Source of the DNA: Spirochaetota bacterium | GTDB taxonomy: Bacteria; Spirochaetota; GWE2-31-10 | Reading direction: 5' to 3' | DNA length: 63,978 bases | NCBI GenBank assembly: GCA_045133795.1 | Contig: JBGUUT010000115.1 | Span: forward strand, 1 to 63,978 | Part shown: positions 1 to 63,978 of the stretch, piece after piece | How positions within the stretch are numbered: the first letter of the stretch is position 1 | How the letters are laid out: every line of letters begins with the position of its first letter | Translations under genes and position numbers: made by a program | Notes under the pieces: generated by a model | What the model was told of the DNA's origin: nothing | The model's input: the letters and a program-made list of their open reading frames with translations, nothing else | Databases searched by the model: none

Positions 1-248
1 ATTTCAAAGAATAAAGGCAACGTCTTTGATTTGCGGAAGTTTGTGCCTTGTCGGATTCTTTGGGACTATATTTATAAATGAAAATATTTTGTACACCGCT
101 CCGTTTGGATACGGATTCGGGACAATAATTCTTTGCTTACAAATGTTTCATCTTGAAGATTAATCAGTTAAAAAATTAAATATACGGAAGCGGGAAATGT
201 CAAAAAAATTGAAATAATGCGTTAAATCAAGAAAGAGAGTAGGTGGTA

Positions 249-1082
249 ATGAAAGATTATTTGCGAGAAATGTGTAGTTATCCCGGTTTGTATTATAAAC
301 TGGCGAAAGTTAAGAAAATAATAAAAGGGCAGCGTGTTGATTTCGGTAAGGCAAAGAATCAATTCTTTTTGTATTTTAAACCGAATCATGAAATAAAAGA
401 TAAGGTAATTGTTTGGATTCACGGCGGCGGTTGGAATGCGGGAACTCCGTATGATTTTGAATATGTAGGACAATATTTTGCTCAGGCTGGTTATCATTGC
501 GTGTCGTTAGGTTATCGATTGTCTCCTAAAAATAAGTTTCCGGTACAGATAGAAGATGTATGTGTGGCTTATAATAAAGCAATTGAATATTTGAAAGAGC
601 AAGGTGTAGATTGTTCAAAAGTAGTCGTTACCGGACCGTCGGCAGGAGCTCATTTGTCGGCGATTTTGTGTTATGGAAAAAAATATCAAGATAAATTCGG
701 CGTAGATATTGAGCCGATTGCGGGATTTATCGGTGTTGCCGGTGTATATTCTTTTCGCATAAAGATAATAAATACAGTTCGTGTGCTTCTGTCGCAACTT
801 TTTGCAAAAGGTTATGACAGAGCTGACGGTGAGCCGTGTGCTTTATTCACGGCGAATCATATTCCGATGTTGTTGATACACAGCAAGCATGACGGTTTGA
901 TAGATTATTCTCAGGCACAAGAATTTTATCAAACAGCGAAAAATGTCGGGCAAAAATGCGAATTGTACGAAGTAACGGATAAAATGAATACACATTCGGC
1001 GTACAGTGCCGGAATGTTTTTGGAAACACGGGAAAATAATAAAGCCTTGGATAAACTTTTTTCGTGGATTGAGGAAATATAA
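249..1082 (+). CDS. alpha/beta-hydrolase fold esterase/lipase (HGGG-type carboxylesterase)
   Basis: ORF 243..1082. Has 'VWIHGGGW' oxyanion-hole motif, 'TGPSAGAH' GxSxG-like nucleophile elbow, and later 'HSKHDGLID' Asp and 'NTHSA' His. ATG at 249 is preferred over GTG at 243 because AGGTGG lies just upstream. Confidence 0.75.
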   Translation: MKDYLREMCSYPGLYYKLAKVKKIIKGQRVDFGKAKNQFFLYFKPNHEIKDKVIVWIHGGGWNAGTPYDFEYVGQYFAQAGYHCVSLGYRLSPKNKFPVQIEDVCVAYNKAIEYLKEQGVDCSKVVVTGPSAGAHLSAILCYGKKYQDKFGVDIEPIAGFIGVAGVYSFRIKIINTVRVLLSQLFAKGYDRADGEPCALFTANHIPMLLIHSKHDGLIDYSQAQEFYQTAKNVGQKCELYEVTDKMNTHSAYSAGMFLETRENNKALDKLFSWIEEI

Positions 1083-1494
1083 GGTGTTTTGCGGGCAAAG
1101 CTTTATAAACCATTCTGGTTTTTCTCGGTTCTGCCGGACAAGCCGGTGATGGAACTAAACTTTCTTCGGAGCTTTTAAGAAACTCTCTCTTAAGTTCAAG
1201 TTTTCATTTGCCGTGTAAACCGGCACTGAAATATAACTTTGGGTCAAAGTTGGTAGTTGTTAGGGCACTTTCTCTTTTTTTGCAATCAAAAAGAGAAAGT
1301 ACCCTATAACCCGAAAGAGAAAAAACATGCTAAAGTTTTTGGTAATAAATATTCATTGTAACAATAAAACTAAAGCAAACCTTAAGAAATTAGCCTAATG
1401 GTACTTCATTCTCTCTTTTTTCACTTTTCGGTTGCAGACCGTAATCTCGTAGTGTCCAGGACGATGCTTCCGTTGCGTAAAGAGGGATAACCAT

Positions 1495-1527
1495 AAAAAA
1501 TGCGGAGGTTTTTCCTCCGCATTTTTA
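1495..1527. terminator. bidirectional rho-independent terminator between convergent genes
   Basis: Perfect 9-bp stem atgcggagg / cctccgcat with a 5-nt T loop. An A-run precedes it and a T-run follows, so it reads as a terminator on both strands. It lies 11 nt past the stop of the minus-strand lipoprotein gene. Confidence 0.7.
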
Positions 1528-1537
1528 AGATTAAAAA

Positions 1538-4459
1538 CTATTGTTTTGTTATTTCCACATTAAAAATAGTTGTACAACCTTCATAAGTAACCGTCAAAGT
1601 TTGAGTACCGACTACAGACGAATCAAAACCGCTTACCATATTTGAAGTTACTTCTACACTAGAAGTTGAATCGTCAGAATAATAAGCTTCAACTGCAAGT
1701 CCTGTCAAATCAAGCTCTTCTCCTACAACGTAAGAAGTTTTATTTGGGTAACTTGTAATACTTATACTTGAAACTGAAATTAAAACAAACTCGCCTGATA
1801 TTTTTACTTTCATATTAACTTTATCAAAAGTAATTGTATATTCATTGCCAACAATAAAGCCATTTAATCCTAAACTAAATTTTGTTGCACTATCTGAAAT
1901 ACTGTTTCCGTCTTCATCTTCAGCTTCTATTTCATCGTTTGTTGCAAAATAGACTTCGGCTTCTTTATCAGCTTCTAAGATTGTAAAATCTGTAGTAGGA
2001 TTTTCTTTATTATACGCCTGATATTGTTCCAACCAGCCATTTTCTGTTGTAAATTTAAAACCATATGGAAAAGGCGTGATTGATTCTGCAGTGAAAGTAA
2101 ATGTCCACACGTCATTTTCACCTTTTGTCAGAGCATCTGCACTGCCGACACTTTCAGAACCTGCCCAATTAACACCGTTTAGACCGGAAAGGAAAATACT
2201 ACCAGGTTCTAACTCTATCCATTTAGCGTAGAGTGTCACATCAGCCTTTCTTTCTGAAAAATTATAAAATTGGGTTATTTTCTCAGAACTAAAGTCTTCA
2301 GTCTCATACCATCCGGCGAATATATAGCCATCTTTTGTAGCTTCTTCTACCGTTACCCAAGATTCATCCTCTGTATAGAAAGATGGATTATTCGGACTAT
2401 TAACACCGCCGTCGAGTACGTAAGTGATTATGTAGGTATTTTTTAGTTCTACTACTTCTACATCAAAAGTTGTTGTACAACCGCCGTAAGTAATCGTCAA
2501 TGTTTGAATACCGACTACAGACGAATCAAAACCGCTTACCATGTTTGAAGTTACATTTACATAAGAAGTTGAACCGTCTGAATAAGTTGTTTCCACTCTA
2601 AGCCAGTTCAAATTTAATTCTTCACCAACAATGTATGATGTTTTCTCCGGGTAACTTATAATGCTTATACTTGAAATTGAGACAGCAACAAACTTACCTG
2701 ATATTTTTACTTTCATATTAGCTTTATTAAAAGTAATCGTATATTCATTGCCTACGATGAATCTATTTAATCCTGAATCAAATTTTGTCGCACTATCTGA
2801 AATCCTGTTTCCGTTTTCATCTTCAGTTTCCAATTCTATATTTGTTGCAAAATAAACACCAGCTTCTTTATCTGATTCTAAGATTGTGTAATCTGTAGTA
2901 GGATTTTCTTTATTATATGCCTGATATTGTTCCATCCAACCATTTTCTGTTGTAAATTTAAAACCATATGGAAAAGGCATGGTTGATTCTGCAGTGAAAG
3001 TAAATGTCCACACGTCATTTTCACCTTTTGTCATAGCATCTGCACTGCCTACACTTTCAGAAACCGCCCAATTAACACCATTCAAACCGGAAAGGAAAAT
3101 ACTACCAGGTTCTAACTCTATCCATTTAACGTAGAGTGTCACATCAGCCTTTCTTTCTGCAAAATTATAAAATTGGGTTATTTTCTCAGAACTAAAGTCT
3201 TCAGTTTCATACCATCCGGCGAATATATAGCCATCTTTTGTTGGTGCTTCTACATTTACATAATATTCATCTTCTGTATAGAAAGTCGGATTGTATGGAC
3301 TATTAACACCGCCGTTTAGTACATAAGTAATTTTGTAACCTTTTATCCATTTAGCATAGAGAATCACGTCTGATGTTTTCTCACCCTCATACCAAACTTT
3401 TATCGCCTCTCCGGAAAAGTCTGCAGTTTCGTACCATCCGAGGAATATATAACCGTCTTTTGTAGGATCTCGTAAGGCAACATATTCATCTTCCGTAAAA
3501 GTGTATTTATTTTTCGGGTTGTTAACACCGCCGTCGAGTACATAAGTGATTTTGAATTCGTTTTCTGCAAGTTGAATTGCGTACAATGTCACGCTTTCGG
3601 CAAAAATTACAGAACCGCTGTAAGATAAACCACTACCGTCGGCTTTTGTATTCCAATGTGAAAACTTAGCATTTGTCAATGCTGGCAAATCTACACTTTT
3701 GTCAGATGTAGTTTCGATTGCTGCCGGAGCAGTTTCATTGATTCCGTTTGTGTTAAAAGTAATTGTAACTTTTACCGCAGGTTCTGATTCTTTTTCCCAT
3801 TTTGCATAGAGTGTTACATTCGCTGTTTTATCTCCGGCAGCCCAGCCTTTTATCGCATTACCGGAAAAATCTCTGTTTTCATACCAGCCGAGGAAATTAT
3901 AACCGTCTTTTGATGGATTTTTCAATCCGATAAAATTCTCTTCCGTAAATAAAAACGGATTAGCCGAGTTATTAATACCGCCGTCGAGTACGTAAGTGAT
4001 TTTGAATTCATTTTCTGCAAGTTGGATTGCGTACAATGTCACGCTTTCGGCAAAAGTTGCAGTTCCGTTGTAAGATAAACCGCTACCGTCGGCTTTTGTA
4101 TTCCAATGTGAAAACTTAGCATTTGTCAATGCCGGTAAATCAACTGTTTTATTAACTGTGGTTTCGATTGCTACCGGAGCAGTTTCATTGATTCCGTTTG
4201 TGTTAAAAGTAATTGTAACTTTTACCGCAGGTTTTTCAGTATTTCCGTTATTTTCTCCGCCTTGATTATTTCCGTTGTTTTCATTGTCAGAGTTATTTTC
4301 GCCGTTTTCTCCGTCTTGATTATTATTACCTCCTTCTTGAGTTGTGTTGTTTCCACTGTTGTTGCTTCCGCCGTCATCATTAACCGGTTGACAGCTAAAC
4401 ATCATTGCCAAAAGCATAAAGATTATACTTAGGCTTTTTGTTAGATTTTTGAGTCTCAT
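1538..4459 (-). CDS. large repeat-containing surface lipoprotein (Listeria-Bacteroides/Flg_new-type repeats, unknown beta-rich modules and bacterial Ig-like domains)
   Basis: Signal peptide with lipobox 'LAMMFSC', followed by an N/G/E/D/Q-rich low-complexity tether. Two 'TFNTNG...F.HWNTKADGSG..Y....F.....LYA' modules and four 'YVL.GG.N...NP..FT.E......P.KDGY.F.GWY....FS...I......D..LYAKW' modules. Two 'SISI.SYP.KTSY..GEEL.L..L.VE..YSD.ST..V.VTS.MVSGFDSS.VG.QTLT.TY' Ig-like modules. Confidence 0.7.
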   Translation of the reverse strand: MRLKNLTKSLSIIFMLLAMMFSCQPVNDDGGSNNSGNNTTQEGGNNNQDGENGENNSDNENNGNNQGGENNGNTEKPAVKVTITFNTNGINETAPVAIETTVNKTVDLPALTNAKFSHWNTKADGSGLSYNGTATFAESVTLYAIQLAENEFKITYVLDGGINNSANPFLFTEENFIGLKNPSKDGYNFLGWYENRDFSGNAIKGWAAGDKTANVTLYAKWEKESEPAVKVTITFNTNGINETAPAAIETTSDKSVDLPALTNAKFSHWNTKADGSGLSYSGSVIFAESVTLYAIQLAENEFKITYVLDGGVNNPKNKYTFTEDEYVALRDPTKDGYIFLGWYETADFSGEAIKVWYEGEKTSDVILYAKWIKGYKITYVLNGGVNSPYNPTFYTEDEYYVNVEAPTKDGYIFAGWYETEDFSSEKITQFYNFAERKADVTLYVKWIELEPGSIFLSGLNGVNWAVSESVGSADAMTKGENDVWTFTFTAESTMPFPYGFKFTTENGWMEQYQAYNKENPTTDYTILESDKEAGVYFATNIELETEDENGNRISDSATKFDSGLNRFIVGNEYTITFNKANMKVKISGKFVAVSISSISIISYPEKTSYIVGEELNLNWLRVETTYSDGSTSYVNVTSNMVSGFDSSVVGIQTLTITYGGCTTTFDVEVVELKNTYIITYVLDGGVNSPNNPSFYTEDESWVTVEEATKDGYIFAGWYETEDFSSEKITQFYNFSERKADVTLYAKWIELEPGSIFLSGLNGVNWAGSESVGSADALTKGENDVWTFTFTAESITPFPYGFKFTTENGWLEQYQAYNKENPTTDFTILEADKEAEVYFATNDEIEAEDEDGNSISDSATKFSLGLNGFIVGNEYTITFDKVNMKVKISGEFVLISVSSISITSYPNKTSYVVGEELDLTGLAVEAYYSDDSTSSVEVTSNMVSGFDSSVVGTQTLTVTYEGCTTIFNVEITKQ
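1541..3345 (-). repeat. tandem duplication, 2 x about 903 bp (about 301 aa), inside the lipoprotein gene
   Basis: Matching strings are offset by exactly 903 bp. Example: 'ccgactacagacgaatcaaaaccgcttaccat' at 1608 and 2511, and 'caccgcc' at 2404 and 3307. The two protein copies differ at only scattered positions. Confidence 0.85.
3345..4235 (-). repeat. tandem duplication, 2 x about 450 bp (about 150 aa), inside the lipoprotein gene
   Basis: 'ccgccgtcgagta...gtgattttgaattc.ttttctgcaagttg.attgcgtacaatgtcacgctttcggcaaaa' occurs at 3528 and 3978. 'tgttaaaagtaattgtaacttttaccgcag' occurs at 3751 and 4201. The offset is 450 bp. Confidence 0.85.
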
Positions 4460-4592
4460 ATATTTTACTCCCTAAATAATAATATAGTCAGACTAATAAA
4501 ATTCTTATTTTACCCAGTTTGACTGATAAAAGCCATTATACACTCAGTGTAATTTTATTTCAATTAGAAAAATATCATCATATACTGATAAT

Positions 4593-4904
4593 ATGATAAG
4601 GAATCATGTTGTTTTTATTCAGAATCTAAAAAGAATCAGAAAGCTCAAAAACTTGTCTCAGGCACAATTAGCAGAACTTTGCGAAGTTTCTACGGGAACA
4701 ATCGGAAATATAGAATGCGGATTGGCTAAACCTTCATTTGATTTGATTTTAACTATGGCAGAAATATTGAAAATTCATCCGGCATATCTTTTTGCAACAG
4801 ATGATTTATTATTGAAACCTCTGGAGACATCGGAAGAACATCTTTTATTAAAAGAGTTTTACGACAAACTAAAAAATCATTTTGTAAAATTTACAGAGGA
4901 ATAA
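4593..4904 (+). CDS. XRE-family helix-turn-helix transcriptional regulator
   Basis: 'NLKRIRKLKNLSQAQLAELCEVSTGTIGNIECGLAKPSFDLILTMAEIL' is a typical Cro/C1-type HTH. The gene is divergent from the big lipoprotein gene. Confidence 0.75.
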   Translation: MIRNHVVFIQNLKRIRKLKNLSQAQLAELCEVSTGTIGNIECGLAKPSFDLILTMAEILKIHPAYLFATDDLLLKPLETSEEHLLLKEFYDKLKNHFVKFTEE

Positions 4905-4910
4905 TAAGGA

Positions 4911-4954
4911 AAAAATGTACCTGAAAAAATCGAAGTCTTTTAAGGTACATTTTT
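4911..4954. terminator. bidirectional terminator hairpin between XRE gene and znuB
   Basis: aaaaatgtacct(g)aaaa / tttt(a)aggtacattttt forms a long stem with one mismatch and a 10-nt loop. It is flanked by A- and T-runs and lies between convergent genes. Confidence 0.6.
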
Positions 4955-4971
4955 CTTTCAGTTATAAAAAC

Positions 4972-5787
4972 TTACTTCATGACCTTCCCGACAACCGCAA
5001 ATATTAAAAACAAGATTAGATTTGCGACTACAATACTTGCTCCGGTCGGTGCCGACCATATAAAAGAGGCTACAAGTCCGATAAAAAAACAAATTACCGA
5101 GAGTATTGCTGATGAAATTGTGACACTGCGAAAGCTTTTAAACACTCGCATAGATGTCAATACGGGGAAAATTATAAGGCTGGAAATCATCATTGCCCCC
5201 ATTAAACGCATTCCTACGACGATTGTCAAAGCCGTAAGCAATGCAATCATGCGGTTGTATTTTGAAGAGGATATTCCGCCGGCAGTAGCAAAAGGTTCGT
5301 CGAATGTCACGGCAAATATGCGGTGATAACATAAGATAAATAGTGTCAGTACGATAATGCTCAGTATTATCGACAGAGTGACATCGATTTTGCTCAGTGC
5401 TAAAATTGAGCCGAATAAATATGCCGTAACATCTGTATTTAAACCACAAGTTACTGATGTAACTAAAATCCCGATTGCTAATGCACTTGTCGAAATTAAT
5501 GCGATTGCGGCGTCACCTTTTATTCCGGAATCAGAAGAACTGATACGTAACAAAAAAAATGCAGCGATTAACGAAACCGGAAGTGAAACTATCAACGGCG
5601 TAACGTTTAATGCCATAGCTATTGCAATAGCTCCGAAACCTACATGGCTGAGTCCATCGCCAATCATGGAATAACGTTTCAATACTAAAATTATTCCCAG
5701 CAGTGCAGAACACAATGCAACTAAAGAGCCGGCAACTAATGCTCGTAAAATAAAATCGTATGAAAATAAATCTAGAATCTTTATCAT
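4972..5787 (-). CDS. znuB: metal (Zn/Mn) ABC transporter permease, ABC-3 family
   Basis: Polytopic membrane protein, 'ILRALVAGSLVALCSALLGIILVLKRYSMIGDGLSHVGFGAIA...'. An internal ATG at 5787 gives an ATGA start/stop overlap with znuC (stop 5784..5786). The longer ORF to 5862 lies inside znuC. Confidence 0.85.
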   Translation of the reverse strand: MIKILDLFSYDFILRALVAGSLVALCSALLGIILVLKRYSMIGDGLSHVGFGAIAIAMALNVTPLIVSLPVSLIAAFFLLRISSSDSGIKGDAAIALISTSALAIGILVTSVTCGLNTDVTAYLFGSILALSKIDVTLSIILSIIVLTLFILCYHRIFAVTFDEPFATAGGISSSKYNRMIALLTALTIVVGMRLMGAMMISSLIIFPVLTSMRVFKSFRSVTISSAILSVICFFIGLVASFIWSAPTGASIVVANLILFLIFAVVGKVMK

Positions 5788-6557
5788 GACGGAAATACTC
5801 CTACTTTTATATGGCTGGCTGTACAATCGCTGCCGCAATGTGTACATGCATGTGTAGAACATGTTTCTACAGTCGTCATTTCATTATAAAAATGCGTTTT
5901 CTTATAATCTTCCGAAGTACCGAAAAACAGTGCGTTGTTGTTCATGTGTAAAATGTGAGTGGCATTTTGTACGGCACGATGAATGTCATGAGAAATCATC
6001 AAGACAGCAAGACCTTCTTCACGATTTCTGTTTCGTACAATCGAATAAAGCTCATCTGTGACAATCGGGTCAAGTCCGTTTACCGGCTCATCTAAAATCA
6101 GAAGTTCTGAGGCTGCACAAAAAGCTCGTGCTAAAAGAACACGTTGCATTTGTCCGCCTGAAAGCTCTTTAAACGACTTCTTTGTCAGTTTTTCTAATCC
6201 TAGTTTATAAATTTGTTCTTTAGCTCGTTTTTTTTCTTTTGCGGAATAAAAAGGCAAAAAACTTTGTGATAAACAGCCGGACATTACGACTTCACGGACA
6301 GTGGCAGGGAAATCTCGTTGTGTCATATTTTGCTGTCCGAGATATCCGATTCCCTTGCAATTTTTTTCAATCTTGCCGGCGTGCGGTTTGCACATACCGA
6401 GTATTGATTTTATCAAAGTTGATTTTCCGGAACCGTTTGCTCCGACAACGCATAAATAATCTCCCTCATGTAATGAAAAAGAAACGTTATCTACTGCGAT
6501 AAGGGAACCGTAATTTACGCATACATTTTGACATGAAATTAATTCTTTTTTTTCCAT
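5784..6557 (-). CDS. znuC: metal ABC transporter ATP-binding protein with Cys/His-rich C-terminal tail
   Basis: Walker A 'GANGSGKST', signature 'LSGGQMQR', Walker B 'LLILDEP', H-loop 'ISHD'. The tail is 'ETCSTHACTHCGSDCTASH'. Confidence 0.9.
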   Translation of the reverse strand: MEKKELISCQNVCVNYGSLIAVDNVSFSLHEGDYLCVVGANGSGKSTLIKSILGMCKPHAGKIEKNCKGIGYLGQQNMTQRDFPATVREVVMSGCLSQSFLPFYSAKEKKRAKEQIYKLGLEKLTKKSFKELSGGQMQRVLLARAFCAASELLILDEPVNGLDPIVTDELYSIVRNRNREEGLAVLMISHDIHRAVQNATHILHMNNNALFFGTSEDYKKTHFYNEMTTVETCSTHACTHCGSDCTASHIKVGVFPS

Positions 6558-6572
6558 AAAAACTAACCTTTT

Positions 6573-7550
6573 TTATTTTAAGCCTTCATCTAATGCTTTT
6601 GCATTTGCGTAAAGAGTATCAATATAAGTCATTTCATTATTAAACTGTGTTTGTGTAAGATTGTGAGCTGCATTCAGTTCCAATATTTTAACTCCGGCAC
6701 TGTCGGCAATTGTTTGTGCTATTCGGCGATTACTCATTTCTATTGTAAAAACAGCGGGAAGCTCTTTATCTTTTATCGTTTTCACAAGTTGTACGATAGT
6801 TGCAGGGCTGACTTCTACAGCAGAACTGCAACCGCCAAATGCAGCTTGATATTCTAAATTAAATTCTTGAGCAAAATATTTCAATGGGAAGCGGTCCCCC
6901 ATTACAATGAGTTTTGTTTGCTTTGTGTTTAAAATATTTTCTATTGCAACTTTTGCTTTTACGATTTCGTTTTTGTAAATAGTCGCATTTGCTTGATAGA
7001 AAACTGCATTTGCAGGATTACAATCGCTTAATGCAATAACGAGTTTATCTATCAATTCCAAAGCATTTGTCGGTGATGTCCATACGTGTTCATCAACTTC
7101 ATGACGGTGTATGTCGTGATTGTGGTCTTCAGCGTTACAATTTTCGTGAATGTCATGGTTATTTATATTTTCCATTAATTTAAAAATGTGAGACGGCGGA
7201 TTTTTTAAAGTTGATAATAATTTATTGACCCATTCATCACTTTCTCCGCCGGTATAAATGAAAATATCGGCATTTTCTATTGTGATGATATCTTTTGGAG
7301 ACGGTTCAAAAGAATGAAGGTCTGTTCCCGGTTTTAAAATCATTTGCAAATCGGCAGTAGTGTTTTGCATTCCGGAGAAAAGTTTGTTTTTTTCTGCGGT
7401 TCCGATTCCACAAACAGCACGGGCTAAATCGTAGCACATAAAATTTGTAGTTACCACAGAAAAGCTTGTTGTTACTGTCGACGTTCCTTTTTTATTACAA
7501 GCAGTCAGCAATATTAAGCATAAAATTCCCGATAAAATCTGTTTTACCAT
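6573..7550 (-). CDS. znuA: metal ABC transporter substrate-binding lipoprotein (ZnuA/TroA cluster A-I) with His-rich loop
   Basis: Lipobox 'LLTAC'; 'DLHSFEPSPKD' and 'DEHVWTSP' metal-site motifs. The His/Asp/Glu-rich loop 'NHDIHENCNAEDHNHDIHRHEVDEH' (nt about 7086..7160) is typical of zinc-specific ZnuA. Confidence 0.85.
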   Translation of the reverse strand: MVKQILSGILCLILLTACNKKGTSTVTTSFSVVTTNFMCYDLARAVCGIGTAEKNKLFSGMQNTTADLQMILKPGTDLHSFEPSPKDIITIENADIFIYTGGESDEWVNKLLSTLKNPPSHIFKLMENINNHDIHENCNAEDHNHDIHRHEVDEHVWTSPTNALELIDKLVIALSDCNPANAVFYQANATIYKNEIVKAKVAIENILNTKQTKLIVMGDRFPLKYFAQEFNLEYQAAFGGCSSAVEVSPATIVQLVKTIKDKELPAVFTIEMSNRRIAQTIADSAGVKILELNAAHNLTQTQFNNEMTYIDTLYANAKALDEGLK

Positions 7551-7561
7551 TATTCTCTCCT

Positions 7562-7960
7562 TTATTTATTGCAATCAACACAAATCCCATAAAGTACGGT
7601 ATGTCCCAAATCCACTACAAAGCCGTGATTATCTGCAACATGTTTTGTAAAAGTAGTCATGGTGTCGCAATCAAGGTGTATTAATTTTCCGCAAGTATTA
7701 CATTTCAGATGATAATGTTTGCTGCAATCTCGCCCTTGAGGAATACCTTGATAACAAGCTCGATTCGCATTCGGAGCAATGAATTTATTTACCAGCTTCT
7801 GCTCTTCAAAGAAAACGAGAGTTCTGTAAATCGTAGCTATAGGAATCTTTGTCCCGTTGAGAGTAACTTCATTTGCGATGTCTTCAACTGTAAACTGTCG
7901 GTCTGTATGTGTCTGTAAAAGATTTAAAATTGCTTCACGTGCTTTAGTGTTAGTTCTCAT
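7562..7960 (-). CDS. zur: Fur-family metalloregulator (Zur-like)
   Basis: Winged-helix N-terminus 'FTVEDIANEV......IPIATIYRTLVFFEE'; 'HYHLKCNTCGK' and 'CVDCNK' CxxC pairs. First gene of the zur-znuA-znuC-znuB string. Confidence 0.85.
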   Translation of the reverse strand: MRTNTKAREAILNLLQTHTDRQFTVEDIANEVTLNGTKIPIATIYRTLVFFEEQKLVNKFIAPNANRACYQGIPQGRDCSKHYHLKCNTCGKLIHLDCDTMTTFTKHVADNHGFVVDLGHTVLYGICVDCNK

Positions 7961-7964
7961 AATT

Positions 7965-7983
7965 GAGAATGATTATCATTATC
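7965..7983 (-). promoter_or_regulatory. Fur/Zur-box-like operator immediately upstream of zur
   Basis: The reverse complement of 7965..7983 is GATAATGATAATCATTCTC. This matches the classical 19-bp Fur box GATAATGATAATCATTATC at 18 of 19 positions. It lies 5 nt upstream of the zur ATG. Confidence 0.6.
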
Positions 7984-8025
7984 AAAGAGGGAAGTCAATT
8001 TTTTTTACGAACACATTTTTATAAC

Positions 8026-8847
8026 TTAAACTTTTCTGATGTCACGCAGACGAAAGTTTCCGATTAGCTTTTCTAAATAGTCGAGAATTATTTTTGTGGC
8101 TTCGATAAAAGTTTTTCCTTTAAATATTTTTACTACATCGCCTGATAATGATGCTTCTTTGAAAATCGGGTCTAATTTATTATTACTTTCTTTAGAATCG
8201 GAAAGTTCTGCTATAAGATTTTTAAGTAAGTCATATGAGGAATTAAGCAGAAAACCGAAGTTTTGAATTAATCGTTGATATTCAAACATAATACGTGAAT
8301 CATCACGACTTGTTGCTAAAGTATCCAAATAATGACGTGCTACGGGAATATCGGCATTGTAACCTACGTGCATTGTTAAATCATCATAATGCTGTGTAAA
8401 TTTACGTTGAAGTGCAGTCCCGACAGTTCTTTTTTCTATCAATACGGCAATAGGGAAGTAAACATTCAAATAATATCTTGCTGCACCGCAAAGATAATTG
8501 ATTTCATCATCAGAGTCTTGTGAAAGGACAATTTTTGGATAAAGTTGATAACGACGTTGATTCTCTTGCATAACTCTGTCAACAAAAGAGACTTGCTTTT
8601 TTTGATTTCTTTTTTTTATAGCTTCATTTCGTTTTTCTTCTTCAGCTTTTATCAATTCTTCAACAGCTTGTATTTCGGCAAATAAAAATACCGACAAGTT
8701 TTTACGCATTTTTAAAGTGGTGATATATCGTTGCTGGAAGTTTTCCAACATAGCAGGACTTTTTTTATATAAATCTATAAGTTTTTGATATTTAGCTCTT
8801 ATCTTTTCTAAAACCATGTTGATTTCGGATTGAGAAAGATTTTTCAT
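8026..8847 (-). CDS. hypothetical protein (coiled-coil N-terminal half, no recognisable domain)
   Basis: Long ORF with coding-like composition and K/E-rich helical segments. No motif recognised. Confidence 0.5.
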   Translation of the reverse strand: MKNLSQSEINMVLEKIRAKYQKLIDLYKKSPAMLENFQQRYITTLKMRKNLSVFLFAEIQAVEELIKAEEEKRNEAIKKRNQKKQVSFVDRVMQENQRRYQLYPKIVLSQDSDDEINYLCGAARYYLNVYFPIAVLIEKRTVGTALQRKFTQHYDDLTMHVGYNADIPVARHYLDTLATSRDDSRIMFEYQRLIQNFGFLLNSSYDLLKNLIAELSDSKESNNKLDPIFKEASLSGDVVKIFKGKTFIEATKIILDYLEKLIGNFRLRDIRKV

Positions 8848-8914
8848 TTAGTAATCCTTCAAAGGTGTTTTGTTGAAATATCGGAAAAGTATTATTTAAT
8901 GATAATAATAAGAA

Positions 8915-8941
8915 ATAAAAAAAGCCGTCATTAAGACGGCT
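8915..8941 (-). terminator. rho-independent terminator after tRNA-Asn
   Basis: The minus strand reads agccgtc-ttaat-gacggct followed by TTTTTTT. Confidence 0.7.
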
Positions 8942-8948
8942 TCCGTTG

Positions 8949-9021
8949 CTCCTCCGGAGGGACTCGAACCCCCGACCTAGTGGTTAACAGCCACCCGCTC
9001 TACCGACTGAGCTACAAAGGA
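8949..9021 (-). tRNA. tRNA-Asn: tRNA-Asn (anticodon GTT), 73 nt, CCA not encoded
   Basis: Minus strand: TCCTTTG-TA-GCTC-AGTCGGTA-GAGC-G-GGTGG-CTGTTAA-CCACT-AGGTC-GGGGG-TTCGAGT-CCCTC-CGGAGGA-G. Full cloverleaf with 7-bp acceptor stem, GTTCGAGT T-loop and anticodon loop C-T-GTT-A-A. Confidence 0.9.
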
Positions 9022-9036
9022 ATGTTTGATAGTGCA

Positions 9037-9065
9037 TATATACTATATATTACTTTTTACGTCAA
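9037..9065 (-). promoter_or_regulatory. candidate sigma70-type promoter for tRNA-Asn
   Basis: The minus strand reads TTGACG, a 17-nt spacer, then TATATA, ending 15 nt before the mature tRNA 5' end. Confidence 0.4.
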
Positions 9066-9123
9066 GTTTTTTTCTCACTTTTTTTTTTAATTTTTTTTTC
9101 TGTATATAATTTGTTCGGGAAAG

Positions 9124-10137
9124 TTACTTCATTTTGATGTACATTGCAGGAACAACACTTGGTCTAATCGGCTGATACATTATTTCTGAAATTCTGTTTG
9201 CATCTCCGTATTGATTAATCATTCGTACACAATAATTTGCTTTTGCTTGAACTGGTGAACGAAGGTGGTACATACCAAAGCCGTTATATTTATTATCATC
9301 TGTCATTAATACATAACCGCCTATAGCTCGAGAATAATCACAAACTTTCTTTCTTCTGTTTTCATCTTCTTCATCATATTTTTTTAAACCATATTTGGGG
9401 TTAGTGATTTCATATTCACTCAATAAAAAAAGATAGTCATTTGTATCATTACAAATAAAACCATACGCTTGTGGTCCATTTTTATCATAATCTGTTGTTG
9501 AAATTGAACTGTTATCTATAATTGTTTTGTTAATTCTGGCTTTTTCGGAATCAGAGAAAGCTAAATCATAAAAACCTATATCTGTGAAATTTTCAACCCC
9601 GTAAGATGTTCCGTCAAGCCCATTAAGAAAAGCTCTTACCGTACTGTATTCGTAATTGTTAGGAGAAATATCTTTGCCGTCTATTTTTCTGGGATGAAAC
9701 AAATAGCCGACTCCTTCTTCGAAGTAGCGTTCGGAATCTTTCAGCGGATAAAACCTATATCCTTGGGTAATTATTTGTTCTGCAAAAATAAGAGCATTAC
9801 TTGTATTTTTTCCGGTTAGAATTCTCCATTTTATCGGTTCAAGTTTAAAATAATATGTATTTCCAGCAACAACATTTTCACTGTTAGAAAATATGACTTT
9901 ATCATAATAAGGTTGAGCATTTTCAACCTTAGCATAATATTCTCCGTCACTTCCTAGATAATAGGTTTTTCCGTTTATAATATCAGACTTTGTTGTTATG
10001 CTGACATTTTCAGATTTCAGCGATTGCGGCCATTGTCCAAAGAAAATATAATCAGTATCAGTACGAGTACGCAATTCACTTTCACAGCAACTAATCATAA
10101 AAAATGTACAGACAGCAAAAATTGTCAAATATTTCAT
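9124..10137 (-). CDS. secreted lipoprotein, uncharacterised (resembles what I recall as the DUF6273-type family)
   Basis: An internal start 'MKYLTIFAVCTFFMISC' gives a signal peptide and lipobox. 'FGQWPQS', 'EPIKWRIL', 'LFLLSEYE' and 'YHLRSP' resemble that family's landmarks. The thrC terminator at 10148..10178 sits upstream of this ATG and argues against the longer ORF start at 10161. Confidence 0.5.
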   Translation of the reverse strand: MKYLTIFAVCTFFMISCCESELRTRTDTDYIFFGQWPQSLKSENVSITTKSDIINGKTYYLGSDGEYYAKVENAQPYYDKVIFSNSENVVAGNTYYFKLEPIKWRILTGKNTSNALIFAEQIITQGYRFYPLKDSERYFEEGVGYLFHPRKIDGKDISPNNYEYSTVRAFLNGLDGTSYGVENFTDIGFYDLAFSDSEKARINKTIIDNSSISTTDYDKNGPQAYGFICNDTNDYLFLLSEYEITNPKYGLKKYDEEDENRRKKVCDYSRAIGGYVLMTDDNKYNGFGMYHLRSPVQAKANYCVRMINQYGDANRISEIMYQPIRPSVVPAMYIKMK

Positions 10138-10147
10138 ATCTTCTCCA

Positions 10148-10178
10148 AGAAAAAACACCACAAAAAATTGTGGTGTTT
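10148..10178 (-). terminator. rho-independent terminator after thrC
   Basis: The minus strand reads acaccac-aattttt(t)-gtggtgt followed by a T-run. Confidence 0.6.
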
Positions 10179-10184
10179 AATAAA

Positions 10185-11477
10185 TTATTTATTTTTTCTT
10201 GTTTTTAAATAAGCTTTCAATTCTTCATAAACCGGTTTCATCGGAATAGAAACTTTTTCTTTGTCCAGATATTCTTGAAGTGTTGCTGGGATTTCAGGAT
10301 TAACCCCTAAAATTTCATGTATTACTTCGCTGAATTTTGCAGGATGAGCAGTTTCCAAGAAAACATAAGGCGTATTTGTATCGCCAGTTTTTTCAATATG
10401 ACGTTTAACTGCTGTATATCCTACAGCTCCGTGTGGATCTAATAAGTAATCATATTTTTCTTTAACTTCTTTAATTGAAGCTGCAGTATCTGCATCAGTT
10501 ACACTGTAACCGGTAATATCTTTTGCCATTTCATCACGATTACCGTAAATAGCAAGCATTCTGGCAAAGTTAGACGGATTACCGACATCCATTGCATTAG
10601 AATAAGTAGTTACAGACGGACGAGCTCTGTATATACCTGTTTCAAGATATTCAGGAACAGTATCATTAATATTTGTAGCTGCGATAAAATGTTTTACCGG
10701 CAAGCCCATTTTATTAGCAATCAATCCACCGGTAATATTTCCGAAGTTTCCTGAAGGAGTACAGAAAACAGGTGTTCCGATAGATTTTAATTGGTGATAA
10801 GCCCAGCAGTAATAGAATGATTGCGGATACAAACGACCGATATTGATAGAATTAGCAGAAGATAAGTCTAACCAACCTTTTACTTCATCATCCATAAATG
10901 CTTCTTTTACCAAAGCCTGACATTCGTCAAATGTTCCGTCAATTTCCAAAGCTGTAATATTTTTTCCCAAAGTAGTAAGTTGTTTTTCCTGTAATGGAGA
11001 AACTTTTCCTGACGGATAAAGAATAATTACGTCAATGTTTGGTAAGCCGTAAAAACCTTTTGCAACGGCACTTCCTGTATCTCCGGAAGTAGCAACAAGA
11101 ATAGTTAATTTTTTGTCACCGAGAAAATAGCTCATTGCACGAGCCATAAAACGAGCACCGAAATCTTTAAATGCAGCTGTAGGACCGTGATATAATTCTA
11201 ATGCATAAATGTTATCGTGAACCTTTTTTACCGGTACATCAAAATTAAATGCATCGTCTGTAAGTTTGCGTAAGTCTGCATCCGGAATTTCTCCGTCAAC
11301 TAATAATTTAGCCATTTCAAATGCCATATCTTGGAAAGAATCTTTTTCAAATATTGCACTGTCGGCTTTAGGAAAACTTTCCGGCAAATATAATCCTCTG
11401 TCCGGAGCTAAACCTTGTAATAAAGCCTCTTTAAAAGAAACCGGCTCAGAATTTTTACCTGTACTGAAATATTTCAT
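10185..11477 (-). CDS. thrC: threonine synthase
   Basis: 'HGPTAAFKDFGARFMA' PLP-lysine motif and 'ATSGDTGSAV'. Length and overall pattern are typical of long-form ThrC. Confidence 0.9.
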   Translation of the reverse strand: MKYFSTGKNSEPVSFKEALLQGLAPDRGLYLPESFPKADSAIFEKDSFQDMAFEMAKLLVDGEIPDADLRKLTDDAFNFDVPVKKVHDNIYALELYHGPTAAFKDFGARFMARAMSYFLGDKKLTILVATSGDTGSAVAKGFYGLPNIDVIILYPSGKVSPLQEKQLTTLGKNITALEIDGTFDECQALVKEAFMDDEVKGWLDLSSANSINIGRLYPQSFYYCWAYHQLKSIGTPVFCTPSGNFGNITGGLIANKMGLPVKHFIAATNINDTVPEYLETGIYRARPSVTTYSNAMDVGNPSNFARMLAIYGNRDEMAKDITGYSVTDADTAASIKEVKEKYDYLLDPHGAVGYTAVKRHIEKTGDTNTPYVFLETAHPAKFSEVIHEILGVNPEIPATLQEYLDKEKVSIPMKPVYEELKAYLKTRKNK

Positions 11478-11561
11478 AGGAAATCTCCTCTTTTGTAAAA
11501 AAATAATGTCTACGATATACCAGAAATCAATAATAATGGCAATTTAGTTTTAAGTAAACTC

Positions 11562-13595
11562 TTAAAAAATAAGAGAAAATTTCTTATTTTTGCAAACTTC
11601 CGGAGCCGGTTCGCCGAATAAATAACCTTGCGAATAATCGATTCCGTATTCTTGAACTTTTTTGAAAACTTCCGGAGTATGAACAAATTCCGAAACGGTT
11701 TTGATATTTAGTTCTTTGGTGAAGTTTACAATGGTTCGCGTTATTATTTGTGAAGACCTTTCAGTATCAAGGTTTTTTATCATAGAAGCATCTATTTTTA
11801 AAACATCGATATCTAATGACATCACATGGTCAAAATTTGAATATCCCGAACCAAAATCGTCAATGGCAACTTTACAACCGAAAGATTTAACATCTTCGAT
11901 AAATCCTTTGATTATATCGTAATTTTCTATTCCGTCAGATTCTAGTAATTCGAAAACAGCTCTTTTTGCTGTATCTTGATTACTCAATAAAATTGATTTT
12001 ATACAATTTCGGGTTTCTTCATTTTGAATATCAAAAACAGAAACATTAATTGAGAAGTCATATGGCAAATCAGCAAATTTCTCAAATGATTTAATAAGAA
12101 TTCTGCGAGTGATATTTGGATAAAGACGAATCTTTTTGGCAATATCCAGAAAATAATATGGACTGATAATGTCATTGTTATTGTTTACCAAACGACACAG
12201 ACATTCGTATTTTTCAATATCACCGGTTTTGTTATTAACAATAGGTTGAAAGAACGGAATTATAGAATCTCTGGCGATTGCATCTTTTAAGATGTAAGTC
12301 CATTTTATATTATTTTCATATTCTTTGGCGATTTCCATTGTTTCATCGTAAAGCAAATAATGTTTTCGCATTTGTTTAGCTTTTTTTAATGCCATATCTG
12401 CATTATAAAGAGCTGAAATCCCTAAAGTTTCTGTTATTTTTGCAGCTCCGACAGTTGCATTAATGTTAATTTCACTTTCATTACAGATAAAAACCTTATC
12501 ATTGATGACAAAAAATACAAATGCACCGATAATATTACGAACTTCATCATATAAGCTGTTGTTTTGGTCGTGGAAAGAAGAACGCTTGGTCTTTTTGTAT
12601 TCAGAATCGTCATGCTTCAGTAACAAAACAAATTCATCTGTTTGTAAGCGATAGATTGTAATGTTAAAATTGACTTTTACTCGTTGTAAACGAGATGCAA
12701 TCCCTTTTAAGATTTCGTCACCGACTTCATGGCCGTAAAAATCATTTATTTCACGGAAACTATCTACGTTAATAATGAAAACAATACCGTTGTTTATATC
12801 TTTCAAATCTTCAATAAGTTTTGTTCTGTTAGGTAATCCGGTAAGATTGTCATAATATAATTGATGTAAAAGTTGCGAGTTTTTTAATTCGATAGAGTCA
12901 ATCATATTATTAAAAGTTTGTCCCAATTCCCCAATTTCATCATCTGGAAGGTTGTTGCAGCGAACATTCGGCATATTTTTAGAAAACTTCTTAACAACTT
13001 TTGTAAGTTTTGCCAAAGGTCTTAAAACAATAAGGTTACAACCGAGGAATAACAATACCGGTATTAATATGAATACTATTAATGAATGCAGGCACTGTGT
13101 AAAAAATAAATTGTGAAATTGTTTTTTGAATACTGCCGGAGAAATCGCCATTGTTAATTCTCCGATTTTTCCGTTATTGTATATAACGTCGGCATTTAGT
13201 GAAAACATGGAATTTGAATTTAAATATTTACTGTCAGACTCTTCGTTGAAAGCTTTTATATTACCTTTTTTATCTTTTATATGTTCATATAAAATTATCT
13301 GATTTTGTTCGTTGATATAATCGGTTAATCGTAAATAAATAACATCTTCAATTAAAAGTTCATTGTCTAAAATATTTTGTATTCTTTGAGCATCATAATC
13401 CCAAAGTGTTTTTGATAGCATGAACGAAATTTTTGAAATGTTCAAATCGTGCTTTTCTTTTAGATTTTTTAAGCACGTATTTTTATTCATAGAATACGAA
13501 ATTATGATTTCTGCAAAAAGGAGAGAAAATACACAAACCAGAATAAAAGCCGTAAGTTTTAAAAAAATAGGAGAAAATAATTGTTTCTTTTTCAT
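11562..13595 (-). CDS. membrane c-di-GMP signalling protein: 2 TM sensor + HAMP + degenerate GGDEF + EAL phosphodiesterase
   Basis: HAMP 'RPLAKLTKVVKKF...DDEIGELGQTFNNM'. GGDEF-domain landmarks 'LTGLPNR' and 'DFYGHEVGDEIL', but the active site reads 'QTDEF'. EAL-domain landmarks 'YECLCRL', 'FELLESD', 'AIDDFGSGYSN', 'LKID', 'SEFV' and 'YSQGYLFGEP'. Confidence 0.8.
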   Translation of the reverse strand: MKKKQLFSPIFLKLTAFILVCVFSLLFAEIIISYSMNKNTCLKNLKEKHDLNISKISFMLSKTLWDYDAQRIQNILDNELLIEDVIYLRLTDYINEQNQIILYEHIKDKKGNIKAFNEESDSKYLNSNSMFSLNADVIYNNGKIGELTMAISPAVFKKQFHNLFFTQCLHSLIVFILIPVLLFLGCNLIVLRPLAKLTKVVKKFSKNMPNVRCNNLPDDEIGELGQTFNNMIDSIELKNSQLLHQLYYDNLTGLPNRTKLIEDLKDINNGIVFIINVDSFREINDFYGHEVGDEILKGIASRLQRVKVNFNITIYRLQTDEFVLLLKHDDSEYKKTKRSSFHDQNNSLYDEVRNIIGAFVFFVINDKVFICNESEININATVGAAKITETLGISALYNADMALKKAKQMRKHYLLYDETMEIAKEYENNIKWTYILKDAIARDSIIPFFQPIVNNKTGDIEKYECLCRLVNNNNDIISPYYFLDIAKKIRLYPNITRRILIKSFEKFADLPYDFSINVSVFDIQNEETRNCIKSILLSNQDTAKRAVFELLESDGIENYDIIKGFIEDVKSFGCKVAIDDFGSGYSNFDHVMSLDIDVLKIDASMIKNLDTERSSQIITRTIVNFTKELNIKTVSEFVHTPEVFKKVQEYGIDYSQGYLFGEPAPEVCKNKKFSLIF

Positions 13596-13612
13596 ACTAC
13601 TCCACTTCTAAA

Positions 13613-14821
13613 TTAAAAATCCCAACCGATAAAAAATCCGATACATTTAGAAAAAACATAATAATCTTCGTAAATACGTTTTCTAAAATCAGCATACGCA
13701 AAGGTATCATTTGTATAAGCCCTATCATTTCTGAACAAAAAGAAAAATTGTGTCCATATGTGATATGGCAAATCCAGTCGTATTGCGGGACCGAAATTGA
13801 TAGAAGCAAAATCTGACCCCCATCCTTTATTTTCTATTTTTGAGTCATTGTAATGTGATAAATTTAAATGATCTATCTGTAAGTAGAAAGCAAATGTTAA
13901 GATTGTGGTAAAATTTGTTACTTTCAAGAACTTGTCTTGAGTGCCGGAATTGTCTTCTCGGATAAAAATTCTATATCCGGTTGTAAAATCTCCGGTAAGT
14001 TTCCAGCCGTTAAATTGCATTCCGTAATCTGCTTTGTAAATATACGGTTGGTCATAATCAACTCCGAAATAATGTTGATAATGAAATTGCGGATTTGCTA
14101 AAAGGAAAAAATGAGTCCACTTTTGATAAGCCGGCGGTAAAACATACGCTAAATCAAATTGGAAAGTAGGTTTAAACCAAAATTGAAAAATAGGTGCGTC
14201 AAATGACATTGTAACGTAGCTTCCGTCATTGTTGGCATTAATACCGGTTCCGGTAACGTCAAAAAGCGGAACGTCCCACCCGCCGCCGATAAGGAAACCG
14301 AATTGGAATTGAAGAAATGCCGCAGCTGCTAATGTCATGGTAGCACCGGCATTTAGAGTTACCGGAGAAAGTTGTGAAATTATTTTAAATTGTAAGAAAT
14401 TATCTTTTGTCAGCGGAGTATCGAAATTTAATACGGGAACGGAAAAGCCGTATTCATTATAAAGTTCCATTTGAACACCGTCATAATTTCTTCCTACAAG
14501 TCGTCCGGCACCGTCGTCTCCGTGGTGCTTTCCGGCGGCACGATAATCTTTTTCTTCGTAAGAAATCGGAGCAAAATGTCCGGGATGACTGATACCGTCT
14601 TGGCAACCGAATAAGTAAGTAAAAACTGCAGAAACGGAACCGCGAAATCGTATAGGAAACGGAACTTTAGTGTTAATTGCGTTGTTTGTATTTTCGACAA
14701 CGGTATTATTTATAATTTCAGAATCAGTTGTTGTATCAGAGAAAGAAGTGTTTTCTTGTGAGAAAATTGAAAATGGTAATAATAAACAAAATAACAAAAG
14801 AACATAGTTTTTTTTGAGCAT
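13613..14821 (-). CDS. putative outer-membrane beta-barrel protein
   Basis: Cleavable signal peptide 'LLLFCLLLPFSIFSQE'. Aromatic/Gly-rich alternating segments and a C-terminal 'FIGWDF' ending in Phe. No named family recognised. Confidence 0.4.
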   Translation of the reverse strand: MLKKNYVLLLFCLLLPFSIFSQENTSFSDTTTDSEIINNTVVENTNNAINTKVPFPIRFRGSVSAVFTYLFGCQDGISHPGHFAPISYEEKDYRAAGKHHGDDGAGRLVGRNYDGVQMELYNEYGFSVPVLNFDTPLTKDNFLQFKIISQLSPVTLNAGATMTLAAAAFLQFQFGFLIGGGWDVPLFDVTGTGINANNDGSYVTMSFDAPIFQFWFKPTFQFDLAYVLPPAYQKWTHFFLLANPQFHYQHYFGVDYDQPYIYKADYGMQFNGWKLTGDFTTGYRIFIREDNSGTQDKFLKVTNFTTILTFAFYLQIDHLNLSHYNDSKIENKGWGSDFASINFGPAIRLDLPYHIWTQFFFLFRNDRAYTNDTFAYADFRKRIYEDYYVFSKCIGFFIGWDF

Positions 14822-14888
14822 AGGAAAATCCTCCGGGTACTTTTTATATGGTTATTTCTACTATAAGTTATGCCAAAAAACTAAAAAT

Positions 14889-15941
14889 TTACTTATAAAA
14901 TTTGTGCATTTTCATATCGAATGCCAATGCTTTGTCGCCCTCTTGCAAAGAGTAAAGAATGCCGGGCGATTGTCCCAGTGCAATTTCTCCGCTTTTTCCG
15001 ATAATATCTCCCGGATAAACCTCTTGGTCTTTGCGAACATAAATAACACTGAAACCTGAATATGTAGAAACTAAACCGTTTGCGTGACGAATAAATACTA
15101 TTAATCCGAAAGAAGCCGTATTTTCGATATGACTGACAATTCCGCGATCGATGGAACGAACTTCTCTGTCGTTTTTATTAAAAATTAGAATCCCTCTGTA
15201 GTGTGATTTTACATAAGGAACAATGTCTCCTTTTAAAGGAAGTGAATAGTTTAAATATTTTTTTCCGTTTTTATGACGTTGAAGAATTTGTTCAATAGAA
15301 GCTGTTTGTGTTTCATATTTGGCTTTAGGTATTTTTATTTGTACTCCCGGTTTTAAAATTGTGGAATCAGAAATCCCGTTTACTTCCATTAAAACCGCAA
15401 CAGGAACATGAAAAGTTTTTCCGATACGATAAAGAGTTTCTCCTTTTTGCATTGTATGAAAAATAAAATCGCGTTCTCCGTTTATTTTTTGTTTAGCAGA
15501 AATGGTCGATGTGGTTGCCGGCTGTTTGTCAACGGTAGACGTTGTTATCGTTTTTTTATCTGCATCATTGTCCGGAACAAATATTTTCATGCCGGTAAAA
15601 AGTTTTACATTTTCGGAAAAGCCGTTTATTTTACAAAGACGGTCAACGGTAATGTTGTGCTTTAAACCTATGCGAAAAAGATTTTCTCCTTCTGCAACAA
15701 TGTGTTCTTTAAAATCGCCTTCCATCGGAATATTTAAGATTTTACCTTTTATAAGAGGTGCATTCTTTTTTAAATTGTTTGAAATACGAATAGCTTCTAC
15801 AGAGACGTTGTACTTTGCACCTATCAAAGAAAGAGATTCTCCGTCTTTGACTTGATGTTTTAAAAAAGTCTTAGAATAACAATGAAATGTAAGTAATAAA
15901 ATTGTTGATATTAAAAAAAGATATTTAGTTCTAATCATCAT
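14889..15941 (-). CDS. LysM x3 + degenerate LytM (peptidase M23-like) domain protein, probable amidase activator (NlpD/EnvC-like)
   Basis: Three LysM repeats ('HQVKDGESLSLIGAKYNVS...', 'HIVAEGENLFRIGLKHNIT...', 'HTMQKGETLYRIGKTFHVP...'). The C-terminal M23 fold ('IRHANGLVSTYSGFS...VYPGDIIGKSG') lacks the HxxxD and HxH zinc ligands. Start taken at MMIRTKY (signal peptide). Confidence 0.75.
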   Translation of the reverse strand: MMIRTKYLFLISTILLLTFHCYSKTFLKHQVKDGESLSLIGAKYNVSVEAIRISNNLKKNAPLIKGKILNIPMEGDFKEHIVAEGENLFRIGLKHNITVDRLCKINGFSENVKLFTGMKIFVPDNDADKKTITTSTVDKQPATTSTISAKQKINGERDFIFHTMQKGETLYRIGKTFHVPVAVLMEVNGISDSTILKPGVQIKIPKAKYETQTASIEQILQRHKNGKKYLNYSLPLKGDIVPYVKSHYRGILIFNKNDREVRSIDRGIVSHIENTASFGLIVFIRHANGLVSTYSGFSVIYVRKDQEVYPGDIIGKSGEIALGQSPGILYSLQEGDKALAFDMKMHKFYK

Positions 15942-16176
15942 TGTAACACCGTCTCGACCAGAATTCAATGCTCCGCCTAAATCGAAAAATCTTATAATTT
16001 TTTCGAAAATCCCCTCATTAGTTATTCAATTCGACTTTCAGTATAATAAACTTTATTTGATGACAGAAAAATGGAACCAATTTTCGACAAATAATAAAAA
16101 AAGTTAATAGTTTTAAATTGAAGTTTATTTTGAAAATGTTGCTAATGAAAAAACTTATGATATAAACGCTCAGCAA

Positions 16177-16205
16177 TTAACATAAATTTATACTTATGGT
16201 ATAAT
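16177..16205 (+). promoter_or_regulatory. candidate promoter of proC-hisAF (TTAACA, 17-nt spacer, extended -10 TGGTATAAT)
   Basis: TTAACA at 16177..16182 and TGGTATAAT at 16197..16205, about 58 nt upstream of the proC ATG. Confidence 0.45.
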
Positions 16206-16262
16206 GCGACAATTTTTTATTAAAAATGATAAAAGTGTTTGTGGTTAGATAAGGAGAATGTT

Positions 16263-17090
16263 ATGGGAAAAAATAAAATCCTTTTTATCGGTGCCGGAAA
16301 TATGGGCAGTGCGATTATTAAAGGGTTAAATAAAAAAGCAGATTCAGGTTATGAAATATTTTTTTATGAGCCGGAAGTAAGTGTTCGCTGTGAAATTGCG
16401 GCAAAACTTAATGCTGTAGCTGTGACACAAATAGATGAAAAGATTGCAGATTTTGATACGATTGTGTTTGCGGTAAAACCGCAAGTTTTTCGTAATTTCC
16501 CCAAAGATGAAAAAATGGCACACTTATCAAAGTTTGTTACGGAAAAACAACTTGTACTTTCTATAATGGCCGGAATTCCTATAGCCACAATCACAGATTT
16601 TTTATTAAATGCAAAAAAAATAATTCGTATAATGCCGAATACGCCGGCTCTTGTAGGCGAGGCAATGAGTGTTTTGGCTCCTAGTAACGATGTTGCGACA
16701 GAAGATATAGAATTTGCAAAAGAAATTTTTGAAAGTATAGGGCAGGTTGAAGTATTATCAGAAAATGCTCTTGATGCGGTAACGGGACTCAGCGGTTCCG
16801 GTCCGGCGTTTGTGATGATGTTTATTGAAGCATTGACTCAAGGCGGAATCCTTTGCGGATTAACAAAGAAAACGGCCGAAAAACTTGCAATTCAAACTGT
16901 TTTAGGAAGTACAAAAATGGCTTCGGAAAGCGGTTTGTCTGTAGAAGAATTGCGACATGCCGTTACATCTCCCGGCGGAACAACTATTGCCGGAGTCGCA
17001 GCATTGGAGGAAAATGGTTTTCGTAACAGTGTGATTAAAGCTGTGCGAGCTGCTTGTATTCGTTCTGAAGAACTTGGAAAATCTAAATAA
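16263..17090 (+). CDS. proC: pyrroline-5-carboxylate reductase
   Basis: 'ILFIGAGNMGSAII' Rossmann motif, 'RIMPNTPALVGE', and 'LSGSGPAFVMMFIEAL....V.SPGGTT'. ATG at 16263 is preceded by AAGGAG. Confidence 0.9.
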   Translation: MGKNKILFIGAGNMGSAIIKGLNKKADSGYEIFFYEPEVSVRCEIAAKLNAVAVTQIDEKIADFDTIVFAVKPQVFRNFPKDEKMAHLSKFVTEKQLVLSIMAGIPIATITDFLLNAKKIIRIMPNTPALVGEAMSVLAPSNDVATEDIEFAKEIFESIGQVEVLSENALDAVTGLSGSGPAFVMMFIEALTQGGILCGLTKKTAEKLAIQTVLGSTKMASESGLSVEELRHAVTSPGGTTIAGVAALEENGFRNSVIKAVRAACIRSEELGKSK

Positions 17091-17107
17091 TAAAAAAGGA
17101 AAGTAAT

Positions 17108-17842
17108 ATGCAAATTATCCCTGCAATTGATTTTATTGATGGAAAATGTGTTCGTTTGGTTCAAGGAGATTTTGCTCAGATGACGGTTTATAATGAAGAC
17201 CCGTTGAAGCAAGCTCAAATTTTTAAAGATGCGGGAGTGTCAAGAATCCATCTTGTAGACCTTGACGGAGCACGCGGAAATGCTGAAGGAAGTCGAAAAA
17301 ACAGAGAAATGATTTGTAAAATAAAAAAAGAAATCGGTTTGGAAATAGAAACCGGCGGCGGAATTCGCAGTGAAGATGATATGAAGGAATTGATTTCCAA
17401 CGGAATTGATTATTTGATTTTGGGGACAATTCTTATCGAAGAATATCCGATGATAGAAAAACTTTTTTCGACTTACGGAAAGCATTTTATTGCAGGAATA
17501 GATGTGCGAAATAATGTGGTAAAAACAAGAGGTTGGAAAGAGGGCGAGGGTGTCAATCCTATAGAATTGGGAAGTCGGCTTTATCAACTTGGATTTAAAA
17601 CAGCAGTTTATACGGATATTTCTGTAGACGGCAAGTTAACCGGCCCGAATATAGAAGCGACTAAAAAATTTAGTAACAGTACGAAATTACGTGCAATTCT
17701 TTCCGGTGGTGTAAGTTGCCTTGAAGATATTATAAATGCAAAAGCTGCAGCTGCGGAAGAATTTGAAGGTGTAATCGTCGGAAAAGCCTATTATGAAGGT
17801 AGAATAGACTTGAAAAAAGCTGTTGCAGAATTGAGTAAATAA
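17108..17842 (+). CDS. hisA: 1-(5-phosphoribosyl)-5-[(5-phosphoribosylamino)methylideneamino]imidazole-4-carboxamide isomerase
   Basis: 'MQIIPAIDFIDGKCVRLVQGDF', 'HLVDLDGA', 'TGGGIRS', 'SGGVS' and 'GVIVGKAYYEG'. Confidence 0.9.
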   Translation: MQIIPAIDFIDGKCVRLVQGDFAQMTVYNEDPLKQAQIFKDAGVSRIHLVDLDGARGNAEGSRKNREMICKIKKEIGLEIETGGGIRSEDDMKELISNGIDYLILGTILIEEYPMIEKLFSTYGKHFIAGIDVRNNVVKTRGWKEGEGVNPIELGSRLYQLGFKTAVYTDISVDGKLTGPNIEATKKFSNSTKLRAILSGGVSCLEDIINAKAAAAEEFEGVIVGKAYYEGRIDLKKAVAELSK

Positions 17843-17868
17843 TAAGGTGATTTTATAAAGGAAGAAAT

Positions 17869-18630
17869 ATGTTAAAAACTCGAATTATTCCTTGTCTTGA
17901 TGTAAACGACGGACGAGTAGTAAAAGGAATAAATTTTTTAAACTTAAGAGATGCCGGAGACCCGGTTGAATGTGCAAAGAGATATTCTGAATCCGGTGCG
18001 GATGAATTGGTATTTCTTGATATTACGGCAAGTTCCGACCGTAGAGAAACAATGGTAGAGACAATAAAGAAAGTCAGTGAAGTTACATTTATTCCGTTTA
18101 CTGTCGGCGGCGGAATAAAAAGTGTTTCGGATATAGAAAGAATTTTGCAAGCCGGTTCTGATAAAGTGTCTATTAATACACAGGCTGTTTTACATCCGGA
18201 ATTAATTACCGAAGGTGCTAAAAATTTTGGTTCACAATGTATTGTTGTTGCTGTAGATTCAAAAAATGTTGACGGCGAGGATATGGTTTTTATTTACGGC
18301 GGACGAACAAATACTGGCAAACGAGTTGTGGATTGGTGTCGAGAGTGCGAACAATTGGGGGCCGGCGAAATTTTGCTTACAAGCTGGGATAAAGACGGAA
18401 CAAAAAGTGGATTTGACAATGCGGCTCTTAAACGTGTTACAGACCAAATCAAAATCCCGGTGATAGCATCCGGCGGTGGCGGGAAAAAGGAACATTTTGT
18501 TTCTGCGGTAAAAGAAGGTAATGCGAGTGCACTTTTAGCGGCGAGTGTTTTTCATTTCGGCGAAATTGATATTATGGATTTAAAACGTTATATGGCAGAT
18601 AACGGAATTTCAGTAAGGTTGGATGTTTAA
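17869..18630 (+). CDS. hisF: imidazole glycerol phosphate synthase, cyclase subunit
   Basis: '[16 protein letters not shown]', '[11 protein letters not shown]', 'FTVGGGI', 'ASGGGG' and '[12 protein letters not shown]'. Confidence 0.92.
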
Positions 18631-18650
18631 TTTTCTGAGGAGGATTTTTT

Positions 18651-19913
18651 TTGGAAAGTGAAATAGGTATATGGAATCTTATTTTGTTGGGAGTGTTATT
18701 GGTACTGTCTGCGTTTTTTTCGGCAAGTGAGACGGCTTTTACATCGATTAGTAAACTAAAAGTCAGACATATGCTGGACGCTAATGTAAAAGGTGCAAAA
18801 TATATTGCAAAAATCTTAGATAATCCTAATAAAATGCTGACTTCTATTTTGGTTGGGAATAATATCGTAAATATAACAATGACTTCTATTGCAACTGCAC
18901 TTACTATTCATTATTTCGGAGAGTCCGGAACCGGGATAGCAGCTGTTGTTACTACGATTTTTATTCTTTTATTTGGAGAGATTACTCCCAAAACTATTGC
19001 AAATGCTTTTCCGGAAAAGATTTGTTTGGGAATAGCTGTAATATTAAGATTAATTATATTGATTCTTACTCCGTTTGCTTTTGTTTTTTCTAGGATTTCG
19101 GACTTACTTTTGATTCTGTTAGGACGTAAAAACGGAAAAAAGAAAGTTTCGATAACTGAAGAAGAATTGAAAACCATGGTAAATGTTTCACAAGAAGAAG
19201 GGGTTCTTGAAACAGATGAACAAGAAATGATTTTTAATATTATAGAATTTAATGATACAGAAGTCGGTAAGATAATGACGCCTCGTACTGAAATTGTTGG
19301 TGTAGATATAAATGCAGGATATGACGAAGTTTTTCGTGTATTTAAAGAAAATCAATATTCCAGAATCCCGGTATACCAGAATTCTCTTGATGAAATTGTC
19401 GGGGTTCTGCATTTAAAAGATTTGGTTTTATTTGATAAAGACAAAAATGTTTATCACAATAAAAATTATATGAAAGAACCTTATATAACATGGGAAAATT
19501 TTAAAGTATCAGATGTGTTTAAAAAGATGAAAAGTTCAAAATGTACAATGGGGATTGTATTGGATGAATATGGCGGAACAGCCGGAATTGTTACAATTGA
19601 AGATTTTGTAGAAGAAATAGTCGGCGATATTAATGATGAATATGATGAATATGATAATAAGAAAATTAGTATAATCAGTGAAAATGTAATATTGGCGGAT
19701 GGTTTAGCAGAAATCAATGATATTAATGATAAGCTGGATGTAAATTTAAGTAATGAACGCTTCAATACTATAGGCGGTTTTGTAACCGGAGAATTAGGTA
19801 AGTTCCCTCTTAAAGGCGACACTCTTATTTATAATGATATAATTGAGTTTGTTGTGGAATCTGCCGGAAAAAATAAAGTAGAGAAAGTCAAAATCTCAAA
19901 ATTGCAACAATGA
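18651..19913 (+). CDS. CNNM/DUF21 + CBS pair + CorC_HlyC family protein (TlyC/CorC-type hemolysin-like transporter)
   Basis: The N-terminal 4-TM region 'FFSASETAFTS' is a DUF21 landmark. 'IMTPRTEIV' begins the CBS pair, and there is a C-terminal CorC_HlyC-like 'FNTIGGFV...G..P..GD'. TTG start at 18651 lies 6-7 nt after GAGGAGGA. Confidence 0.85.
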   Translation: MESEIGIWNLILLGVLLVLSAFFSASETAFTSISKLKVRHMLDANVKGAKYIAKILDNPNKMLTSILVGNNIVNITMTSIATALTIHYFGESGTGIAAVVTTIFILLFGEITPKTIANAFPEKICLGIAVILRLIILILTPFAFVFSRISDLLLILLGRKNGKKKVSITEEELKTMVNVSQEEGVLETDEQEMIFNIIEFNDTEVGKIMTPRTEIVGVDINAGYDEVFRVFKENQYSRIPVYQNSLDEIVGVLHLKDLVLFDKDKNVYHNKNYMKEPYITWENFKVSDVFKKMKSSKCTMGIVLDEYGGTAGIVTIEDFVEEIVGDINDEYDEYDNKKISIISENVILADGLAEINDINDKLDVNLSNERFNTIGGFVTGELGKFPLKGDTLIYNDIIEFVVESAGKNKVEKVKISKLQQ

Positions 19914-20061
19914 GTAAAAGTTGAATTAAAATAACAATACTTATTTTACTATGTATAATAAATATATATACTTTTCGCATTTTATTCCCCTTTTATGTTG
20001 CAAATCGAATAATTTTTCAATATAACCACCTTAGTTTTTATTGAGAAAGAGAGGTTATTCT

Positions 20062-21723
20062 ATGTCTAAATATTTAAAGTATCCTACAGTCGATCTTCCT
20101 AATAGAAAATGGCCAAATGCTTCTATAGAAAAAGCTCCGACATGGTGTAGTGTTGATTTGCGTGACGGAAATCAAGCATTAGCAACACCGATGTGTCTGG
20201 AAGAAAAATTAGATTTTTTCAAGTTACTTGTTGGTATAGGTTTTAAAGAAATTGAGGTTGGTTTTCCGTCTGCCAGTCAGATTGAATATGATTTTTTACG
20301 TCATTTAATTGATAATAATCTTGTTCCGGATGATGTTTATTTACAGATTTTGACACAAGCACGTGAGGAATTGATAGATAAATCTTTTGAAAGTCTTGCG
20401 GGAGCGAAGAAAGCAATTATACATTTGTACAATTCGACATCCGAACAGCAACGTAGAATAACTTTTAAGAAATCAAAAGAGGAAATAAAAGCAATTGCAT
20501 TGCATGGTGTTGATTTGATTCTGGAACGTCTTGACAGATTGCCGGAAACAGAGCTTCTTTTAGAATATTCTCCGGAAAGTTTTACGGGAACAGAACTTGA
20601 TTATGCATTAGAAGTTTGTGAAGCTGTTGTAGAACGTTGGAGAACAAAACAATCAAGTCGTGTGATAATTAATTTGCCGTCTACGGTTGAAATGTCTACA
20701 CCGAATGTTTTTGCCGACAGAGTAGAATGGTTTTTAGAAAATTTCAGTAATCGTGATAACATTATTTTAAGTGTACATCCGCATAATGACCGAGGATGTG
20801 CTGTAGCTACAGCAGAATTGGCATTACTTGCAGGGGCGGACAGAATTGAAGGAACTTTATTTGGTAACGGAGAAAGAACCGGAAATCTCGATATTATAAC
20901 TACAGGGCTTAATATGTATACGCAGGGTGTAAATCCGGAACTTGATTTATTTAATGTTCCGGTTTTATCAGAAAATTATCAGAAGTTTACTAAAATGGAG
21001 ATTCCGCCGCGTCAACCGTATGCCGGAGATTTAGTATTTACAGCTTTTTCCGGTTCTCATCAGGATGCTATTAAAAAAGGTATGGATTTACTTGCGGAAA
21101 AAGAAGAAGATTGCGTATGGGATGTTCCTTATTTACCTATTAATCCAAAAGATATCGGCCGTTCTTATGAGGCAATTATCAGAATTAACAGCCAGAGCGG
21201 AAAGGGAGGAATCGCATATGTAATGGAAAAAGAATATTCATTGATTATTCCTAAAAATATGCAACCTCAATTACGTGAAGTTGTACAGGCTTATTCTGAT
21301 TCAGTTGTTCATGAACTGTCACCTAAGGAAATATATGATATCTTGCGTAAAGAGTTTATCGATTTAGAACAGCCGTACAAGTTGTTGAATTATAAATTAC
21401 AGACAGATTCTGTTACGGGCGAAGTTGTATTTGTCGGTGAATTGCAAATAAGTCAGACTTCGATTTCTATTTCCGGAAGCGGAATCGGAGCAATGGATGC
21501 GTTTATAAATTCTTTAGCTAATGTAATAACTTCAAACTTGGAAGTCGTAGAGTATCACGAACAGGCTCTTAATTCCGGAACAAATGCTGTTGCAGTAACG
21601 TTTTTAGCATTGAAAATAGATGATGAAGAAGCTTGTTGGGCTGGTGGTTACGGAAGTGACAGTTCACTTGTTAATTTTACGGCAATATTGAATTGTATCA
21701 ATAGAAAAAATATTAATGCGTAG
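20062..21723 (+). CDS. leuA: 2-isopropylmalate synthase (long LeuA type)
   Basis: 'APTWCSVDLRDGNQAL', 'EVGFPSAS', 'LSVHPHNDRGCAVA' and 'GTLFGNGERTGN', plus a C-terminal LeuA dimerisation/regulatory region. ATG at 20062 follows AGAGAGG. Confidence 0.9.
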   Translation: MSKYLKYPTVDLPNRKWPNASIEKAPTWCSVDLRDGNQALATPMCLEEKLDFFKLLVGIGFKEIEVGFPSASQIEYDFLRHLIDNNLVPDDVYLQILTQAREELIDKSFESLAGAKKAIIHLYNSTSEQQRRITFKKSKEEIKAIALHGVDLILERLDRLPETELLLEYSPESFTGTELDYALEVCEAVVERWRTKQSSRVIINLPSTVEMSTPNVFADRVEWFLENFSNRDNIILSVHPHNDRGCAVATAELALLAGADRIEGTLFGNGERTGNLDIITTGLNMYTQGVNPELDLFNVPVLSENYQKFTKMEIPPRQPYAGDLVFTAFSGSHQDAIKKGMDLLAEKEEDCVWDVPYLPINPKDIGRSYEAIIRINSQSGKGGIAYVMEKEYSLIIPKNMQPQLREVVQAYSDSVVHELSPKEIYDILRKEFIDLEQPYKLLNYKLQTDSVTGEVVFVGELQISQTSISISGSGIGAMDAFINSLANVITSNLEVVEYHEQALNSGTNAVAVTFLALKIDDEEACWAGGYGSDSSLVNFTAILNCINRKNINA

Positions 21724-21750
21724 TTTTAAGGTTTAGATTATTATAGTTTA

Positions 21751-21785
21751 GCGTCACATATTAATTATGTGGCGTTAATTTTTTT
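21751..21785 (+). terminator. rho-independent terminator after leuA
   Basis: gcgtcacata-ttaat-tatgtggcg stem (one G-T pair) followed by TTAATTTTTTT. Confidence 0.65.
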
Positions 21786-22268
21786 ATGTGTATAGGAATG
21801 AATATGAATGGAATTGTAGTTTACGGAACTTTTCACGGAAGTACTAAAAAATGTGCAGAACAGTTGGCGGAGTTAACAGGTTTTTCAATTATAGATGCAA
21901 AAACTGCATTAGATACGGATTTTTCACAGTATGATAAGATTGTTATCGGAAGTGCATTACAAGGTTTTAAAGTACATCCGGATGTTGAAAAGCTTGTAGA
22001 TATAAAAGGAAAAGATTTTACATCGCAGAAAACTTATTTTTTTCAAGTAAGTGTAACAGCAAAAACTCCTAAATATTTTCAAAAGAAATTGGGAGATATA
22101 AAGGTCGCGTTTTTTGGCGGAAAGATTGATTGGAATACTTTAAGCTTTTCAGAACGTGTCATTATTTCCATAATTTCGCTTATTTGCAGAAAGAGTTTAA
22201 AAAATTTTGATAATGTCCAAGATAAGCGAATAAAAAAACTTGCGACAGAAATTATTAATAAATCATAA
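21786..22268 (+). CDS. flavodoxin-like fold protein
   Basis: 'IVVYGTFHGSTKKCAEQLAE' and 'IVIGSAL' resemble the flavodoxin/HemG-like N-terminus. The true start is possibly ATG 21798 or 21804 (AGGA upstream). Confidence 0.55.
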   Translation: MCIGMNMNGIVVYGTFHGSTKKCAEQLAELTGFSIIDAKTALDTDFSQYDKIVIGSALQGFKVHPDVEKLVDIKGKDFTSQKTYFFQVSVTAKTPKYFQKKLGDIKVAFFGGKIDWNTLSFSERVIISIISLICRKSLKNFDNVQDKRIKKLATEIINKS

Positions 22269-22300
22269 AGAAGCTGTCTCAAAAAATTGTCCGACAGAAT

Positions 22301-22343
22301 TTATTTCAGTATCTATATTAATAAGGTATAGATACTGAAATAA
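22301..22343. terminator. perfect 17-bp inverted repeat between convergent genes (bidirectional terminator candidate)
   Basis: ttatttcagtatctata (22301..22317) pairs with tatagatactgaaataa (22327..22343) across a 9-nt loop. An outer ctgtct/agacag pairing flanks it. Confidence 0.6.
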
Positions 22344-22365
22344 TCTTAGAAAGACAGTCACTTTT

Positions 22366-23022
22366 TTAAATTAAACCGCTTTTATAAAAGCTGAAATAGC
22401 CGTTAGAACTTACAATTAAATGTTCCAGTACATTAATTCCGATTATATCTCCAATTTTTTTTATTTTAGACGTTGTGTTAATATCTTCTTTGCTTGGCGT
22501 AGTGTCGCCGGAGGGGTGATTGTGAACTAAAATTATAGAAGAAGCTCTGTCCTTTATTGCATGATGAAAAATCTCTCGTGGGTGAATAATACTTTGGTTT
22601 ATAGTCCCGACAAAAAGAATTCTTTTTCTTATTACGCAAGAAGCACCGTTTAAAGTTATTAACATAAAGTGTTCTTGCTTTTTCTTTGCAATATTAAAGG
22701 ATAATTTGTAGATGTCGGCAGCTCGCAGTATCGATTTTTCGGAATCGGATTTTAGCCGTTTCATTAATTCCAAAATTGCCAGAATTTTCGTGGCTTTTAT
22801 GCCTCCGATTCCTTTAATTGATAATAATTTTTTTAATGAAATCTTTTCGGTTTCATATTTCAGCATTTTTGCCAGTTTATTAGATATTTGTACCACATCT
22901 TTTTGCGGTGTTCCGGATTGAAGTATTAAAACGAGAAGCTCGGTTATGGTGAGTGATTGAACTCCCAGCAGTTTTAATTTTTCTCGTAGTTTAATAGACG
23001 GAATAATTTTTTCATTTGACAT
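22366..23022 (-). CDS. radC: RadC-family JAB/MPN domain protein
   Basis: The N-terminal 'LTITELLVLILQSGT' and 'IKGIGGIKATKILAILEL' form an HhH region. C-terminal JAMM motif 'IILVHNHPSGDTTPSKEDI'. Confidence 0.85.
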   Translation of the reverse strand: MSNEKIIPSIKLREKLKLLGVQSLTITELLVLILQSGTPQKDVVQISNKLAKMLKYETEKISLKKLLSIKGIGGIKATKILAILELMKRLKSDSEKSILRAADIYKLSFNIAKKKQEHFMLITLNGASCVIRKRILFVGTINQSIIHPREIFHHAIKDRASSIILVHNHPSGDTTPSKEDINTTSKIKKIGDIIGINVLEHLIVSSNGYFSFYKSGLI

Positions 23023-23127
23023 TTTGTTTCTCCATACCTGTTTTAATTAAAAAAAGTTTTTTTTTATTGCACGATATGGAGATTTTTTACCATTTATTCT
23101 CTTTTAGCATTGTCAAAAGGATTTAAA

Positions 23128-24729
23128 TTACTTTCCAAGTTCTTTTGCTTTCTCAATATGAATGTGATTTTTGCCTTTTTTGTGACGGAATGTATCTATA
23201 ATAGTATTTGCATCGTCAGCAGAAACTGTCATAAAAGAAAATTTATCGAAAACCGCAACATCATTAATTGCTTTTGCCGGAATTCTCGTTTCAGAACAAA
23301 TAAGTTCCACTAATTTTTTAGGATTAATTTTGTCTTTTTTTCCTAAAGCAATAAATAGACGTGCTTTTTCACTTTTCTTGCTTTTTACTTGTCGAATTTG
23401 AGCGTAGCTTTTTTCTTCCAATTCGTCATCTAACGTAAATTGCATAACAGCGGCAATTAAATCTTCAAGATTTCTGCCTTCATCTTCGCAAGTTAAAAGT
23501 AGGTCACGAGCAAAATCCTGACAACCTTTAGAAATACCTTTTTCCATAATTTCTATAATTTGGTTACGAATACGTTCTTTTTTGGCTTCGATAACTTCGT
23601 TAATTTCAGGAACTTGTTGTTTTTTTATATCTGTTTTTGCAACACGTTTAATAAACATCAATTTTCTGTATTCATCAGGAGTCACAAATGTTATAGCAGT
23701 ACCTTCTTTTCCTGCACGTCCGGTTCGACCGATTCTGTGAACGTAAGCTTCCGGGTCTTGAGGCAATGAATAATTAATAACATGAGTTAAGTTGTTTACA
23801 TCGATTCCGCGAGCTGCAACATCTGTAGCGACAAGAATAGTCAGTTTTTTGTTTTTAAATCTGGTTAGAACTTTTTCTCGTTGAATTTGAGTTATGTCTC
23901 CGTGAATAGCTTCGGCATCATAACCTCTGTCAATTAAACGGGTAGTAGTAGTGTCGACATCGTGTTTTGTTCTACAGAAAATAATTCCGTAGAAGTCAAT
24001 TTCCATATCAAGAATTCTGCAAAGTGCTTCAAATTTATCACGCTCAGAAACTTCAAAATAAATTTGTTCTGTTAAATCCGTAGTTACGGCTTTTTTCTGA
24101 ATTTTAATAACCTTATGGTCTTTCATGTATTTTTTTGCAATTCGCATAATTTCTTGCGGCATTGTTGCACTAAAAAGTAGTACACGACGTTGTTCCGGTG
24201 TCTGAGCTAATATTTTTTCGACATCTTCGATGAATCCCATATTCAACATTTCATCGGCTTCATCTAAAATCATAAATTGCAAGTTATCAAGTTTTAATGT
24301 TCCACGTTCCAAGTGGTCGATAATTCGCCCCGGAGTTCCTACAATTATGTGAATTCCGCCTTTTTTTAAATGTTTAATTTGCAGTTCAATACCTTGTCCG
24401 CCGTAAACCGGTAAAACTTTGAGTTTTTTATTTCCTTTGAGAGAGTTTATTTCATCGGCAACTTGTAACGCTAATTCTCGTGTCGGAGTTAAAACCAAAG
24501 CTCCGATTTGATTTGATTTTTCATCCAAACGCTCGATAATAGGAATCCCAAATGCAGCGGTTTTTCCGGTACCGGTCTGTGCTTGACCGACTAAATCAGT
24601 ATCTCCATTTAATAAAAGAGGAATTGTTTGTTCTTGAATTTGAGAAGGTTCTTCGAAGCCTTTAGCTTCTAAAGCCTTTAATATATTTTCAGATAATCCC
24701 ATTGCTGCAAATTTTTCTAGTTTTTCCAT
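23128..24729 (-). CDS. DEAD-box ATP-dependent RNA helicase with C-terminal DbpA-type RNA-binding extension
   Basis: Q-motif 'GFEEPSQIQ', 'AQTGTGKT', 'PTRELA', 'LDEADEML', 'SAT', 'VATDVAARGID' and 'HRIGRTGRAG'. Confidence 0.9.
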   Translation of the reverse strand: MEKLEKFAAMGLSENILKALEAKGFEEPSQIQEQTIPLLLNGDTDLVGQAQTGTGKTAAFGIPIIERLDEKSNQIGALVLTPTRELALQVADEINSLKGNKKLKVLPVYGGQGIELQIKHLKKGGIHIIVGTPGRIIDHLERGTLKLDNLQFMILDEADEMLNMGFIEDVEKILAQTPEQRRVLLFSATMPQEIMRIAKKYMKDHKVIKIQKKAVTTDLTEQIYFEVSERDKFEALCRILDMEIDFYGIIFCRTKHDVDTTTTRLIDRGYDAEAIHGDITQIQREKVLTRFKNKKLTILVATDVAARGIDVNNLTHVINYSLPQDPEAYVHRIGRTGRAGKEGTAITFVTPDEYRKLMFIKRVAKTDIKKQQVPEINEVIEAKKERIRNQIIEIMEKGISKGCQDFARDLLLTCEDEGRNLEDLIAAVMQFTLDDELEEKSYAQIRQVKSKKSEKARLFIALGKKDKINPKKLVELICSETRIPAKAINDVAVFDKFSFMTVSADDANTIIDTFRHKKGKNHIHIEKAKELGK

Positions 24730-24930
24730 GATTAATTATTCCTATCCCTTGAGCTTATTTTTAAGCCTAAAAGTTTATATTTTGTACGAATTGATTTTTT
24801 TATGTTCCGAGTAATTTAAAAAGAAAATTATTGAGGATAAAATCGTAGTAAAAAATCGTTCGATTTATACGGTTTTATTCAGTGAATGTCAATCTTTTGA
24901 TTTAGAATAAGGTATTAAAGATAATGTGAA

Positions 24931-25380
24931 TTAACCAATCCAACTGTACAAGTCACGTTTATAAACAATTAATTCATCTGGAGAAAAGAAATTGTTTATT
25001 TCACGTTCAGCACTTTCCGGAGAATCGGAAGTGTGTACAACATTGCTGGCAATATGAATTACGTAGTCTCCACGAATTGTTCCGGGTGCGGCATCTTCAA
25101 CTTTTGTTGCACCGGCAAGTTTTCGAGCAATACGAATTGCATTTTCAGCTTCCAGAACAAGAACAACACATGGAGAAGAAATTATAAATTCTACCAAGTC
25201 ATTAAAAAAAGGTTTGTTTTTATGTTCCATATAATGATATTCTGCTTTCTCTTTGGAAATCATTATCATTTTCATGGCAACAAATTTCAAACCTTTTTTC
25301 TCAAAACGTGAAAGAATCTCTCCTGTGATACCTCGTTGAATACAATCCGGTTTTAAAATTACAAGAGTTCTTTCTAGCAT
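24931..25380 (-). CDS. ndk: nucleoside-diphosphate kinase
   Basis: 'ERTLVILKPD', 'GTIRGD' and 'NVVHTSDS' (active-site His). Confidence 0.92.
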   Translation of the reverse strand: MLERTLVILKPDCIQRGITGEILSRFEKKGLKFVAMKMIMISKEKAEYHYMEHKNKPFFNDLVEFIISSPCVVLVLEAENAIRIARKLAGATKVEDAAPGTIRGDYVIHIASNVVHTSDSPESAEREINNFFSPDELIVYKRDLYSWIG

Positions 25381-25384
25381 AATA

Positions 25385-25654
25385 TTATAGACCGTATTTT
25401 GCTTTAATTTCTGCTTCAGCTTCTAACCAGTCTGTTAAGCTATTACCTTCTTTACCGTTTTTTTGTCTTTCTTCAAACAATGCATAAGATCTTTTTTCAA
25501 CTTCTGAAATAAAATCTTCTTTAGAAATAGCAACAGTTGCAGCTGCTTTCTTTGTTGTTGTTTTTCTAGTTGTTGTCTTTTTTACGGTTTCAGTAGTAGC
25601 TTCTTTTTTTACATCTTCAGTTGTTGATGTTTCTGCTGTTTTTCTTTTAGCCAT
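25385..25654 (-). CDS. small T/K-rich protein with DUF2934-like C-terminus
   Basis: The C-terminal 'RSYALFEERQKNGKEGNSLTDWLEAEAEI' resembles the DUF2934 'W..AE.E' pattern. The N-terminal half is low-complexity Thr/Lys. The stop is 4 nt before the ndk start. Confidence 0.45.
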   Translation of the reverse strand: MAKRKTAETSTTEDVKKEATTETVKKTTTRKTTTKKAAATVAISKEDFISEVEKRSYALFEERQKNGKEGNSLTDWLEAEAEIKAKYGL

Positions 25655-25778
25655 AATTCAAAACTCCTTTTACTTATTCCTTTGTAAAATAGTATTAACC
25701 TTTTTCTTAAGGTACAAAACGCAAGTACTTATACTTAAAATAAAAATAAATTGCAAATATTTCTTTATTCTAGGCGTA

Positions 25779-26759
25779 CTAATAACCAATGGTAATTAAA
25801 ATCTTACCGAGTGAATATTCTTGCTTTGTTGATTTTTCAAAAACCCATTTGCAAAACTGTCTGCGAATATCTTCATCCCACATAGAATTGCCGGAACTTT
25901 TTACGATATTTGCATTTCTGATATATCCGTTAGAATCTACATCGAAGTTAATTTCTATAACAAACTTCAGACCGGCTTTTTTTATATCTTCCGGCACTTC
26001 AATTGCATCAGAAAATAATAAACCACGTGCACCTCCGCCGTTCCATTCAATATCTTTTCCGTTTGTAGCGTTATTATTGGTTGCATTTTCATTTTTACTT
26101 TTACTGTCTTTATCGTTATTTTCAGGAGACAAACTGCTTAAATTTTCAGCAAACAATGCTTCTGAAAAATCAAAATCCGGTAAAATTTCGGCAGAACTTT
26201 GGTTGTCATTAAAAAAGTCGTTTTCTAATTTTAGTTTTTCTTCTATCTGTTGGTTTTCTAATTCAGTCACGATATCATTTTCAATAGTAACGGGAGTATT
26301 TTCCGGTACTTCAACATTTTCGGAAGGTTGAGTTTTTTCTTGCTTTGGAATAATTTCTTCCTTTATTGGAGATTTTGAAGGCGTAGATGAAACTTCCGTT
26401 TTTTTTATGGTTTTATGATTTTTTTGTACGGATTGATTTTTTATGTCTGGTTTGGAGTTAGCTGCTGAAGTTTTTTGTTTAATATTTTTAGGTGAAATTA
26501 TTTTCTTTTCAGGTATCACTTGTTTCTTTGTCGGTGCATTTTCTTTTTTTGAAGAGGTTGCTTTATTGTTACCGGATTTTTCTTGTGACACACTGAGATG
26601 TTCTTGTACTAATCTGACGGTCATAACTCTGTTTTCTTCTTTTGGAACATCATTTTTTAAATGAGAACTTAAGAAAATAAGAAAGATATGAAAAAGAATT
26701 GATAAAAATATTGCCCAACCTAAACGTTGTTCTTGTGATTTGGCTTCTTTATCATTCAT
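25779..26759 (-). CDS. TonB-family energy transducer (N-terminal anchor, long K/E/P/S/N-rich linker, TonB_C-like domain)
   Basis: TM 'LGWAIFLSILFHIFLIFL'. The C-terminal 'GLKFVIEINFDVDSNGYIRNANIVKSSGNSMWDEDIRRQFCKWVF' resembles TonB_C. The start overlaps the exbD stop by 1 nt. Confidence 0.65.
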   Translation of the reverse strand: MNDKEAKSQEQRLGWAIFLSILFHIFLIFLSSHLKNDVPKEENRVMTVRLVQEHLSVSQEKSGNNKATSSKKENAPTKKQVIPEKKIISPKNIKQKTSAANSKPDIKNQSVQKNHKTIKKTEVSSTPSKSPIKEEIIPKQEKTQPSENVEVPENTPVTIENDIVTELENQQIEEKLKLENDFFNDNQSSAEILPDFDFSEALFAENLSSLSPENNDKDSKSKNENATNNNATNGKDIEWNGGGARGLLFSDAIEVPEDIKKAGLKFVIEINFDVDSNGYIRNANIVKSSGNSMWDEDIRRQFCKWVFEKSTKQEYSLGKILITIGY

Positions 26760-27172
26760 TATGATTTCCTGTCTAATGCTAAATCAATGCTGTCGTAACC
26801 GTGTTCTTTTAGAATATCCATAACTTGAATCAGTAATTCATATTCAATGCTTTTATTTCCATATAAAATAACGGATTTCTGACCAGTTGCAGGATTCACT
26901 TCGGATTTTGATAAAAGCTGTGAAAAATTTACCAAAGTTGTTTTTTTTGAGCCAACCAAGATATTCTTTTTATTTAGAATAGTTATTTTAAGCGGAGTTT
27001 CAGCAATCTTTGATAAATTTTCAGCTTTCGGCAATTCAAATTCCATTCCGGTAGTTATTTTTACTTGTGTTGCCAGCATGAAGAAAATAATTAATTGAAA
27101 AACAATATCAATCATCGGAGCCATATCCAAGACAACTTTTGTTTTTAATCTTCGGGTAAATTTTATTGCCAC
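26759..27172 (-). CDS. exbD: biopolymer transport protein ExbD/TolR
   Basis: 'DMAPMIDIVFQLIIFFM' single TM containing the conserved Asp. Size and position, after exbB, fit. Confidence 0.8.
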   Translation of the reverse strand: MAIKFTRRLKTKVVLDMAPMIDIVFQLIIFFMLATQVKITTGMEFELPKAENLSKIAETPLKITILNKKNILVGSKKTTLVNFSQLLSKSEVNPATGQKSVILYGNKSIEYELLIQVMDILKEHGYDSIDLALDRKS

Positions 27173-27173
27173 T

Positions 27174-27803
27174 TCAGCCTCTTTTTTCTTGTTTTACTAA
27201 CATTTGAATAAGGTCGTTTGCTTGAATTTCTAATTTCAAAATCATATTGTTCACTTTATTTGTATAGTGATTATAAACAACGGTAGACGGAATTGCTACG
27301 ACTAAACCGAATGCTGTAGTTAATAATGCCTTTGAAATCCCTTGTGCCAATTGCTCCATATTACCTAATGCGGCTCCGGCTCCGATGACACCGAATGTTT
27401 CCATGTTTCCCATTACGGTCCCTAACAGTCCTAGTAGAGGTGCAATACCGGCGATAGAACCTAAAGTTGTTAAAAATTTTTCTAATTTCGGAATCTCAAG
27501 ACTGGCAGCATCTTGTATTGCATCTTGAATTCTATTTTCGCCTTCTTCTCGATGTTTAATTCCGGCTTTTACCAAATTTGTTACCGGAGAATTTTTAGAA
27601 TCACAGATAGCAAGAACTTCCTCGTAGTGTTTTTGTGAAATAGCATTTGCTATGCGACTCAACAATTTATCAGTTCCCATATTGATTTTTTTGTAATAGA
27701 AAAAACGTTCCAAAGTAATTGCTAAAGCAATAATCGAACATAAAAAAATCGCAGACATAATGAAAGGCCCGCCGTCAATGAAAAGCTTTAATATATCTTT
27801 CAT
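27174..27803 (-). CDS. exbB: MotA/TolQ/ExbB proton-channel protein
   Basis: 'LGSIAGIAPLLGLLGTVMGNMETF' and 'ISKALLTTAFGLVVAIPSTVVYN' are the family-defining TM2/TM3 motifs. Confidence 0.85.
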   Translation of the reverse strand: MKDILKLFIDGGPFIMSAIFLCSIIALAITLERFFYYKKINMGTDKLLSRIANAISQKHYEEVLAICDSKNSPVTNLVKAGIKHREEGENRIQDAIQDAASLEIPKLEKFLTTLGSIAGIAPLLGLLGTVMGNMETFGVIGAGAALGNMEQLAQGISKALLTTAFGLVVAIPSTVVYNHYTNKVNNMILKLEIQANDLIQMLVKQEKRG

Positions 27804-27871
27804 GTTTCCTCCGTAAGATTAAACTTGATTAATAGAAAAAATATCGTCAAAAAATAAAAAAGGCTAAGTGA

Positions 27872-27911
27872 AAAATAAAAAACCCTTTAACAGAATTAAT
27901 CTATTAAAGGG
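27872..27911 (-). terminator. rho-independent terminator after the polyacidic-protein gene
   Basis: The minus strand reads cccttTAA-tagattaattctg-TTAaaggg followed by a long T-run. It lies 25 nt past the stop at 27936. Confidence 0.65.
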
Positions 27912-27935
27912 TAAAATAGCTAAAAAACTAAACGA

Positions 27936-28283
27936 TTATTCATCTTCGTCAAAATCGTTGTAATCTAATTCGTCGTCTTCGTAAATATCTTCATCATCAT
28001 CGTCGAATTCGTCGAAGTCTTCGTCATCTTCATCGTCGTAATCATCATCATAATCATCGTCTTCGTCATCATAGTCATCATAATCATCGAAGTCGTCATC
28101 ATAATCATCATCGTCGTCAAAATCTTCATCTTCATCGAAATCTTCGTCGAAGTCTTCGTCTTCATCTTCGTAATCGTCTTCATCGTCGTAATCATCATCA
28201 AAATCTTCGTCGCCGTCGTCATCATAAGCCGCAGCAAAAAGAGAATTTTTTTCTAGTAAATCTTCATCTTCTACATAAAACAT
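27936..28283 (-). CDS. extremely acidic low-complexity protein (Asp/Glu with periodic Phe/Tyr)
   Basis: By my count 79 of 115 residues are D/E, with one Lys and no Arg or His. A strong SD (AAGGGAGGGA) lies 9 nt before the ATG. The gene has its own TTGACA -35-like element upstream and its own terminator downstream. Confidence 0.6.
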   Translation of the reverse strand: MFYVEDEDLLEKNSLFAAAYDDDGDEDFDDDYDDEDDYEDEDEDFDEDFDEDEDFDDDDDYDDDFDDYDDYDDEDDDYDDDYDDEDDEDFDEFDDDDEDIYEDDELDYNDFDEDE

Positions 28284-28324
28284 AATAAGGTCCCTCCCTT
28301 AGTATCTCAAAAATTTTCATAGAC

Positions 28325-28353
28325 ATAGAACATAATGCTAATATTCTTGTCAA
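28325..28353 (-). promoter_or_regulatory. candidate promoter of the polyacidic-protein gene
   Basis: The minus strand reads TTGACA (28353..28348), a 17-nt spacer, then TTCTAT (28330..28325). The -10 element is weak. Confidence 0.3.
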
Positions 28354-28384
28354 GATATTTTTAGTGAATAAAATATATTTACTA

Positions 28385-29047
28385 TTAAAAAGTATTATTG
28401 AAAACAAAATTGCAATCTTTTTTAAAATAATCAAAGAAGTTATGAGAAGCCGTAAAAACTGGGATTTCGTATTCTTCTGTTAATATTTGCGGTAACGGCC
28501 AACAATCTTTTGCCATAACACACCAAACAACAGTCATTTCAACTTTTTTTTCAATAAAATCTGCCAATCTTACCGGCTCTTTTAACTGCAAATCTTTCAT
28601 AAAAGACAAAAAACCGGCAGCACTTTCTCTGTAAAAGTATTTGTTACTGATTTTGTCATTGCATAGGTAAAATTTTAATAATTGATTTCTGAGTTTATGT
28701 CCGAAACTGCTTTTTTTATATTTTCCGTTAAGAAGCGTACCGTAGAAATCCGGTTCGATAAAGAAAACTCCCTTTATTTTTTCAGAAAAACGTTTAACTA
28801 AATCTCCGGCAATATAAGAAAAGACTCCGAAAGAAACGATATAAACAGGTTCTTTTTTATTTATTATAATTTGTGATATTTTTAAAACAAATTCATCGTA
28901 AGTTGTATCTGTGGAATAGTCCAGGAAAGTTGGCTCATACTGAATATCCCCAAAAAGACTGTAAACAATTTCATTGCTAAAAATACGGTTAAAAGGGAAA
29001 AAAGGAGAGACTATAACACTTATTGGCTTATTATCTTCCGAATTCAC
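28385..29047 (-). CDS. hypothetical protein, possible small alpha/beta-hydrolase (esterase/thioesterase-like); last gene of the ACP-KS cassette
   Basis: Strand-like 'ISVIVSPFF', a nucleophile-elbow-like 'YIVSFGVFSYIAG', then 'VVWCVMAKD' and 'FTASHNFF' in the Ser..Asp..His order. The functional assignment is weak. Confidence 0.35.
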   Translation of the reverse strand: MNSEDNKPISVIVSPFFPFNRIFSNEIVYSLFGDIQYEPTFLDYSTDTTYDEFVLKISQIIINKKEPVYIVSFGVFSYIAGDLVKRFSEKIKGVFFIEPDFYGTLLNGKYKKSSFGHKLRNQLLKFYLCNDKISNKYFYRESAAGFLSFMKDLQLKEPVRLADFIEKKVEMTVVWCVMAKDCWPLPQILTEEYEIPVFTASHNFFDYFKKDCNFVFNNTF

Positions 29048-29096
29048 TTTCTACCTCCCAAATTACGATTTTATTAAATTTCAGATTATAAAATAA

Positions 29097-30458
29097 TCAA
29101 TCTAAATTGTTAATCATTGCTTCTATTGCAACTTTATTAATTTTGCCCATTTCATTTCGTGGGATTTTTGTTTGTAAAATTCTTTTAGGGATTGCGTATC
29201 CCGGCAATATTTTTCTTAAGTCTTTACTTATTTGAATTGTATTCAGTTTATCTTTGCATTCAGCCAGTAGGTAAATGTTTTCATCTTTACAACCGACAAA
29301 AATTTCATTTTCACCCAAAATAATTGCGTGTGTATCTTTTAAATAGTTAATGAAATTAGCAGAAATAAATCCTAAATCAATTCTTTTTCCGTGAATTTTT
29401 ACAAATCGAGTATTTCGTCCCAATAAAGTAAAATGTCTTTCATCAATAAATTTTACTATATCGCCGGTACAATATCCGACTTCCTTATCATATTCGACAG
29501 AAATTGCAGGAGATGAAATAAAAAGTTCCAGTTCTTCTGTCGGATGATAGTTTTTTACGTTAACATAATCAATTAATTCATAATTTGGATTTTTTGCATA
29601 TATGCGATATGCCATTCCGCCGGTTTCGGTAGAACCGTAAATCTCGTGAATTTTTATATTTTTATCAAAGAATTTCTTTGAAATTTCACCCGGTAAAGGA
29701 CCGGAAGAACTGAAAGCTCCTTTTAATTTTGAAAAACATTCTATTAAATTTAACTTATCAAATAATCCATAATACGAAGGAACAGCGACAAGATAGTCAA
29801 TTTTAGAATTTACAATATAATCTGCGATAGATTCCGGAGTAAAAAAAGAATTCAAATCAATTGTTGCTGAGGAAAAAATCGGTAACATTGTAAAAAGGAA
29901 ACCGTAAATATGGTAAATCGGCGGAATACATAGAAAAACATCACCTTTTTCTATAGAAAAAAGTTTTTGTAATTCTGCAAGTTCCGTAAGAATATTAGAA
30001 CTCCACTTGCCGATATTTTTAGATTTTCCGGTCGAACCTGATGTGAAAAAATATAAATCATAAATATTTTCGAAATCTTTTATATTTTCTGCGTTGAAAT
30101 CTTTTTCCGGAACAAGGTTAAAATCTGGTGTTAGGAAAATTCCGTTGTCATGGTGTTTGTTATCACTGATATAGATAATTCCCGGTTCGAAAAAAAGCTG
30201 AGGTTGAATCTCAATTGGAATCAAAACGGTAGCCAAATTTAATTTTTTCATTGTAAAAAAACTAATTAAGAATAGAAATCTGTCTTTTATATCAAGATAA
30301 ACACGTTTATTTTCAATGTTATTGCTTAACAATTTGCAGAAGTTTTGTTCTAAAAGTGCGATTTTTGTGTCGATTTCTTTTTTTGTATAACAAAAATTAT
30401 CATATAAAAATGAAACATTCTCCGAATCATTATAAACGGAATACAAATTATTTTTCAT
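29097..30458 (-). CDS. adenylate-forming (AMP-dependent) acyl ligase
   Basis: 'FFTSGSTGKSKNI' (A3 core), 'YGSTETGG' (A5), 'TGDIVKF' and 'LLGRNTRFVKIHGKRI' (A7/A8), and a C-terminal 'MGKINK' Lys. ATGA overlap with the upstream gene. Confidence 0.85.
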   Translation of the reverse strand: MKNNLYSVYNDSENVSFLYDNFCYTKKEIDTKIALLEQNFCKLLSNNIENKRVYLDIKDRFLFLISFFTMKKLNLATVLIPIEIQPQLFFEPGIIYISDNKHHDNGIFLTPDFNLVPEKDFNAENIKDFENIYDLYFFTSGSTGKSKNIGKWSSNILTELAELQKLFSIEKGDVFLCIPPIYHIYGFLFTMLPIFSSATIDLNSFFTPESIADYIVNSKIDYLVAVPSYYGLFDKLNLIECFSKLKGAFSSSGPLPGEISKKFFDKNIKIHEIYGSTETGGMAYRIYAKNPNYELIDYVNVKNYHPTEELELFISSPAISVEYDKEVGYCTGDIVKFIDERHFTLLGRNTRFVKIHGKRIDLGFISANFINYLKDTHAIILGENEIFVGCKDENIYLLAECKDKLNTIQISKDLRKILPGYAIPKRILQTKIPRNEMGKINKVAIEAMINNLD

Positions 30459-31342
30459 AGAACAACCTCGAAAAGATAATATATTCCGTTATTTTGTTCT
30501 ATTACTGCGGTTTTTCCTTTAATTTCTAAAATAAAAGGTAATGCTAAACGTGTTACTATTGAAATCGGAGAATCTGCGGTTAATGGATAATCAGTCAATA
30601 GTTCTGCGTTAACTTTATCTTTTAATGTTACAAAAGTTTCTTTGTCGGCAATAATGTGATTATATTCAGGAAGAGAATCAAGAATTTCTTGCCAATTATT
30701 TGATTCAGATTTTAAGAAAAAACCTTTTGTTTCATTTTCATTCTTAACAGCTTTATAAGAAATGAAGTTAGGAAAAAGTTTATAATCGTACTTAATTTCA
30801 AGATTATAAAATGAAGAATATTCGTCACCGGCAACAATAATAAATTGCGGATTTACTTTGATTAAAAATTTTATTAAATCAACGAAAGATTTTCCTGTAT
30901 TAATTCCGTCAGATACAGCCAAACAATAATTGTGACATTTATTAATGATTGTATAATATCCTAACGGTGTATTATGAACGGAATTATGAAATAGAACCGG
31001 ACTTACCAGCGTACTGTTATTAATTTTCAAATCTTCAATAATTTTATTTGATGTGTCGATTTCAGCAAAAGATGTAAATAAGTAAATTTCATCATCTTCT
31101 TGCAAGTCTTTAGCACCGCCGTTTTGCAATGCTTGAAAGACGCCTAAAGATAATTGACTCATTCTACGTTTTAACGGAGATTTAATATTGTTTGATAATT
31201 CGGGAATCTCTTGTGATAGATTCGGAGATAATTCAATTTGAGAAAGCAATCCTTTGTTGTACATTTCTTTCAATGTATCTGTAGACGAAACCTCAGAATT
31301 TATGAAATGAATATCTTTGATGTAAGTGAATTCTTGTTTCAT
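30455..31342 (-). CDS. Cys-less ketosynthase-N-terminal-like protein (chain-length-factor-type, PF13723-like)
   Basis: 'LKRRMSQLSLGVFQAL' and 'VSPVLFHNSVHNTPLGYYTII......CLAVSDGINTGKSF' match my recollection of the Ketoacyl-synt_2 family of aryl-polyene-type loci. There is no active-site Cys/His/His triad. TAATG overlap with the KS gene. Confidence 0.55.
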   Translation of the reverse strand: MKQEFTYIKDIHFINSEVSSTDTLKEMYNKGLLSQIELSPNLSQEIPELSNNIKSPLKRRMSQLSLGVFQALQNGGAKDLQEDDEIYLFTSFAEIDTSNKIIEDLKINNSTLVSPVLFHNSVHNTPLGYYTIINKCHNYCLAVSDGINTGKSFVDLIKFLIKVNPQFIIVAGDEYSSFYNLEIKYDYKLFPNFISYKAVKNENETKGFFLKSESNNWQEILDSLPEYNHIIADKETFVTLKDKVNAELLTDYPLTADSPISIVTRLALPFILEIKGKTAVIEQNNGIYYLFEVVL

Positions 31343-32514
31343 TACATCTCCTTTTCACTGGAATTATCGGACATATTTGTCTTTATTAATACAGAAACGT
31401 TATTTCCGCCGAATCCGAATGAATTTTTAAGGAAATATTTTATGTTTTCTGCTTTTATAGTTTTAGATGGAATTAACGCACTTATCGGATTTGAGAATGT
31501 TTTCGGTTGATAAATAAAACCTTCTTTTAACATATCAATACAAAGTGAGATTTCCGTAATTGTAGATGCCCCCAAAGTATGTCCGATATATGATTTTAAT
31601 GAAGTAACACATGTATTACGTTCGTCAAAAATTGTTTCTAATGCAGATAACTCTACTTGATCGTTCATTTTTGTTCCGGTTCCGTGTGCGTTGATGTAAC
31701 CTACATCGTTCGCAGAAATTCCGGCTTCATTTAATGCATCGTGAATACATTTTTTTTGATTGGTTCCGGAAGGATCCGGAGCTGTTATATGATGACCGTC
31801 AACACCGGAACCGACTCCGGCAATTTCAAAATCATTTGGAGTTCTGGCTTTATTTTCTAAAACTAGAACACCGGCACCTTCACCTAATGTAAGACCGTCA
31901 CGTTGTTCTGTTAACGGACATGAAGGTTTATCTGAAACTAATTGCAATGAATCAAAGCCAATTAGTGTTGTTTGCGAAATTATATCAATTCCCAATAGAA
32001 TAGCACTGTTTATTACTCCGGCTTTTATCAAACGAGCTGCTTGATAAATAGCATGACCGGAAGATGAACACGCAGTGGAAAAAGTGAAAATCTCACCGAT
32101 TTTACCTTTTGGATATCTATATCTTATGTCCGTACTGGTTTTATTAAAAAAATGATTTTCAAATACGGAATAAGATGATTTTTTATTAGTTAAATCAATG
32201 TAATTCAACTCAGTTTCTCTTATTCCTCCGGTAGATGAAGATAAGAAAACCGGAATATTATCATTTGCATCGATAAAGTCTTTGCACTTATCTAAAAGCG
32301 AAAAAATGATGGCAGATGACCTTACTTGATTTTTATATTCATTAAATGCTGATGGAATAACATAAAAAGGTTTAGTAAAATTAAAAGCTTTTTCGTCTGT
32401 TATCGGTTGGGGATTTTGCTGACTTAACGACCGTAGAATTTCATCAGTTGTAATACCAAGGGAGCTTGCACTCCCATGGTATGTTATAAAAACTCTATTT
32501 TTTTGCGTTTTCAT
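31342..32514 (-). CDS. beta-ketoacyl-ACP synthase (KAS I/II, FabF/FabB-like)
   Basis: Active-site Cys in 'FSTACSSSGHAI', His in 'VDGHHITAPDP', His in 'YINAHGTGT', plus 'GHTLGAS' and 'NSFGFGGNN'. Confidence 0.9.
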   Translation of the reverse strand: MKTQKNRVFITYHGSASSLGITTDEILRSLSQQNPQPITDEKAFNFTKPFYVIPSAFNEYKNQVRSSAIIFSLLDKCKDFIDANDNIPVFLSSSTGGIRETELNYIDLTNKKSSYSVFENHFFNKTSTDIRYRYPKGKIGEIFTFSTACSSSGHAIYQAARLIKAGVINSAILLGIDIISQTTLIGFDSLQLVSDKPSCPLTEQRDGLTLGEGAGVLVLENKARTPNDFEIAGVGSGVDGHHITAPDPSGTNQKKCIHDALNEAGISANDVGYINAHGTGTKMNDQVELSALETIFDERNTCVTSLKSYIGHTLGASTITEISLCIDMLKEGFIYQPKTFSNPISALIPSKTIKAENIKYFLKNSFGFGGNNVSVLIKTNMSDNSSEKEM

Positions 32515-32749
32515 TCACAAAGTCGTAGAATATTTGAAAAGAATCAAGTTTATTTTGATTCAAATCTTTGTCTTTTATTTTGATTCCAAATTTTTTCTCG
32601 ATTTCAACAATCAATTCTAAAACATCTATAGAATCAAAAAACAATCCGTCTTCCCCAATTAAAACGGTATCATCTGTAATCGAACTGATATCATCATCAC
32701 TTTTGGCTACAGTCAGAATTACTTTTTTTAATTCGTCTTTATCTACCAT
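32495..32749 (-). CDS. dedicated acyl carrier protein
   Basis: 84 aa. 'GLFFDSIDVLELIVEIE' carries the DS(I/L) phosphopantetheine-Ser motif. The 3' end overlaps the KS start by 20 nt. Confidence 0.8.
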   Translation of the reverse strand: MVDKDELKKVILTVAKSDDDISSITDDTVLIGEDGLFFDSIDVLELIVEIEKKFGIKIKDKDLNQNKLDSFQIFYDFVNENAKK

Positions 32750-32773
32750 AATTTTTCTCCCTTAATAAAATCT

Positions 32774-33328
32774 TTATTCTACAATTGTAGTTACAGCTTC
32801 AGGAGAATAATTAATATCATTTAAGATTTTAACAATTCGTTTTTGTGTATCTTCGTTTTTAAGTGCGTCTTTTGTTAAAGTATAATATAAACCACTTTTT
32901 TCTTTTTCATAGTAAGACTTCATTTCAGTTTTAACAGCATCATCTGAAATCTTTTCTATAATAAAAGCTTCAAAGTCTTCTGCATTAATATTTTCCGGAG
33001 CTTCAGTTAAACCTTTAACTACAGTTTCAGAAGTGATTCCGGCATCGAATTCAAGTTCGCTTATAAGCTTATTTCCGATTTGAGCATCACGAGTAGTCTT
33101 TGCAGAAATAGAACCGATTATTAAACTTAAAACAAAAAATAAAACTAAAAGAACAGAAGTTATCTTAGTAAGCATTGTCGCAGAACTTGCACCAAAGAAA
33201 GACTGAGATGACCCACCGAGAATTCCCAATCCACCGCCGGATTTATCTTCTTGAACGAGGATAACCAAAGTCATCAAAACGCAAACGACAATCATAAATA
33301 TAGCTAAAATATTAATTGTTAAATGCAT
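32774..33328 (-). CDS. secG: preprotein translocase subunit SecG with about 105-aa C-terminal extension
   Basis: The N-terminal 75 aa, 'VILVQEDKSGGGLGILGGSSQSFFGAS...', plus a second TM are typical SecG. The gene follows tpiA after an 18-nt gap. Confidence 0.75.
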   Translation of the reverse strand: MHLTINILAIFMIVVCVLMTLVILVQEDKSGGGLGILGGSSQSFFGASSATMLTKITSVLLVLFFVLSLIIGSISAKTTRDAQIGNKLISELEFDAGITSETVVKGLTEAPENINAEDFEAFIIEKISDDAVKTEMKSYYEKEKSGLYYTLTKDALKNEDTQKRIVKILNDINYSPEAVTTIVE

Positions 33329-33346
33329 TATTTTATTTCCTTAAAA

Positions 33347-34108
33347 TTAAACTTTTTCAAATTTAGCAATCTTTGTAAACGGAGCTAATTTCAATGATGC
33401 ACCGCCGACTAAAGCACCGTCAATGTTTTTCTGAGCCATTAAGCTGTCTACGTTTGTATCAGAAACAGAACCGCCGTATTGAACAGTTACATTTTCTGCA
33501 ACTTCAGCACCGTAAAGATTTGTTAATATGTTTCTAATGTCTTGGTGAGTTGCTTCTGCAATTTCTGGAGTTGCAGTTTTTCCTGTACCGATAGCCCAAA
33601 CTGGTTCATATGCAATTACAATATTAGCCATTTCTGCTGCAGAAACGTCTTTTAAACCTTCTTCAAGTTGTGTTTTTACAACATTAGCTGTAATTCCAGC
33701 TTCTCTTTCTTCTAAGTGTTCTCCGATACAAAGAACAGGTTTCAAACCTTTTGCTAATGCAAATTTAACTTTTTTGTTAATTAAAGCATTGTCTTCTTTG
33801 TAGATGTCTCTTCTTTCTGAGTGTCCTAAAATAACGTATTCAACGCCAAGGTCTAATAACATGTCAGCTGAAACTTCTCCGGTATAAGCACCTTTTTCGT
33901 TGTCATTCATGTTTTGTGCTCCTAATTTTATAGGAGTTCCTGCGATTGCTTCTTTTACATAAGCAAGAGATGCGAAATTCGGTGCAATCATCACGTCAAC
34001 ATCTTTATCTAAATCTTTAATGTTAGCAGCAAGCTCAGCAGCAAATTTTTTTGCTTCACTTGGAGTTAAATTCATTTTCCAATTTCCTGCCATTAAATAT
34101 CTTCTCAT
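33347..34108 (-). CDS. tpiA: triosephosphate isomerase
   Basis: 'MAGNWKMN', 'GAYTGEVS', 'VILGHSERR', 'AYEPVWAIGTG' and 'YGGSV'. Confidence 0.95.
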   Translation of the reverse strand: MRRYLMAGNWKMNLTPSEAKKFAAELAANIKDLDKDVDVMIAPNFASLAYVKEAIAGTPIKLGAQNMNDNEKGAYTGEVSADMLLDLGVEYVILGHSERRDIYKEDNALINKKVKFALAKGLKPVLCIGEHLEEREAGITANVVKTQLEEGLKDVSAAEMANIVIAYEPVWAIGTGKTATPEIAEATHQDIRNILTNLYGAEVAENVTVQYGGSVSDTNVDSLMAQKNIDGALVGGASLKLAPFTKIAKFEKV

Positions 34109-34270
34109 AATACTTACTCCACTGAAAAAAAATAATTGGGTCGAATATACCTTTATGAGATTAAAATGTCAAAGTTTTTTTCGACATTAAGGATTTGTAA
34201 TTCTTAGCTGTACGTTTTTATTAAAATGAAGTAAATATTATTTTCAGTTATTTGGTGAGGAGATTTTTTT

Positions 34271-34963
34271 ATGTATTTTGATCCTTTATATTTATTGCTT
34301 TCGGCTCCGGTATTAATATTTTCAATGTTGGCACAATGGGCTGTAAAGTCTAATTTTTCAAAATATTCAAAAGTAAGAAATAGTTACGGAATTTCGGGAA
34401 GCGAAATTGCACGTTTAATTTTAGAACGCAATGGAATTATGGATGTAAAAGTGGAACCTACGAGAGGGTGGTTGTCGGATCATTATTCTCCGTCAGAAAG
34501 GGTGTTAAGGTTATCAGAACCGGTATATAACAGTAATTCAATTGCGGCTATCGGGGTTGCAGCACATGAAGCGGGCCATGCATTGCAACATAAATTCGGT
34601 TATTCTATGATGACACTCAGACAAAGTCTTGCATATCCGGCTTCATTTGCAAGTAACATTTCGGTGTGGTTAATTGTCATTGGTGCATTAATAGGAGCGA
34701 TGGGATTAGCAAAAATAGGTTTTGTATTATTTTGTATTGTTGTTTTATTTCAGATAGTGACTCTTCCCGTGGAATTTGATGCATCAAGAAGAGCAAAAAA
34801 ATTATTGGTTGAATACGGAATTGCAGACCGCAGAGATTCTTCCGGAGTTGCCAGTGTTTTAAATGCGGCAGCAATGACTTATGTGGCAGCTGCAGCCTCT
34901 TCAATAAGTCAATTATTGTATTATGCAATTCGTTTGGGATTATTTAACAGAAGAGATGATTAA
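34271..34963 (+). CDS. zinc metallopeptidase, YugP family (Zn_peptidase_2)
   Basis: 'MYFDPLYLLL', 'LSDHYSPSERVLRLSE' and 'AAHEAGHALQH' (HExxH), with C-terminal TM helices. Confidence 0.85.
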   Translation: MYFDPLYLLLSAPVLIFSMLAQWAVKSNFSKYSKVRNSYGISGSEIARLILERNGIMDVKVEPTRGWLSDHYSPSERVLRLSEPVYNSNSIAAIGVAAHEAGHALQHKFGYSMMTLRQSLAYPASFASNISVWLIVIGALIGAMGLAKIGFVLFCIVVLFQIVTLPVEFDASRRAKKLLVEYGIADRRDSSGVASVLNAAAMTYVAAAASSISQLLYYAIRLGLFNRRDD

Positions 34964-35005
34964 AGTTTAATGTTATTTGAATGCAGGATAAGGTGAAGTT
35001 ATTAT

Positions 35006-36052
35006 ATGAACAATATTCGTATAAAGATATTGAATATAAATAATAATGAATTATTAAAAAAGCTTCTTAGGTCTTTTAAGAATCAATACCATATAGAGTG
35101 TATTGAAGAAAAGGATTTAACAGTTGAGAAATTGGAAAGTATTAAACCGGATATTGTAATTTCTTCCTTAATATGTAGAGATTTATTTATTTGGAAAAAG
35201 AAGTATTCCGCCAGATTAATTCAGGTATTTGACACATTGGAAGATGTTTCATTGGATGCACAGGTAGATGATTTTATTGTTTTAAATCAAGCGGATACAA
35301 AGCTTAGATTGGCACAAGTTTTAAAATTGCATGAGCAGTTTTTTGATTTGGAGCATAGATTTCAAAAACATTATAATTTTTTATCTGCGATGGTTCATGA
35401 TTTAAAAACTCCGTTATCGGCAATCTTAGGGTTTGCAGAATTATTGCAGGAAGAACGAATCTGCGGAGAATTAAATCAAAAGCAAGAAAAGTTTGTTACG
35501 CAGATAACAAATTCAGCGAATCATCTTTTTCAAATGGTAAAAGATTTTCTGAATTATTCGATAGTAGAATCCGGGCGAATACAATTGGATGTAAAAAAAC
35601 AAAATTTAAATGATGTTCTTTATCAGATTTATCCGGAAATTGCAGTTTTGGTTAAAAGCCGAGAAATTAATTATATAACATCAGTTCCTGACAATGTTTA
35701 CGGTTATTTTGACGAAGAACGATTGCGACAAGTTTTGGAGAATTTAATTTCAAATGCGGTAAAATTTACGTCAAAACAAGGGATGATTCAGGTCTTTGCT
35801 TCCAGAGTAAAAAAGAGTTTGAAGATAACTGTTCGGGATACGGGGATAGGAATGGCTGCGGAGGATATAGAAAAAGTTTTGGATAAAGAAAATCTTTTTA
35901 CAACAGTCGGAATTCTCGGAGAAAAAGGAACCGGGCTCGGAGTTTCAATTTGTGCTGAAATCATGCGAGCTCACGGCGGAACGTTCAGTATAGAAAGCCA
36001 ACTCGGAGAAGGAACAACAGTAACGTTAGTTTTTCCGGATCATACTTATTAA
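35006..36052 (+). CDS. soluble sensor histidine kinase with N-terminal pseudo-receiver-like domain
   Basis: HisKA 'FLSAMVHDLKTPLSAILGFAELL'. HATPase N-box 'LENLISNAVKFT', G1 'VRDTGIGM' and G2 'GTGLGVSIC'. No TM segment. Confidence 0.85.
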   Translation: MNNIRIKILNINNNELLKKLLRSFKNQYHIECIEEKDLTVEKLESIKPDIVISSLICRDLFIWKKKYSARLIQVFDTLEDVSLDAQVDDFIVLNQADTKLRLAQVLKLHEQFFDLEHRFQKHYNFLSAMVHDLKTPLSAILGFAELLQEERICGELNQKQEKFVTQITNSANHLFQMVKDFLNYSIVESGRIQLDVKKQNLNDVLYQIYPEIAVLVKSREINYITSVPDNVYGYFDEERLRQVLENLISNAVKFTSKQGMIQVFASRVKKSLKITVRDTGIGMAAEDIEKVLDKENLFTTVGILGEKGTGLGVSICAEIMRAHGGTFSIESQLGEGTTVTLVFPDHTY

Positions 36053-36720
36053 TTTTTTATCAAGTAAACATTTGTACTGCTTAATAAGTTATTATTTTTT
36101 GAATCTTTCACTATTGAACTTTTAATTGAGTAACCGGCATTTTTCATTAATGTCAAAAAATCATTGATATAAGTTCTGCCCGGGTCGGCTAAATATACAG
36201 GGATTTTCTTTTGTAAAAAGGTATTCAACACATTAAATAGCGGAATTACTTGTTTTTTTTCATACAAAACATCAGAGCAAATTACGATATTGATGTTTTC
36301 TTTTATTTCGGGAAAATCTCGCCAATCAGCGATAAGCGTGTCAAAATTTTCTAAATTGTTAATTTCACAATTGTGTTTGCATAATTGACAACTGTATTCT
36401 TCATAATCTGTAAAAATTACTCTGCAATTACTGTTTATTGCCAGGGCGATTCCGGAGATTCCCGTTCCGGCTCCTAATTCTAAAATTGTTTTCTCTTGTA
36501 ATGCGGGAATGTCATTGAGTATGTGTTCAGCTAATAAAACTCCGGAATCCCAGATGGCGAAAAAATAAGGAAAACGTTCATCTTTTTCAAATTGTTCGTT
36601 AGTCATTTGGTCAATTATGGAGTCAAGGTCGTCACTGTAATCGATTTTGAATTTTTTATTGCCGCAAGACAGTTGTTTACTTTTTAGTTTTACATTGGAG
36701 AAAATATCTTTCATTTCCAT
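36049..36720 (-). CDS. class I SAM-dependent methyltransferase (Methyltransf_16-like)
   Basis: 'ILELGAGTGISGIALA', 'VIFTDY' and 'IVICSDVLY'. Confidence 0.7.
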   Translation of the reverse strand: MEMKDIFSNVKLKSKQLSCGNKKFKIDYSDDLDSIIDQMTNEQFEKDERFPYFFAIWDSGVLLAEHILNDIPALQEKTILELGAGTGISGIALAINSNCRVIFTDYEEYSCQLCKHNCEINNLENFDTLIADWRDFPEIKENINIVICSDVLYEKKQVIPLFNVLNTFLQKKIPVYLADPGRTYINDFLTLMKNAGYSIKSSIVKDSKNNNLLSSTNVYLIKN

Positions 36721-36817
36721 AGAATAATTACCTCAAAGGTGTTTATACTATATTTATGAATTAACGTAAGCATTCCTTGTCATTTTTTAGTGTAGAAGAT
36801 TAAAACTTGTGTTCTTA

Positions 36818-36846
36818 TTGACTCAAAAAAATGAAAAGATTATATA
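36818..36846 (+). promoter_or_regulatory. candidate promoter giving a leaderless antiporter mRNA
   Basis: TTGACT (36818..36823), a 17-nt spacer, then TATATA (36841..36846). The ATG at 36853 lies 7 nt after the -10, and there is no SD. Confidence 0.4.
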
Positions 36847-36852
36847 TTTTGC

Positions 36853-38880
36853 ATGGATTTTTCACATATTTTCCCGGCAAAAGACCCGGTTATTGTTTTT
36901 TCTATTATAAGCTTAGTTATTCTTTTCGTTCCTATTTTGTTTGAACGCATTCATATGCCGGGGTTGGTTGGTTTTATTGTTGTCGGAGCTTTGCTCGGAG
37001 AACATGGCTTTAATATTTTGCAGCGAGACAGTGCAATAACATTGTTTGGAACTGTGGGATTGTTATATATAATGTTTGCTTCTGGTTTGGAAACAGATAT
37101 TGATGACTTTAAGAAGAATACAAAACGAAGTCTGATTTTCGGATTATTGACCTTTATTATACCGCAAGGGCTGGGAGCTCTAATTTCTTATTATATTTTG
37201 GGGTTTTCTTGGGTTTCATCTTTACTTTTGGCGAGTATGTTTGCTTCTCATACCTTATTGGCTTATCCTCTTGTAAGTAAATTTAATATATCAAAAAATG
37301 AAGCGGTTACGATTACTGTAGGCGGAACGATTATAGTAAATTTTTTAGCGTTGTTAGTTTTATCGATAATTGTTAATGCTGACGGCGGCGATTTAAATAT
37401 TATGTTTTGGGTAAAACTTACAATTAATGTTTTGATGTTTTTGTTAATTGTATTGTTTGTGTTGCCGCCGGCATGTCGTTGGTTTTTTAGAAAACTAAAC
37501 AGCGAAGACGGTTCACAATTTGTTTTTGTTCTTTCGGTAATTTTCGGAATCAGTCTCTTAGCCCAAATTTTGGGAATTGAACCAATTATCGGAGCTTTTT
37601 TTGCGGGATTGATTTTGAGTAATTTAATTTCTCCTACATCAAAACTGGCAGATAGATTGTCTTTTACCGGAAACAGTCTTTTTATTCCGTTTTTTTTAAT
37701 CAGTGTAGGAATGCTTATAAATATAAAAGGATTTGGCAGCGGTTTTACGCCGTGGTTGGTTGCGATTGTAATGATTTTAACTGCAACGTTATGTAAATTT
37801 TTACCGGCAGTAATTGTTCGTTATGCTTTTCGTTATACCAAAGATGAAGGTTGGTTGATTTTTGGACTTTCAAATGCACAAGCCGCAGCAACATTGGCAG
37901 CAGTAATGGTCGGACATCAGAAAGGATTGTTAAACGATGATGTTCTTAACGGAACAATTTTGATGATTGTTGCTACGGTATTTGTAAGTACTTATGTTAC
38001 CGATCGTGTCGGTCGACGTATTGCTGTTACGATGAAAGAAAACGCACCTTATGATAATGGACAAAATAATTATTTGATAAATGTTTTTAATCCTAAAACA
38101 GCAGAACATTTGATAAATCTGGCATTACTTTTCAGTAATGATAAAGCTAATATGTATGCGTTATCAATTGTTAATGACGGAAAAAATATCGAAGCTCAAA
38201 AAAAGAATATTTCAGATATTCACGAGCATGTGAAAAAATATGCAAAACAACTTAACAAAGATGTTGAAACTTCAATGCGTGTTGATATTAATATTCCGGG
38301 CGGAATTGTTCGAGCATCAAAAGAGCTTAATGCCGGGAATATGTTGATTGGTTGGAACGGAAAAACAAAAGCTACGGATAAATTGTTTGGGTCATTATCT
38401 ACGCAGATTCTTCAGAATTCCAACGGACAACTTATGATTTGTAATGTTCAAAAACAATTGGAAACAATTCGTCAGATTTCAGTTTTTTTCCCTAATAATA
38501 TAGAAAAAGAAACTTGTTTTAATGATTTATTGCGGTCTATTTTGAATATTGCCGAGAAAAGAAAAATTCCTATGCATATTCACTGTGCGGAATCAATATG
38601 TCAATCAATATCAGAAGTTTGTCATCCTGATTTAGTGTCTATTGTAGGTTCAAAGACAAATGTAGAACGAATGAAAATGATATTCGGCAATTTAACGGAA
38701 GATAATTTTGTAATTGTTGTCGGTGCAAGGAAAAACTCTATATCATGGTCGAAAGAAAATGATAAAATTCCTAAATTATTAAATAATTATTTTGCAAAAC
38801 ATGATTTTGTTTTAATTTATCCGCGAATATTACCGGACAGCGGCAATGTAAATCTTTTTGAATCAGAGGTTGTTACATGA
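36853..38880 (+). CDS. cation:proton antiporter (CPA2/KefB-like) with C-terminal cytoplasmic USP-like region
   Basis: About 12 TM helices. 'MPGLVGFIVVGALLGEHGF', 'LLYIMFASGLE' and 'GAFFAGLIL' are typical Na_H_Exchanger landmarks. Confidence 0.85.
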   Translation: MDFSHIFPAKDPVIVFSIISLVILFVPILFERIHMPGLVGFIVVGALLGEHGFNILQRDSAITLFGTVGLLYIMFASGLETDIDDFKKNTKRSLIFGLLTFIIPQGLGALISYYILGFSWVSSLLLASMFASHTLLAYPLVSKFNISKNEAVTITVGGTIIVNFLALLVLSIIVNADGGDLNIMFWVKLTINVLMFLLIVLFVLPPACRWFFRKLNSEDGSQFVFVLSVIFGISLLAQILGIEPIIGAFFAGLILSNLISPTSKLADRLSFTGNSLFIPFFLISVGMLINIKGFGSGFTPWLVAIVMILTATLCKFLPAVIVRYAFRYTKDEGWLIFGLSNAQAAATLAAVMVGHQKGLLNDDVLNGTILMIVATVFVSTYVTDRVGRRIAVTMKENAPYDNGQNNYLINVFNPKTAEHLINLALLFSNDKANMYALSIVNDGKNIEAQKKNISDIHEHVKKYAKQLNKDVETSMRVDINIPGGIVRASKELNAGNMLIGWNGKTKATDKLFGSLSTQILQNSNGQLMICNVQKQLETIRQISVFFPNNIEKETCFNDLLRSILNIAEKRKIPMHIHCAESICQSISEVCHPDLVSIVGSKTNVERMKMIFGNLTEDNFVIVVGARKNSISWSKENDKIPKLLNNYFAKHDFVLIYPRILPDSGNVNLFESEVVT

Positions 38881-39380
38881 AAAATATAGTTTTAATCGGA
38901 ATGCCCGGAGCCGGGAAAAGTACAATAGGCGTTGTATTGGCAAAAATCGCCGGTATCAATTTTGTGGATACAGATCTTTTGATTCAACAACAAGAAGGAA
39001 AATTGTTGCAAGTCATTGTTGATGAAATAGGATGTGATAATTTTATAACTCTTGAAGGTGATTTTTTGTCAGTTTTTAAAACTCAACGTGTGAGTGTTGT
39101 AGCTACCGGCGGCAGTGCGGTTTATACAGAAAAGGCAATGAATAATTTGAAAGATATCGGTGATATTGTTTATTTACAATTACCGTATGAAGAGATAGAA
39201 AAACGAATTCATAATATTACGACTCGTGGTTTAGCTATGGCAAAAGGGAAGACATTACTTAATTTATATGAAGAACGTCTTCCGCTTTATCAAAAATATG
39301 CAGATTTGATTATAGATTGTTTGGGTAAAACAATTGAAGAAATAGCATTGGAGATTTTGAATAAAGTTAAAAAAGATTAG
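38877..39380 (+). CDS. aroK: shikimate kinase
   Basis: 'IVLIGMPGAGKSTIG', 'FVDTD' and 'VVATGGG(S)AV'. ATGA overlap with the antiporter gene. Confidence 0.85.
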   Translation: MKNIVLIGMPGAGKSTIGVVLAKIAGINFVDTDLLIQQQEGKLLQVIVDEIGCDNFITLEGDFLSVFKTQRVSVVATGGSAVYTEKAMNNLKDIGDIVYLQLPYEEIEKRIHNITTRGLAMAKGKTLLNLYEERLPLYQKYADLIIDCLGKTIEEIALEILNKVKKD

Positions 39381-40092
39381 AATGTTTTTCGATAAGTGTT
39401 TCGATTTCTCCGTTAGCAATCATTTCTTTGATAATCGTATTTATTTCTGTCAATAATTTAGAATTGCTCTTATTTACGCAAATTCCATAATATTCGGTAC
39501 CATCTTTTAAAGGATGACTTTGTAATTGTGAATATTGTGTTGTAGCCCAAAGAGCGGTTTGTTGATCTATAACGACGGCTTCAGTTTCATTGTTTAATAA
39601 TGCTCTTATTGTATGCAAAGTTGTAGGATACGTAAGTAAATTTGTTTTCTTTAATCCCATTTGTTTAATAAGTGTGTGACTGGAAGTTCCTTGTTTTACA
39701 CCGATTTTTAATCCATCAAGCTCACTTTTATTTGTAACCGGAAAGTCTTTTAATGAAATTATGAATTGTTCACTTTTTGCGTAGGGTATGGAAAAAGCGA
39801 CTCGTTCTTGGCGGTCTGGAGTAATTGTGATAGCTGCAATTCCTATATCTCCTATTTTTCTTTCGATGGACGGGATAATTGAAGTAAAACCGACAGAAAA
39901 TATTTTTATTTTTTTATTTAATTTTTGGGCAATAACTGCAGCAATGTCCGGGTCTACACCGGAAGGAATGCCGTCTTTTATATATTCGAATGGCGGGAAA
40001 CTATGGTCGGTAAGAACAACTAATTCATTTTTGTTACTGCATGAGAGAAGAAAGACAACTGAAAATATAAATGTATAGATTATTTTTGCCAT
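39367..40092 (-). CDS. amino-acid ABC transporter substrate-binding lipoprotein (SBP_bac_3)
   Basis: Lipobox 'FLLSC'; 'PPFEY', 'GVDPDIA', 'GDIGIAAITITPDR' and 'FSIPY'. Confidence 0.8.
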   Translation of the reverse strand: MAKIIYTFIFSVVFLLSCSNKNELVVLTDHSFPPFEYIKDGIPSGVDPDIAAVIAQKLNKKIKIFSVGFTSIIPSIERKIGDIGIAAITITPDRQERVAFSIPYAKSEQFIISLKDFPVTNKSELDGLKIGVKQGTSSHTLIKQMGLKKTNLLTYPTTLHTIRALLNNETEAVVIDQQTALWATTQYSQLQSHPLKDGTEYYGICVNKSNSKLLTEINTIIKEMIANGEIETLIEKHSNLF

Positions 40093-40230
40093 AATACTAC
40101 TCCTATAAAAATAGCTTTTACGTAAAGATTAACCGCAGTAAAAAGTTACGGCAAAAAAATTACACAATAGGATTATGAGAGGAAAATCCCCAAAATAAGA
40201 ACTTATTGTATATTTTTATTTAAATAACTA

Positions 40231-40258
40231 TTGCAATATAAAAAAAAATGTATATAAT
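40231..40258 (+). promoter_or_regulatory. candidate acpP promoter (TTGCAA, 16-nt spacer, TATAAT)
   Basis: TTGCAA at 40231..40236 and TATAAT at 40253..40258. The spacer contains an A9 run. Confidence 0.5.
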
Positions 40259-40270
40259 ACTAATCAACTT

Positions 40271-40286
40271 ATGACCAGTTGGTCAT
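40271..40286. promoter_or_regulatory. perfect 16-bp palindrome ATGACCAGTTGGTCAT between the acpP -10 and SD (operator or 5'-UTR hairpin candidate)
   Basis: Read directly from the sequence. Starts 13 nt after the TATAAT and ends 15 nt before the GGGAG SD. Confidence 0.35.
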
Positions 40287-40312
40287 GTTAATTTTTGTGA
40301 AGGGAGTTCGAA

Positions 40313-40555
40313 ATGACAAACGAAGAAATTTTTGAAAAAGTTAAAAAATTAATTGCAGAGAGATTAGCTGTAAATGAAAGTAAAATTGTTCCTGAAGCTT
40401 CTTTTATTGAAGATTTAGGTGCTGATTCTTTAGATACAGTAGAATTGCTTACACAATTGGAATCTGAATTTAACATTACTATTCCGGATGAAGATGCTGA
40501 AAAAATCACTACAGTTGGAAGTGTTATTGAGTACATTCAGAAGAATGAAGCGTAA
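40313..40555 (+). CDS. acpP: acyl carrier protein (housekeeping)
   Basis: '[23 protein letters not shown]' is the canonical AcpP motif. Confidence 0.92.
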
Positions 40556-40583
40556 TTAAATTCATTATGATTTAGTGAATAGG

Positions 40584-40627
40584 CCTTTATAAAAGAACCC
40601 AGATGTTTTTTTATAAAGGTTTTTTTA
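40584..40627 (+). terminator. rho-independent terminator/attenuator after acpP
   Basis: cctttataaaa ... ttttataaagg forms an 11-bp stem followed by TTTTTTTA. Confidence 0.65.
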
Positions 40628-40670
40628 TTAGGAAAAGAGTGTTATTTTATTCTGGATACGGAGTTAGACT

Positions 40671-41456
40671 TTGGAAACAAAAAGAAAAGAAGAATTAAAG
40701 AAATTTCTGAAAGAACAAAAAATAAAGTTTAATGATCTTGATCTTCTGGATTTGGCATTATCTCATCGTTCATTTGCTAATGAGAAAAATGTGGGAATGG
40801 GAAATAATGAAAAATTAGAATTCTTAGGTGATTCTGTTTTAGGTTTAATTATTACAGAGTTTCTTTATAAAAATTATTCATCTTTGCATGAAGGAAATTT
40901 TGCCAGAGTAAAATCCTTTGTGGTCAGTGAAGAAATGCTATCAACGCAAGGGAAAAATATCGGATTAAATAAATTGATAAAAATAGGTCACGGAGAAGAA
41001 ATGACCGGAGGGCGTGAGAAAAAAGCGATAATTGCTGATGCCTTTGAAGCTTTTCTCGGTGCAATGTATCTGGATTCAAAATATTCACGTGTAGAAGAAT
41101 TTGTTGTCCGATTATTTGAGGAAGAAATTAAACTTGTGGTGAATGAACGTCAAGGACAAGATTATAAGACATTGCTGCAAGAATATGTTCAGAAAAAATA
41201 TCGTGATTGTCCGCAATATCGCCAGATATCGGAAAGCGGCCCGGAACACAATAAAACTTTTTTAATGGAAGTTCTTGTTGATAATCAAGTTATAGCTCAA
41301 GCTACCGGGAAATCAAAAAAAGAAGCAGAAAAGAATGCCGCAAAAATAGCTTATCGAAGAATTATTGATAATTTCCCTAAAGAAGAAAAACAGACTACTG
41401 GAAATCATGAAAAAAGCCGAAAACATTACAGAAAAAGGAGAGGTAATACAGAATGA
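40671..41456 (+). CDS. rnc: ribonuclease III
   Basis: 'NEKLEFLGDSVLG' catalytic signature and 'ADAFEAFLGA'. C-terminal dsRBD 'DYKTLLQEYVQK...GPEHNKTF...GKSKKEAEKNAA'. TTG start and a basic C-terminal tail. Confidence 0.9.
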   Translation: METKRKEELKKFLKEQKIKFNDLDLLDLALSHRSFANEKNVGMGNNEKLEFLGDSVLGLIITEFLYKNYSSLHEGNFARVKSFVVSEEMLSTQGKNIGLNKLIKIGHGEEMTGGREKKAIIADAFEAFLGAMYLDSKYSRVEEFVVRLFEEEIKLVVNERQGQDYKTLLQEYVQKKYRDCPQYRQISESGPEHNKTFLMEVLVDNQVIAQATGKSKKEAEKNAAKIAYRRIIDNFPKEEKQTTGNHEKSRKHYRKRRGNTE

Positions 41457-42496
41457 TTTCGGTAGGAAATATAAAAATTGGCGATAAAGGTTTTATTCCC
41501 GTACAGACAATGTTAAAGAATCCGGTATGGGAAATTGATAAAACATTAAAAAAAATAGAAAATCTTGAAAGAATCGGATGTGATATTTTAAGAATTACAG
41601 TTCCGGACCAAAAAGCATTGGAGGGACTAAAAGAGATATTAAAACGGACTAAAATGCCGATTGTAGCGGATATTCATTTTGATTATAAATTGGCGATAGC
41701 TTCAATTGAAGCAGGAGTTCACAAAGTTCGTATAAATCCCGGAAATATAGGCGATAAAGATAGAGTTCAAAGTGTAATTGCATGTTTAAAAAAACACGGA
41801 ACTCCGGTACGAATAGGAATAAATAAAGGTTCTTTGCCAAAACATTTAAAAGAAAAATACAATGATCCGATAAAAATAATGATTGAATCTGCCCGTGAAG
41901 AAGCAGGGTATTTCCGAGATGCAGGATATGATAATGTGGTTCTTTCATTCAAATCTTCTACCGTGATGGAAACAATAAAGGTTAATCGACTTGCTAAACA
42001 AGAATTTGATTATCCTTTGCATATCGGAGTGACCGAAGCAGGAGATTTGATTGACGGAACAATAAAAAACAGTATAGGGATTGCAACTCTTTTACAGGAA
42101 GGTATCGGCGATACAATTCGTGTAAGTTTGACAGCTGCGGAAGAGGAAGAAGTCAGAACCGGAATGAAAATTTTGGAAGCGTTGAAATTACGTGAGAGCC
42201 ATGTGGAAATTATAAGTTGTCCGACTTGTGGGCGAACCGAAATAGAATTGGCTAGTTTGGGACAACAAGTAAAAGCTCTTACGGAAGGGAAACGTTTTTG
42301 TAAGAATTTAAAAATTGCGGTTATGGGGTGTGTTGTAAATGGACCGGGAGAAGCCGGAGAGTGTGATTTCGGAATTGCAGGCGGGAAAGATCAATCAATT
42401 TTATTCAAAGACGGGAAAAAGCTAAAAGTTATCAAAAATGACAGTATAATGTCTGAAATGGAGCAACTTTTAATGGGGTATTATGAAAAAGATTAA
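41453..42496 (+). CDS. ispG: 4-hydroxy-3-methylbut-2-en-1-yl diphosphate synthase
   Basis: 'IPVQTM', 'RITVPD', 'VADIHFDY', 'RINPGNIG', 'IGVTEAG', 'CPTCGRT' and 'GCVVNGPGEA'. ATGA overlap with rnc. Confidence 0.92.
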   Translation: MISVGNIKIGDKGFIPVQTMLKNPVWEIDKTLKKIENLERIGCDILRITVPDQKALEGLKEILKRTKMPIVADIHFDYKLAIASIEAGVHKVRINPGNIGDKDRVQSVIACLKKHGTPVRIGINKGSLPKHLKEKYNDPIKIMIESAREEAGYFRDAGYDNVVLSFKSSTVMETIKVNRLAKQEFDYPLHIGVTEAGDLIDGTIKNSIGIATLLQEGIGDTIRVSLTAAEEEEVRTGMKILEALKLRESHVEIISCPTCGRTEIELASLGQQVKALTEGKRFCKNLKIAVMGCVVNGPGEAGECDFGIAGGKDQSILFKDGKKLKVIKNDSIMSEMEQLLMGYYEKD

Positions 42497-43499
42497 TCTG
42501 ATAATTTTATTTCTTTTGCAATGTTTGTGGATTTTTGCATCGAAAGAGCCGAGCTGGGTGCATTTAAAACGTGCTGAAAATCTTACTGCTAAAGGCGAAT
42601 ATTCAGAAGCAATGAGTGAAGTGCGTAAAGCCAGAGCTCGTCGTATTGATGAAGCATTGGAACGTTATTGGAATAAATTGTTAGTGGAAAATCCGGATAA
42701 AACGGATTATGAGTTAAAAAAGCTCTTGCAGAAAGAAGAACAAAAGTTGAAAGTTTCGGATAATTATCCGCAATATCACAATATTGTGGGGGATTTGTAT
42801 GTAAAAACAAATTTCTTATCGGAAGCGGAGCGAGAATATAAGTTAGTTTTAGAACAGCAGGAGTTTTTAGATTATCCGGATGAGATATTAAATGTTCGTT
42901 ATAAACTTGCAGAATTGTACAGCAGTCGCGGCGATTTAAATCTTGAAGAGATGACTTATCTTGAAATTATAAACGGGTTTCTTTCTACAAAAAAAGACAC
43001 TTATTGGGAACGAGTGCGCTACAATATTCGTCAGGATATAACTTTGTCGCATATATTTAAAGTTTATAGATTTGATAACGGAATGAAGTATTTTAATGCA
43101 CTTTATAATATAGGACGTTATGCTGCGATAGCTCAAAAAAGAGACGAGTCGTTATTTTATTTAGGATGTGCTGCGATTGTTTGGATGACGCATGTTAATA
43201 ATGAGATTCGTAAAGTTCAGCCGGATTTTCATTATACCGGACCGGCTAATTTTATTAACTATATAGGTAATCCTGCATTTCAAATAATGCTGACAGAAGA
43301 TTTTGTTTTTGATAAATTAATGTTTTATATCGGATATAATCATTTTCTGAACGGTAATATTCAGGAGCGAGATTATTATTTTGGTTTGGCAAAAAGTTTT
43401 GCTGCTAAAGTCGGACGAGTTAATATGATTAATGACCAGATTGATTATTTGATAGCTCATCCGGATCATGTGTTGACATATCAGGAAATATTGAAATAG
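42483..43499 (+). CDS. secreted hypothetical protein with TPR-like helical repeats
   Basis: Signal peptide 'LIILFLLQCLWIFAS'. 'KGEYSEAMSEV' and 'GDLYVKTNFLSEAEREYKLVLE' are TPR-like. The gene overlaps ispG by 14 nt. Confidence 0.45.
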   Translation: MKKINLIILFLLQCLWIFASKEPSWVHLKRAENLTAKGEYSEAMSEVRKARARRIDEALERYWNKLLVENPDKTDYELKKLLQKEEQKLKVSDNYPQYHNIVGDLYVKTNFLSEAEREYKLVLEQQEFLDYPDEILNVRYKLAELYSSRGDLNLEEMTYLEIINGFLSTKKDTYWERVRYNIRQDITLSHIFKVYRFDNGMKYFNALYNIGRYAAIAQKRDESLFYLGCAAIVWMTHVNNEIRKVQPDFHYTGPANFINYIGNPAFQIMLTEDFVFDKLMFYIGYNHFLNGNIQERDYYFGLAKSFAAKVGRVNMINDQIDYLIAHPDHVLTYQEILK

Positions 43500-43501
43500 T
43501 T

Positions 43502-44575
43502 ATGGTTATAAAAAGAAATCTGTTTATTTTTTTATTGTTTGTTTTTTTATGCAGTTGTTTTAATGGAAATAAAAATCTTAATACGGAAATAGAAATGATT
43601 GAGCCGGAGATTTACGCAAAGTATTTATCAATGGCACCCGGTAATGAAAAACCTAATCTGTATTACAGCGATGAGTCTATGTTGGGATTAAAACTTTCAC
43701 GTTTTGCTCAAAAAAGATGGGAAACAACTTATTTAGATCAGTTAGATACTCAAGAACATTTTAATCCGGTTATGGGAAAACATTTTTTGTTATATGACAA
43801 ATTGTTTTATCTGGATTATCAGTCAGAAAGCAGAATTGTATTAAAGCAATTAATAGAAAAAGAAGAGGGCGGATTTTTAGCGGACGGAACTAGAGTTTCA
43901 TGTTCTGATTTTTGTATACTCCAAGATTCGCCGGAAAGTGAACCGCTTCTTTTTTATAATGACGGCGGAGAATTAAAGGCTGCAATACTTGAAGAACACA
44001 GGTATCTGGATAAATTAGAATTTGATACTGAAAAAATTAAGAGTGTAGAAGAATTTCAGGTTTTTAAAACATTAGATTATTACACGATGGTTTACAGCGG
44101 AGACGGTGGATTATTTTTAGTTCGTTTGGCATTGAATGCGGAAGAAAAAAAGATTGAGGTCGAAAGTCTTTTGCAGATAGACAGCGGAATCGAGATGTTT
44201 CATGCAACATTATTTGATGATGATGTTACGATTTTGTATTACTCAAGAGAATATCTTTTGAGTTATTATTGCGGCGGAACAAATCAAAAGATTGGTTATT
44301 ATCCGGAAATTCATTTTCTAAATGTTAATTATCGTGCAAAATCTCCGGTTTTTACTGTTTGTGCTCCGGATAGAGAATCGAAAAATCAACCGGTTTATGC
44401 TGTTTATTTTATTCATGAGGATTCGTATTCTCAGAAGAAATGGCGAGAAGATTTACTTGTTCGTTCTAATACTCCGTTTATTGCATGCAGTACATTAGAT
44501 GTGGCAGATAATTTTTATATGTTATTGTCCGGTAACGTTTTGCAATTGTTGACAATAAAAAATGCAGGAATGTAA
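43502..44575 (+). CDS. hypothetical lipoprotein
   Basis: Lipobox 'FVFLCSC'. No domain recognised. Starts 2 nt after the preceding gene. Confidence 0.45.
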   Translation: MVIKRNLFIFLLFVFLCSCFNGNKNLNTEIEMIEPEIYAKYLSMAPGNEKPNLYYSDESMLGLKLSRFAQKRWETTYLDQLDTQEHFNPVMGKHFLLYDKLFYLDYQSESRIVLKQLIEKEEGGFLADGTRVSCSDFCILQDSPESEPLLFYNDGGELKAAILEEHRYLDKLEFDTEKIKSVEEFQVFKTLDYYTMVYSGDGGLFLVRLALNAEEKKIEVESLLQIDSGIEMFHATLFDDDVTILYYSREYLLSYYCGGTNQKIGYYPEIHFLNVNYRAKSPVFTVCAPDRESKNQPVYAVYFIHEDSYSQKKWREDLLVRSNTPFIACSTLDVADNFYMLLSGNVLQLLTIKNAGM

Positions 44576-45796
44576 ATGCAAAAGTTTGATTTATTAATAA
44601 TCGGTGGCGGTAGTGCTGGAACTGCTGCTGCAATGCATTCCGTAGGAAAAAAAGTTGCGATTGCCGAGAAAACACAATTAGGCGGAATGTGCGTAAATGA
44701 AGGTTGTATTCCGTTTAAATCATTTTTGAATATAGTTGAAAGTATTGCCGATTGTCGTAAAGGAATTATCGGGATCGACCTTATTGAAAGGTCATTTAAT
44801 TATGAAGCGATTGTAGATGAAGTGAAACAGCGTATCGAAAGTGTACGTAAATCGCTGGAATTCTCACTGCAAAATATTACAGTGTATCATGATGAAGCAG
44901 TTATAACAGATAAAAATCATGCAGTTATTGCTAATGAAGAAATCGAGTTTGATTATTTGTTGATAGCTACGGGAAGTTCTCCTAAAGCAAATATGTCTGC
45001 GACAAAACAACTTTTTAATTTTACCACTCTTCCGCAAGAAATTAGTGTTATCGGCAGCGGTATCACCGGGATAGAAGCCGCATCGATATTAGCGAAGTTG
45101 GGAGTAAAAGTTACGTTGCAAGAAAAGCAAAACGTTATATGCCCCGGAATCCCGGAAATTTTGCGTAAAGAATTGCAAATTATATTAAGACGAAACGGTA
45201 TTTGGGTGAAAACAAACAGTCAAGATGTACCGGAGAATGCGTTGTGGTGTACCGGAAGTTCTCCGGTTTTACCTCGTTTTTTAAATGACTCACTTTGTCC
45301 TAAAACTGATGATTATGGCTGTTTGTGTATTGATGAAAATCAAAAGACAACGGTAGAAAACTGGTTTGCAGCCGGAGATGTGTGCAGCGGTACGCCTAAA
45401 TTGGCGTATATTGCATCGTATCAGGCAAAAAAAGCCGTTTCGACAATGTTCAATTTGTCGGATATTCCTAGAGTTGAGCCTCAATTTATTCCGTATTGTA
45501 TATTTGCACCTACACCGCTGGCTTGGTTCGGAGATTTTGATAATCCGGATTATAGGATTGAAAAAAAATCTTACAAAGCTGTACCTGCTGCAACAGTGTA
45601 TGATGATACTCGCGGTTTTGTGATTACAGCAACAAATCAAAACGGCCGGCTTTGCGGAGCTGCAATTTGCGGAACTGCAGCACATGAAATGATTCATCAA
45701 TTATTGATTTGTGCAAAGTACAAAATAACATTGAAAGATTTGCAAAATAATATTTTGACACTTCATCCGGTTTTATCGGAATTGTTGCAATTGTGA
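44576..45796 (+). CDS. class I pyridine nucleotide-disulfide oxidoreductase (Lpd/GR-like, short form)
   Basis: 'DLLIIGGGSAGTAAA' FAD motif, redox-active 'GGMCVNEGCIPFK', 'ISVIGSGITGIE' NAD motif, 'AAGDV' and a C-terminal 'HPVLSE'. Confidence 0.8.
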   Translation: MQKFDLLIIGGGSAGTAAAMHSVGKKVAIAEKTQLGGMCVNEGCIPFKSFLNIVESIADCRKGIIGIDLIERSFNYEAIVDEVKQRIESVRKSLEFSLQNITVYHDEAVITDKNHAVIANEEIEFDYLLIATGSSPKANMSATKQLFNFTTLPQEISVIGSGITGIEAASILAKLGVKVTLQEKQNVICPGIPEILRKELQIILRRNGIWVKTNSQDVPENALWCTGSSPVLPRFLNDSLCPKTDDYGCLCIDENQKTTVENWFAAGDVCSGTPKLAYIASYQAKKAVSTMFNLSDIPRVEPQFIPYCIFAPTPLAWFGDFDNPDYRIEKKSYKAVPAATVYDDTRGFVITATNQNGRLCGAAICGTAAHEMIHQLLICAKYKITLKDLQNNILTLHPVLSELLQL

Positions 45797-45798
45797 GA

Positions 45799-47136
45799 TT
45801 ACTCTACGTAAATTTCGTCATCGCACAAAACAATTTTTCCTTCATCTTCCAGCTGTTTTAAATAATTGATGAAATCGCGCCTTCTTTCTAATACTTCACT
45901 CTTTTTTACGGCTCCGAGAAGTTCAATTTCATGTCGAATTACTCCGGCACGTCGTTGACTGACACAGCTTAAAAATACATCTTTTACAGCCTCGGAACTT
46001 CCTTTTAGGAAAAAAGCAATTTCATTGTTAGGATAATCTTTTAATCCTTTCTCAAGCTCTTTTTTCGGTAATCGCAATATATCAGTGAAAGTGAAAACTT
46101 TTTCTTCGATTTCTTTAGCCAACTCTTCGTCTTCATTTGCAACGGCTTGGATAATTTGTTGAACATTTTCCTGGTCACAATTTCGCAAAATATCAATAAG
46201 GCGTTGTTTTCCGAGAACAGGGATATCCGCACTGTTAGTACAAATATCTTTTGCTTTTGCATTCAATTTCCCGATTATCATTTTACTGATGTCGTTGTTA
46301 ATTTTAGATTTACCGTTAATCAATTGTATGATTGCAGCGGAACGTTCAGGCGGTAATATCTTTAATATTTCGGCAGAACGTACCGGAGCCAGCAAGGTTA
46401 AAACTGTAGAGATTACTAAATCACTTTCGTTTTTGAGAAGTTCTTTTAATTGAGTCGGAGACAGTCGGTTTAAATATTCGTATTCTTCTACACCGGCTTC
46501 TTCTTCCAGTTTCATAAATCGGACACTGCCGTCAGATAATCCGAATATTAATTGTAATAAAGTTCGTAAAAATTCTCGACCGGTCGGAAGCTCTCCCCAT
46601 CCGTTTTGTGGAGTATTTAATCCGAAAGCGGCTTGTGTATCTTTTATGTCATCGGGAGTGATATTTCCCAGTTTTTGTAATTCTTTAAAAATCTTGTGTT
46701 GTTCGTCCGGTTGAAATTGTGTTGCAACTTTTGCAGCTTTGTCTAATCCTAAAAGAACTAAGAAAACTGCACTCAATCGCAGACGAGATTTTTTATCAAT
46801 AGGAGCTTCAGAAGTTACTTCTTTTATAAACGGGCGATTATCGTTTGTTTCGGCAGTTGTTGTTTCTGTCGATTTGTTAATAGGAATGTAGTCTGATTTG
46901 TTTATTTTTTCAAAAGCAGCTTTTTTTATTTCTTTAGACACAGTAGGTGTTTCTAAAATTTTTCCGTCCTTTAAATCCTTTGAAGATAATTTACGTGGGA
47001 AAAATGCCTCTACTTCAACTTGTGTATTTTTTAAACTGTTACGCATGATTTCCAAATTTTTATCATCCGTATTTGCATTGTTATTAGGTTGTTGATTTTT
47101 TTTATATGCATTAAAAATAAAATTATTTCCTGCCAT
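45799..47136 (-). CDS. fliG: FliG-family flagellar motor switch protein paralogue with about 110-aa N-terminal extension
   Basis: 'RLSAVFLVLLGLDKAAKVATQFQPDEQHKIFKEL' (FliG_N-like), 'LSPTQLKELLKNES..VISTVLTLLAP..SAEILKILPPERSAAII' (FliG_M-like), and 'FTFTDILRL......LKD....EIAFFLKGSSEAVKDVFLSCVSQRRAGVIRHEIELLGAVKKSEV' (FliG_C-like). Confidence 0.7.
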   Translation of the reverse strand: MAGNNFIFNAYKKNQQPNNNANTDDKNLEIMRNSLKNTQVEVEAFFPRKLSSKDLKDGKILETPTVSKEIKKAAFEKINKSDYIPINKSTETTTAETNDNRPFIKEVTSEAPIDKKSRLRLSAVFLVLLGLDKAAKVATQFQPDEQHKIFKELQKLGNITPDDIKDTQAAFGLNTPQNGWGELPTGREFLRTLLQLIFGLSDGSVRFMKLEEEAGVEEYEYLNRLSPTQLKELLKNESDLVISTVLTLLAPVRSAEILKILPPERSAAIIQLINGKSKINNDISKMIIGKLNAKAKDICTNSADIPVLGKQRLIDILRNCDQENVQQIIQAVANEDEELAKEIEEKVFTFTDILRLPKKELEKGLKDYPNNEIAFFLKGSSEAVKDVFLSCVSQRRAGVIRHEIELLGAVKKSEVLERRRDFINYLKQLEDEGKIVLCDDEIYVE

Positions 47137-47322
47137 TTTTCCCCTCCCAAGGTTATAGCCTGTTTATCTTTGAACAGTAATACAAATTTGTCATAATAAA
47201 TGCAAGCGTGTTGACTGTCTCTATTTTAATTTGTGAATTAATCTTTAGATTTTTACGCCTAAAGCGACAGTATTTTTTTGCGTAATTGCAAAATCGCATA
47301 CTGTCGCAAAGAAGTAACAGTT

Positions 47323-48756
47323 TTAATCTTTATTAAAAGAATTTATTAACTCTCCGTAGTAACGATCCATATCTCCGGCTCCCATCAGACAAACGACGTC
47401 ATTAATGCTTATTTTATTTTTGAGATTTTCGGCAATAGTTATCGGGCTGCCACAATATTCGGTATTCGGATTATATTTTGCTGTTTTTTCAGCTAACATT
47501 TCAGAACTTACGCGTTTTTCCCATTCATTCTTTTTTTCACGTGCGGGATAAATATCGATTAACGAAATTTTATCCGCAGCAGAAAGTGCGGTTGCAAAAT
47601 CATTAAGGAAATTAAATGTTCGAGAAAAAAGGTGTGGTTGAAAAATAAGATGTAACTTACGCTGCGGATAAATACTGCGAATTTCTCCGATTATGTGTCG
47701 AATTGATTCCGGCGAATGTCCGTAATCGGTGATAAAAACCGGTTTTTTTCCGCAAACATCAAAACGGCGTTTCATTCCGGTAAAACGTTTTAATCCTTCT
47801 GTGACATCAGCATGTGTCATTCCTAATTCCAATGCTGCCAAAACTGCACCGGTTGCGTTTAGGGCTAAATATCCTGGTAAAGCAGGAACAAACAACGGCA
47901 GTTTTTTTTCGTCGACAGCGTCCAGAGTAAAATAGTTTCCTTCCGGTGTAAGTTTGTGATTTGTGATTGTCCAAACTTTTGATGTGTCAATATTGGCATT
48001 TTTTAATAATGCAATTTCTTCAGGAAAACCGAACCATGTAATATTTTTAAAATTATTTTCTTGAACAAACTCTATGATATTCGGAGTTGCATGAAGAATT
48101 TGTTTTTTTCTTCCGGTCATTCCGTTAAAAAAGTGAGCAAATGAAGCTTTGTAATCTGCAAAGTCTCGATATGTTTCCGGATGTTCGAAAGCAAAATTTA
48201 TCATTACATTAATTTCCGGATGATAATTATGAAAATTGCGATTGTATTCATCACCTTCAAGAATATAAGTACAGCCTTTTCCCATGAAAATATTTGAGTT
48301 GCCGGACGGCATTTTCATTTGAGCACCGAGTATAGACAACGGATCCCATTTGGTGTCCTGCAAGATTGCTGTAAGAATTCCGGCGGTAGTTCCTTTCCCC
48401 TCACTTCCTGAGACAGTAATACCGATTCTGCCTTCTTCCAGTAAATATTTTCCTATAAAGTTTTCCCAACTTTCTTGCGGTATTCCGAGTTTTTCGGCTT
48501 CTTTAAATTCTGGATTATCCGGAGCTAACGCTTTTACCGCCGGTGAATATAAGAGAAGCTGCGGAACGTTTTTTAAGTTTTCAGCAGCGTGTTGATAAAA
48601 AATCTTTATTCCTTTTTGCTCTAAGTAACCTAAATCATCACGAGTTGTACGTTCCGAACCGGTTACCTGTATTCCTTTTTCACAAAGATATTCTCCGATT
48701 GCTGAACAGGCACAGCCGCCGATTCCAAGAATATGAACGTGTTTTAATTGTTTCAT
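47323..48756 (-). CDS. murC: Mur ligase, UDP-N-acetylmuramate--L-alanine ligase-like
   Basis: 'VHILGIGGCACSAIGEYLCEKGIQVTGSE', P-loop 'ITVSGSEGKGTTAG' and 'DIYPAREK'. I cannot exclude an Mpl-type paralogue. Confidence 0.75.
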   Translation of the reverse strand: MKQLKHVHILGIGGCACSAIGEYLCEKGIQVTGSERTTRDDLGYLEQKGIKIFYQHAAENLKNVPQLLLYSPAVKALAPDNPEFKEAEKLGIPQESWENFIGKYLLEEGRIGITVSGSEGKGTTAGILTAILQDTKWDPLSILGAQMKMPSGNSNIFMGKGCTYILEGDEYNRNFHNYHPEINVMINFAFEHPETYRDFADYKASFAHFFNGMTGRKKQILHATPNIIEFVQENNFKNITWFGFPEEIALLKNANIDTSKVWTITNHKLTPEGNYFTLDAVDEKKLPLFVPALPGYLALNATGAVLAALELGMTHADVTEGLKRFTGMKRRFDVCGKKPVFITDYGHSPESIRHIIGEIRSIYPQRKLHLIFQPHLFSRTFNFLNDFATALSAADKISLIDIYPAREKKNEWEKRVSSEMLAEKTAKYNPNTEYCGSPITIAENLKNKISINDVVCLMGAGDMDRYYGELINSFNKD

Positions 48757-49012
48757 TGTTTTTCCCCTTTGAGTATGTATATATACTGTTTTATGAATTT
48801 CTTTTCAAAGTTTCTGTTGATTTTTATGTATTTTAAAAAAAGTCTTTTATATTTTTTATTCCGAATAAGAATTTGTGACATTAAAAAATGAGACTTTTGG
48901 ATTCAAGACTGCCGTTGAGAGTAGAATCTCAGTTTTTCGTCCATCTTTGCATACAATAAAATCTAAAGTCTATATGTATTTTTTTATACCAAGAGCGTTG
49001 TCCTAAAAATAT

Positions 49013-49741
49013 TTAATCTGAATATTTTTTTATCTTTTCAAAAATTTGTGTTGCGTTATAAAAGATTTGTTCGGCAAAATCTTCGATTTTTTGTCGACGA
49101 ATTGAAGAAAGCAGCGACACTGCGGCGGCTAAAGTTTGCGGTTTGTCAGTGTCTGTTTCTGTTAAGATTCGATTTGTATCGACAAATGCAGCAGCTTGGG
49201 CGGTTTTCTTGCTGCATGAAAGTAATTTTGCAGAGAAAGAAAAGTAAACATCATAATTACTTAATTTTTGTGCATCTTGCATTGAGCCGCAGAACCCGTG
49301 AATAATAATAATACTCTCGCTGTTTCTTTTTCGAAAGTTGCTTAAAATCGGCGGTAAGAGATGCAAGGATTTTACGCAGTGTAATGTTATTACCGGGCAT
49401 TTGTTTGTTACGGCAATATCGAGTTGTCGTAAAAATATGATTTTTTGCATTTCCGTATTTTCTCGACATAAATCTAATCCGATTTCTCCCATCAAAATAT
49501 TTTTTTTATGCAGTGAAAAAAGATTTTCTAATCGGTGTAAATCCTTTTCAAAATCGGTTGTCATATACGCAGCTTGCCAAGGATGAATCCCGAATGAAAA
49601 AGGGATATTGTTTTTTAATGAGAAATCAGCTTGCAACAGTTGATTGTGCAATGAAAAAGGATTGTCTGCATTTGCTGCGGCAATACAAACTTCTGCTGTA
49701 CTTATTTCCGGCGAATGAGTGTGAATATCGACTAATCTCAT
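49013..49741 (-). CDS. TatD-family metal-dependent hydrolase
   Basis: 'LVDIHTHS', 'GIHPW', 'GEIGLD', 'ITLHCV', 'IIHGF' and 'TETD'. Confidence 0.75.
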   Translation of the reverse strand: MRLVDIHTHSPEISTAEVCIAAANADNPFSLHNQLLQADFSLKNNIPFSFGIHPWQAAYMTTDFEKDLHRLENLFSLHKKNILMGEIGLDLCRENTEMQKIIFLRQLDIAVTNKCPVITLHCVKSLHLLPPILSNFRKRNSESIIIIHGFCGSMQDAQKLSNYDVYFSFSAKLLSCSKKTAQAAAFVDTNRILTETDTDKPQTLAAAVSLLSSIRRQKIEDFAEQIFYNATQIFEKIKKYSD

Positions 49742-49746
49742 ATATT

Positions 49747-51246
49747 TTAAATTGTATCAAGATTTATAACAAGCAGCGTTAAATCGTCTTTTGCATTTTC
49801 TAGCGGCATAAATGAATTTAAATCATCGATGATTATGTTTTTTAATGCATTGGCACTTTTGTCTTTATTAGCTATGACAATTGATTCCAGTCGTTCAATG
49901 CCGTAACGTTCTTCGTTGTTTTCTGATTCAGTAATTCCGTCAGTATATAAAATAATTTTGCTGGTTTCTTCGGTAGAAATCGTAGCAGTTTCCAACGGAA
50001 GTTTTTCGAGATAACCGATAATGGAAGAGTTCGGAATTAAACGTTGTAAAGAACCGTCTTTTTGGACTAACAGAATTTCGGTTAATGCCGCATTTGAATA
50101 TGTAAGAATATTTGCATTAAGGTCAAGTTCTCCGTAAAAAGCTGCAAGATATTTTTTATTTGCAGTGATTTTACAAAGGTCGAAATTTACTTGTTGTATA
50201 ACATCTTCAGGATTCATGTATTGTCGAATATTTTTTTGGAATGAAATTTTCGCCATCATTGTTACCATTGCAGCAGGGATTCCGTGACCGCAAACATCTG
50301 CAATAACAAAAGCGTATTTTTTATTTCCCAGATTTACGATGTCGTAATAATCACCCCCCAGTTGTTCCATCGGGCGATAAAAACCGGCACAATCGATTTC
50401 GGTAAAAGTAATTTGCGGGATAATAGCCTCTTGAATTCTTTGTCCCATTTGCATTTCAGCTTGGATTTGTCTTTGGATATTCAAAAGCTCTTCATTGTAA
50501 ACTTGCAATTGATGAGTTCGTTCTTTGACTTTACTTTCCATTTTTTCACTGTAATCTTGCAAAGTTTCGGCCATTGCATTAAATGAATCCGAAAGAACTT
50601 TCATTTCTTGATTTTGGTTAAAGTTAGCACGGATGAATAAATTTTCTTCCCTGAAATGCCCAACAATCTCGCAATATTTTTGAAGCGGACGTACTATTAA
50701 TTTTTCCAAAACGAAGTGGAAAGTAAGAATTAGAGCAATTGTCATTATAATAAATTGTAATAAAGTAAAAAGAATATCTCTGGTTAATTCCTTATAAAGA
50801 TAAGACTTTGTCGTAATAAGAATGATTTTTCCTATTTCAATTTCATTGTTTTCGTTGGAATCATCGATATGGATAATAGGATGATTAAGGATAACTTCCG
50901 GTTTGTATGTTGATTTATATATGATTGCTTCTTCGGTTGAACAGATTTTCTTTTCCTTAGAAAGACCGTATTCAAGATTGTCATCTTCATTATAAACAAG
51001 TATGGCTTTTATATAATTATTTTCTAGCTCAATTTGTATTACACTTTCCATCCATTCATAATTATAATTCCATAAAGGCCAATCAAGGTTAAATTGGAGA
51101 CGTTTTACTAATAAATCTATATTGTTTTGGTACTCGTTATGTTTATCTTTATATCTGAGAAAACCGGTAGCCCCGCCCATTATTATCATAATTAAGGAAA
51201 TTATCGCAATGATTATATAATTTACCAAAGTAGAAAGTTTTGTCAT
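49747..51246 (-). CDS. membrane sensor + HAMP + PP2C (SpoIIE/RsbU-type) serine phosphatase
   Basis: Two TM helices flank a sensor domain of about 140 aa. HAMP 'RPLQKYCEIVGHF...LSDSFNAMAETL'. PP2C landmarks 'LGGDYYD', 'FVIADVCGHGIPAAM' and 'LYTDGITE'. Confidence 0.8.
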   Translation of the reverse strand: MTKLSTLVNYIIIAIISLIMIIMGGATGFLRYKDKHNEYQNNIDLLVKRLQFNLDWPLWNYNYEWMESVIQIELENNYIKAILVYNEDDNLEYGLSKEKKICSTEEAIIYKSTYKPEVILNHPIIHIDDSNENNEIEIGKIILITTKSYLYKELTRDILFTLLQFIIMTIALILTFHFVLEKLIVRPLQKYCEIVGHFREENLFIRANFNQNQEMKVLSDSFNAMAETLQDYSEKMESKVKERTHQLQVYNEELLNIQRQIQAEMQMGQRIQEAIIPQITFTEIDCAGFYRPMEQLGGDYYDIVNLGNKKYAFVIADVCGHGIPAAMVTMMAKISFQKNIRQYMNPEDVIQQVNFDLCKITANKKYLAAFYGELDLNANILTYSNAALTEILLVQKDGSLQRLIPNSSIIGYLEKLPLETATISTEETSKIILYTDGITESENNEERYGIERLESIVIANKDKSANALKNIIIDDLNSFMPLENAKDDLTLLVINLDTI

Positions 51247-51441
51247 TTACAATCTCATTCTAAATTCAAGTTAATAATTTTTTTCTTAACTAAGATTTAT
51301 AATATATATCCAATAAAAAAACTAATCTAATAGATAAAAAATAAATAAATTCTGTTTTTTATAAGATTTTTTTGTTATCCGATTTTAAAAATCGAATATA
51401 AAAATAAAGTTAAGGTTATAAAACAGGAAAGAAAATATTTT

Positions 51442-52353
51442 TTATTTTTTTAGAATGCTTTTTAGCTTACGATAAATTCTGCCCGGCGTGATTAAATTTT
51501 TTCGGCGGAAAAAGTTTTTAAGTCGTTTGTACATTTGTTCATCGACAACGATTTCTTGAGGGAAACAAGTAATTTCATAATCGATAGAATCATGTATTTG
51601 GTGAAGCGGCGATGCATAACAGTTTTCTCCGCTGCTGTCCATTCCGATGTTGCGAACAAGAGTTTTTTGCGGGGCAACACAAAGCCCGCCGTGTTCAAAA
51701 ATTGTTGCACCCCAAAAAATTGCCCAAGTATTAAGTTTGCCGCTTTTGTTGCGTAAAATTTGTTTCCAACGATTTTCCGTTCCTTCACTGTTGAAATGAT
51801 AAATGTCTTTGCGTGAAAATTTGTTGCAGTAATATTCGCAATCTTTTTTGTAATATTTCCAACGGTCAGCCCACGTTGCCCACCCCCAACAGTCCATTAC
51901 CGGATAGATAAAAGCACTGTCGCAAGATGTGGCTTTTACCGGATTAGTCCAGCCGTTGATATGCCAAACTTGCGGTGTATCTCGGTACAAATCCAGAGCT
52001 TTATTCATGTAAGTGAGAAAAAATTGTCCGGTAACAATATCATCTTCCAATACAATAGCACGACCGTGTTTTTCCATTATTTTAGAAACTCCGCTGATAA
52101 TGGATGAAGCCAGGCCTTTATTTTCCTGAGCTTCTTCGATATAAACATAGCCGCACCATTTTTTACTGCGTACAACATTGCGAGTTTGTGCAATTTTTTC
52201 GAGTTGCTTTTCGGAAGCATTGTTTTTAGCACCGTCACAAAAAACATAAAGTTCTGTTTGCTCTGACAAATGATTTCGTTGCAAAGCCTCCAGTGTTTTT
52301 TGTGTATGTTCGGGACGATTGTAAACAAAAAGGATTACCGGTGCTAAATTCAT
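51442..52353 (-). CDS. GT-A fold glycosyltransferase, GnT-I (GT13)-like
   Basis: 'APVILFVYNRPEHTQKTLEAL' and 'IVLEDDIVTGQFFLTYM' parallel the N-terminal strand and the EDD metal motif of GnT-I-type enzymes. This comes from memory, not a search. Confidence 0.5.
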   Translation of the reverse strand: MNLAPVILFVYNRPEHTQKTLEALQRNHLSEQTELYVFCDGAKNNASEKQLEKIAQTRNVVRSKKWCGYVYIEEAQENKGLASSIISGVSKIMEKHGRAIVLEDDIVTGQFFLTYMNKALDLYRDTPQVWHINGWTNPVKATSCDSAFIYPVMDCWGWATWADRWKYYKKDCEYYCNKFSRKDIYHFNSEGTENRWKQILRNKSGKLNTWAIFWGATIFEHGGLCVAPQKTLVRNIGMDSSGENCYASPLHQIHDSIDYEITCFPQEIVVDEQMYKRLKNFFRRKNLITPGRIYRKLKSILKK

Positions 52354-52427
52354 GATTTTCTCCGTGATAACTGAAAGTTACGGCATTATATGAAAAAATC
52401 AGAAAGTTACAAAAGGAAATTACCGTT

Positions 52428-52703
52428 TTAGAACCAAAAGTCTTCGTCGATTATATAGTTAATTTCTATTTCTTCTATATACTCATATTTTTCAGATTCT
52501 AAATATGCACAATACGCTCTGGCAATAAACCAATTATAAAAACGTTCTTTTGTTCTGATAGTTTGATAACGACAACTTTCCATAAACTTTCGTTGATAAT
52601 TGGAAAGAAGTCGGCGATTATCTGCGTTAATACATTTTCCGAAACGCATTAAAAATTCTTCCTCTTCACTAAAAGTTAATAATAAAGGAAAAGACTTTTT
52701 CAC
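52428..52703 (-). CDS. hypothetical small protein
   Basis: 91-aa ORF on the same strand, between the HAD and GT genes. No motif recognised. Confidence 0.35.
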   Translation of the reverse strand: MKKSFPLLLTFSEEEEFLMRFGKCINADNRRLLSNYQRKFMESCRYQTIRTKERFYNWFIARAYCAYLESEKYEYIEEIEINYIIDEDFWF

Positions 52704-52819
52704 TTTGATAAAACCTCACATTCGTAAGCCATTCAGCATCATGTAAAATGAACAACTCCAAATAAAATAGTGATAAATGATTTTTTTTCAAAGAAAAATT
52801 TTTGCGTTATATAAAAAAA

Positions 52820-53503
52820 TTACTTTTGCAAATAACGACTCTCAAACCAGGTCATTGCTTTTTTTGCCGTAAATTCCGCATGACCTTGTTGAAATAAAAT
52901 ATCACTTTTAAAAAATGCTTCATCCAGCGGTGTATCTGTAAGATACGGAATCGCCATTACTTGCATTCCGGCATTAAGTCCGGCTTCTATTCCGAAAACG
53001 GAATCTTCTACTACGAGACAATTTTCCGGTTGAGAATGAAGTTTTTCGGCAGCTTTCAAAAAAATGTCCGGGTTTGGTTTGCTTTTTCCGACATCATCGG
53101 AAGAAATTACAGCATCAAAATATTTACGTAAATCAAGGTGATCGACTAAACGATTAAGGATTGAAGATGAAGTGCCGGAAGCAATTGCAATAGGAACGCA
53201 TTCACTGACCAGCATTTTAATAAATGCTAACATTTCGGGATAAATCGGAGTATTTTTTAGTGCGATTTCCAGATAGAGTTCATTTTTTCGGCGTATCATA
53301 TCTTCCACCGTGCCGGGCAGATTGTAACGTTCGTGAAGAGTTTTCATCATTCCGCTGTTACCTCGTCCGATGAATTCTTTTTTCATTTCAAAGGTGAAAT
53401 CGATACCGTATTCTGCCATGAGAAGTCGGTCTGCTTCATAATAATTAGGTTCGCTGTCTGCTAAAGTTCCGTCAAAATCAAAAATTACTGAATCAATCCT
53501 CAT
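52820..53503 (-). CDS. HAD-superfamily hydrolase, subfamily IA (beta-phosphoglucomutase-like)
   Basis: 'VIFDFDGTLADSE', 'IASGTS', 'GKSKPNPDIF' and 'LVVEDSVFGIEAG'. Confidence 0.85.
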   Translation of the reverse strand: MRIDSVIFDFDGTLADSEPNYYEADRLLMAEYGIDFTFEMKKEFIGRGNSGMMKTLHERYNLPGTVEDMIRRKNELYLEIALKNTPIYPEMLAFIKMLVSECVPIAIASGTSSSILNRLVDHLDLRKYFDAVISSDDVGKSKPNPDIFLKAAEKLHSQPENCLVVEDSVFGIEAGLNAGMQVMAIPYLTDTPLDEAFFKSDILFQQGHAEFTAKKAMTWFESRYLQK

Positions 53504-54527
53504 TTAAATTACTCCGTAAAAAATAATAAATTCCTTTGTCTGTCCAATCGGCATCGTTTTGAAAATAATGTTCTACGGTTTCGATGTACTGACGGACATT
53601 TTTTGTTCTGTGAATTTTTTTTATAAACTGCTCACTGTTTTTTAGGTGAACAGCTGAATATTCCCAGAAACCTTTCATTTTATGGCAAATCCCTGCCGGT
53701 TTATTATCAATGTCTTTGTGTGTTGAGCCAAAGCTTATATCAAATGAATTAAAAATTTCATCATGAAAGTCATGTAATATTTTAATTTTTGTGTCATTGT
53801 CGAAATCCGGATTTCCGCAAAGTCGTCGAGCTAAGAACGGGTCGGACAAAGCACCGCGTCCTAACATAAAGTGAGTTACTTCAGGAAACATTTTTTTGAT
53901 ATTAAAAAAACTTTCATCGTCAAAAATATCGCCGTTATATGCAATCGGTTTTCCGTAAAGTTCCAGAGCTTCTGCAAAATATTCAAGATACGGCTTACCG
54001 GAATAAGCCTGTTTCCCGGTTCTGGGATGGATTGTTAATTCTGATATCGGATATTGGGAAATTACTTTCAAAACGCTACGAAATTCTGTCGTGTCATTAA
54101 GTCCGAGTCTCATTTTGATTGACAGTTTGCAGGGAATGTCTTTCATAGCTTCGTTTAGGACTTTATCGATAAGTTCTGCATACGGTAATATTCCGCTGCC
54201 TCGTTTTTTACGAGTAACGGTAGGAAACGGACAGCCGATATTCCAATTTACTTCATTGTATCCTAACGCAGCCATTTTTAAAATTAATTTATGCATAAGC
54301 GTGCCGTCACATGATAAAATTTGCGGAATCATTTCTACGCCGCAACTTTGAAGCGGACGACTTTTTGCCGGAGATAAATCTTTGAGTAAATTAGGATTTT
54401 CTACGGTTGTGTTTACGGCGGATACAAACGGAGCGTAATATTTTGTCATTCCTCCGAAGTATTTGTGATATGCGTTACGATACGAACTGTTTGTAATACC
54501 TAAAATTGGAGCTAAGCTAAAAATCAT
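53493..54527 (-). CDS. tRNA-dihydrouridine synthase family protein
   Basis: 'LAPILGITNSSYRN', 'EVNWNIGCPFPTVTRKKRGSGIL', 'IKMRLG', 'LTIHPRTG' and 'GDIF'. Confidence 0.75.
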   Translation of the reverse strand: MIFSLAPILGITNSSYRNAYHKYFGGMTKYYAPFVSAVNTTVENPNLLKDLSPAKSRPLQSCGVEMIPQILSCDGTLMHKLILKMAALGYNEVNWNIGCPFPTVTRKKRGSGILPYAELIDKVLNEAMKDIPCKLSIKMRLGLNDTTEFRSVLKVISQYPISELTIHPRTGKQAYSGKPYLEYFAEALELYGKPIAYNGDIFDDESFFNIKKMFPEVTHFMLGRGALSDPFLARRLCGNPDFDNDTKIKILHDFHDEIFNSFDISFGSTHKDIDNKPAGICHKMKGFWEYSAVHLKNSEQFIKKIHRTKNVRQYIETVEHYFQNDADWTDKGIYYFLRSNLNED

Positions 54528-54715
54528 GCGGTACTTTTAGCAAATGAAGATATTGATTGTCAAATCTTAAAATGGGAGACATTTCGATTTTGAAAAAGAT
54601 TGAAGAAAAACAAGAAATATTATAAGAACTAGCGAAATTGATGTGTTTTATAAAACGTTTTAATTTTGTTTTTTCAATAGAAAATAAAAAGCTACAGAAT
54701 AAGGAAGGATTCAAT

Positions 54716-55381
54716 ATGAAAAAAATCAGTTTAATTTTTGTTTTACTTTGTGCGTTTGCGATGATTTTAAATGCTGCCGAGATAGAAGAAAATACAGAAA
54801 GTCTTCAAACTCAAATGGAAAATGAAATGGCAACTTTTCGTTTTGATAATGTAGACCTTTATAAAAATAAAATTCAAAGTGCCGGCGGTGACTTTGCTGC
54901 AAATACGAAATATTATGTTCAGTTAGGTTCCGGAGAATATGTAGATTTACCTTTTTTGGCAAGAAAAATGGGAAATGACAGATTGGCAAAAGATTTAACG
55001 TGGGGACGTTATTATAACTCATTCAAAGTCGGTTTTTTTATAAGTTTAGTTACCGGAATTGCTCTTGATGTGGGCGGAGCAATATTGACTGTAGGATATT
55101 CTACAAAAGATTATGTTTTCGGAGATACAATGTATCATCAAGATACGGCTTTAGGTTGGGGAATAGCACTTTTTACGTTATCAACATTTTCTCTTACCGG
55201 AATAATAACCTTTGCGATAGGAATGGCAAAAGGTACACGTTACAATTACGATTTGATTAAAGCAAAGTTTTTGGTAGACCAATATAATGGTTTTGTAAAA
55301 CGCAAATACGATAAAATGAGTTTTGATATTGAAGGAACAAACAAAGGCGATATGCGTTTTTGCATGGAAATGAAGTTTTAA
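54716..55381 (+). CDS. hypothetical membrane protein (signal peptide + 2 TM)
   Basis: ATG at 54716 follows AAGGAAGGA. Signal peptide 'MKKISLIFVLLCAFAMILNA'. Two Gly-rich TM helices. Confidence 0.45.
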   Translation: MKKISLIFVLLCAFAMILNAAEIEENTESLQTQMENEMATFRFDNVDLYKNKIQSAGGDFAANTKYYVQLGSGEYVDLPFLARKMGNDRLAKDLTWGRYYNSFKVGFFISLVTGIALDVGGAILTVGYSTKDYVFGDTMYHQDTALGWGIALFTLSTFSLTGIITFAIGMAKGTRYNYDLIKAKFLVDQYNGFVKRKYDKMSFDIEGTNKGDMRFCMEMKF

Positions 55382-55391
55382 GGAATAAATT

Positions 55392-56183
55392 ATGACGCCG
55401 TCAGAATTTGCAGCAGATTATAATTCACTTTTAAATGATTGTCTTGATTTCTTTACGGACGGAATGCGAAGTGAACATCAAGTGTTTGATTTTTCGCCGT
55501 GGGATAATGAAGATGAATCGGAAAAAGTTGCAGTTTCGGAGAAGATTGAAGAATCAGTACAGACTGTGTACAAGCCAATGAATACGGTGATTGAAAAAAC
55601 TGCAGCGAATATTTCACCAGCTGCAAAAAGTAATACTTTGGCAATGATTGAAACCGGACGAAAAATCTTGAAATGTCAGGCGTGCGTGCTTCATAAAAAT
55701 TCTGCGACACGCTTTCCCGGTTGCGGTGCAGTTTCTTCGAAGATTTTCCTTATAGCCGAACCTGTAACTCCGACGGAAGAAAAAGAACGTTATGCGTTGT
55801 CCGGAGCAGTGCGAGCTTTTTTTGATAAATGGTTGGCTTCAATAGGACTTTCGGAAGATGATTTGTTTGTAACGAATATTTTGAAATGTTGTTTAGGTAA
55901 TACTCGGCCGTCGGTAGAAATGATAGATACGTGTCGAGAACATTTAAACACGCAGATTGAATTGGTAAATCCGAAAGTTATCGTAACGCTCGGACAATTA
56001 CCGCTTTCATCGCTAAAACGTGCCGGAGTGAATTTGTTGGCAGAACATGGAAAAATAATAAAATATAATGAAAGAATTGTGTTTCCGTTATTTTCTCCGG
56101 CGTTGGTTTTGGCAAATCCTCAATTAAAAGGTCCGCTTTGGGAAGACCTTAAAAAATTAAAATCAATGCTTGGCTCTTCATGA
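55392..56183 (+). CDS. uracil-DNA glycosylase superfamily protein, family-4-like with divergent catalytic motifs
   Basis: Aligns by eye to family-4 UDG: 'CQACVLHK' (CxxC), 'VTNILKCC', 'IDTCREHL', 'VTLGQLP' and 'FPLFSPALVLANP'. Canonical GE(A/G)PG reads 'AEPVTP' and HP(A/S) reads 'SPA'. Confidence 0.6.
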   Translation: MTPSEFAADYNSLLNDCLDFFTDGMRSEHQVFDFSPWDNEDESEKVAVSEKIEESVQTVYKPMNTVIEKTAANISPAAKSNTLAMIETGRKILKCQACVLHKNSATRFPGCGAVSSKIFLIAEPVTPTEEKERYALSGAVRAFFDKWLASIGLSEDDLFVTNILKCCLGNTRPSVEMIDTCREHLNTQIELVNPKVIVTLGQLPLSSLKRAGVNLLAEHGKIIKYNERIVFPLFSPALVLANPQLKGPLWEDLKKLKSMLGSS

Positions 56184-58165
56184 AATATGTAGAGATTGCC
56201 CTTGCAGTTCCTTTAGACAGGACTTTTACTTATGCAGTGACGACGGAACAAAATCCGGATAATGTATCGCTTATCGGGCGAAGAGTTCTTGTCAATTTTC
56301 ATAATCGCAAACTTATCGGATATGTTGTAAATGAAAGCGATACAACGGACAGTACTTATCAAATAAAAAATGTGGAAAAGGTAATTGATGAAGCACCGAT
56401 TTTTTATCCTTTTATGAAGAAGTTTGCAGAATGGATTGCTTCATATTATTTTTGTTCTGTCGGTGAAGCGTTGTCATTAATGATTCCGCGTGGGATTCGT
56501 CCGAAAAAACTTCCGGTTTTACCGCCGAGAACTTCTTTGCCGACAACACTAACTCCGGAGCAGCAAGCAGCTTATGACGGAATCAAAAATGATTTGCAGC
56601 ATGGGCAAAAGATGTTTTACCTGTATGGAATCACCGGCTCCGGGAAAACCGAAGTTTATATAAAGTTGATGGAAGATACTCTTGCTGCCGGAAAAAGTGT
56701 GATTTTTCTTGTTCCGGAAATAGCTATGAGTTATCAAACATTGGAACGATTACAGGCTCGATTCGGCAATCAATGTGCCGTTTTGCATTCCGGATTAACC
56801 GGAAGTATGCGGTTGGGGGAATATCTGCGATTGTTTAACGGCGAAGCTCGAGTTGCCGTCGGTCCCAGAAGTGCTCTTTTTGCTCCGTTGCCGGATACAG
56901 GGTTGATAATAATTGATGAAGAACATGACAATGCTTATAAGTCGGACGAATCGCCTCGTTTTCAGGCGAGAAGTGCGGCATTTCATCTTGCAAAAATGAT
57001 GAATGCTGCGGTAGTTCTTGGTTCGGCGACGCCGTCTGTGGAGTCTTGGTTTCATGCACAAAAAGGTTTTTTAAAATTGTATACTCTTTCGCAACGTTAT
57101 CAAGGTGCAATGTTGCCGGAAGTGAAAATTATAGACACATCAATGCTGGCACAGGAGCGAATTTTATCATCGGAAATGGCAAGTGAGATAAATCGACGGC
57201 TTCAAAACGGCGAACAAGTTTTGTTGTTGCAGAACAGACGCGGTTTTTCCAGTTGTTTGCAATGTTCCGCATGTAAAACCGTAATCGAATGTCCCAGATG
57301 TTCGGTGAATCTTACGTATCATCAAGTTAAAAAGAAATTAGTTTGTCACAGATGCGGTTATACCAGCGGGATTCCGACAACTTGTCCGGATTGCGGCGAA
57401 AAAAAGTTTAAAAAAATTGGTGCGGGAACAGAAAGAGTCGAAGATGAAGTTCGCAGAACTTTTGCCGGCTTTGAACTTGTTCGTATAGATTATGATACAG
57501 TTCAAAAATCTAAAAATTTACAGGAAACATTCAGGCGTATTTCCGACGGAGAAATAAAGATTATCATCGGAACTCAAATTATTGCGAAAGGATTACATTT
57601 TCCGGGAATAAAGTTTGTAGGAATTATTAATGCGGATTTGTTTTTGAATATTCCGGATTTTAAATCTGCAGAACGTGCTTTTGCATTAATAACTCAAGCT
57701 GCCGGACGAGCTGGGCGTGAAGGTGAGCGAGGTTTGGTAATGGTGCAGACGATAAATCCCGATCACTATGCCATTTCGATAAAAGACGGTTTCGGGACGT
57801 TTTATACAAATGAAATATTTTATAGAGAAGCAACGGAAATGCCGCCGTTTTTTAGATTGATACGGCTGGTAGTGCGTTCGGCAGATGAAAATACGGCGAA
57901 GAATGAGTGTGATAAATTACGCCGATTACTTGATTGGCTTTTGGAAACAATGCCGAATCAAGAAGAACGAAACAGTATAGAAATTATGGGGGCGGCTCCG
58001 TGTCTTCTTACACGTATTAATAATAATTTTCGCTATCATATTTTACTAAAGTCAAAAAACTTGCAATCGATAAGAAAAATAGTTAAGCAGATGACAAAAA
58101 AAATGGAACGGTTGCCAAAAAATTCTTATTTGGAAATTGATACTGATCCGACAGACTTATTTTAA
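56180..58165 (+). CDS. priA: primosomal replication-restart helicase PriA
   Basis: 'LYGITGSGKTEVY', 'IIIDEEHD', the Cys-rich insertion 'CSACKTVIECPRCSVNLTYH....LVCHRCGY......CPDCG', and 'AGRAGR'. ATGA overlap with the UDG-like gene. Confidence 0.92.
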   Translation: MKYVEIALAVPLDRTFTYAVTTEQNPDNVSLIGRRVLVNFHNRKLIGYVVNESDTTDSTYQIKNVEKVIDEAPIFYPFMKKFAEWIASYYFCSVGEALSLMIPRGIRPKKLPVLPPRTSLPTTLTPEQQAAYDGIKNDLQHGQKMFYLYGITGSGKTEVYIKLMEDTLAAGKSVIFLVPEIAMSYQTLERLQARFGNQCAVLHSGLTGSMRLGEYLRLFNGEARVAVGPRSALFAPLPDTGLIIIDEEHDNAYKSDESPRFQARSAAFHLAKMMNAAVVLGSATPSVESWFHAQKGFLKLYTLSQRYQGAMLPEVKIIDTSMLAQERILSSEMASEINRRLQNGEQVLLLQNRRGFSSCLQCSACKTVIECPRCSVNLTYHQVKKKLVCHRCGYTSGIPTTCPDCGEKKFKKIGAGTERVEDEVRRTFAGFELVRIDYDTVQKSKNLQETFRRISDGEIKIIIGTQIIAKGLHFPGIKFVGIINADLFLNIPDFKSAERAFALITQAAGRAGREGERGLVMVQTINPDHYAISIKDGFGTFYTNEIFYREATEMPPFFRLIRLVVRSADENTAKNECDKLRRLLDWLLETMPNQEERNSIEIMGAAPCLLTRINNNFRYHILLKSKNLQSIRKIVKQMTKKMERLPKNSYLEIDTDPTDLF

Positions 58166-58190
58166 TTCAGCGTGTTTTTTGGAGATATAG

Positions 58191-60239
58191 ATGAGAAATA
58201 TTTGGACAATATTTATTTTGATATTACTGACCTGTTGTTGCGGTAAAAAGGAAGATGTTGCAGATAATAAAGAATCTCATGTAGTATTGGAAGGGACTGT
58301 TACGAGCAGTCGTTTTTACAGTAATAACAGCTTTTTTAATGAAGATACGGTAGCAAAAACTTTTGCAGAAAATGAACTTGATTTTTGGATATTGGTAGAG
58401 CAAAGCAGACAAGGCAATATGCCGTATCCTCAAAAGTTTATTAAGAATATCAAGGCGTTAGGTAAGAAATGTTTTAACAAACAAGATTTGTTGTTTATGT
58501 CATTACCGGAATTTTATGAAGATATTCAAGAAAATGATATTGCATTTTATTTTCCTACAATCCGTGATGTTCCGACGGCTCCGGTGTCATCGTTTATACG
58601 TGAAATGGACAGAAAGATTTTATTCGGAACGGCATCTACCGGATTTGACGGAAAAGTTTCCGGATATCTTGATGAATATCGTGATTATTTAGACCGCGGT
58701 TTTATTTTCGGAACTTTTCAAGCGTCAAATTTATTGGGGCCGGATTGGAAAATTCAAAACTCTCCTCGTTTTTGTGTTATTGCAACAGAGCGAACTCCCG
58801 AAGCTTTGCAAACAGCGTTGAAAGAACGTCATACATTTGTTTCTTTTGAAAAAGGAACGCAGATGTTGATGAATATTGAAGATGCTCAAATCGGCGATAT
58901 TTTAGAAACTGCAATGGATAAAACATCTTTTGCATATCATTGGCGTGTTACATCGGATTCGTTGCCTTTGGGAAAGGTTGAACTTGTTACGAATAACGGT
59001 CAGGTTCTTACGGAGACACAAGCGAGTGAGCAATCTGAAAATCAATTTTTAGAGGGAAGCGGATTTGTGAATCTGGACAGAGCGTTTCAATATGTGATGT
59101 TAGTTGCATATTTTGAAAACGGTCACATGGCGTATTCTACGCCGATATGGATTCGAAAAAAGCAAAGTATTATGGTGAGTAATATTTTGGCAGAAAATGA
59201 AAATCCACACATCAGTAAATCACCGAAAGTAATTTCATTTACGATTTCAAATATTTCTCCGACAACACTTTCCGGAATAAAAGTGCGTTTCTTGGATAAT
59301 AAAGGCGGTTGTGTTTATGAAGAAAAGTTAACTTTGAACGGGAGAAGTGACCATAAAATTAAGCGAAAGTTAAATTCGGAAAACAGTGAAATTACGGAAT
59401 TACGAATAGAAACGAGTATAGATAATGAGATTTTTACTTGCGATACGGTAGCTTTGCCGAAAATGCAACAATATAAAATTTTAGTCGATGCAACACATCA
59501 AAATAAATATACGGAAAATCTTAATTCGTTAAAGAAAATGATGGAAAACAGCGGAGCTTTATTTTCGATTTCAACGGATGGAACTCCTTTTATGAAAGAT
59601 TCCATTTTGCAAGACTATGATTTGGTGATTCTAACTCCGCCGCAGTTTATTTCTGATAATGTAAATTATGAAGTGAATTTTTCGTATGCTTTACATCGCT
59701 TTGTTTATCGCGGAGGAGCGTTGATTATTGCAGCTGACGGACGAGATGAAACTAAAGCACGTGCGGCGGTGACATATTACAATCGTTTATTAAGAATTTT
59801 ATATTCTCCGGTACGTTTTCGTTATACGACGTCGGTAGGTTTTTTCCGGATTTATGATGAGGAAAATTATTTTCATGATTCGGAAATGCCGTTGTTTACT
59901 GCTTTTAATCGCAGTGTTTACGGACAAGATTTGGAGTCTATTTATTTACCTTGTCCGGTAGAATTGATTGCGTCTTCCAATTACGGCGAGATTTATCCGA
60001 TGCAGGCATACAATACAATCTCATTGGTACAATTATCTGCATCGACAAAAATAAAAAACAGACGCCTTGATTTGTCGCAAAATAAAAATCGTTCGGTTGC
60101 AGTTATAACAGGGTTCGGGAAAGGGAAAATTTGTATTTTATCAGGTATGAATTTCAGTGATTATGATATTGACCATCTCGATAATAAACAATGGATTTAT
60201 AAGACAATACGTCATTTACTCGGAATAAAGGAGAAATAA
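58191..60239 (+). CDS. large hypothetical lipoprotein
   Basis: Lipobox 'LILLTCC'. No confident domain. The C-terminal 'ILVDATHQN...YDLVILTPPQ...YRGGALIIAADG' hints at a class-I-amidotransferase-like/DUF4350-type fold. Confidence 0.5.
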   Translation: MRNIWTIFILILLTCCCGKKEDVADNKESHVVLEGTVTSSRFYSNNSFFNEDTVAKTFAENELDFWILVEQSRQGNMPYPQKFIKNIKALGKKCFNKQDLLFMSLPEFYEDIQENDIAFYFPTIRDVPTAPVSSFIREMDRKILFGTASTGFDGKVSGYLDEYRDYLDRGFIFGTFQASNLLGPDWKIQNSPRFCVIATERTPEALQTALKERHTFVSFEKGTQMLMNIEDAQIGDILETAMDKTSFAYHWRVTSDSLPLGKVELVTNNGQVLTETQASEQSENQFLEGSGFVNLDRAFQYVMLVAYFENGHMAYSTPIWIRKKQSIMVSNILAENENPHISKSPKVISFTISNISPTTLSGIKVRFLDNKGGCVYEEKLTLNGRSDHKIKRKLNSENSEITELRIETSIDNEIFTCDTVALPKMQQYKILVDATHQNKYTENLNSLKKMMENSGALFSISTDGTPFMKDSILQDYDLVILTPPQFISDNVNYEVNFSYALHRFVYRGGALIIAADGRDETKARAAVTYYNRLLRILYSPVRFRYTTSVGFFRIYDEENYFHDSEMPLFTAFNRSVYGQDLESIYLPCPVELIASSNYGEIYPMQAYNTISLVQLSASTKIKNRRLDLSQNKNRSVAVITGFGKGKICILSGMNFSDYDIDHLDNKQWIYKTIRHLLGIKEK

Positions 60240-60607
60240 TGCGTTTTACAAAGTTGCATCAATGGGTTGATGAAGTTGAGCCCGGGATTTTCAGAGTCGG
60301 GCTTTCATCTTTTGCGATAAAAGAATTAGGGGAAGTGGTTTATATTGACTTTTTGAAAAATCCGGGCGAAACGGTAGAAAATGCCGAACCGTTGGCTGAG
60401 ATTGAATCTCTTAAAAGTGTGAATTATTTTCAATCACCTTTTGCCGGTGAAATAATGGAAGTAAATGTTTCATTGCAAAAAGATACGTCGACGGTGAATA
60501 GAGATTCGGAAAGTACAGGTTGGTTATTTTCAATAAAAATTACAGAAAATACAAATATAGAATTGATGGATGAAAAAAAGTACAGAGAGTTTGCAATCGC
60601 AACTTAA
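60239..60607 (+). CDS. gcvH: glycine cleavage system H-like lipoyl-carrier protein
   Basis: 'FRVGLSSFAIKELGEVVYIDF' and 'LAEIESLKSVNYFQSPFAGEI' (lipoyl-Lys motif). 1-nt overlap with the upstream gene. Confidence 0.8.
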   Translation: MRFTKLHQWVDEVEPGIFRVGLSSFAIKELGEVVYIDFLKNPGETVENAEPLAEIESLKSVNYFQSPFAGEIMEVNVSLQKDTSTVNRDSESTGWLFSIKITENTNIELMDEKKYREFAIAT

Positions 60608-60640
60608 TTGATTTAATCCTTTAATTAAGGAGATGTACAA

Positions 60641-61531
60641 ATGAAAGGCTTTTTTTTGAAACAGATTTTATTAGTTTTGTTTTGTTTGATTATTTGTCCG
60701 GTTTTTTCTCAAGAGGGAAAGCTTGAAATGTTTAAACATTCCAGTGAGACTTATACATTGATGAAAAAGCGAACAATAAGTGTTTATTTGCCTAAAGCAT
60801 ATTTTCAGGAGAAAAATAAAGATAAAGAATTTCCGGTTTTGTACATGTTTGACGGTCAGAATTTGTGGGATAAAAAGACATCAGCATGGGGCGGATGGAA
60901 AGTAGAAACAGCAATGGAAAATCTTGTAAAAAAGAGAAAAATGTCGCCTTGTATTATTGTCGGAATTTCGTGCTCGATAAATCGAACAAAAGAATACGCC
61001 GGGTGGTGTGATAAATTGCCGGATGAAAAAGTTAGTGACCCGGAAAAATATAAGCAATATGCACGTGAACATAGATTGATGATTATAGAAGAAATTATTC
61101 CGCTAATTGAAAGTAAATACAGAGCAATTTCACATCGCAGCGGTCGTGTAATTGCCGGAAGTAGTTACGGAGCGTTTTTGGCTGCACATTTTGCGTCGGT
61201 TCATTCGGATATGTTTTGTGGTGCAGGATTATTTTCGGGCGGCAGCACTGGATTTGAGCAGATAATTGCAGAAGACGGTTTTAATTTTTCTGCAGAAAAT
61301 AAGGTTAGATTTTATATTGATTGCGGAACCGGAGATTTTTTGGAAAAAATATTACTTCCCGGAAGCAGAGATTTAAAAGATTACTTATTAACAAAAGGGT
61401 ATAAAATGGCAAAGTCTGCGAAAGATTCTAAAGCAGATTTGTTTTACCAGGAATGTGAAGGTGAGCCTCATAATGAAAAAGCGTGGTCTTTAAGAGTTCC
61501 TGCATTCTTGCAATTTATGTACGGAAAATAG
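60641..61531 (+). CDS. secreted alpha/beta-hydrolase of the 'putative esterase' (PF00756-like) family
   Basis: Signal peptide; 'VYLPKAY......FPVLYMFDGQN' and 'IAGSSYGAFLA' (GxSxG). Confidence 0.75.
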   Translation: MKGFFLKQILLVLFCLIICPVFSQEGKLEMFKHSSETYTLMKKRTISVYLPKAYFQEKNKDKEFPVLYMFDGQNLWDKKTSAWGGWKVETAMENLVKKRKMSPCIIVGISCSINRTKEYAGWCDKLPDEKVSDPEKYKQYAREHRLMIIEEIIPLIESKYRAISHRSGRVIAGSSYGAFLAAHFASVHSDMFCGAGLFSGGSTGFEQIIAEDGFNFSAENKVRFYIDCGTGDFLEKILLPGSRDLKDYLLTKGYKMAKSAKDSKADLFYQECEGEPHNEKAWSLRVPAFLQFMYGK

Positions 61532-61542
61532 AATAAATATAA

Positions 61543-61571
61543 AACGTACTTTTTTTGAAGTGCGTTTTTTT
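61543..61571 (+). terminator. rho-independent terminator after the esterase gene
   Basis: aacgtac-tttttttgaa-gtgcgtt stem (one G-T pair) followed by TTTTTTA. Confidence 0.6.
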
Positions 61572-61818
61572 ATTGCTAATATTTCTTTTCAGTAGAAGAC
61601 ATAAAAAGTTTTCTTTGCTTTTAAATAAAGTTCTTTGTTGTAATTATTTGTGAACAATATGGCTTTGACAAGGATTATCACAATCACGTAAATTTTAATG
61701 AAAATGCAATCGGTGAAAAATATTTTTTTATATTTTATTTAATTTTGTAATTTACAAAAACATAATCATAATTTATAGTCTTGAAGTTTATGATTATTTA
61801 AATTTAAAGGTGGATAAA

Positions 61819-63687
61819 ATGAGTGTAACTAATAAAAATTCAATAATTAAAGAATTTCCTAAGAGGTTATCCGTCTTTTTCTCTTTAATTTTCATTACCC
61901 CGATTTTGGCTGTATGGATAATACTTTCGAGTTTAAAGCTTTTCACTTTTATGGATAGTATAAAAACGCTTTTTACTCCGTTTATATTAGTGGCTTGTCT
62001 ATGTGTTGCCGGATATTTGTTCTTTTTGTATACCTTTTTTACACGGAAGATATATTCTTTCGATGGTTCGCAATCTAGTTTAGATGAAGTGAACAAGGCT
62101 GTAAAAAGATTTGAGACGATAACATTGGTTTCTGCAGTTTTGAATTCTTTTATACTTCCGATTATTGTTTCGATTGGCGGAAAGTTTGTGAATATTGATT
62201 TTCAGATTTTTCCTATTTTTACCGGTTGTATAGCGACAGTATTTTCATATTCTCTATTTTTTTATATTTGTTTTATGCAAACTTTAGAAGGACTTGTGTG
62301 TGAGCTTCCGTTTGAAGAAAAATATAAGGGAATGCCTTTTTTAATTAGAAATATTTTAGTAATGGCTGTTGGTGCCATCGGACTTATTGCTTATGCCGTT
62401 ACTCCAATATTTGTAAATAATTTAAAAGATCTTCCGGTTATGAAGTTATTTTTGACTTATATTTTCCCGAGTACCCTTTTTGGTCTGGTAATGCTTCTTT
62501 TGGATTCTTTTGTTCAGAGTCGAGGAACGGTAAAACGTATAAACGATTTAAAGTTTTTTTCCGATTCGATAGCTCAAAAAGATTATGCTGATAAGAAAAT
62601 AACAATTCGAAGTCGTGACGAATTTGGATTATTAGCAAAAGACTTGAATGTATTTCACGATGTAACTAGAGATATGCTTTTGCAAATTGATGAGACGGTT
62701 TTGGAATCATTGAAGAATGCAGACGGTCTTTCAACAAGCATGAATCAAACATCGGGAATTGTGGATGATATTGTTGAAAATGTGAATTCGATAAAAGATA
62801 AAATAGCCGGTCAATCAAAAGTCGTTGATGAATCGTATTTTACGATAAATGAAATGATTAAGAAAATTGAAGGATTAAATAATAGTGTTGAAATTCAAGT
62901 TTCCGGAATTGCAAATTCTTCGGCAGCAGTAGAAGAAATGGTGCAGAATATTCGTTCTGTTACGGAAATTTTGGAAAGAAATTCCGATACGGTAACTTCT
63001 TTAGGAAAAGAATCAGAAACCGGTCGTCAAAAAATATATGAATCAGTAAAGTTGGCGGAAACAATTATAGAGCATTCTGCCGGATTATTAGAAGCGACAT
63101 CGATTATTCAAAATATTGCATCTCAAACAAATTTATTGGCAATGAATGCTGCTATTGAAGCTGCTCATGCCGGGGAGTCAGGAAAAGGTTTTGCTGTAGT
63201 TGCAGATGAAATCAGAAAGTTGGCGGAGCAATCTAATACGCAAGGAAAGGTAATCAGTGTTCAGTTGAAAGAATTACAAAGTGTTATTAATAGTGTGGTT
63301 GAAAATACAAAAGATGTTCAGACTCAGTTTGATGTAATTTTTGATTTGACAAATTCTGTTCAACAGCAAGAAAGTATTATCAAAAATGCGATGGAAGAAC
63401 AAACTGAAGGTAGTAATCAAGTTTTACAATCTATCAGTGATATTCAGAGTTCAACTGAAATTGTTAAAAATAATGCTGAGGTATTGTTTGAAGGCGGAAA
63501 AGAGATTGTTAATGAAATGGGCATTTTGGCTAATGAATCTTCAGAGATTAATTGTGCAATAAATGTTATTGTTTCTGGAACAGAACAAATTTCTGATGCA
63601 GTAAAAAAAGTAACAGTGGATTCAGAGCAAAATAAAGCAAGTTTAAATGAAGTTCACAGAAAGGTTTCAGAATTTAAGCTGTTGTAA
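61819..63687 (+). CDS. methyl-accepting chemotaxis protein with polytopic (about 6 TM) N-terminal module and HAMP
   Basis: Signalling hairpin '[40 protein letters not shown]'; HAMP '[16 protein letters not shown]'. ATG at 61819 follows AAAGGTGG (the ORF track starts at GTG 61810). Confidence 0.9.
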
Positions 63688-63978
63688 AAAAAAGTTGATA
63701 ACTTTAGTAAAGTTTATTAAATAAATAACGATAACTGTTTTTGTGTTCGTTTTTCAGTATTTTGTAGATTAAATTGAGTTTGTCTGGGCTGTTAGATTGA
63801 TTCTTCAGTTTGGATTTGGTTGAAGTTTGATTTAAAAAATGAAAAATGCGGCATTTTAAGAACTTAAAAAAAGTTCTTGACAGTAAGCTTAAAAAGATGT
63901 AAAAGTCGGTTCGCTGCGGTGCACGAGAGAGAAACTTGTGAGTAGCAAAGACTAAATAGTTCATTGACATTATATAGA

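Follow-up and report, generated by a model that had tools for sequence, protein, structure and literature searches.

A putative aryl-polyene-type loading and chain-extending cassette in the tpiA-secG gene string of uncultured Spirochaetota

The core of aryl polyene (APE) biosynthesis, as described in Escherichia coli CFT073, Xenorhabdus doucetiae and Acinetobacter baumannii, comprises the acyl carrier protein (ACP) ApeE (ACP1), the ApeO-ApeC pair and the ligase ApeH. ApeH adenylates 4-hydroxybenzoate and loads it on the ACP with no CoA intermediate, while ApeO-ApeC is a heterodimer of a ketosynthase (KS) and a chain-length factor (CLF), the latter reduced to roughly one thiolase half (PMC8253772, PMC8358021). 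The cispentacin and coronafacic acid system (AmcB, AmcF-AmcG and AmcH; Cfa1 and Cfa3-5) similarly employs an adenylating enzyme that serves a dedicated ACP, and a KS that extends the chain together with a non-catalytic partner; its four-gene 'minimal type' performs the first steps without reductive enzymes (PMC10698177). Clusters of the 'arylpolyene' class in Spirochaetota have already been tallied by genome-mining surveys (PMC9177762, PMC8863827), so that the module considered here is not undescribed in the sense of the original prediction; that view does hold insofar as our literature search found no paper characterising any Spirochaetota arylpolyene cluster.

Here, we describe a cassette of an uncultured gut spirochaete that we are somewhat inclined to read as the core of an aryl-polyene-type polyketide pathway that loads the starter and extends the chain, i.e., a reduced variant of the known system. 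It lies in a stretch of 63,978 nucleotides, referred to below as the window, and belongs to a minus-strand gene string with the following features:

34144..34172, minus strand: sigma-70-like promoter candidate upstream of tpiA (TTGACA-17-TATATT, 11/12; consensus match only)
33347..34108, minus strand: tpiA, triose-phosphate isomerase, heading the gene string (PF00121)
32774..33328, minus strand: secG, 184 aa with a long C-terminal extension (PF03840, E 1.6e-14; TIGR00810 above cut-off)
32495..32749, minus strand: dedicated acyl carrier protein, ApeE-like, 84 aa (PF00550, E 8e-7; DSID phosphopantetheine site)
31342..32514, minus strand: ApeO-like ketosynthase, catalytically complete, 390 aa (PF02801, E 4e-31; PF00109, E 1e-14)
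30455..31342, minus strand: Cys-less, shortened thiolase-fold partner of chain-length-factor type, ApeC-like, 295 aa (PF13723)
29097..30458, minus strand: stand-alone adenylate-forming ligase, ApeH-like, 453 aa (PF00501, E 2e-20)
28385..29047, minus strand: lineage-specific alpha/beta-hydrolase-fold protein lacking the nucleophile (pseudo-hydrolase), 220 aa (AlphaFold, Foldseek)
27936..28283, minus strand: hyper-acidic protein, 115 aa, about 68% Asp+Glu with interspersed Phe/Tyr; sixth, co-conserved gene
27882..27912, minus strand: intrinsic-terminator-like hairpin (13-bp stem and T run), at which the transcription unit probably ends

The five cassette genes initially proposed are real: all five open reading frames are present at the coordinates first given, and their names were mostly correct. 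The tight packing was also confirmed, with overlaps of 20 nt between ACP and KS, 1 nt (TAATG) between KS and CLF and 4 nt (ATGA) between CLF and ligase, a 49-nt gap before the 220-aa gene, and 24 nt between the end of secG and the ACP gene. Scanning this last interval revealed neither a terminator-like nor a strong promoter-like site, as had been claimed, and it contains a strong ribosome-binding site (AAGGGAG). The candidate promoter upstream of tpiA is the best-scoring site 5' of the gene string and ties (11/12) with a site at 29113-29085. Together with the terminator-free 24-nt gap, it renders the suggested co-transcription with tpiA-secG plausible. Among the minus-strand terminator-like sites from tpiA to exbB, the hairpin at 27912-27882 has the longest stem (13 pairs) and was judged to be the only strong terminator. 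Transcription in the window's sub-clade thus probably covers the entire string, from the tpiA promoter to this terminator. The five-gene unit as first drawn was too small, for it extends to the gene at 27936-28283, which has its own ribosome-binding site and ends at that hairpin. In base composition the cassette (GC about 0.31) differs little from the genes around it (about 0.32-0.33), and a repeat scan disclosed no mobile-element signature.

Profile searches, with E-values far beyond chance, confirmed the domain identities assigned earlier to the ACP, KS, KS-like protein and ligase. Each of these four proteins matches best, by sequence, profile or fold, one component of the APE type II polyketide synthase (ApeE, ApeO, ApeC and an ApeH-type ligase, respectively), with about 27-36% identity to the E. 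coli APE proteins and scores under the curated cut-offs of the APE-type models. The top NCBIfam model for the ACP is NF006617 (34 bits; E. coli ApeE, with 89.5 bits, clears the cut-off of 70), and its DSID serine is invariant in 15 aligned spirochaete orthologues. It was rejected as AcpP, scoring only 27.5 bits on TIGR00517 (cut-off 70), on which the gene at 40313 reaches 115 bits; the canonical acpP therefore lies elsewhere and the cassette carrier is specialised, as originally proposed. The Cys/His/His triad noted in the KS proved complete: Cys149, His242 and His277, together with Lys307 and Phe368, are invariant in 11 aligned spirochaete orthologues. A PDB sequence search placed 6qsp_A (ApeO) first at E 7e-49, followed by 7f28_B, presumably Acinetobacter baumannii ApeO, at 9e-40, FabF entries at about 1e-36, and 7f27_A, which we take to be an ApeR-type KS, at 1.5e-30. 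The top NCBIfam model, NF006618, gives 272 bits (cut-off 407; 556 bits for E. coli ApeO) versus 201 bits for the FabF model TIGR03150 (cut-off 494), which places the enzyme nearer ApeO than FabF.

The partner passes PF13723 (E 9e-9; 35.6 bits against a gathering score of 25) and has a thiolase-fold match, which bears out its designation as a KS-like protein of that family. Its sole PDB sequence match is 6qsp_B, ApeC, which is also the top Foldseek match of its AlphaFold model (pLDDT 86; E 1.7e-10, target TM 0.73), and hhalign aligns the partner with E. coli ApeC at E 1e-5; the aryl-polyene-like affinity suggested for the pair is thus upheld by both sequence and fold, ApeO and ApeC being the best matches. 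The motifs R60-M61-S62 and S114-P115..F118-H119-N120..H123 are invariant. Like ApeC, the partner is shortened and has no catalytic Cys, but with 295 aa, compared with 238-249 aa, it keeps more of the second thiolase half. The ligase resembles that of the APE core in being a short, stand-alone member of the ANL enzymes (about 450 aa). Its motifs TSGSTGKSK, PPIYHIYGFLF, YGSTETGG, GRNTRFVKIHGKRIDL and MGKINK are conserved and common to ligases in APE-like loci, with which it shares HHIYG(L/F)LF and GSTETGGIA and which it matches by tblastn at E 1e-20 to 1e-28. Its closest PDB relatives are carrier-protein-loading A domains and, although fatty-acid ligase models give the highest NCBIfam scores (77 and 67 bits), the only near-full-length single-stretch alignment is to TIGR02372 (4-coumarate ligase), as is the case for E. 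coli ApeH. The ligase is accordingly predicted to load the ACP. With active residues or motifs invariant or conserved in aligned orthologues, the KS, ACP and ligase all appear to be catalytically competent.

The cassette shares with myxobacterial and methylococcal APE-like loci a KS gene placed immediately 5' of the partner gene. Unlike APE clusters, the cassette contains two lineage-specific genes and is set in a tpiA-secG operon, and it is without ketoreductase (KR; ApeQ), dehydratase (DH; ApeI/P), second KS (ApeR), second ACP (ApeF), thioesterase (ApeK), methyltransferase, acyltransferase (ApeD) and DUF3261 protein (ApeN). KR, DH, hot-dog thioesterase, lipid acyltransferase, methyltransferase and DUF3261 (LolB-like) genes were sought in the window and 19 related loci (327 kb in total) and none was found; nor was a second KS in the same loci. 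Of the absences listed in the original prediction, those of ketoreductase and dehydratase stand across these loci, as does that of an acyltransferase as far as the lipid type is concerned. With no KR, DH, second KS, lipid acyltransferase or DUF3261 protein, a true polyene cannot come from the locus alone. No FabD or acetyl-CoA carboxylase (malonyl-ACP sources) and no phosphopantetheinyl transferase were seen in the DNA inspected.

The 220-aa protein had been proposed as a small hydrolase releasing the product. The fold is supported, since its AlphaFold model (pLDDT 74, pTM 0.79) retrieves alpha/beta hydrolases in Foldseek at E about 1e-6, but the suspected Ser..Asp..His arrangement is not conserved: an invariant Gly74 occupies the nucleophile position of the G-x-S-x-G elbow, Ser77 is S/T/A in relatives and His202 is not conserved. 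A releasing role is therefore not supported, and the protein is unlikely to be a conventional hydrolase; because it has no nucleophile, the release step is left without a candidate enzyme. Its family has only 33 cluster representatives among 1.84 billion. The hyper-acidic gene, whose product gave no family match in profile searches, adjoins it on the 3' side in the window and in 12 related loci, among them L018 and L014, which are rearranged.

A synteny survey showed the order tpiA-secG-ACP-KS-CLF-ligase to be kept in about 15 uncultured Spirochaetota species, so that the association with tpiA-secG is conserved across the lineage. The cassette is retained, with invariant catalytic residues, while TpiA identity between species falls to 50-76%; the pair survives an inversion in L018, and the cassette appears to be vertically inherited. 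In two divergent relatives, L019 and L020, a PF00221 aromatic amino-acid ammonia-lyase (E 1e-155) lies directly 5' of the ACP gene, giving the set lyase-ACP-KS-CLF-ligase; in L020 this set is joined by a further ACP, a further KS and a short CLF-like gene. This arrangement resembles flexirubin (FlxA-type) and myxobacterial lyase-start clusters, unlike the window's sub-clade, in which no lyase was found nearby (64 kb searched). The lyase is 37-41% identical to lyases of myxobacterial APE-like loci, where related lyases occur within about 10 kb of KS-CLF genes; it failed every equivalog cut-off (HAL, TAL, PAL) and carries an unusual Phe-His pair at what we take to be the selectivity position, which serves as a lead only. 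The upstream lyase hints at an aryl-acid starter.

The conserved operon is also open to other readings. The ligase could be an acyl-ACP synthetase activating imported fatty acids, which the KS and its partner would extend, with FabG, FabZ and FabI encoded elsewhere, to yield lipids for the envelope or for lipoproteins; the lineage might even rely on this KS as its principal condensing enzyme for elongation. Vertical inheritance and the position within a housekeeping operon fit this idea, as do the top NCBIfam matches of the ligase (long-chain fatty-acid-CoA ligases and Aas-type acyl-ACP synthetases, 64-77 bits) and the fact that acpP is followed by rnc, with fabF not adjacent and no fab gene in the 64-kb window. 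We nevertheless hold it to be unlikely: a dedicated non-AcpP carrier and a CLF-type partner are features of polyketide rather than FAS II systems, the KS resembles ApeO more than FabF, and the same four genes are joined to an aromatic amino-acid lyase in divergent relatives. The decay of an ancestral aryl-polyene cluster into a functionless remnant would explain the absence of most of the full APE gene complement and the loss of the nucleophile from the accessory alpha/beta-fold protein, yet it is very improbable given that every open reading frame is intact, that catalytic residues are invariant despite the TpiA divergence, that the translationally coupled overlaps are kept and that the pair outlasted the L018 inversion.

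A pathway resembling the cispentacin and coronafacic acid 'minimal type', in which a keto-acid (e.g., 2-oxoglutarate) is loaded, extended by a single C2 unit and cyclised on the ACP, would need neither KR nor DH in its first steps, and amcB/F/G/H offer a parallel in gene content and arrangement (ACP ... KS, partner, adenylating enzyme). There are secondary matches of the KS to the AmcF model (157 bits) and of the ACP to the AmcB model (30 bits), but both fall far short of the equivalog cut-offs (325 and 80) and below the scores on the APE-type models, and the AmcF match is generic, because that model gives 166 bits even for E. coli ApeO. AmcG is reported to have no known motifs, whereas the spirochaete partner passes PF13723 and matches ApeC; the ligase has no AmcH-specific match among its best 25 families, and the spirochaete loci searched contain no hot-dog decarboxylase. 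We consider such a pathway improbable. The PqsA/PqsBC alkyl-quinolone pathway also combines an aromatic-acid ligase with a condensing heterodimer, one subunit of which is dead, to make a small signalling lipid. PqsBC is FabH-type, uses CoA-thioester substrates and is not homologous to the spirochaete KS/CLF pair, so that the likeness to the cassette is a functional analogy only.

The aryl-polyene-type reading thus retains the first of the two routes originally envisaged, starter adenylation, ACP loading and KS/CLF extension, in preference to exogenous fatty-acid elongation, and drops its hydrolase release step. By analogy with the characterised ApeH, ApeE and ApeO-ApeC, the ApeH-like ligase would adenylate a free carboxylic acid without an alpha-amino group and transfer the acyl group directly to the phosphopantetheine arm of the ApeE-like carrier protein. 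The ApeO-like KS and its Cys-less ApeC-like partner would then lengthen the bound starter through decarboxylative condensation with malonyl-ACP. Because of the APE ancestry of the four parts and the lyase 5' of the ACP gene in two divergent relatives, an aromatic or aryl-acrylic acid is the likeliest starter, although this is more tentative than the assignment of the core. The alpha/beta-fold protein would more likely bind or hand over the ACP-bound product, or act as a scaffold, than perform hydrolysis. As neither KR nor DH is encoded nearby, the spirochaete pathway would either stop at one or a few unreduced condensations or borrow FabG/FabZ-type enzymes from elsewhere in the genome.

The five minus-strand open reading frames of the original prediction are all present in the window, exactly where it had placed them, and the packed junctions it described are found as a 20-nt overlap, a 1-nt TAATG overlap, a 4-nt ATGA overlap and a 49-nt gap. 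The genes, listed from secG onwards and including a sixth gene that encodes an acidic protein, are as follows:

32774-33328, minus strand: secG, ending 24 nt before the start of the ACP gene
32495-32749, minus strand: acyl carrier protein (ACP), 84 aa, PP-binding domain (Pfam)
31342-32514, minus strand: ketosynthase (KS), 390 aa, N- and C-terminal ketoacyl-synt domains (Pfam)
30455-31342, minus strand: Cys-less partner (CLF), 295 aa, PF13723 above its gathering score
29097-30458, minus strand: ligase, 453 aa, AMP-binding domain (Pfam)
28385-29047, minus strand: alpha/beta-fold protein, 220 aa, sub-threshold LIDHydrolase match only (Pfam)
27936-28283, minus strand: acidic protein, 115 aa, ~68% Asp+Glu, own ribosome-binding site

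The 24-nt interval predicted between secG and the ACP gene carries a strong ribosome-binding site (AAGGGAG) and, as was also proposed, holds no terminator: the first convincing terminator-like stem, and the only strong hairpin of this type, lies at 27912-27882 after the acidic gene, no other such site being found upstream of it in the gene string. The better of two promoter-like sites upstream of tpiA (34172-34144) matches 11 of 12 positions. A further promoter-like site at the ligase stop codon (29085-29113, minus strand, TTAACA-17-TATAAT), also matched at 11 of 12 positions, could act as a candidate separate promoter for the alpha/beta-fold and acidic genes. A riboswitch or leader RNA was rejected, as an Rfam scan of 27500-34500 gave zero matches at E <= 1, and so was recent horizontal insertion, given the lack of mobile-element-type flanking repeats, the neighbour-like GC content and the vertical conservation. 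Immediately past the terminator lies an exbB-exbD-tonB-like trio (25779-27803, minus strand), whose place beside the cassette is conserved no further than the closer relatives, L003-L007; elsewhere in the window, the product of 1538-4459 on the minus strand is a surface-type protein of 973 aa in which two Big_3 domains accompany six Listeria-Bacteroides repeats.

When one genome per GTDB species was scanned, 19 related spirochaete loci (L003-L021) were recovered at 33-78% identity, all of them in MAGs from ruminant gut, anaerobic digesters or groundwater. Gut-sample metagenome contigs in ENA encode identical proteins, and the homologues of the PF13723 protein at 40% identity or more are solely from uncultured Spirochaetota. 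All further scan matches belong to APE (aryl polyene)-like loci of other phyla or groups, e.g., Myxococcales, Methylococcaceae and Candidatus Uabimicrobium, with 24-46% identity that mostly covers the N-terminal part only. By local tblastn, the order tpiA-secG-ACP-KS-CLF-ligase is found wherever the contig allows (L003-L005, L007-L010, L012-L017 and L021, with secG not detected in L016), and it recurs in a 240-kb JGI contig. The order behind tpiA-secG is kept in most loci but not in L019 and L020, which are the most divergent and do not lie beside tpiA-secG, nor in its simple form in L018, where an inversion (5022-11988) parts ACP-KS from CLF-ligase-220-aa and leaves all genes intact, the CLF-ligase-alpha/beta-fold-acidic genes on one strand converging on tpiA-secG-ACP-KS on the other. 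Across the tpiA-linked loci, identity drops to 63-76% for TpiA and to 40-48% for CLF. Because the secG-ACP gap varies, from 15-53 nt in seven loci to 163-287 nt in five, tight coupling holds for the sub-clade of the window and not necessarily for all.

Besides the window, 12 related loci have the acidic gene behind the cassette, L018 and L014 with their rearrangements among them (L003 11969-12313, L007 13013-13384 and L018 8011-8517, for example), and the conserved unit thus consists of six genes rather than the five first proposed. The acidic protein measures 113-168 aa across loci, contains 60-71% Asp+Glu with interspersed Phe/Tyr, has an N-terminus conserved in the closest relatives (MFYVEDEDLLEKN...) and yields no family match. 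The GAT/GAA codons of the gene form 22 staggered copies of a 49-nt repeat. A 90-aa Met/Thr/Lys-rich open reading frame at 27965-28237 (minus strand) is another frame of the same gene and almost certainly an artefact.

The KS is complete, as predicted: besides the Cys/His/His triad it has the gating Phe and the conserved Lys, and none of Cys149, His242, His277, Lys307 and Phe368 varies when the window protein is aligned with 11 orthologues from spirochaetes and with ApeO and ApeR of E. coli. Its best solved relative is the Xenorhabdus KS ApeO (6qsp_A, E 7e-49), followed by 7f28_B (E 9e-40), probably ApeO of Acinetobacter baumannii; FabF entries rank after the latter at ~1e-36, and 7f27_A, presumably an ApeR-type KS, reaches 1.5e-30. 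The NCBIfam models NF006618 and NF006617 were calibrated with the characterised-type E. coli APE cluster (L087), whose ApeO scores 556 bits (cut-off 407) on the former and whose ACP, ApeE, scores 89.5 bits (cut-off 70) on the latter; they can therefore be read as ApeO-type and ApeE-type models. Both are the top models for the spirochaete KS and ACP, yet the window proteins remain below cut-off at 272 and 34.4 bits, respectively. On the FabF model TIGR03150, the KS scores 201 bits, under the cut-off of 493.75.

The partner of the KS was predicted to be a Cys-less PF13723 protein, and this holds: PF13723 is passed at 35.6 bits (gathering score 25), and the canonical Cys position is occupied by S144-D145-G146, with no cysteine. 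A thiolase-fold match was obtained as well. The CLF partner ApeC (6qsp_B) is the sole PDB sequence match, as well as the top Foldseek match (E 1.7e-10) of an AlphaFold model with pLDDT 86 and pTM 0.85, ahead of the CLFs AntE and Iga12. At the profile level, the partner aligns with E. coli ApeC at E 1e-5 across the SP..F..SVHN motif. The invariant R60-M61-S62 recalls the conserved surface pair Arg30/Arg31 of ApeC (PMC8358021), although the partner, at 295 aa, is longer than ApeC (238-249 aa). In the model, the low-confidence segment 95-122 spans the most conserved motif, which would fit a segment that becomes ordered only on complex formation.

The cassette ACP has an invariant serine in the alignment and scores 27.5 bits on the AcpP equivalog TIGR00517 (cut-off 70.45), whereas the gene at 40313-40555 passes it at 115 bits. 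The latter is AcpP, which marks the cassette ACP as a specialised carrier protein, in agreement with the original prediction. The ligase carries the full set of ANL core motifs that had been claimed for it, identical between the lyase-linked clade described below and the tpiA-linked clade. In the A4 region, the motif PPIYHIYGFLF has the acyl/aryl-acid form; the ligases of myxobacterial APE-like loci share it, together with GSTETGGIA (E 1e-20 to 1e-28). In ANL terms, the aspartate that binds an alpha-amino group is taken to be absent. This ligase and E. coli ApeH both give a low-scoring alignment to the 4-coumarate ligase model TIGR02372. The best solved relatives of the cassette ligase are adenylation domains that load carrier proteins; the ligase ApeH itself adenylates 4-hydroxybenzoate and loads it on the ACP without a CoA intermediate (PMC8253772).

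The family of the 220-aa protein is very small: a profile search found 33 cluster representatives among 1.84 billion, at least 30 of which clearly belong to it, with doubt over the weakest, P0105. The 220-aa protein has no PDB sequence match at E <= 10 and no NCBIfam match. Its AlphaFold model (pLDDT 74, pTM 0.79) resembles alpha/beta hydrolases at E ~1e-6 and TM ~0.6: of 516 PDB matches at E <= 1e-3, the 50 listed are all alpha/beta hydrolases, most of these with a query-normalised TM of ~0.55-0.65. Epoxide hydrolases, hydroxynitrile lyases, the curacin thioesterase domain and cinnamoyl esterases are among the matches. The possible Ser..Asp..His hydrolase of the original prediction is thus right in fold but not in catalytic machinery. 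In hhalign, the genuine hydrolase elbow G-F-S-L-G aligns to S72-F73-G74-V75-F76, so that the nucleophile position is held by the invariant Gly74; Ser77 varies (S/T/A), and His202 varies across the family (H/Q/D/K/E/N/C). For these reasons, a conventional hydrolase or thioesterase role was rejected. The invariant residues are P18, F73, G74, F76, E98-P99-D100, W175, W183-P184-L185, Q187 and Y193. L014 has no 220-aa gene; a 580-aa protein (5305-7047), which from its sequence alone appears lipoprotein-like and is possibly a glycoside hydrolase, stands in its place, with the acidic gene still downstream.

The locus is not a complete APE gene cluster, as dedicated ketoreductase (KR) and dehydratase (DH) genes and lipid-anchoring/export genes were not found. 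The predicted lack of an adjacent KR or DH is borne out by tblastn over the window and the 19 related loci (327 kb), where nothing matched three FabG/ApeQ queries or three DH/FabZ queries at E <= 1e-3. Over the same 327 kb, the further queries ApeD, ApeK, ApeB and ApeN gave no match, and ApeR-type queries matched only the cassette KS and a second KS in L020. Neither an MMPL nor a LolA domain appears in the Pfam tables of neighbouring genes, as anticipated. No fab/FAS II genes were found in the 64-kb window by these tables and tblastn, and canonical acpP is directly followed by rnc (RNase III), without fabF (40313-41456, plus strand).

In L019 and L020, an aromatic amino-acid ammonia-lyase gene (PF00221, E 1e-155) lies directly upstream of the ACP gene, in the place held elsewhere by tpiA-secG, and L020 carries further genes:

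L019, 6963-8546: PF00221 lyase gene
L020, 6996-8582: PF00221 lyase gene
L020, 12283-12519: second ACP gene
L020, 12523-13590: second KS gene
L020, 13590-13970: short CLF-like gene, 126 aa

These lyases are 37-41% identical to those of myxobacterial APE-like loci. They fall below every HAL, TAL and PAL equivalog cut-off and below that of the aminomutase model, with all scores similar, and they bear an unusual Phe-His pair at what we presume to be the substrate-selectivity position. The lyase genes connect the spirochaete family with flexirubin/APE-like pathways in which an aryl-acrylic acid serves for initiation. No lyase is present in the window. The window does encode a BD-FAE feruloyl/acetyl-xylan-esterase-family protein (243-1082, plus strand) and a PF00756 esterase (60641-61531, plus strand), which could release cell-wall hydroxycinnamic acids in the gut habitat; the BD-FAE protein is in keeping with access to plant hydroxycinnamates without demonstrating it.

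In the best-supported mechanism, the ligase would load a carboxylic acid, probably an aryl acid, onto the dedicated ACP, the KS-CLF pair would extend the ACP-bound starter with malonyl units, and reduction would be either absent or borrowed. Adenylation, loading and extension were all part of the first of two hypotheses in the original prediction and are retained; its final step, release by the hydrolase, is not, as the nucleophile position is Gly74. Elongation of exogenous fatty acids by the cassette would agree with its housekeeping setting and with the top scores of fatty-acid-ligase models for the ligase, but the dedicated ACP, the CLF partner and the lyase-linked relatives make it less likely. 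A dead remnant is contradicted by the invariance of the catalytic residues.

The remaining rival to aryl-acid loading and extension is a cispentacin-like system of the 'minimal type' (PMC10698177), which has the same gene set. This comparison rests on the NCBIfam AmcB and AmcF models, neither of which is passed: the ACP scores 30 bits on the AmcB equivalog NF058660 (cut-off 80) and the KS 157 bits on the AmcF equivalog NF058662 (cut-off 325), a hit that is generic because E. coli ApeO itself scores equally there, at 166 bits. Two plasmid matches considered as Amc/Cfa systems were rejected, the one in Bacillus cereus being a different FabG-ACP-KS-CLF-FabZ-aminotransferase system and the one in Lactiplantibacillus a fused KS protein.

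Taken as a whole, the following proposal is tentative and rather unlikely to hold in every part: an uncultured anaerobic spirochaete lineage would start from an aryl acid, either environmental or supplied by a lyase, and constitutively turn it into an ACP-derived metabolite or envelope lipid not yet described, using a four-part APE-like core without dedicated reductive enzymes. Two proteins that lack characterised relatives, one with an alpha/beta fold but no nucleophile and the other hyper-acidic and disordered, would take part in release or hand-over, and the pathway would be hard-wired in the tpiA-secG housekeeping operon. If this is true, such hard-wiring would make it part of primary rather than accessory metabolism.

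'Arylpolyene' clusters in Spirochaetota are already listed in surveys (PMC9177762, PMC8863827), so that the kind is known. What is new is the reduced four-part architecture and its fixed place behind tpiA-secG across the lineage, the nucleophile-less alpha/beta-fold protein with its hyper-acidic companion, and the implication that the locus alone makes no polyene; loci of this sort, unable to make a polyene unaided, may be among the automated calls of these surveys. The locus looks like a naturally occurring minimal form, reduced to a loading enzyme, a carrier protein and a KS-CLF pair, and this core is kept intact, in one genomic place, across many species. If active, it would define how small a working unit of this polyketide synthase class can be, would indicate that the class can work without its own reductive and export genes, and would point to a new product of ruminant-gut and digester spirochaetes.
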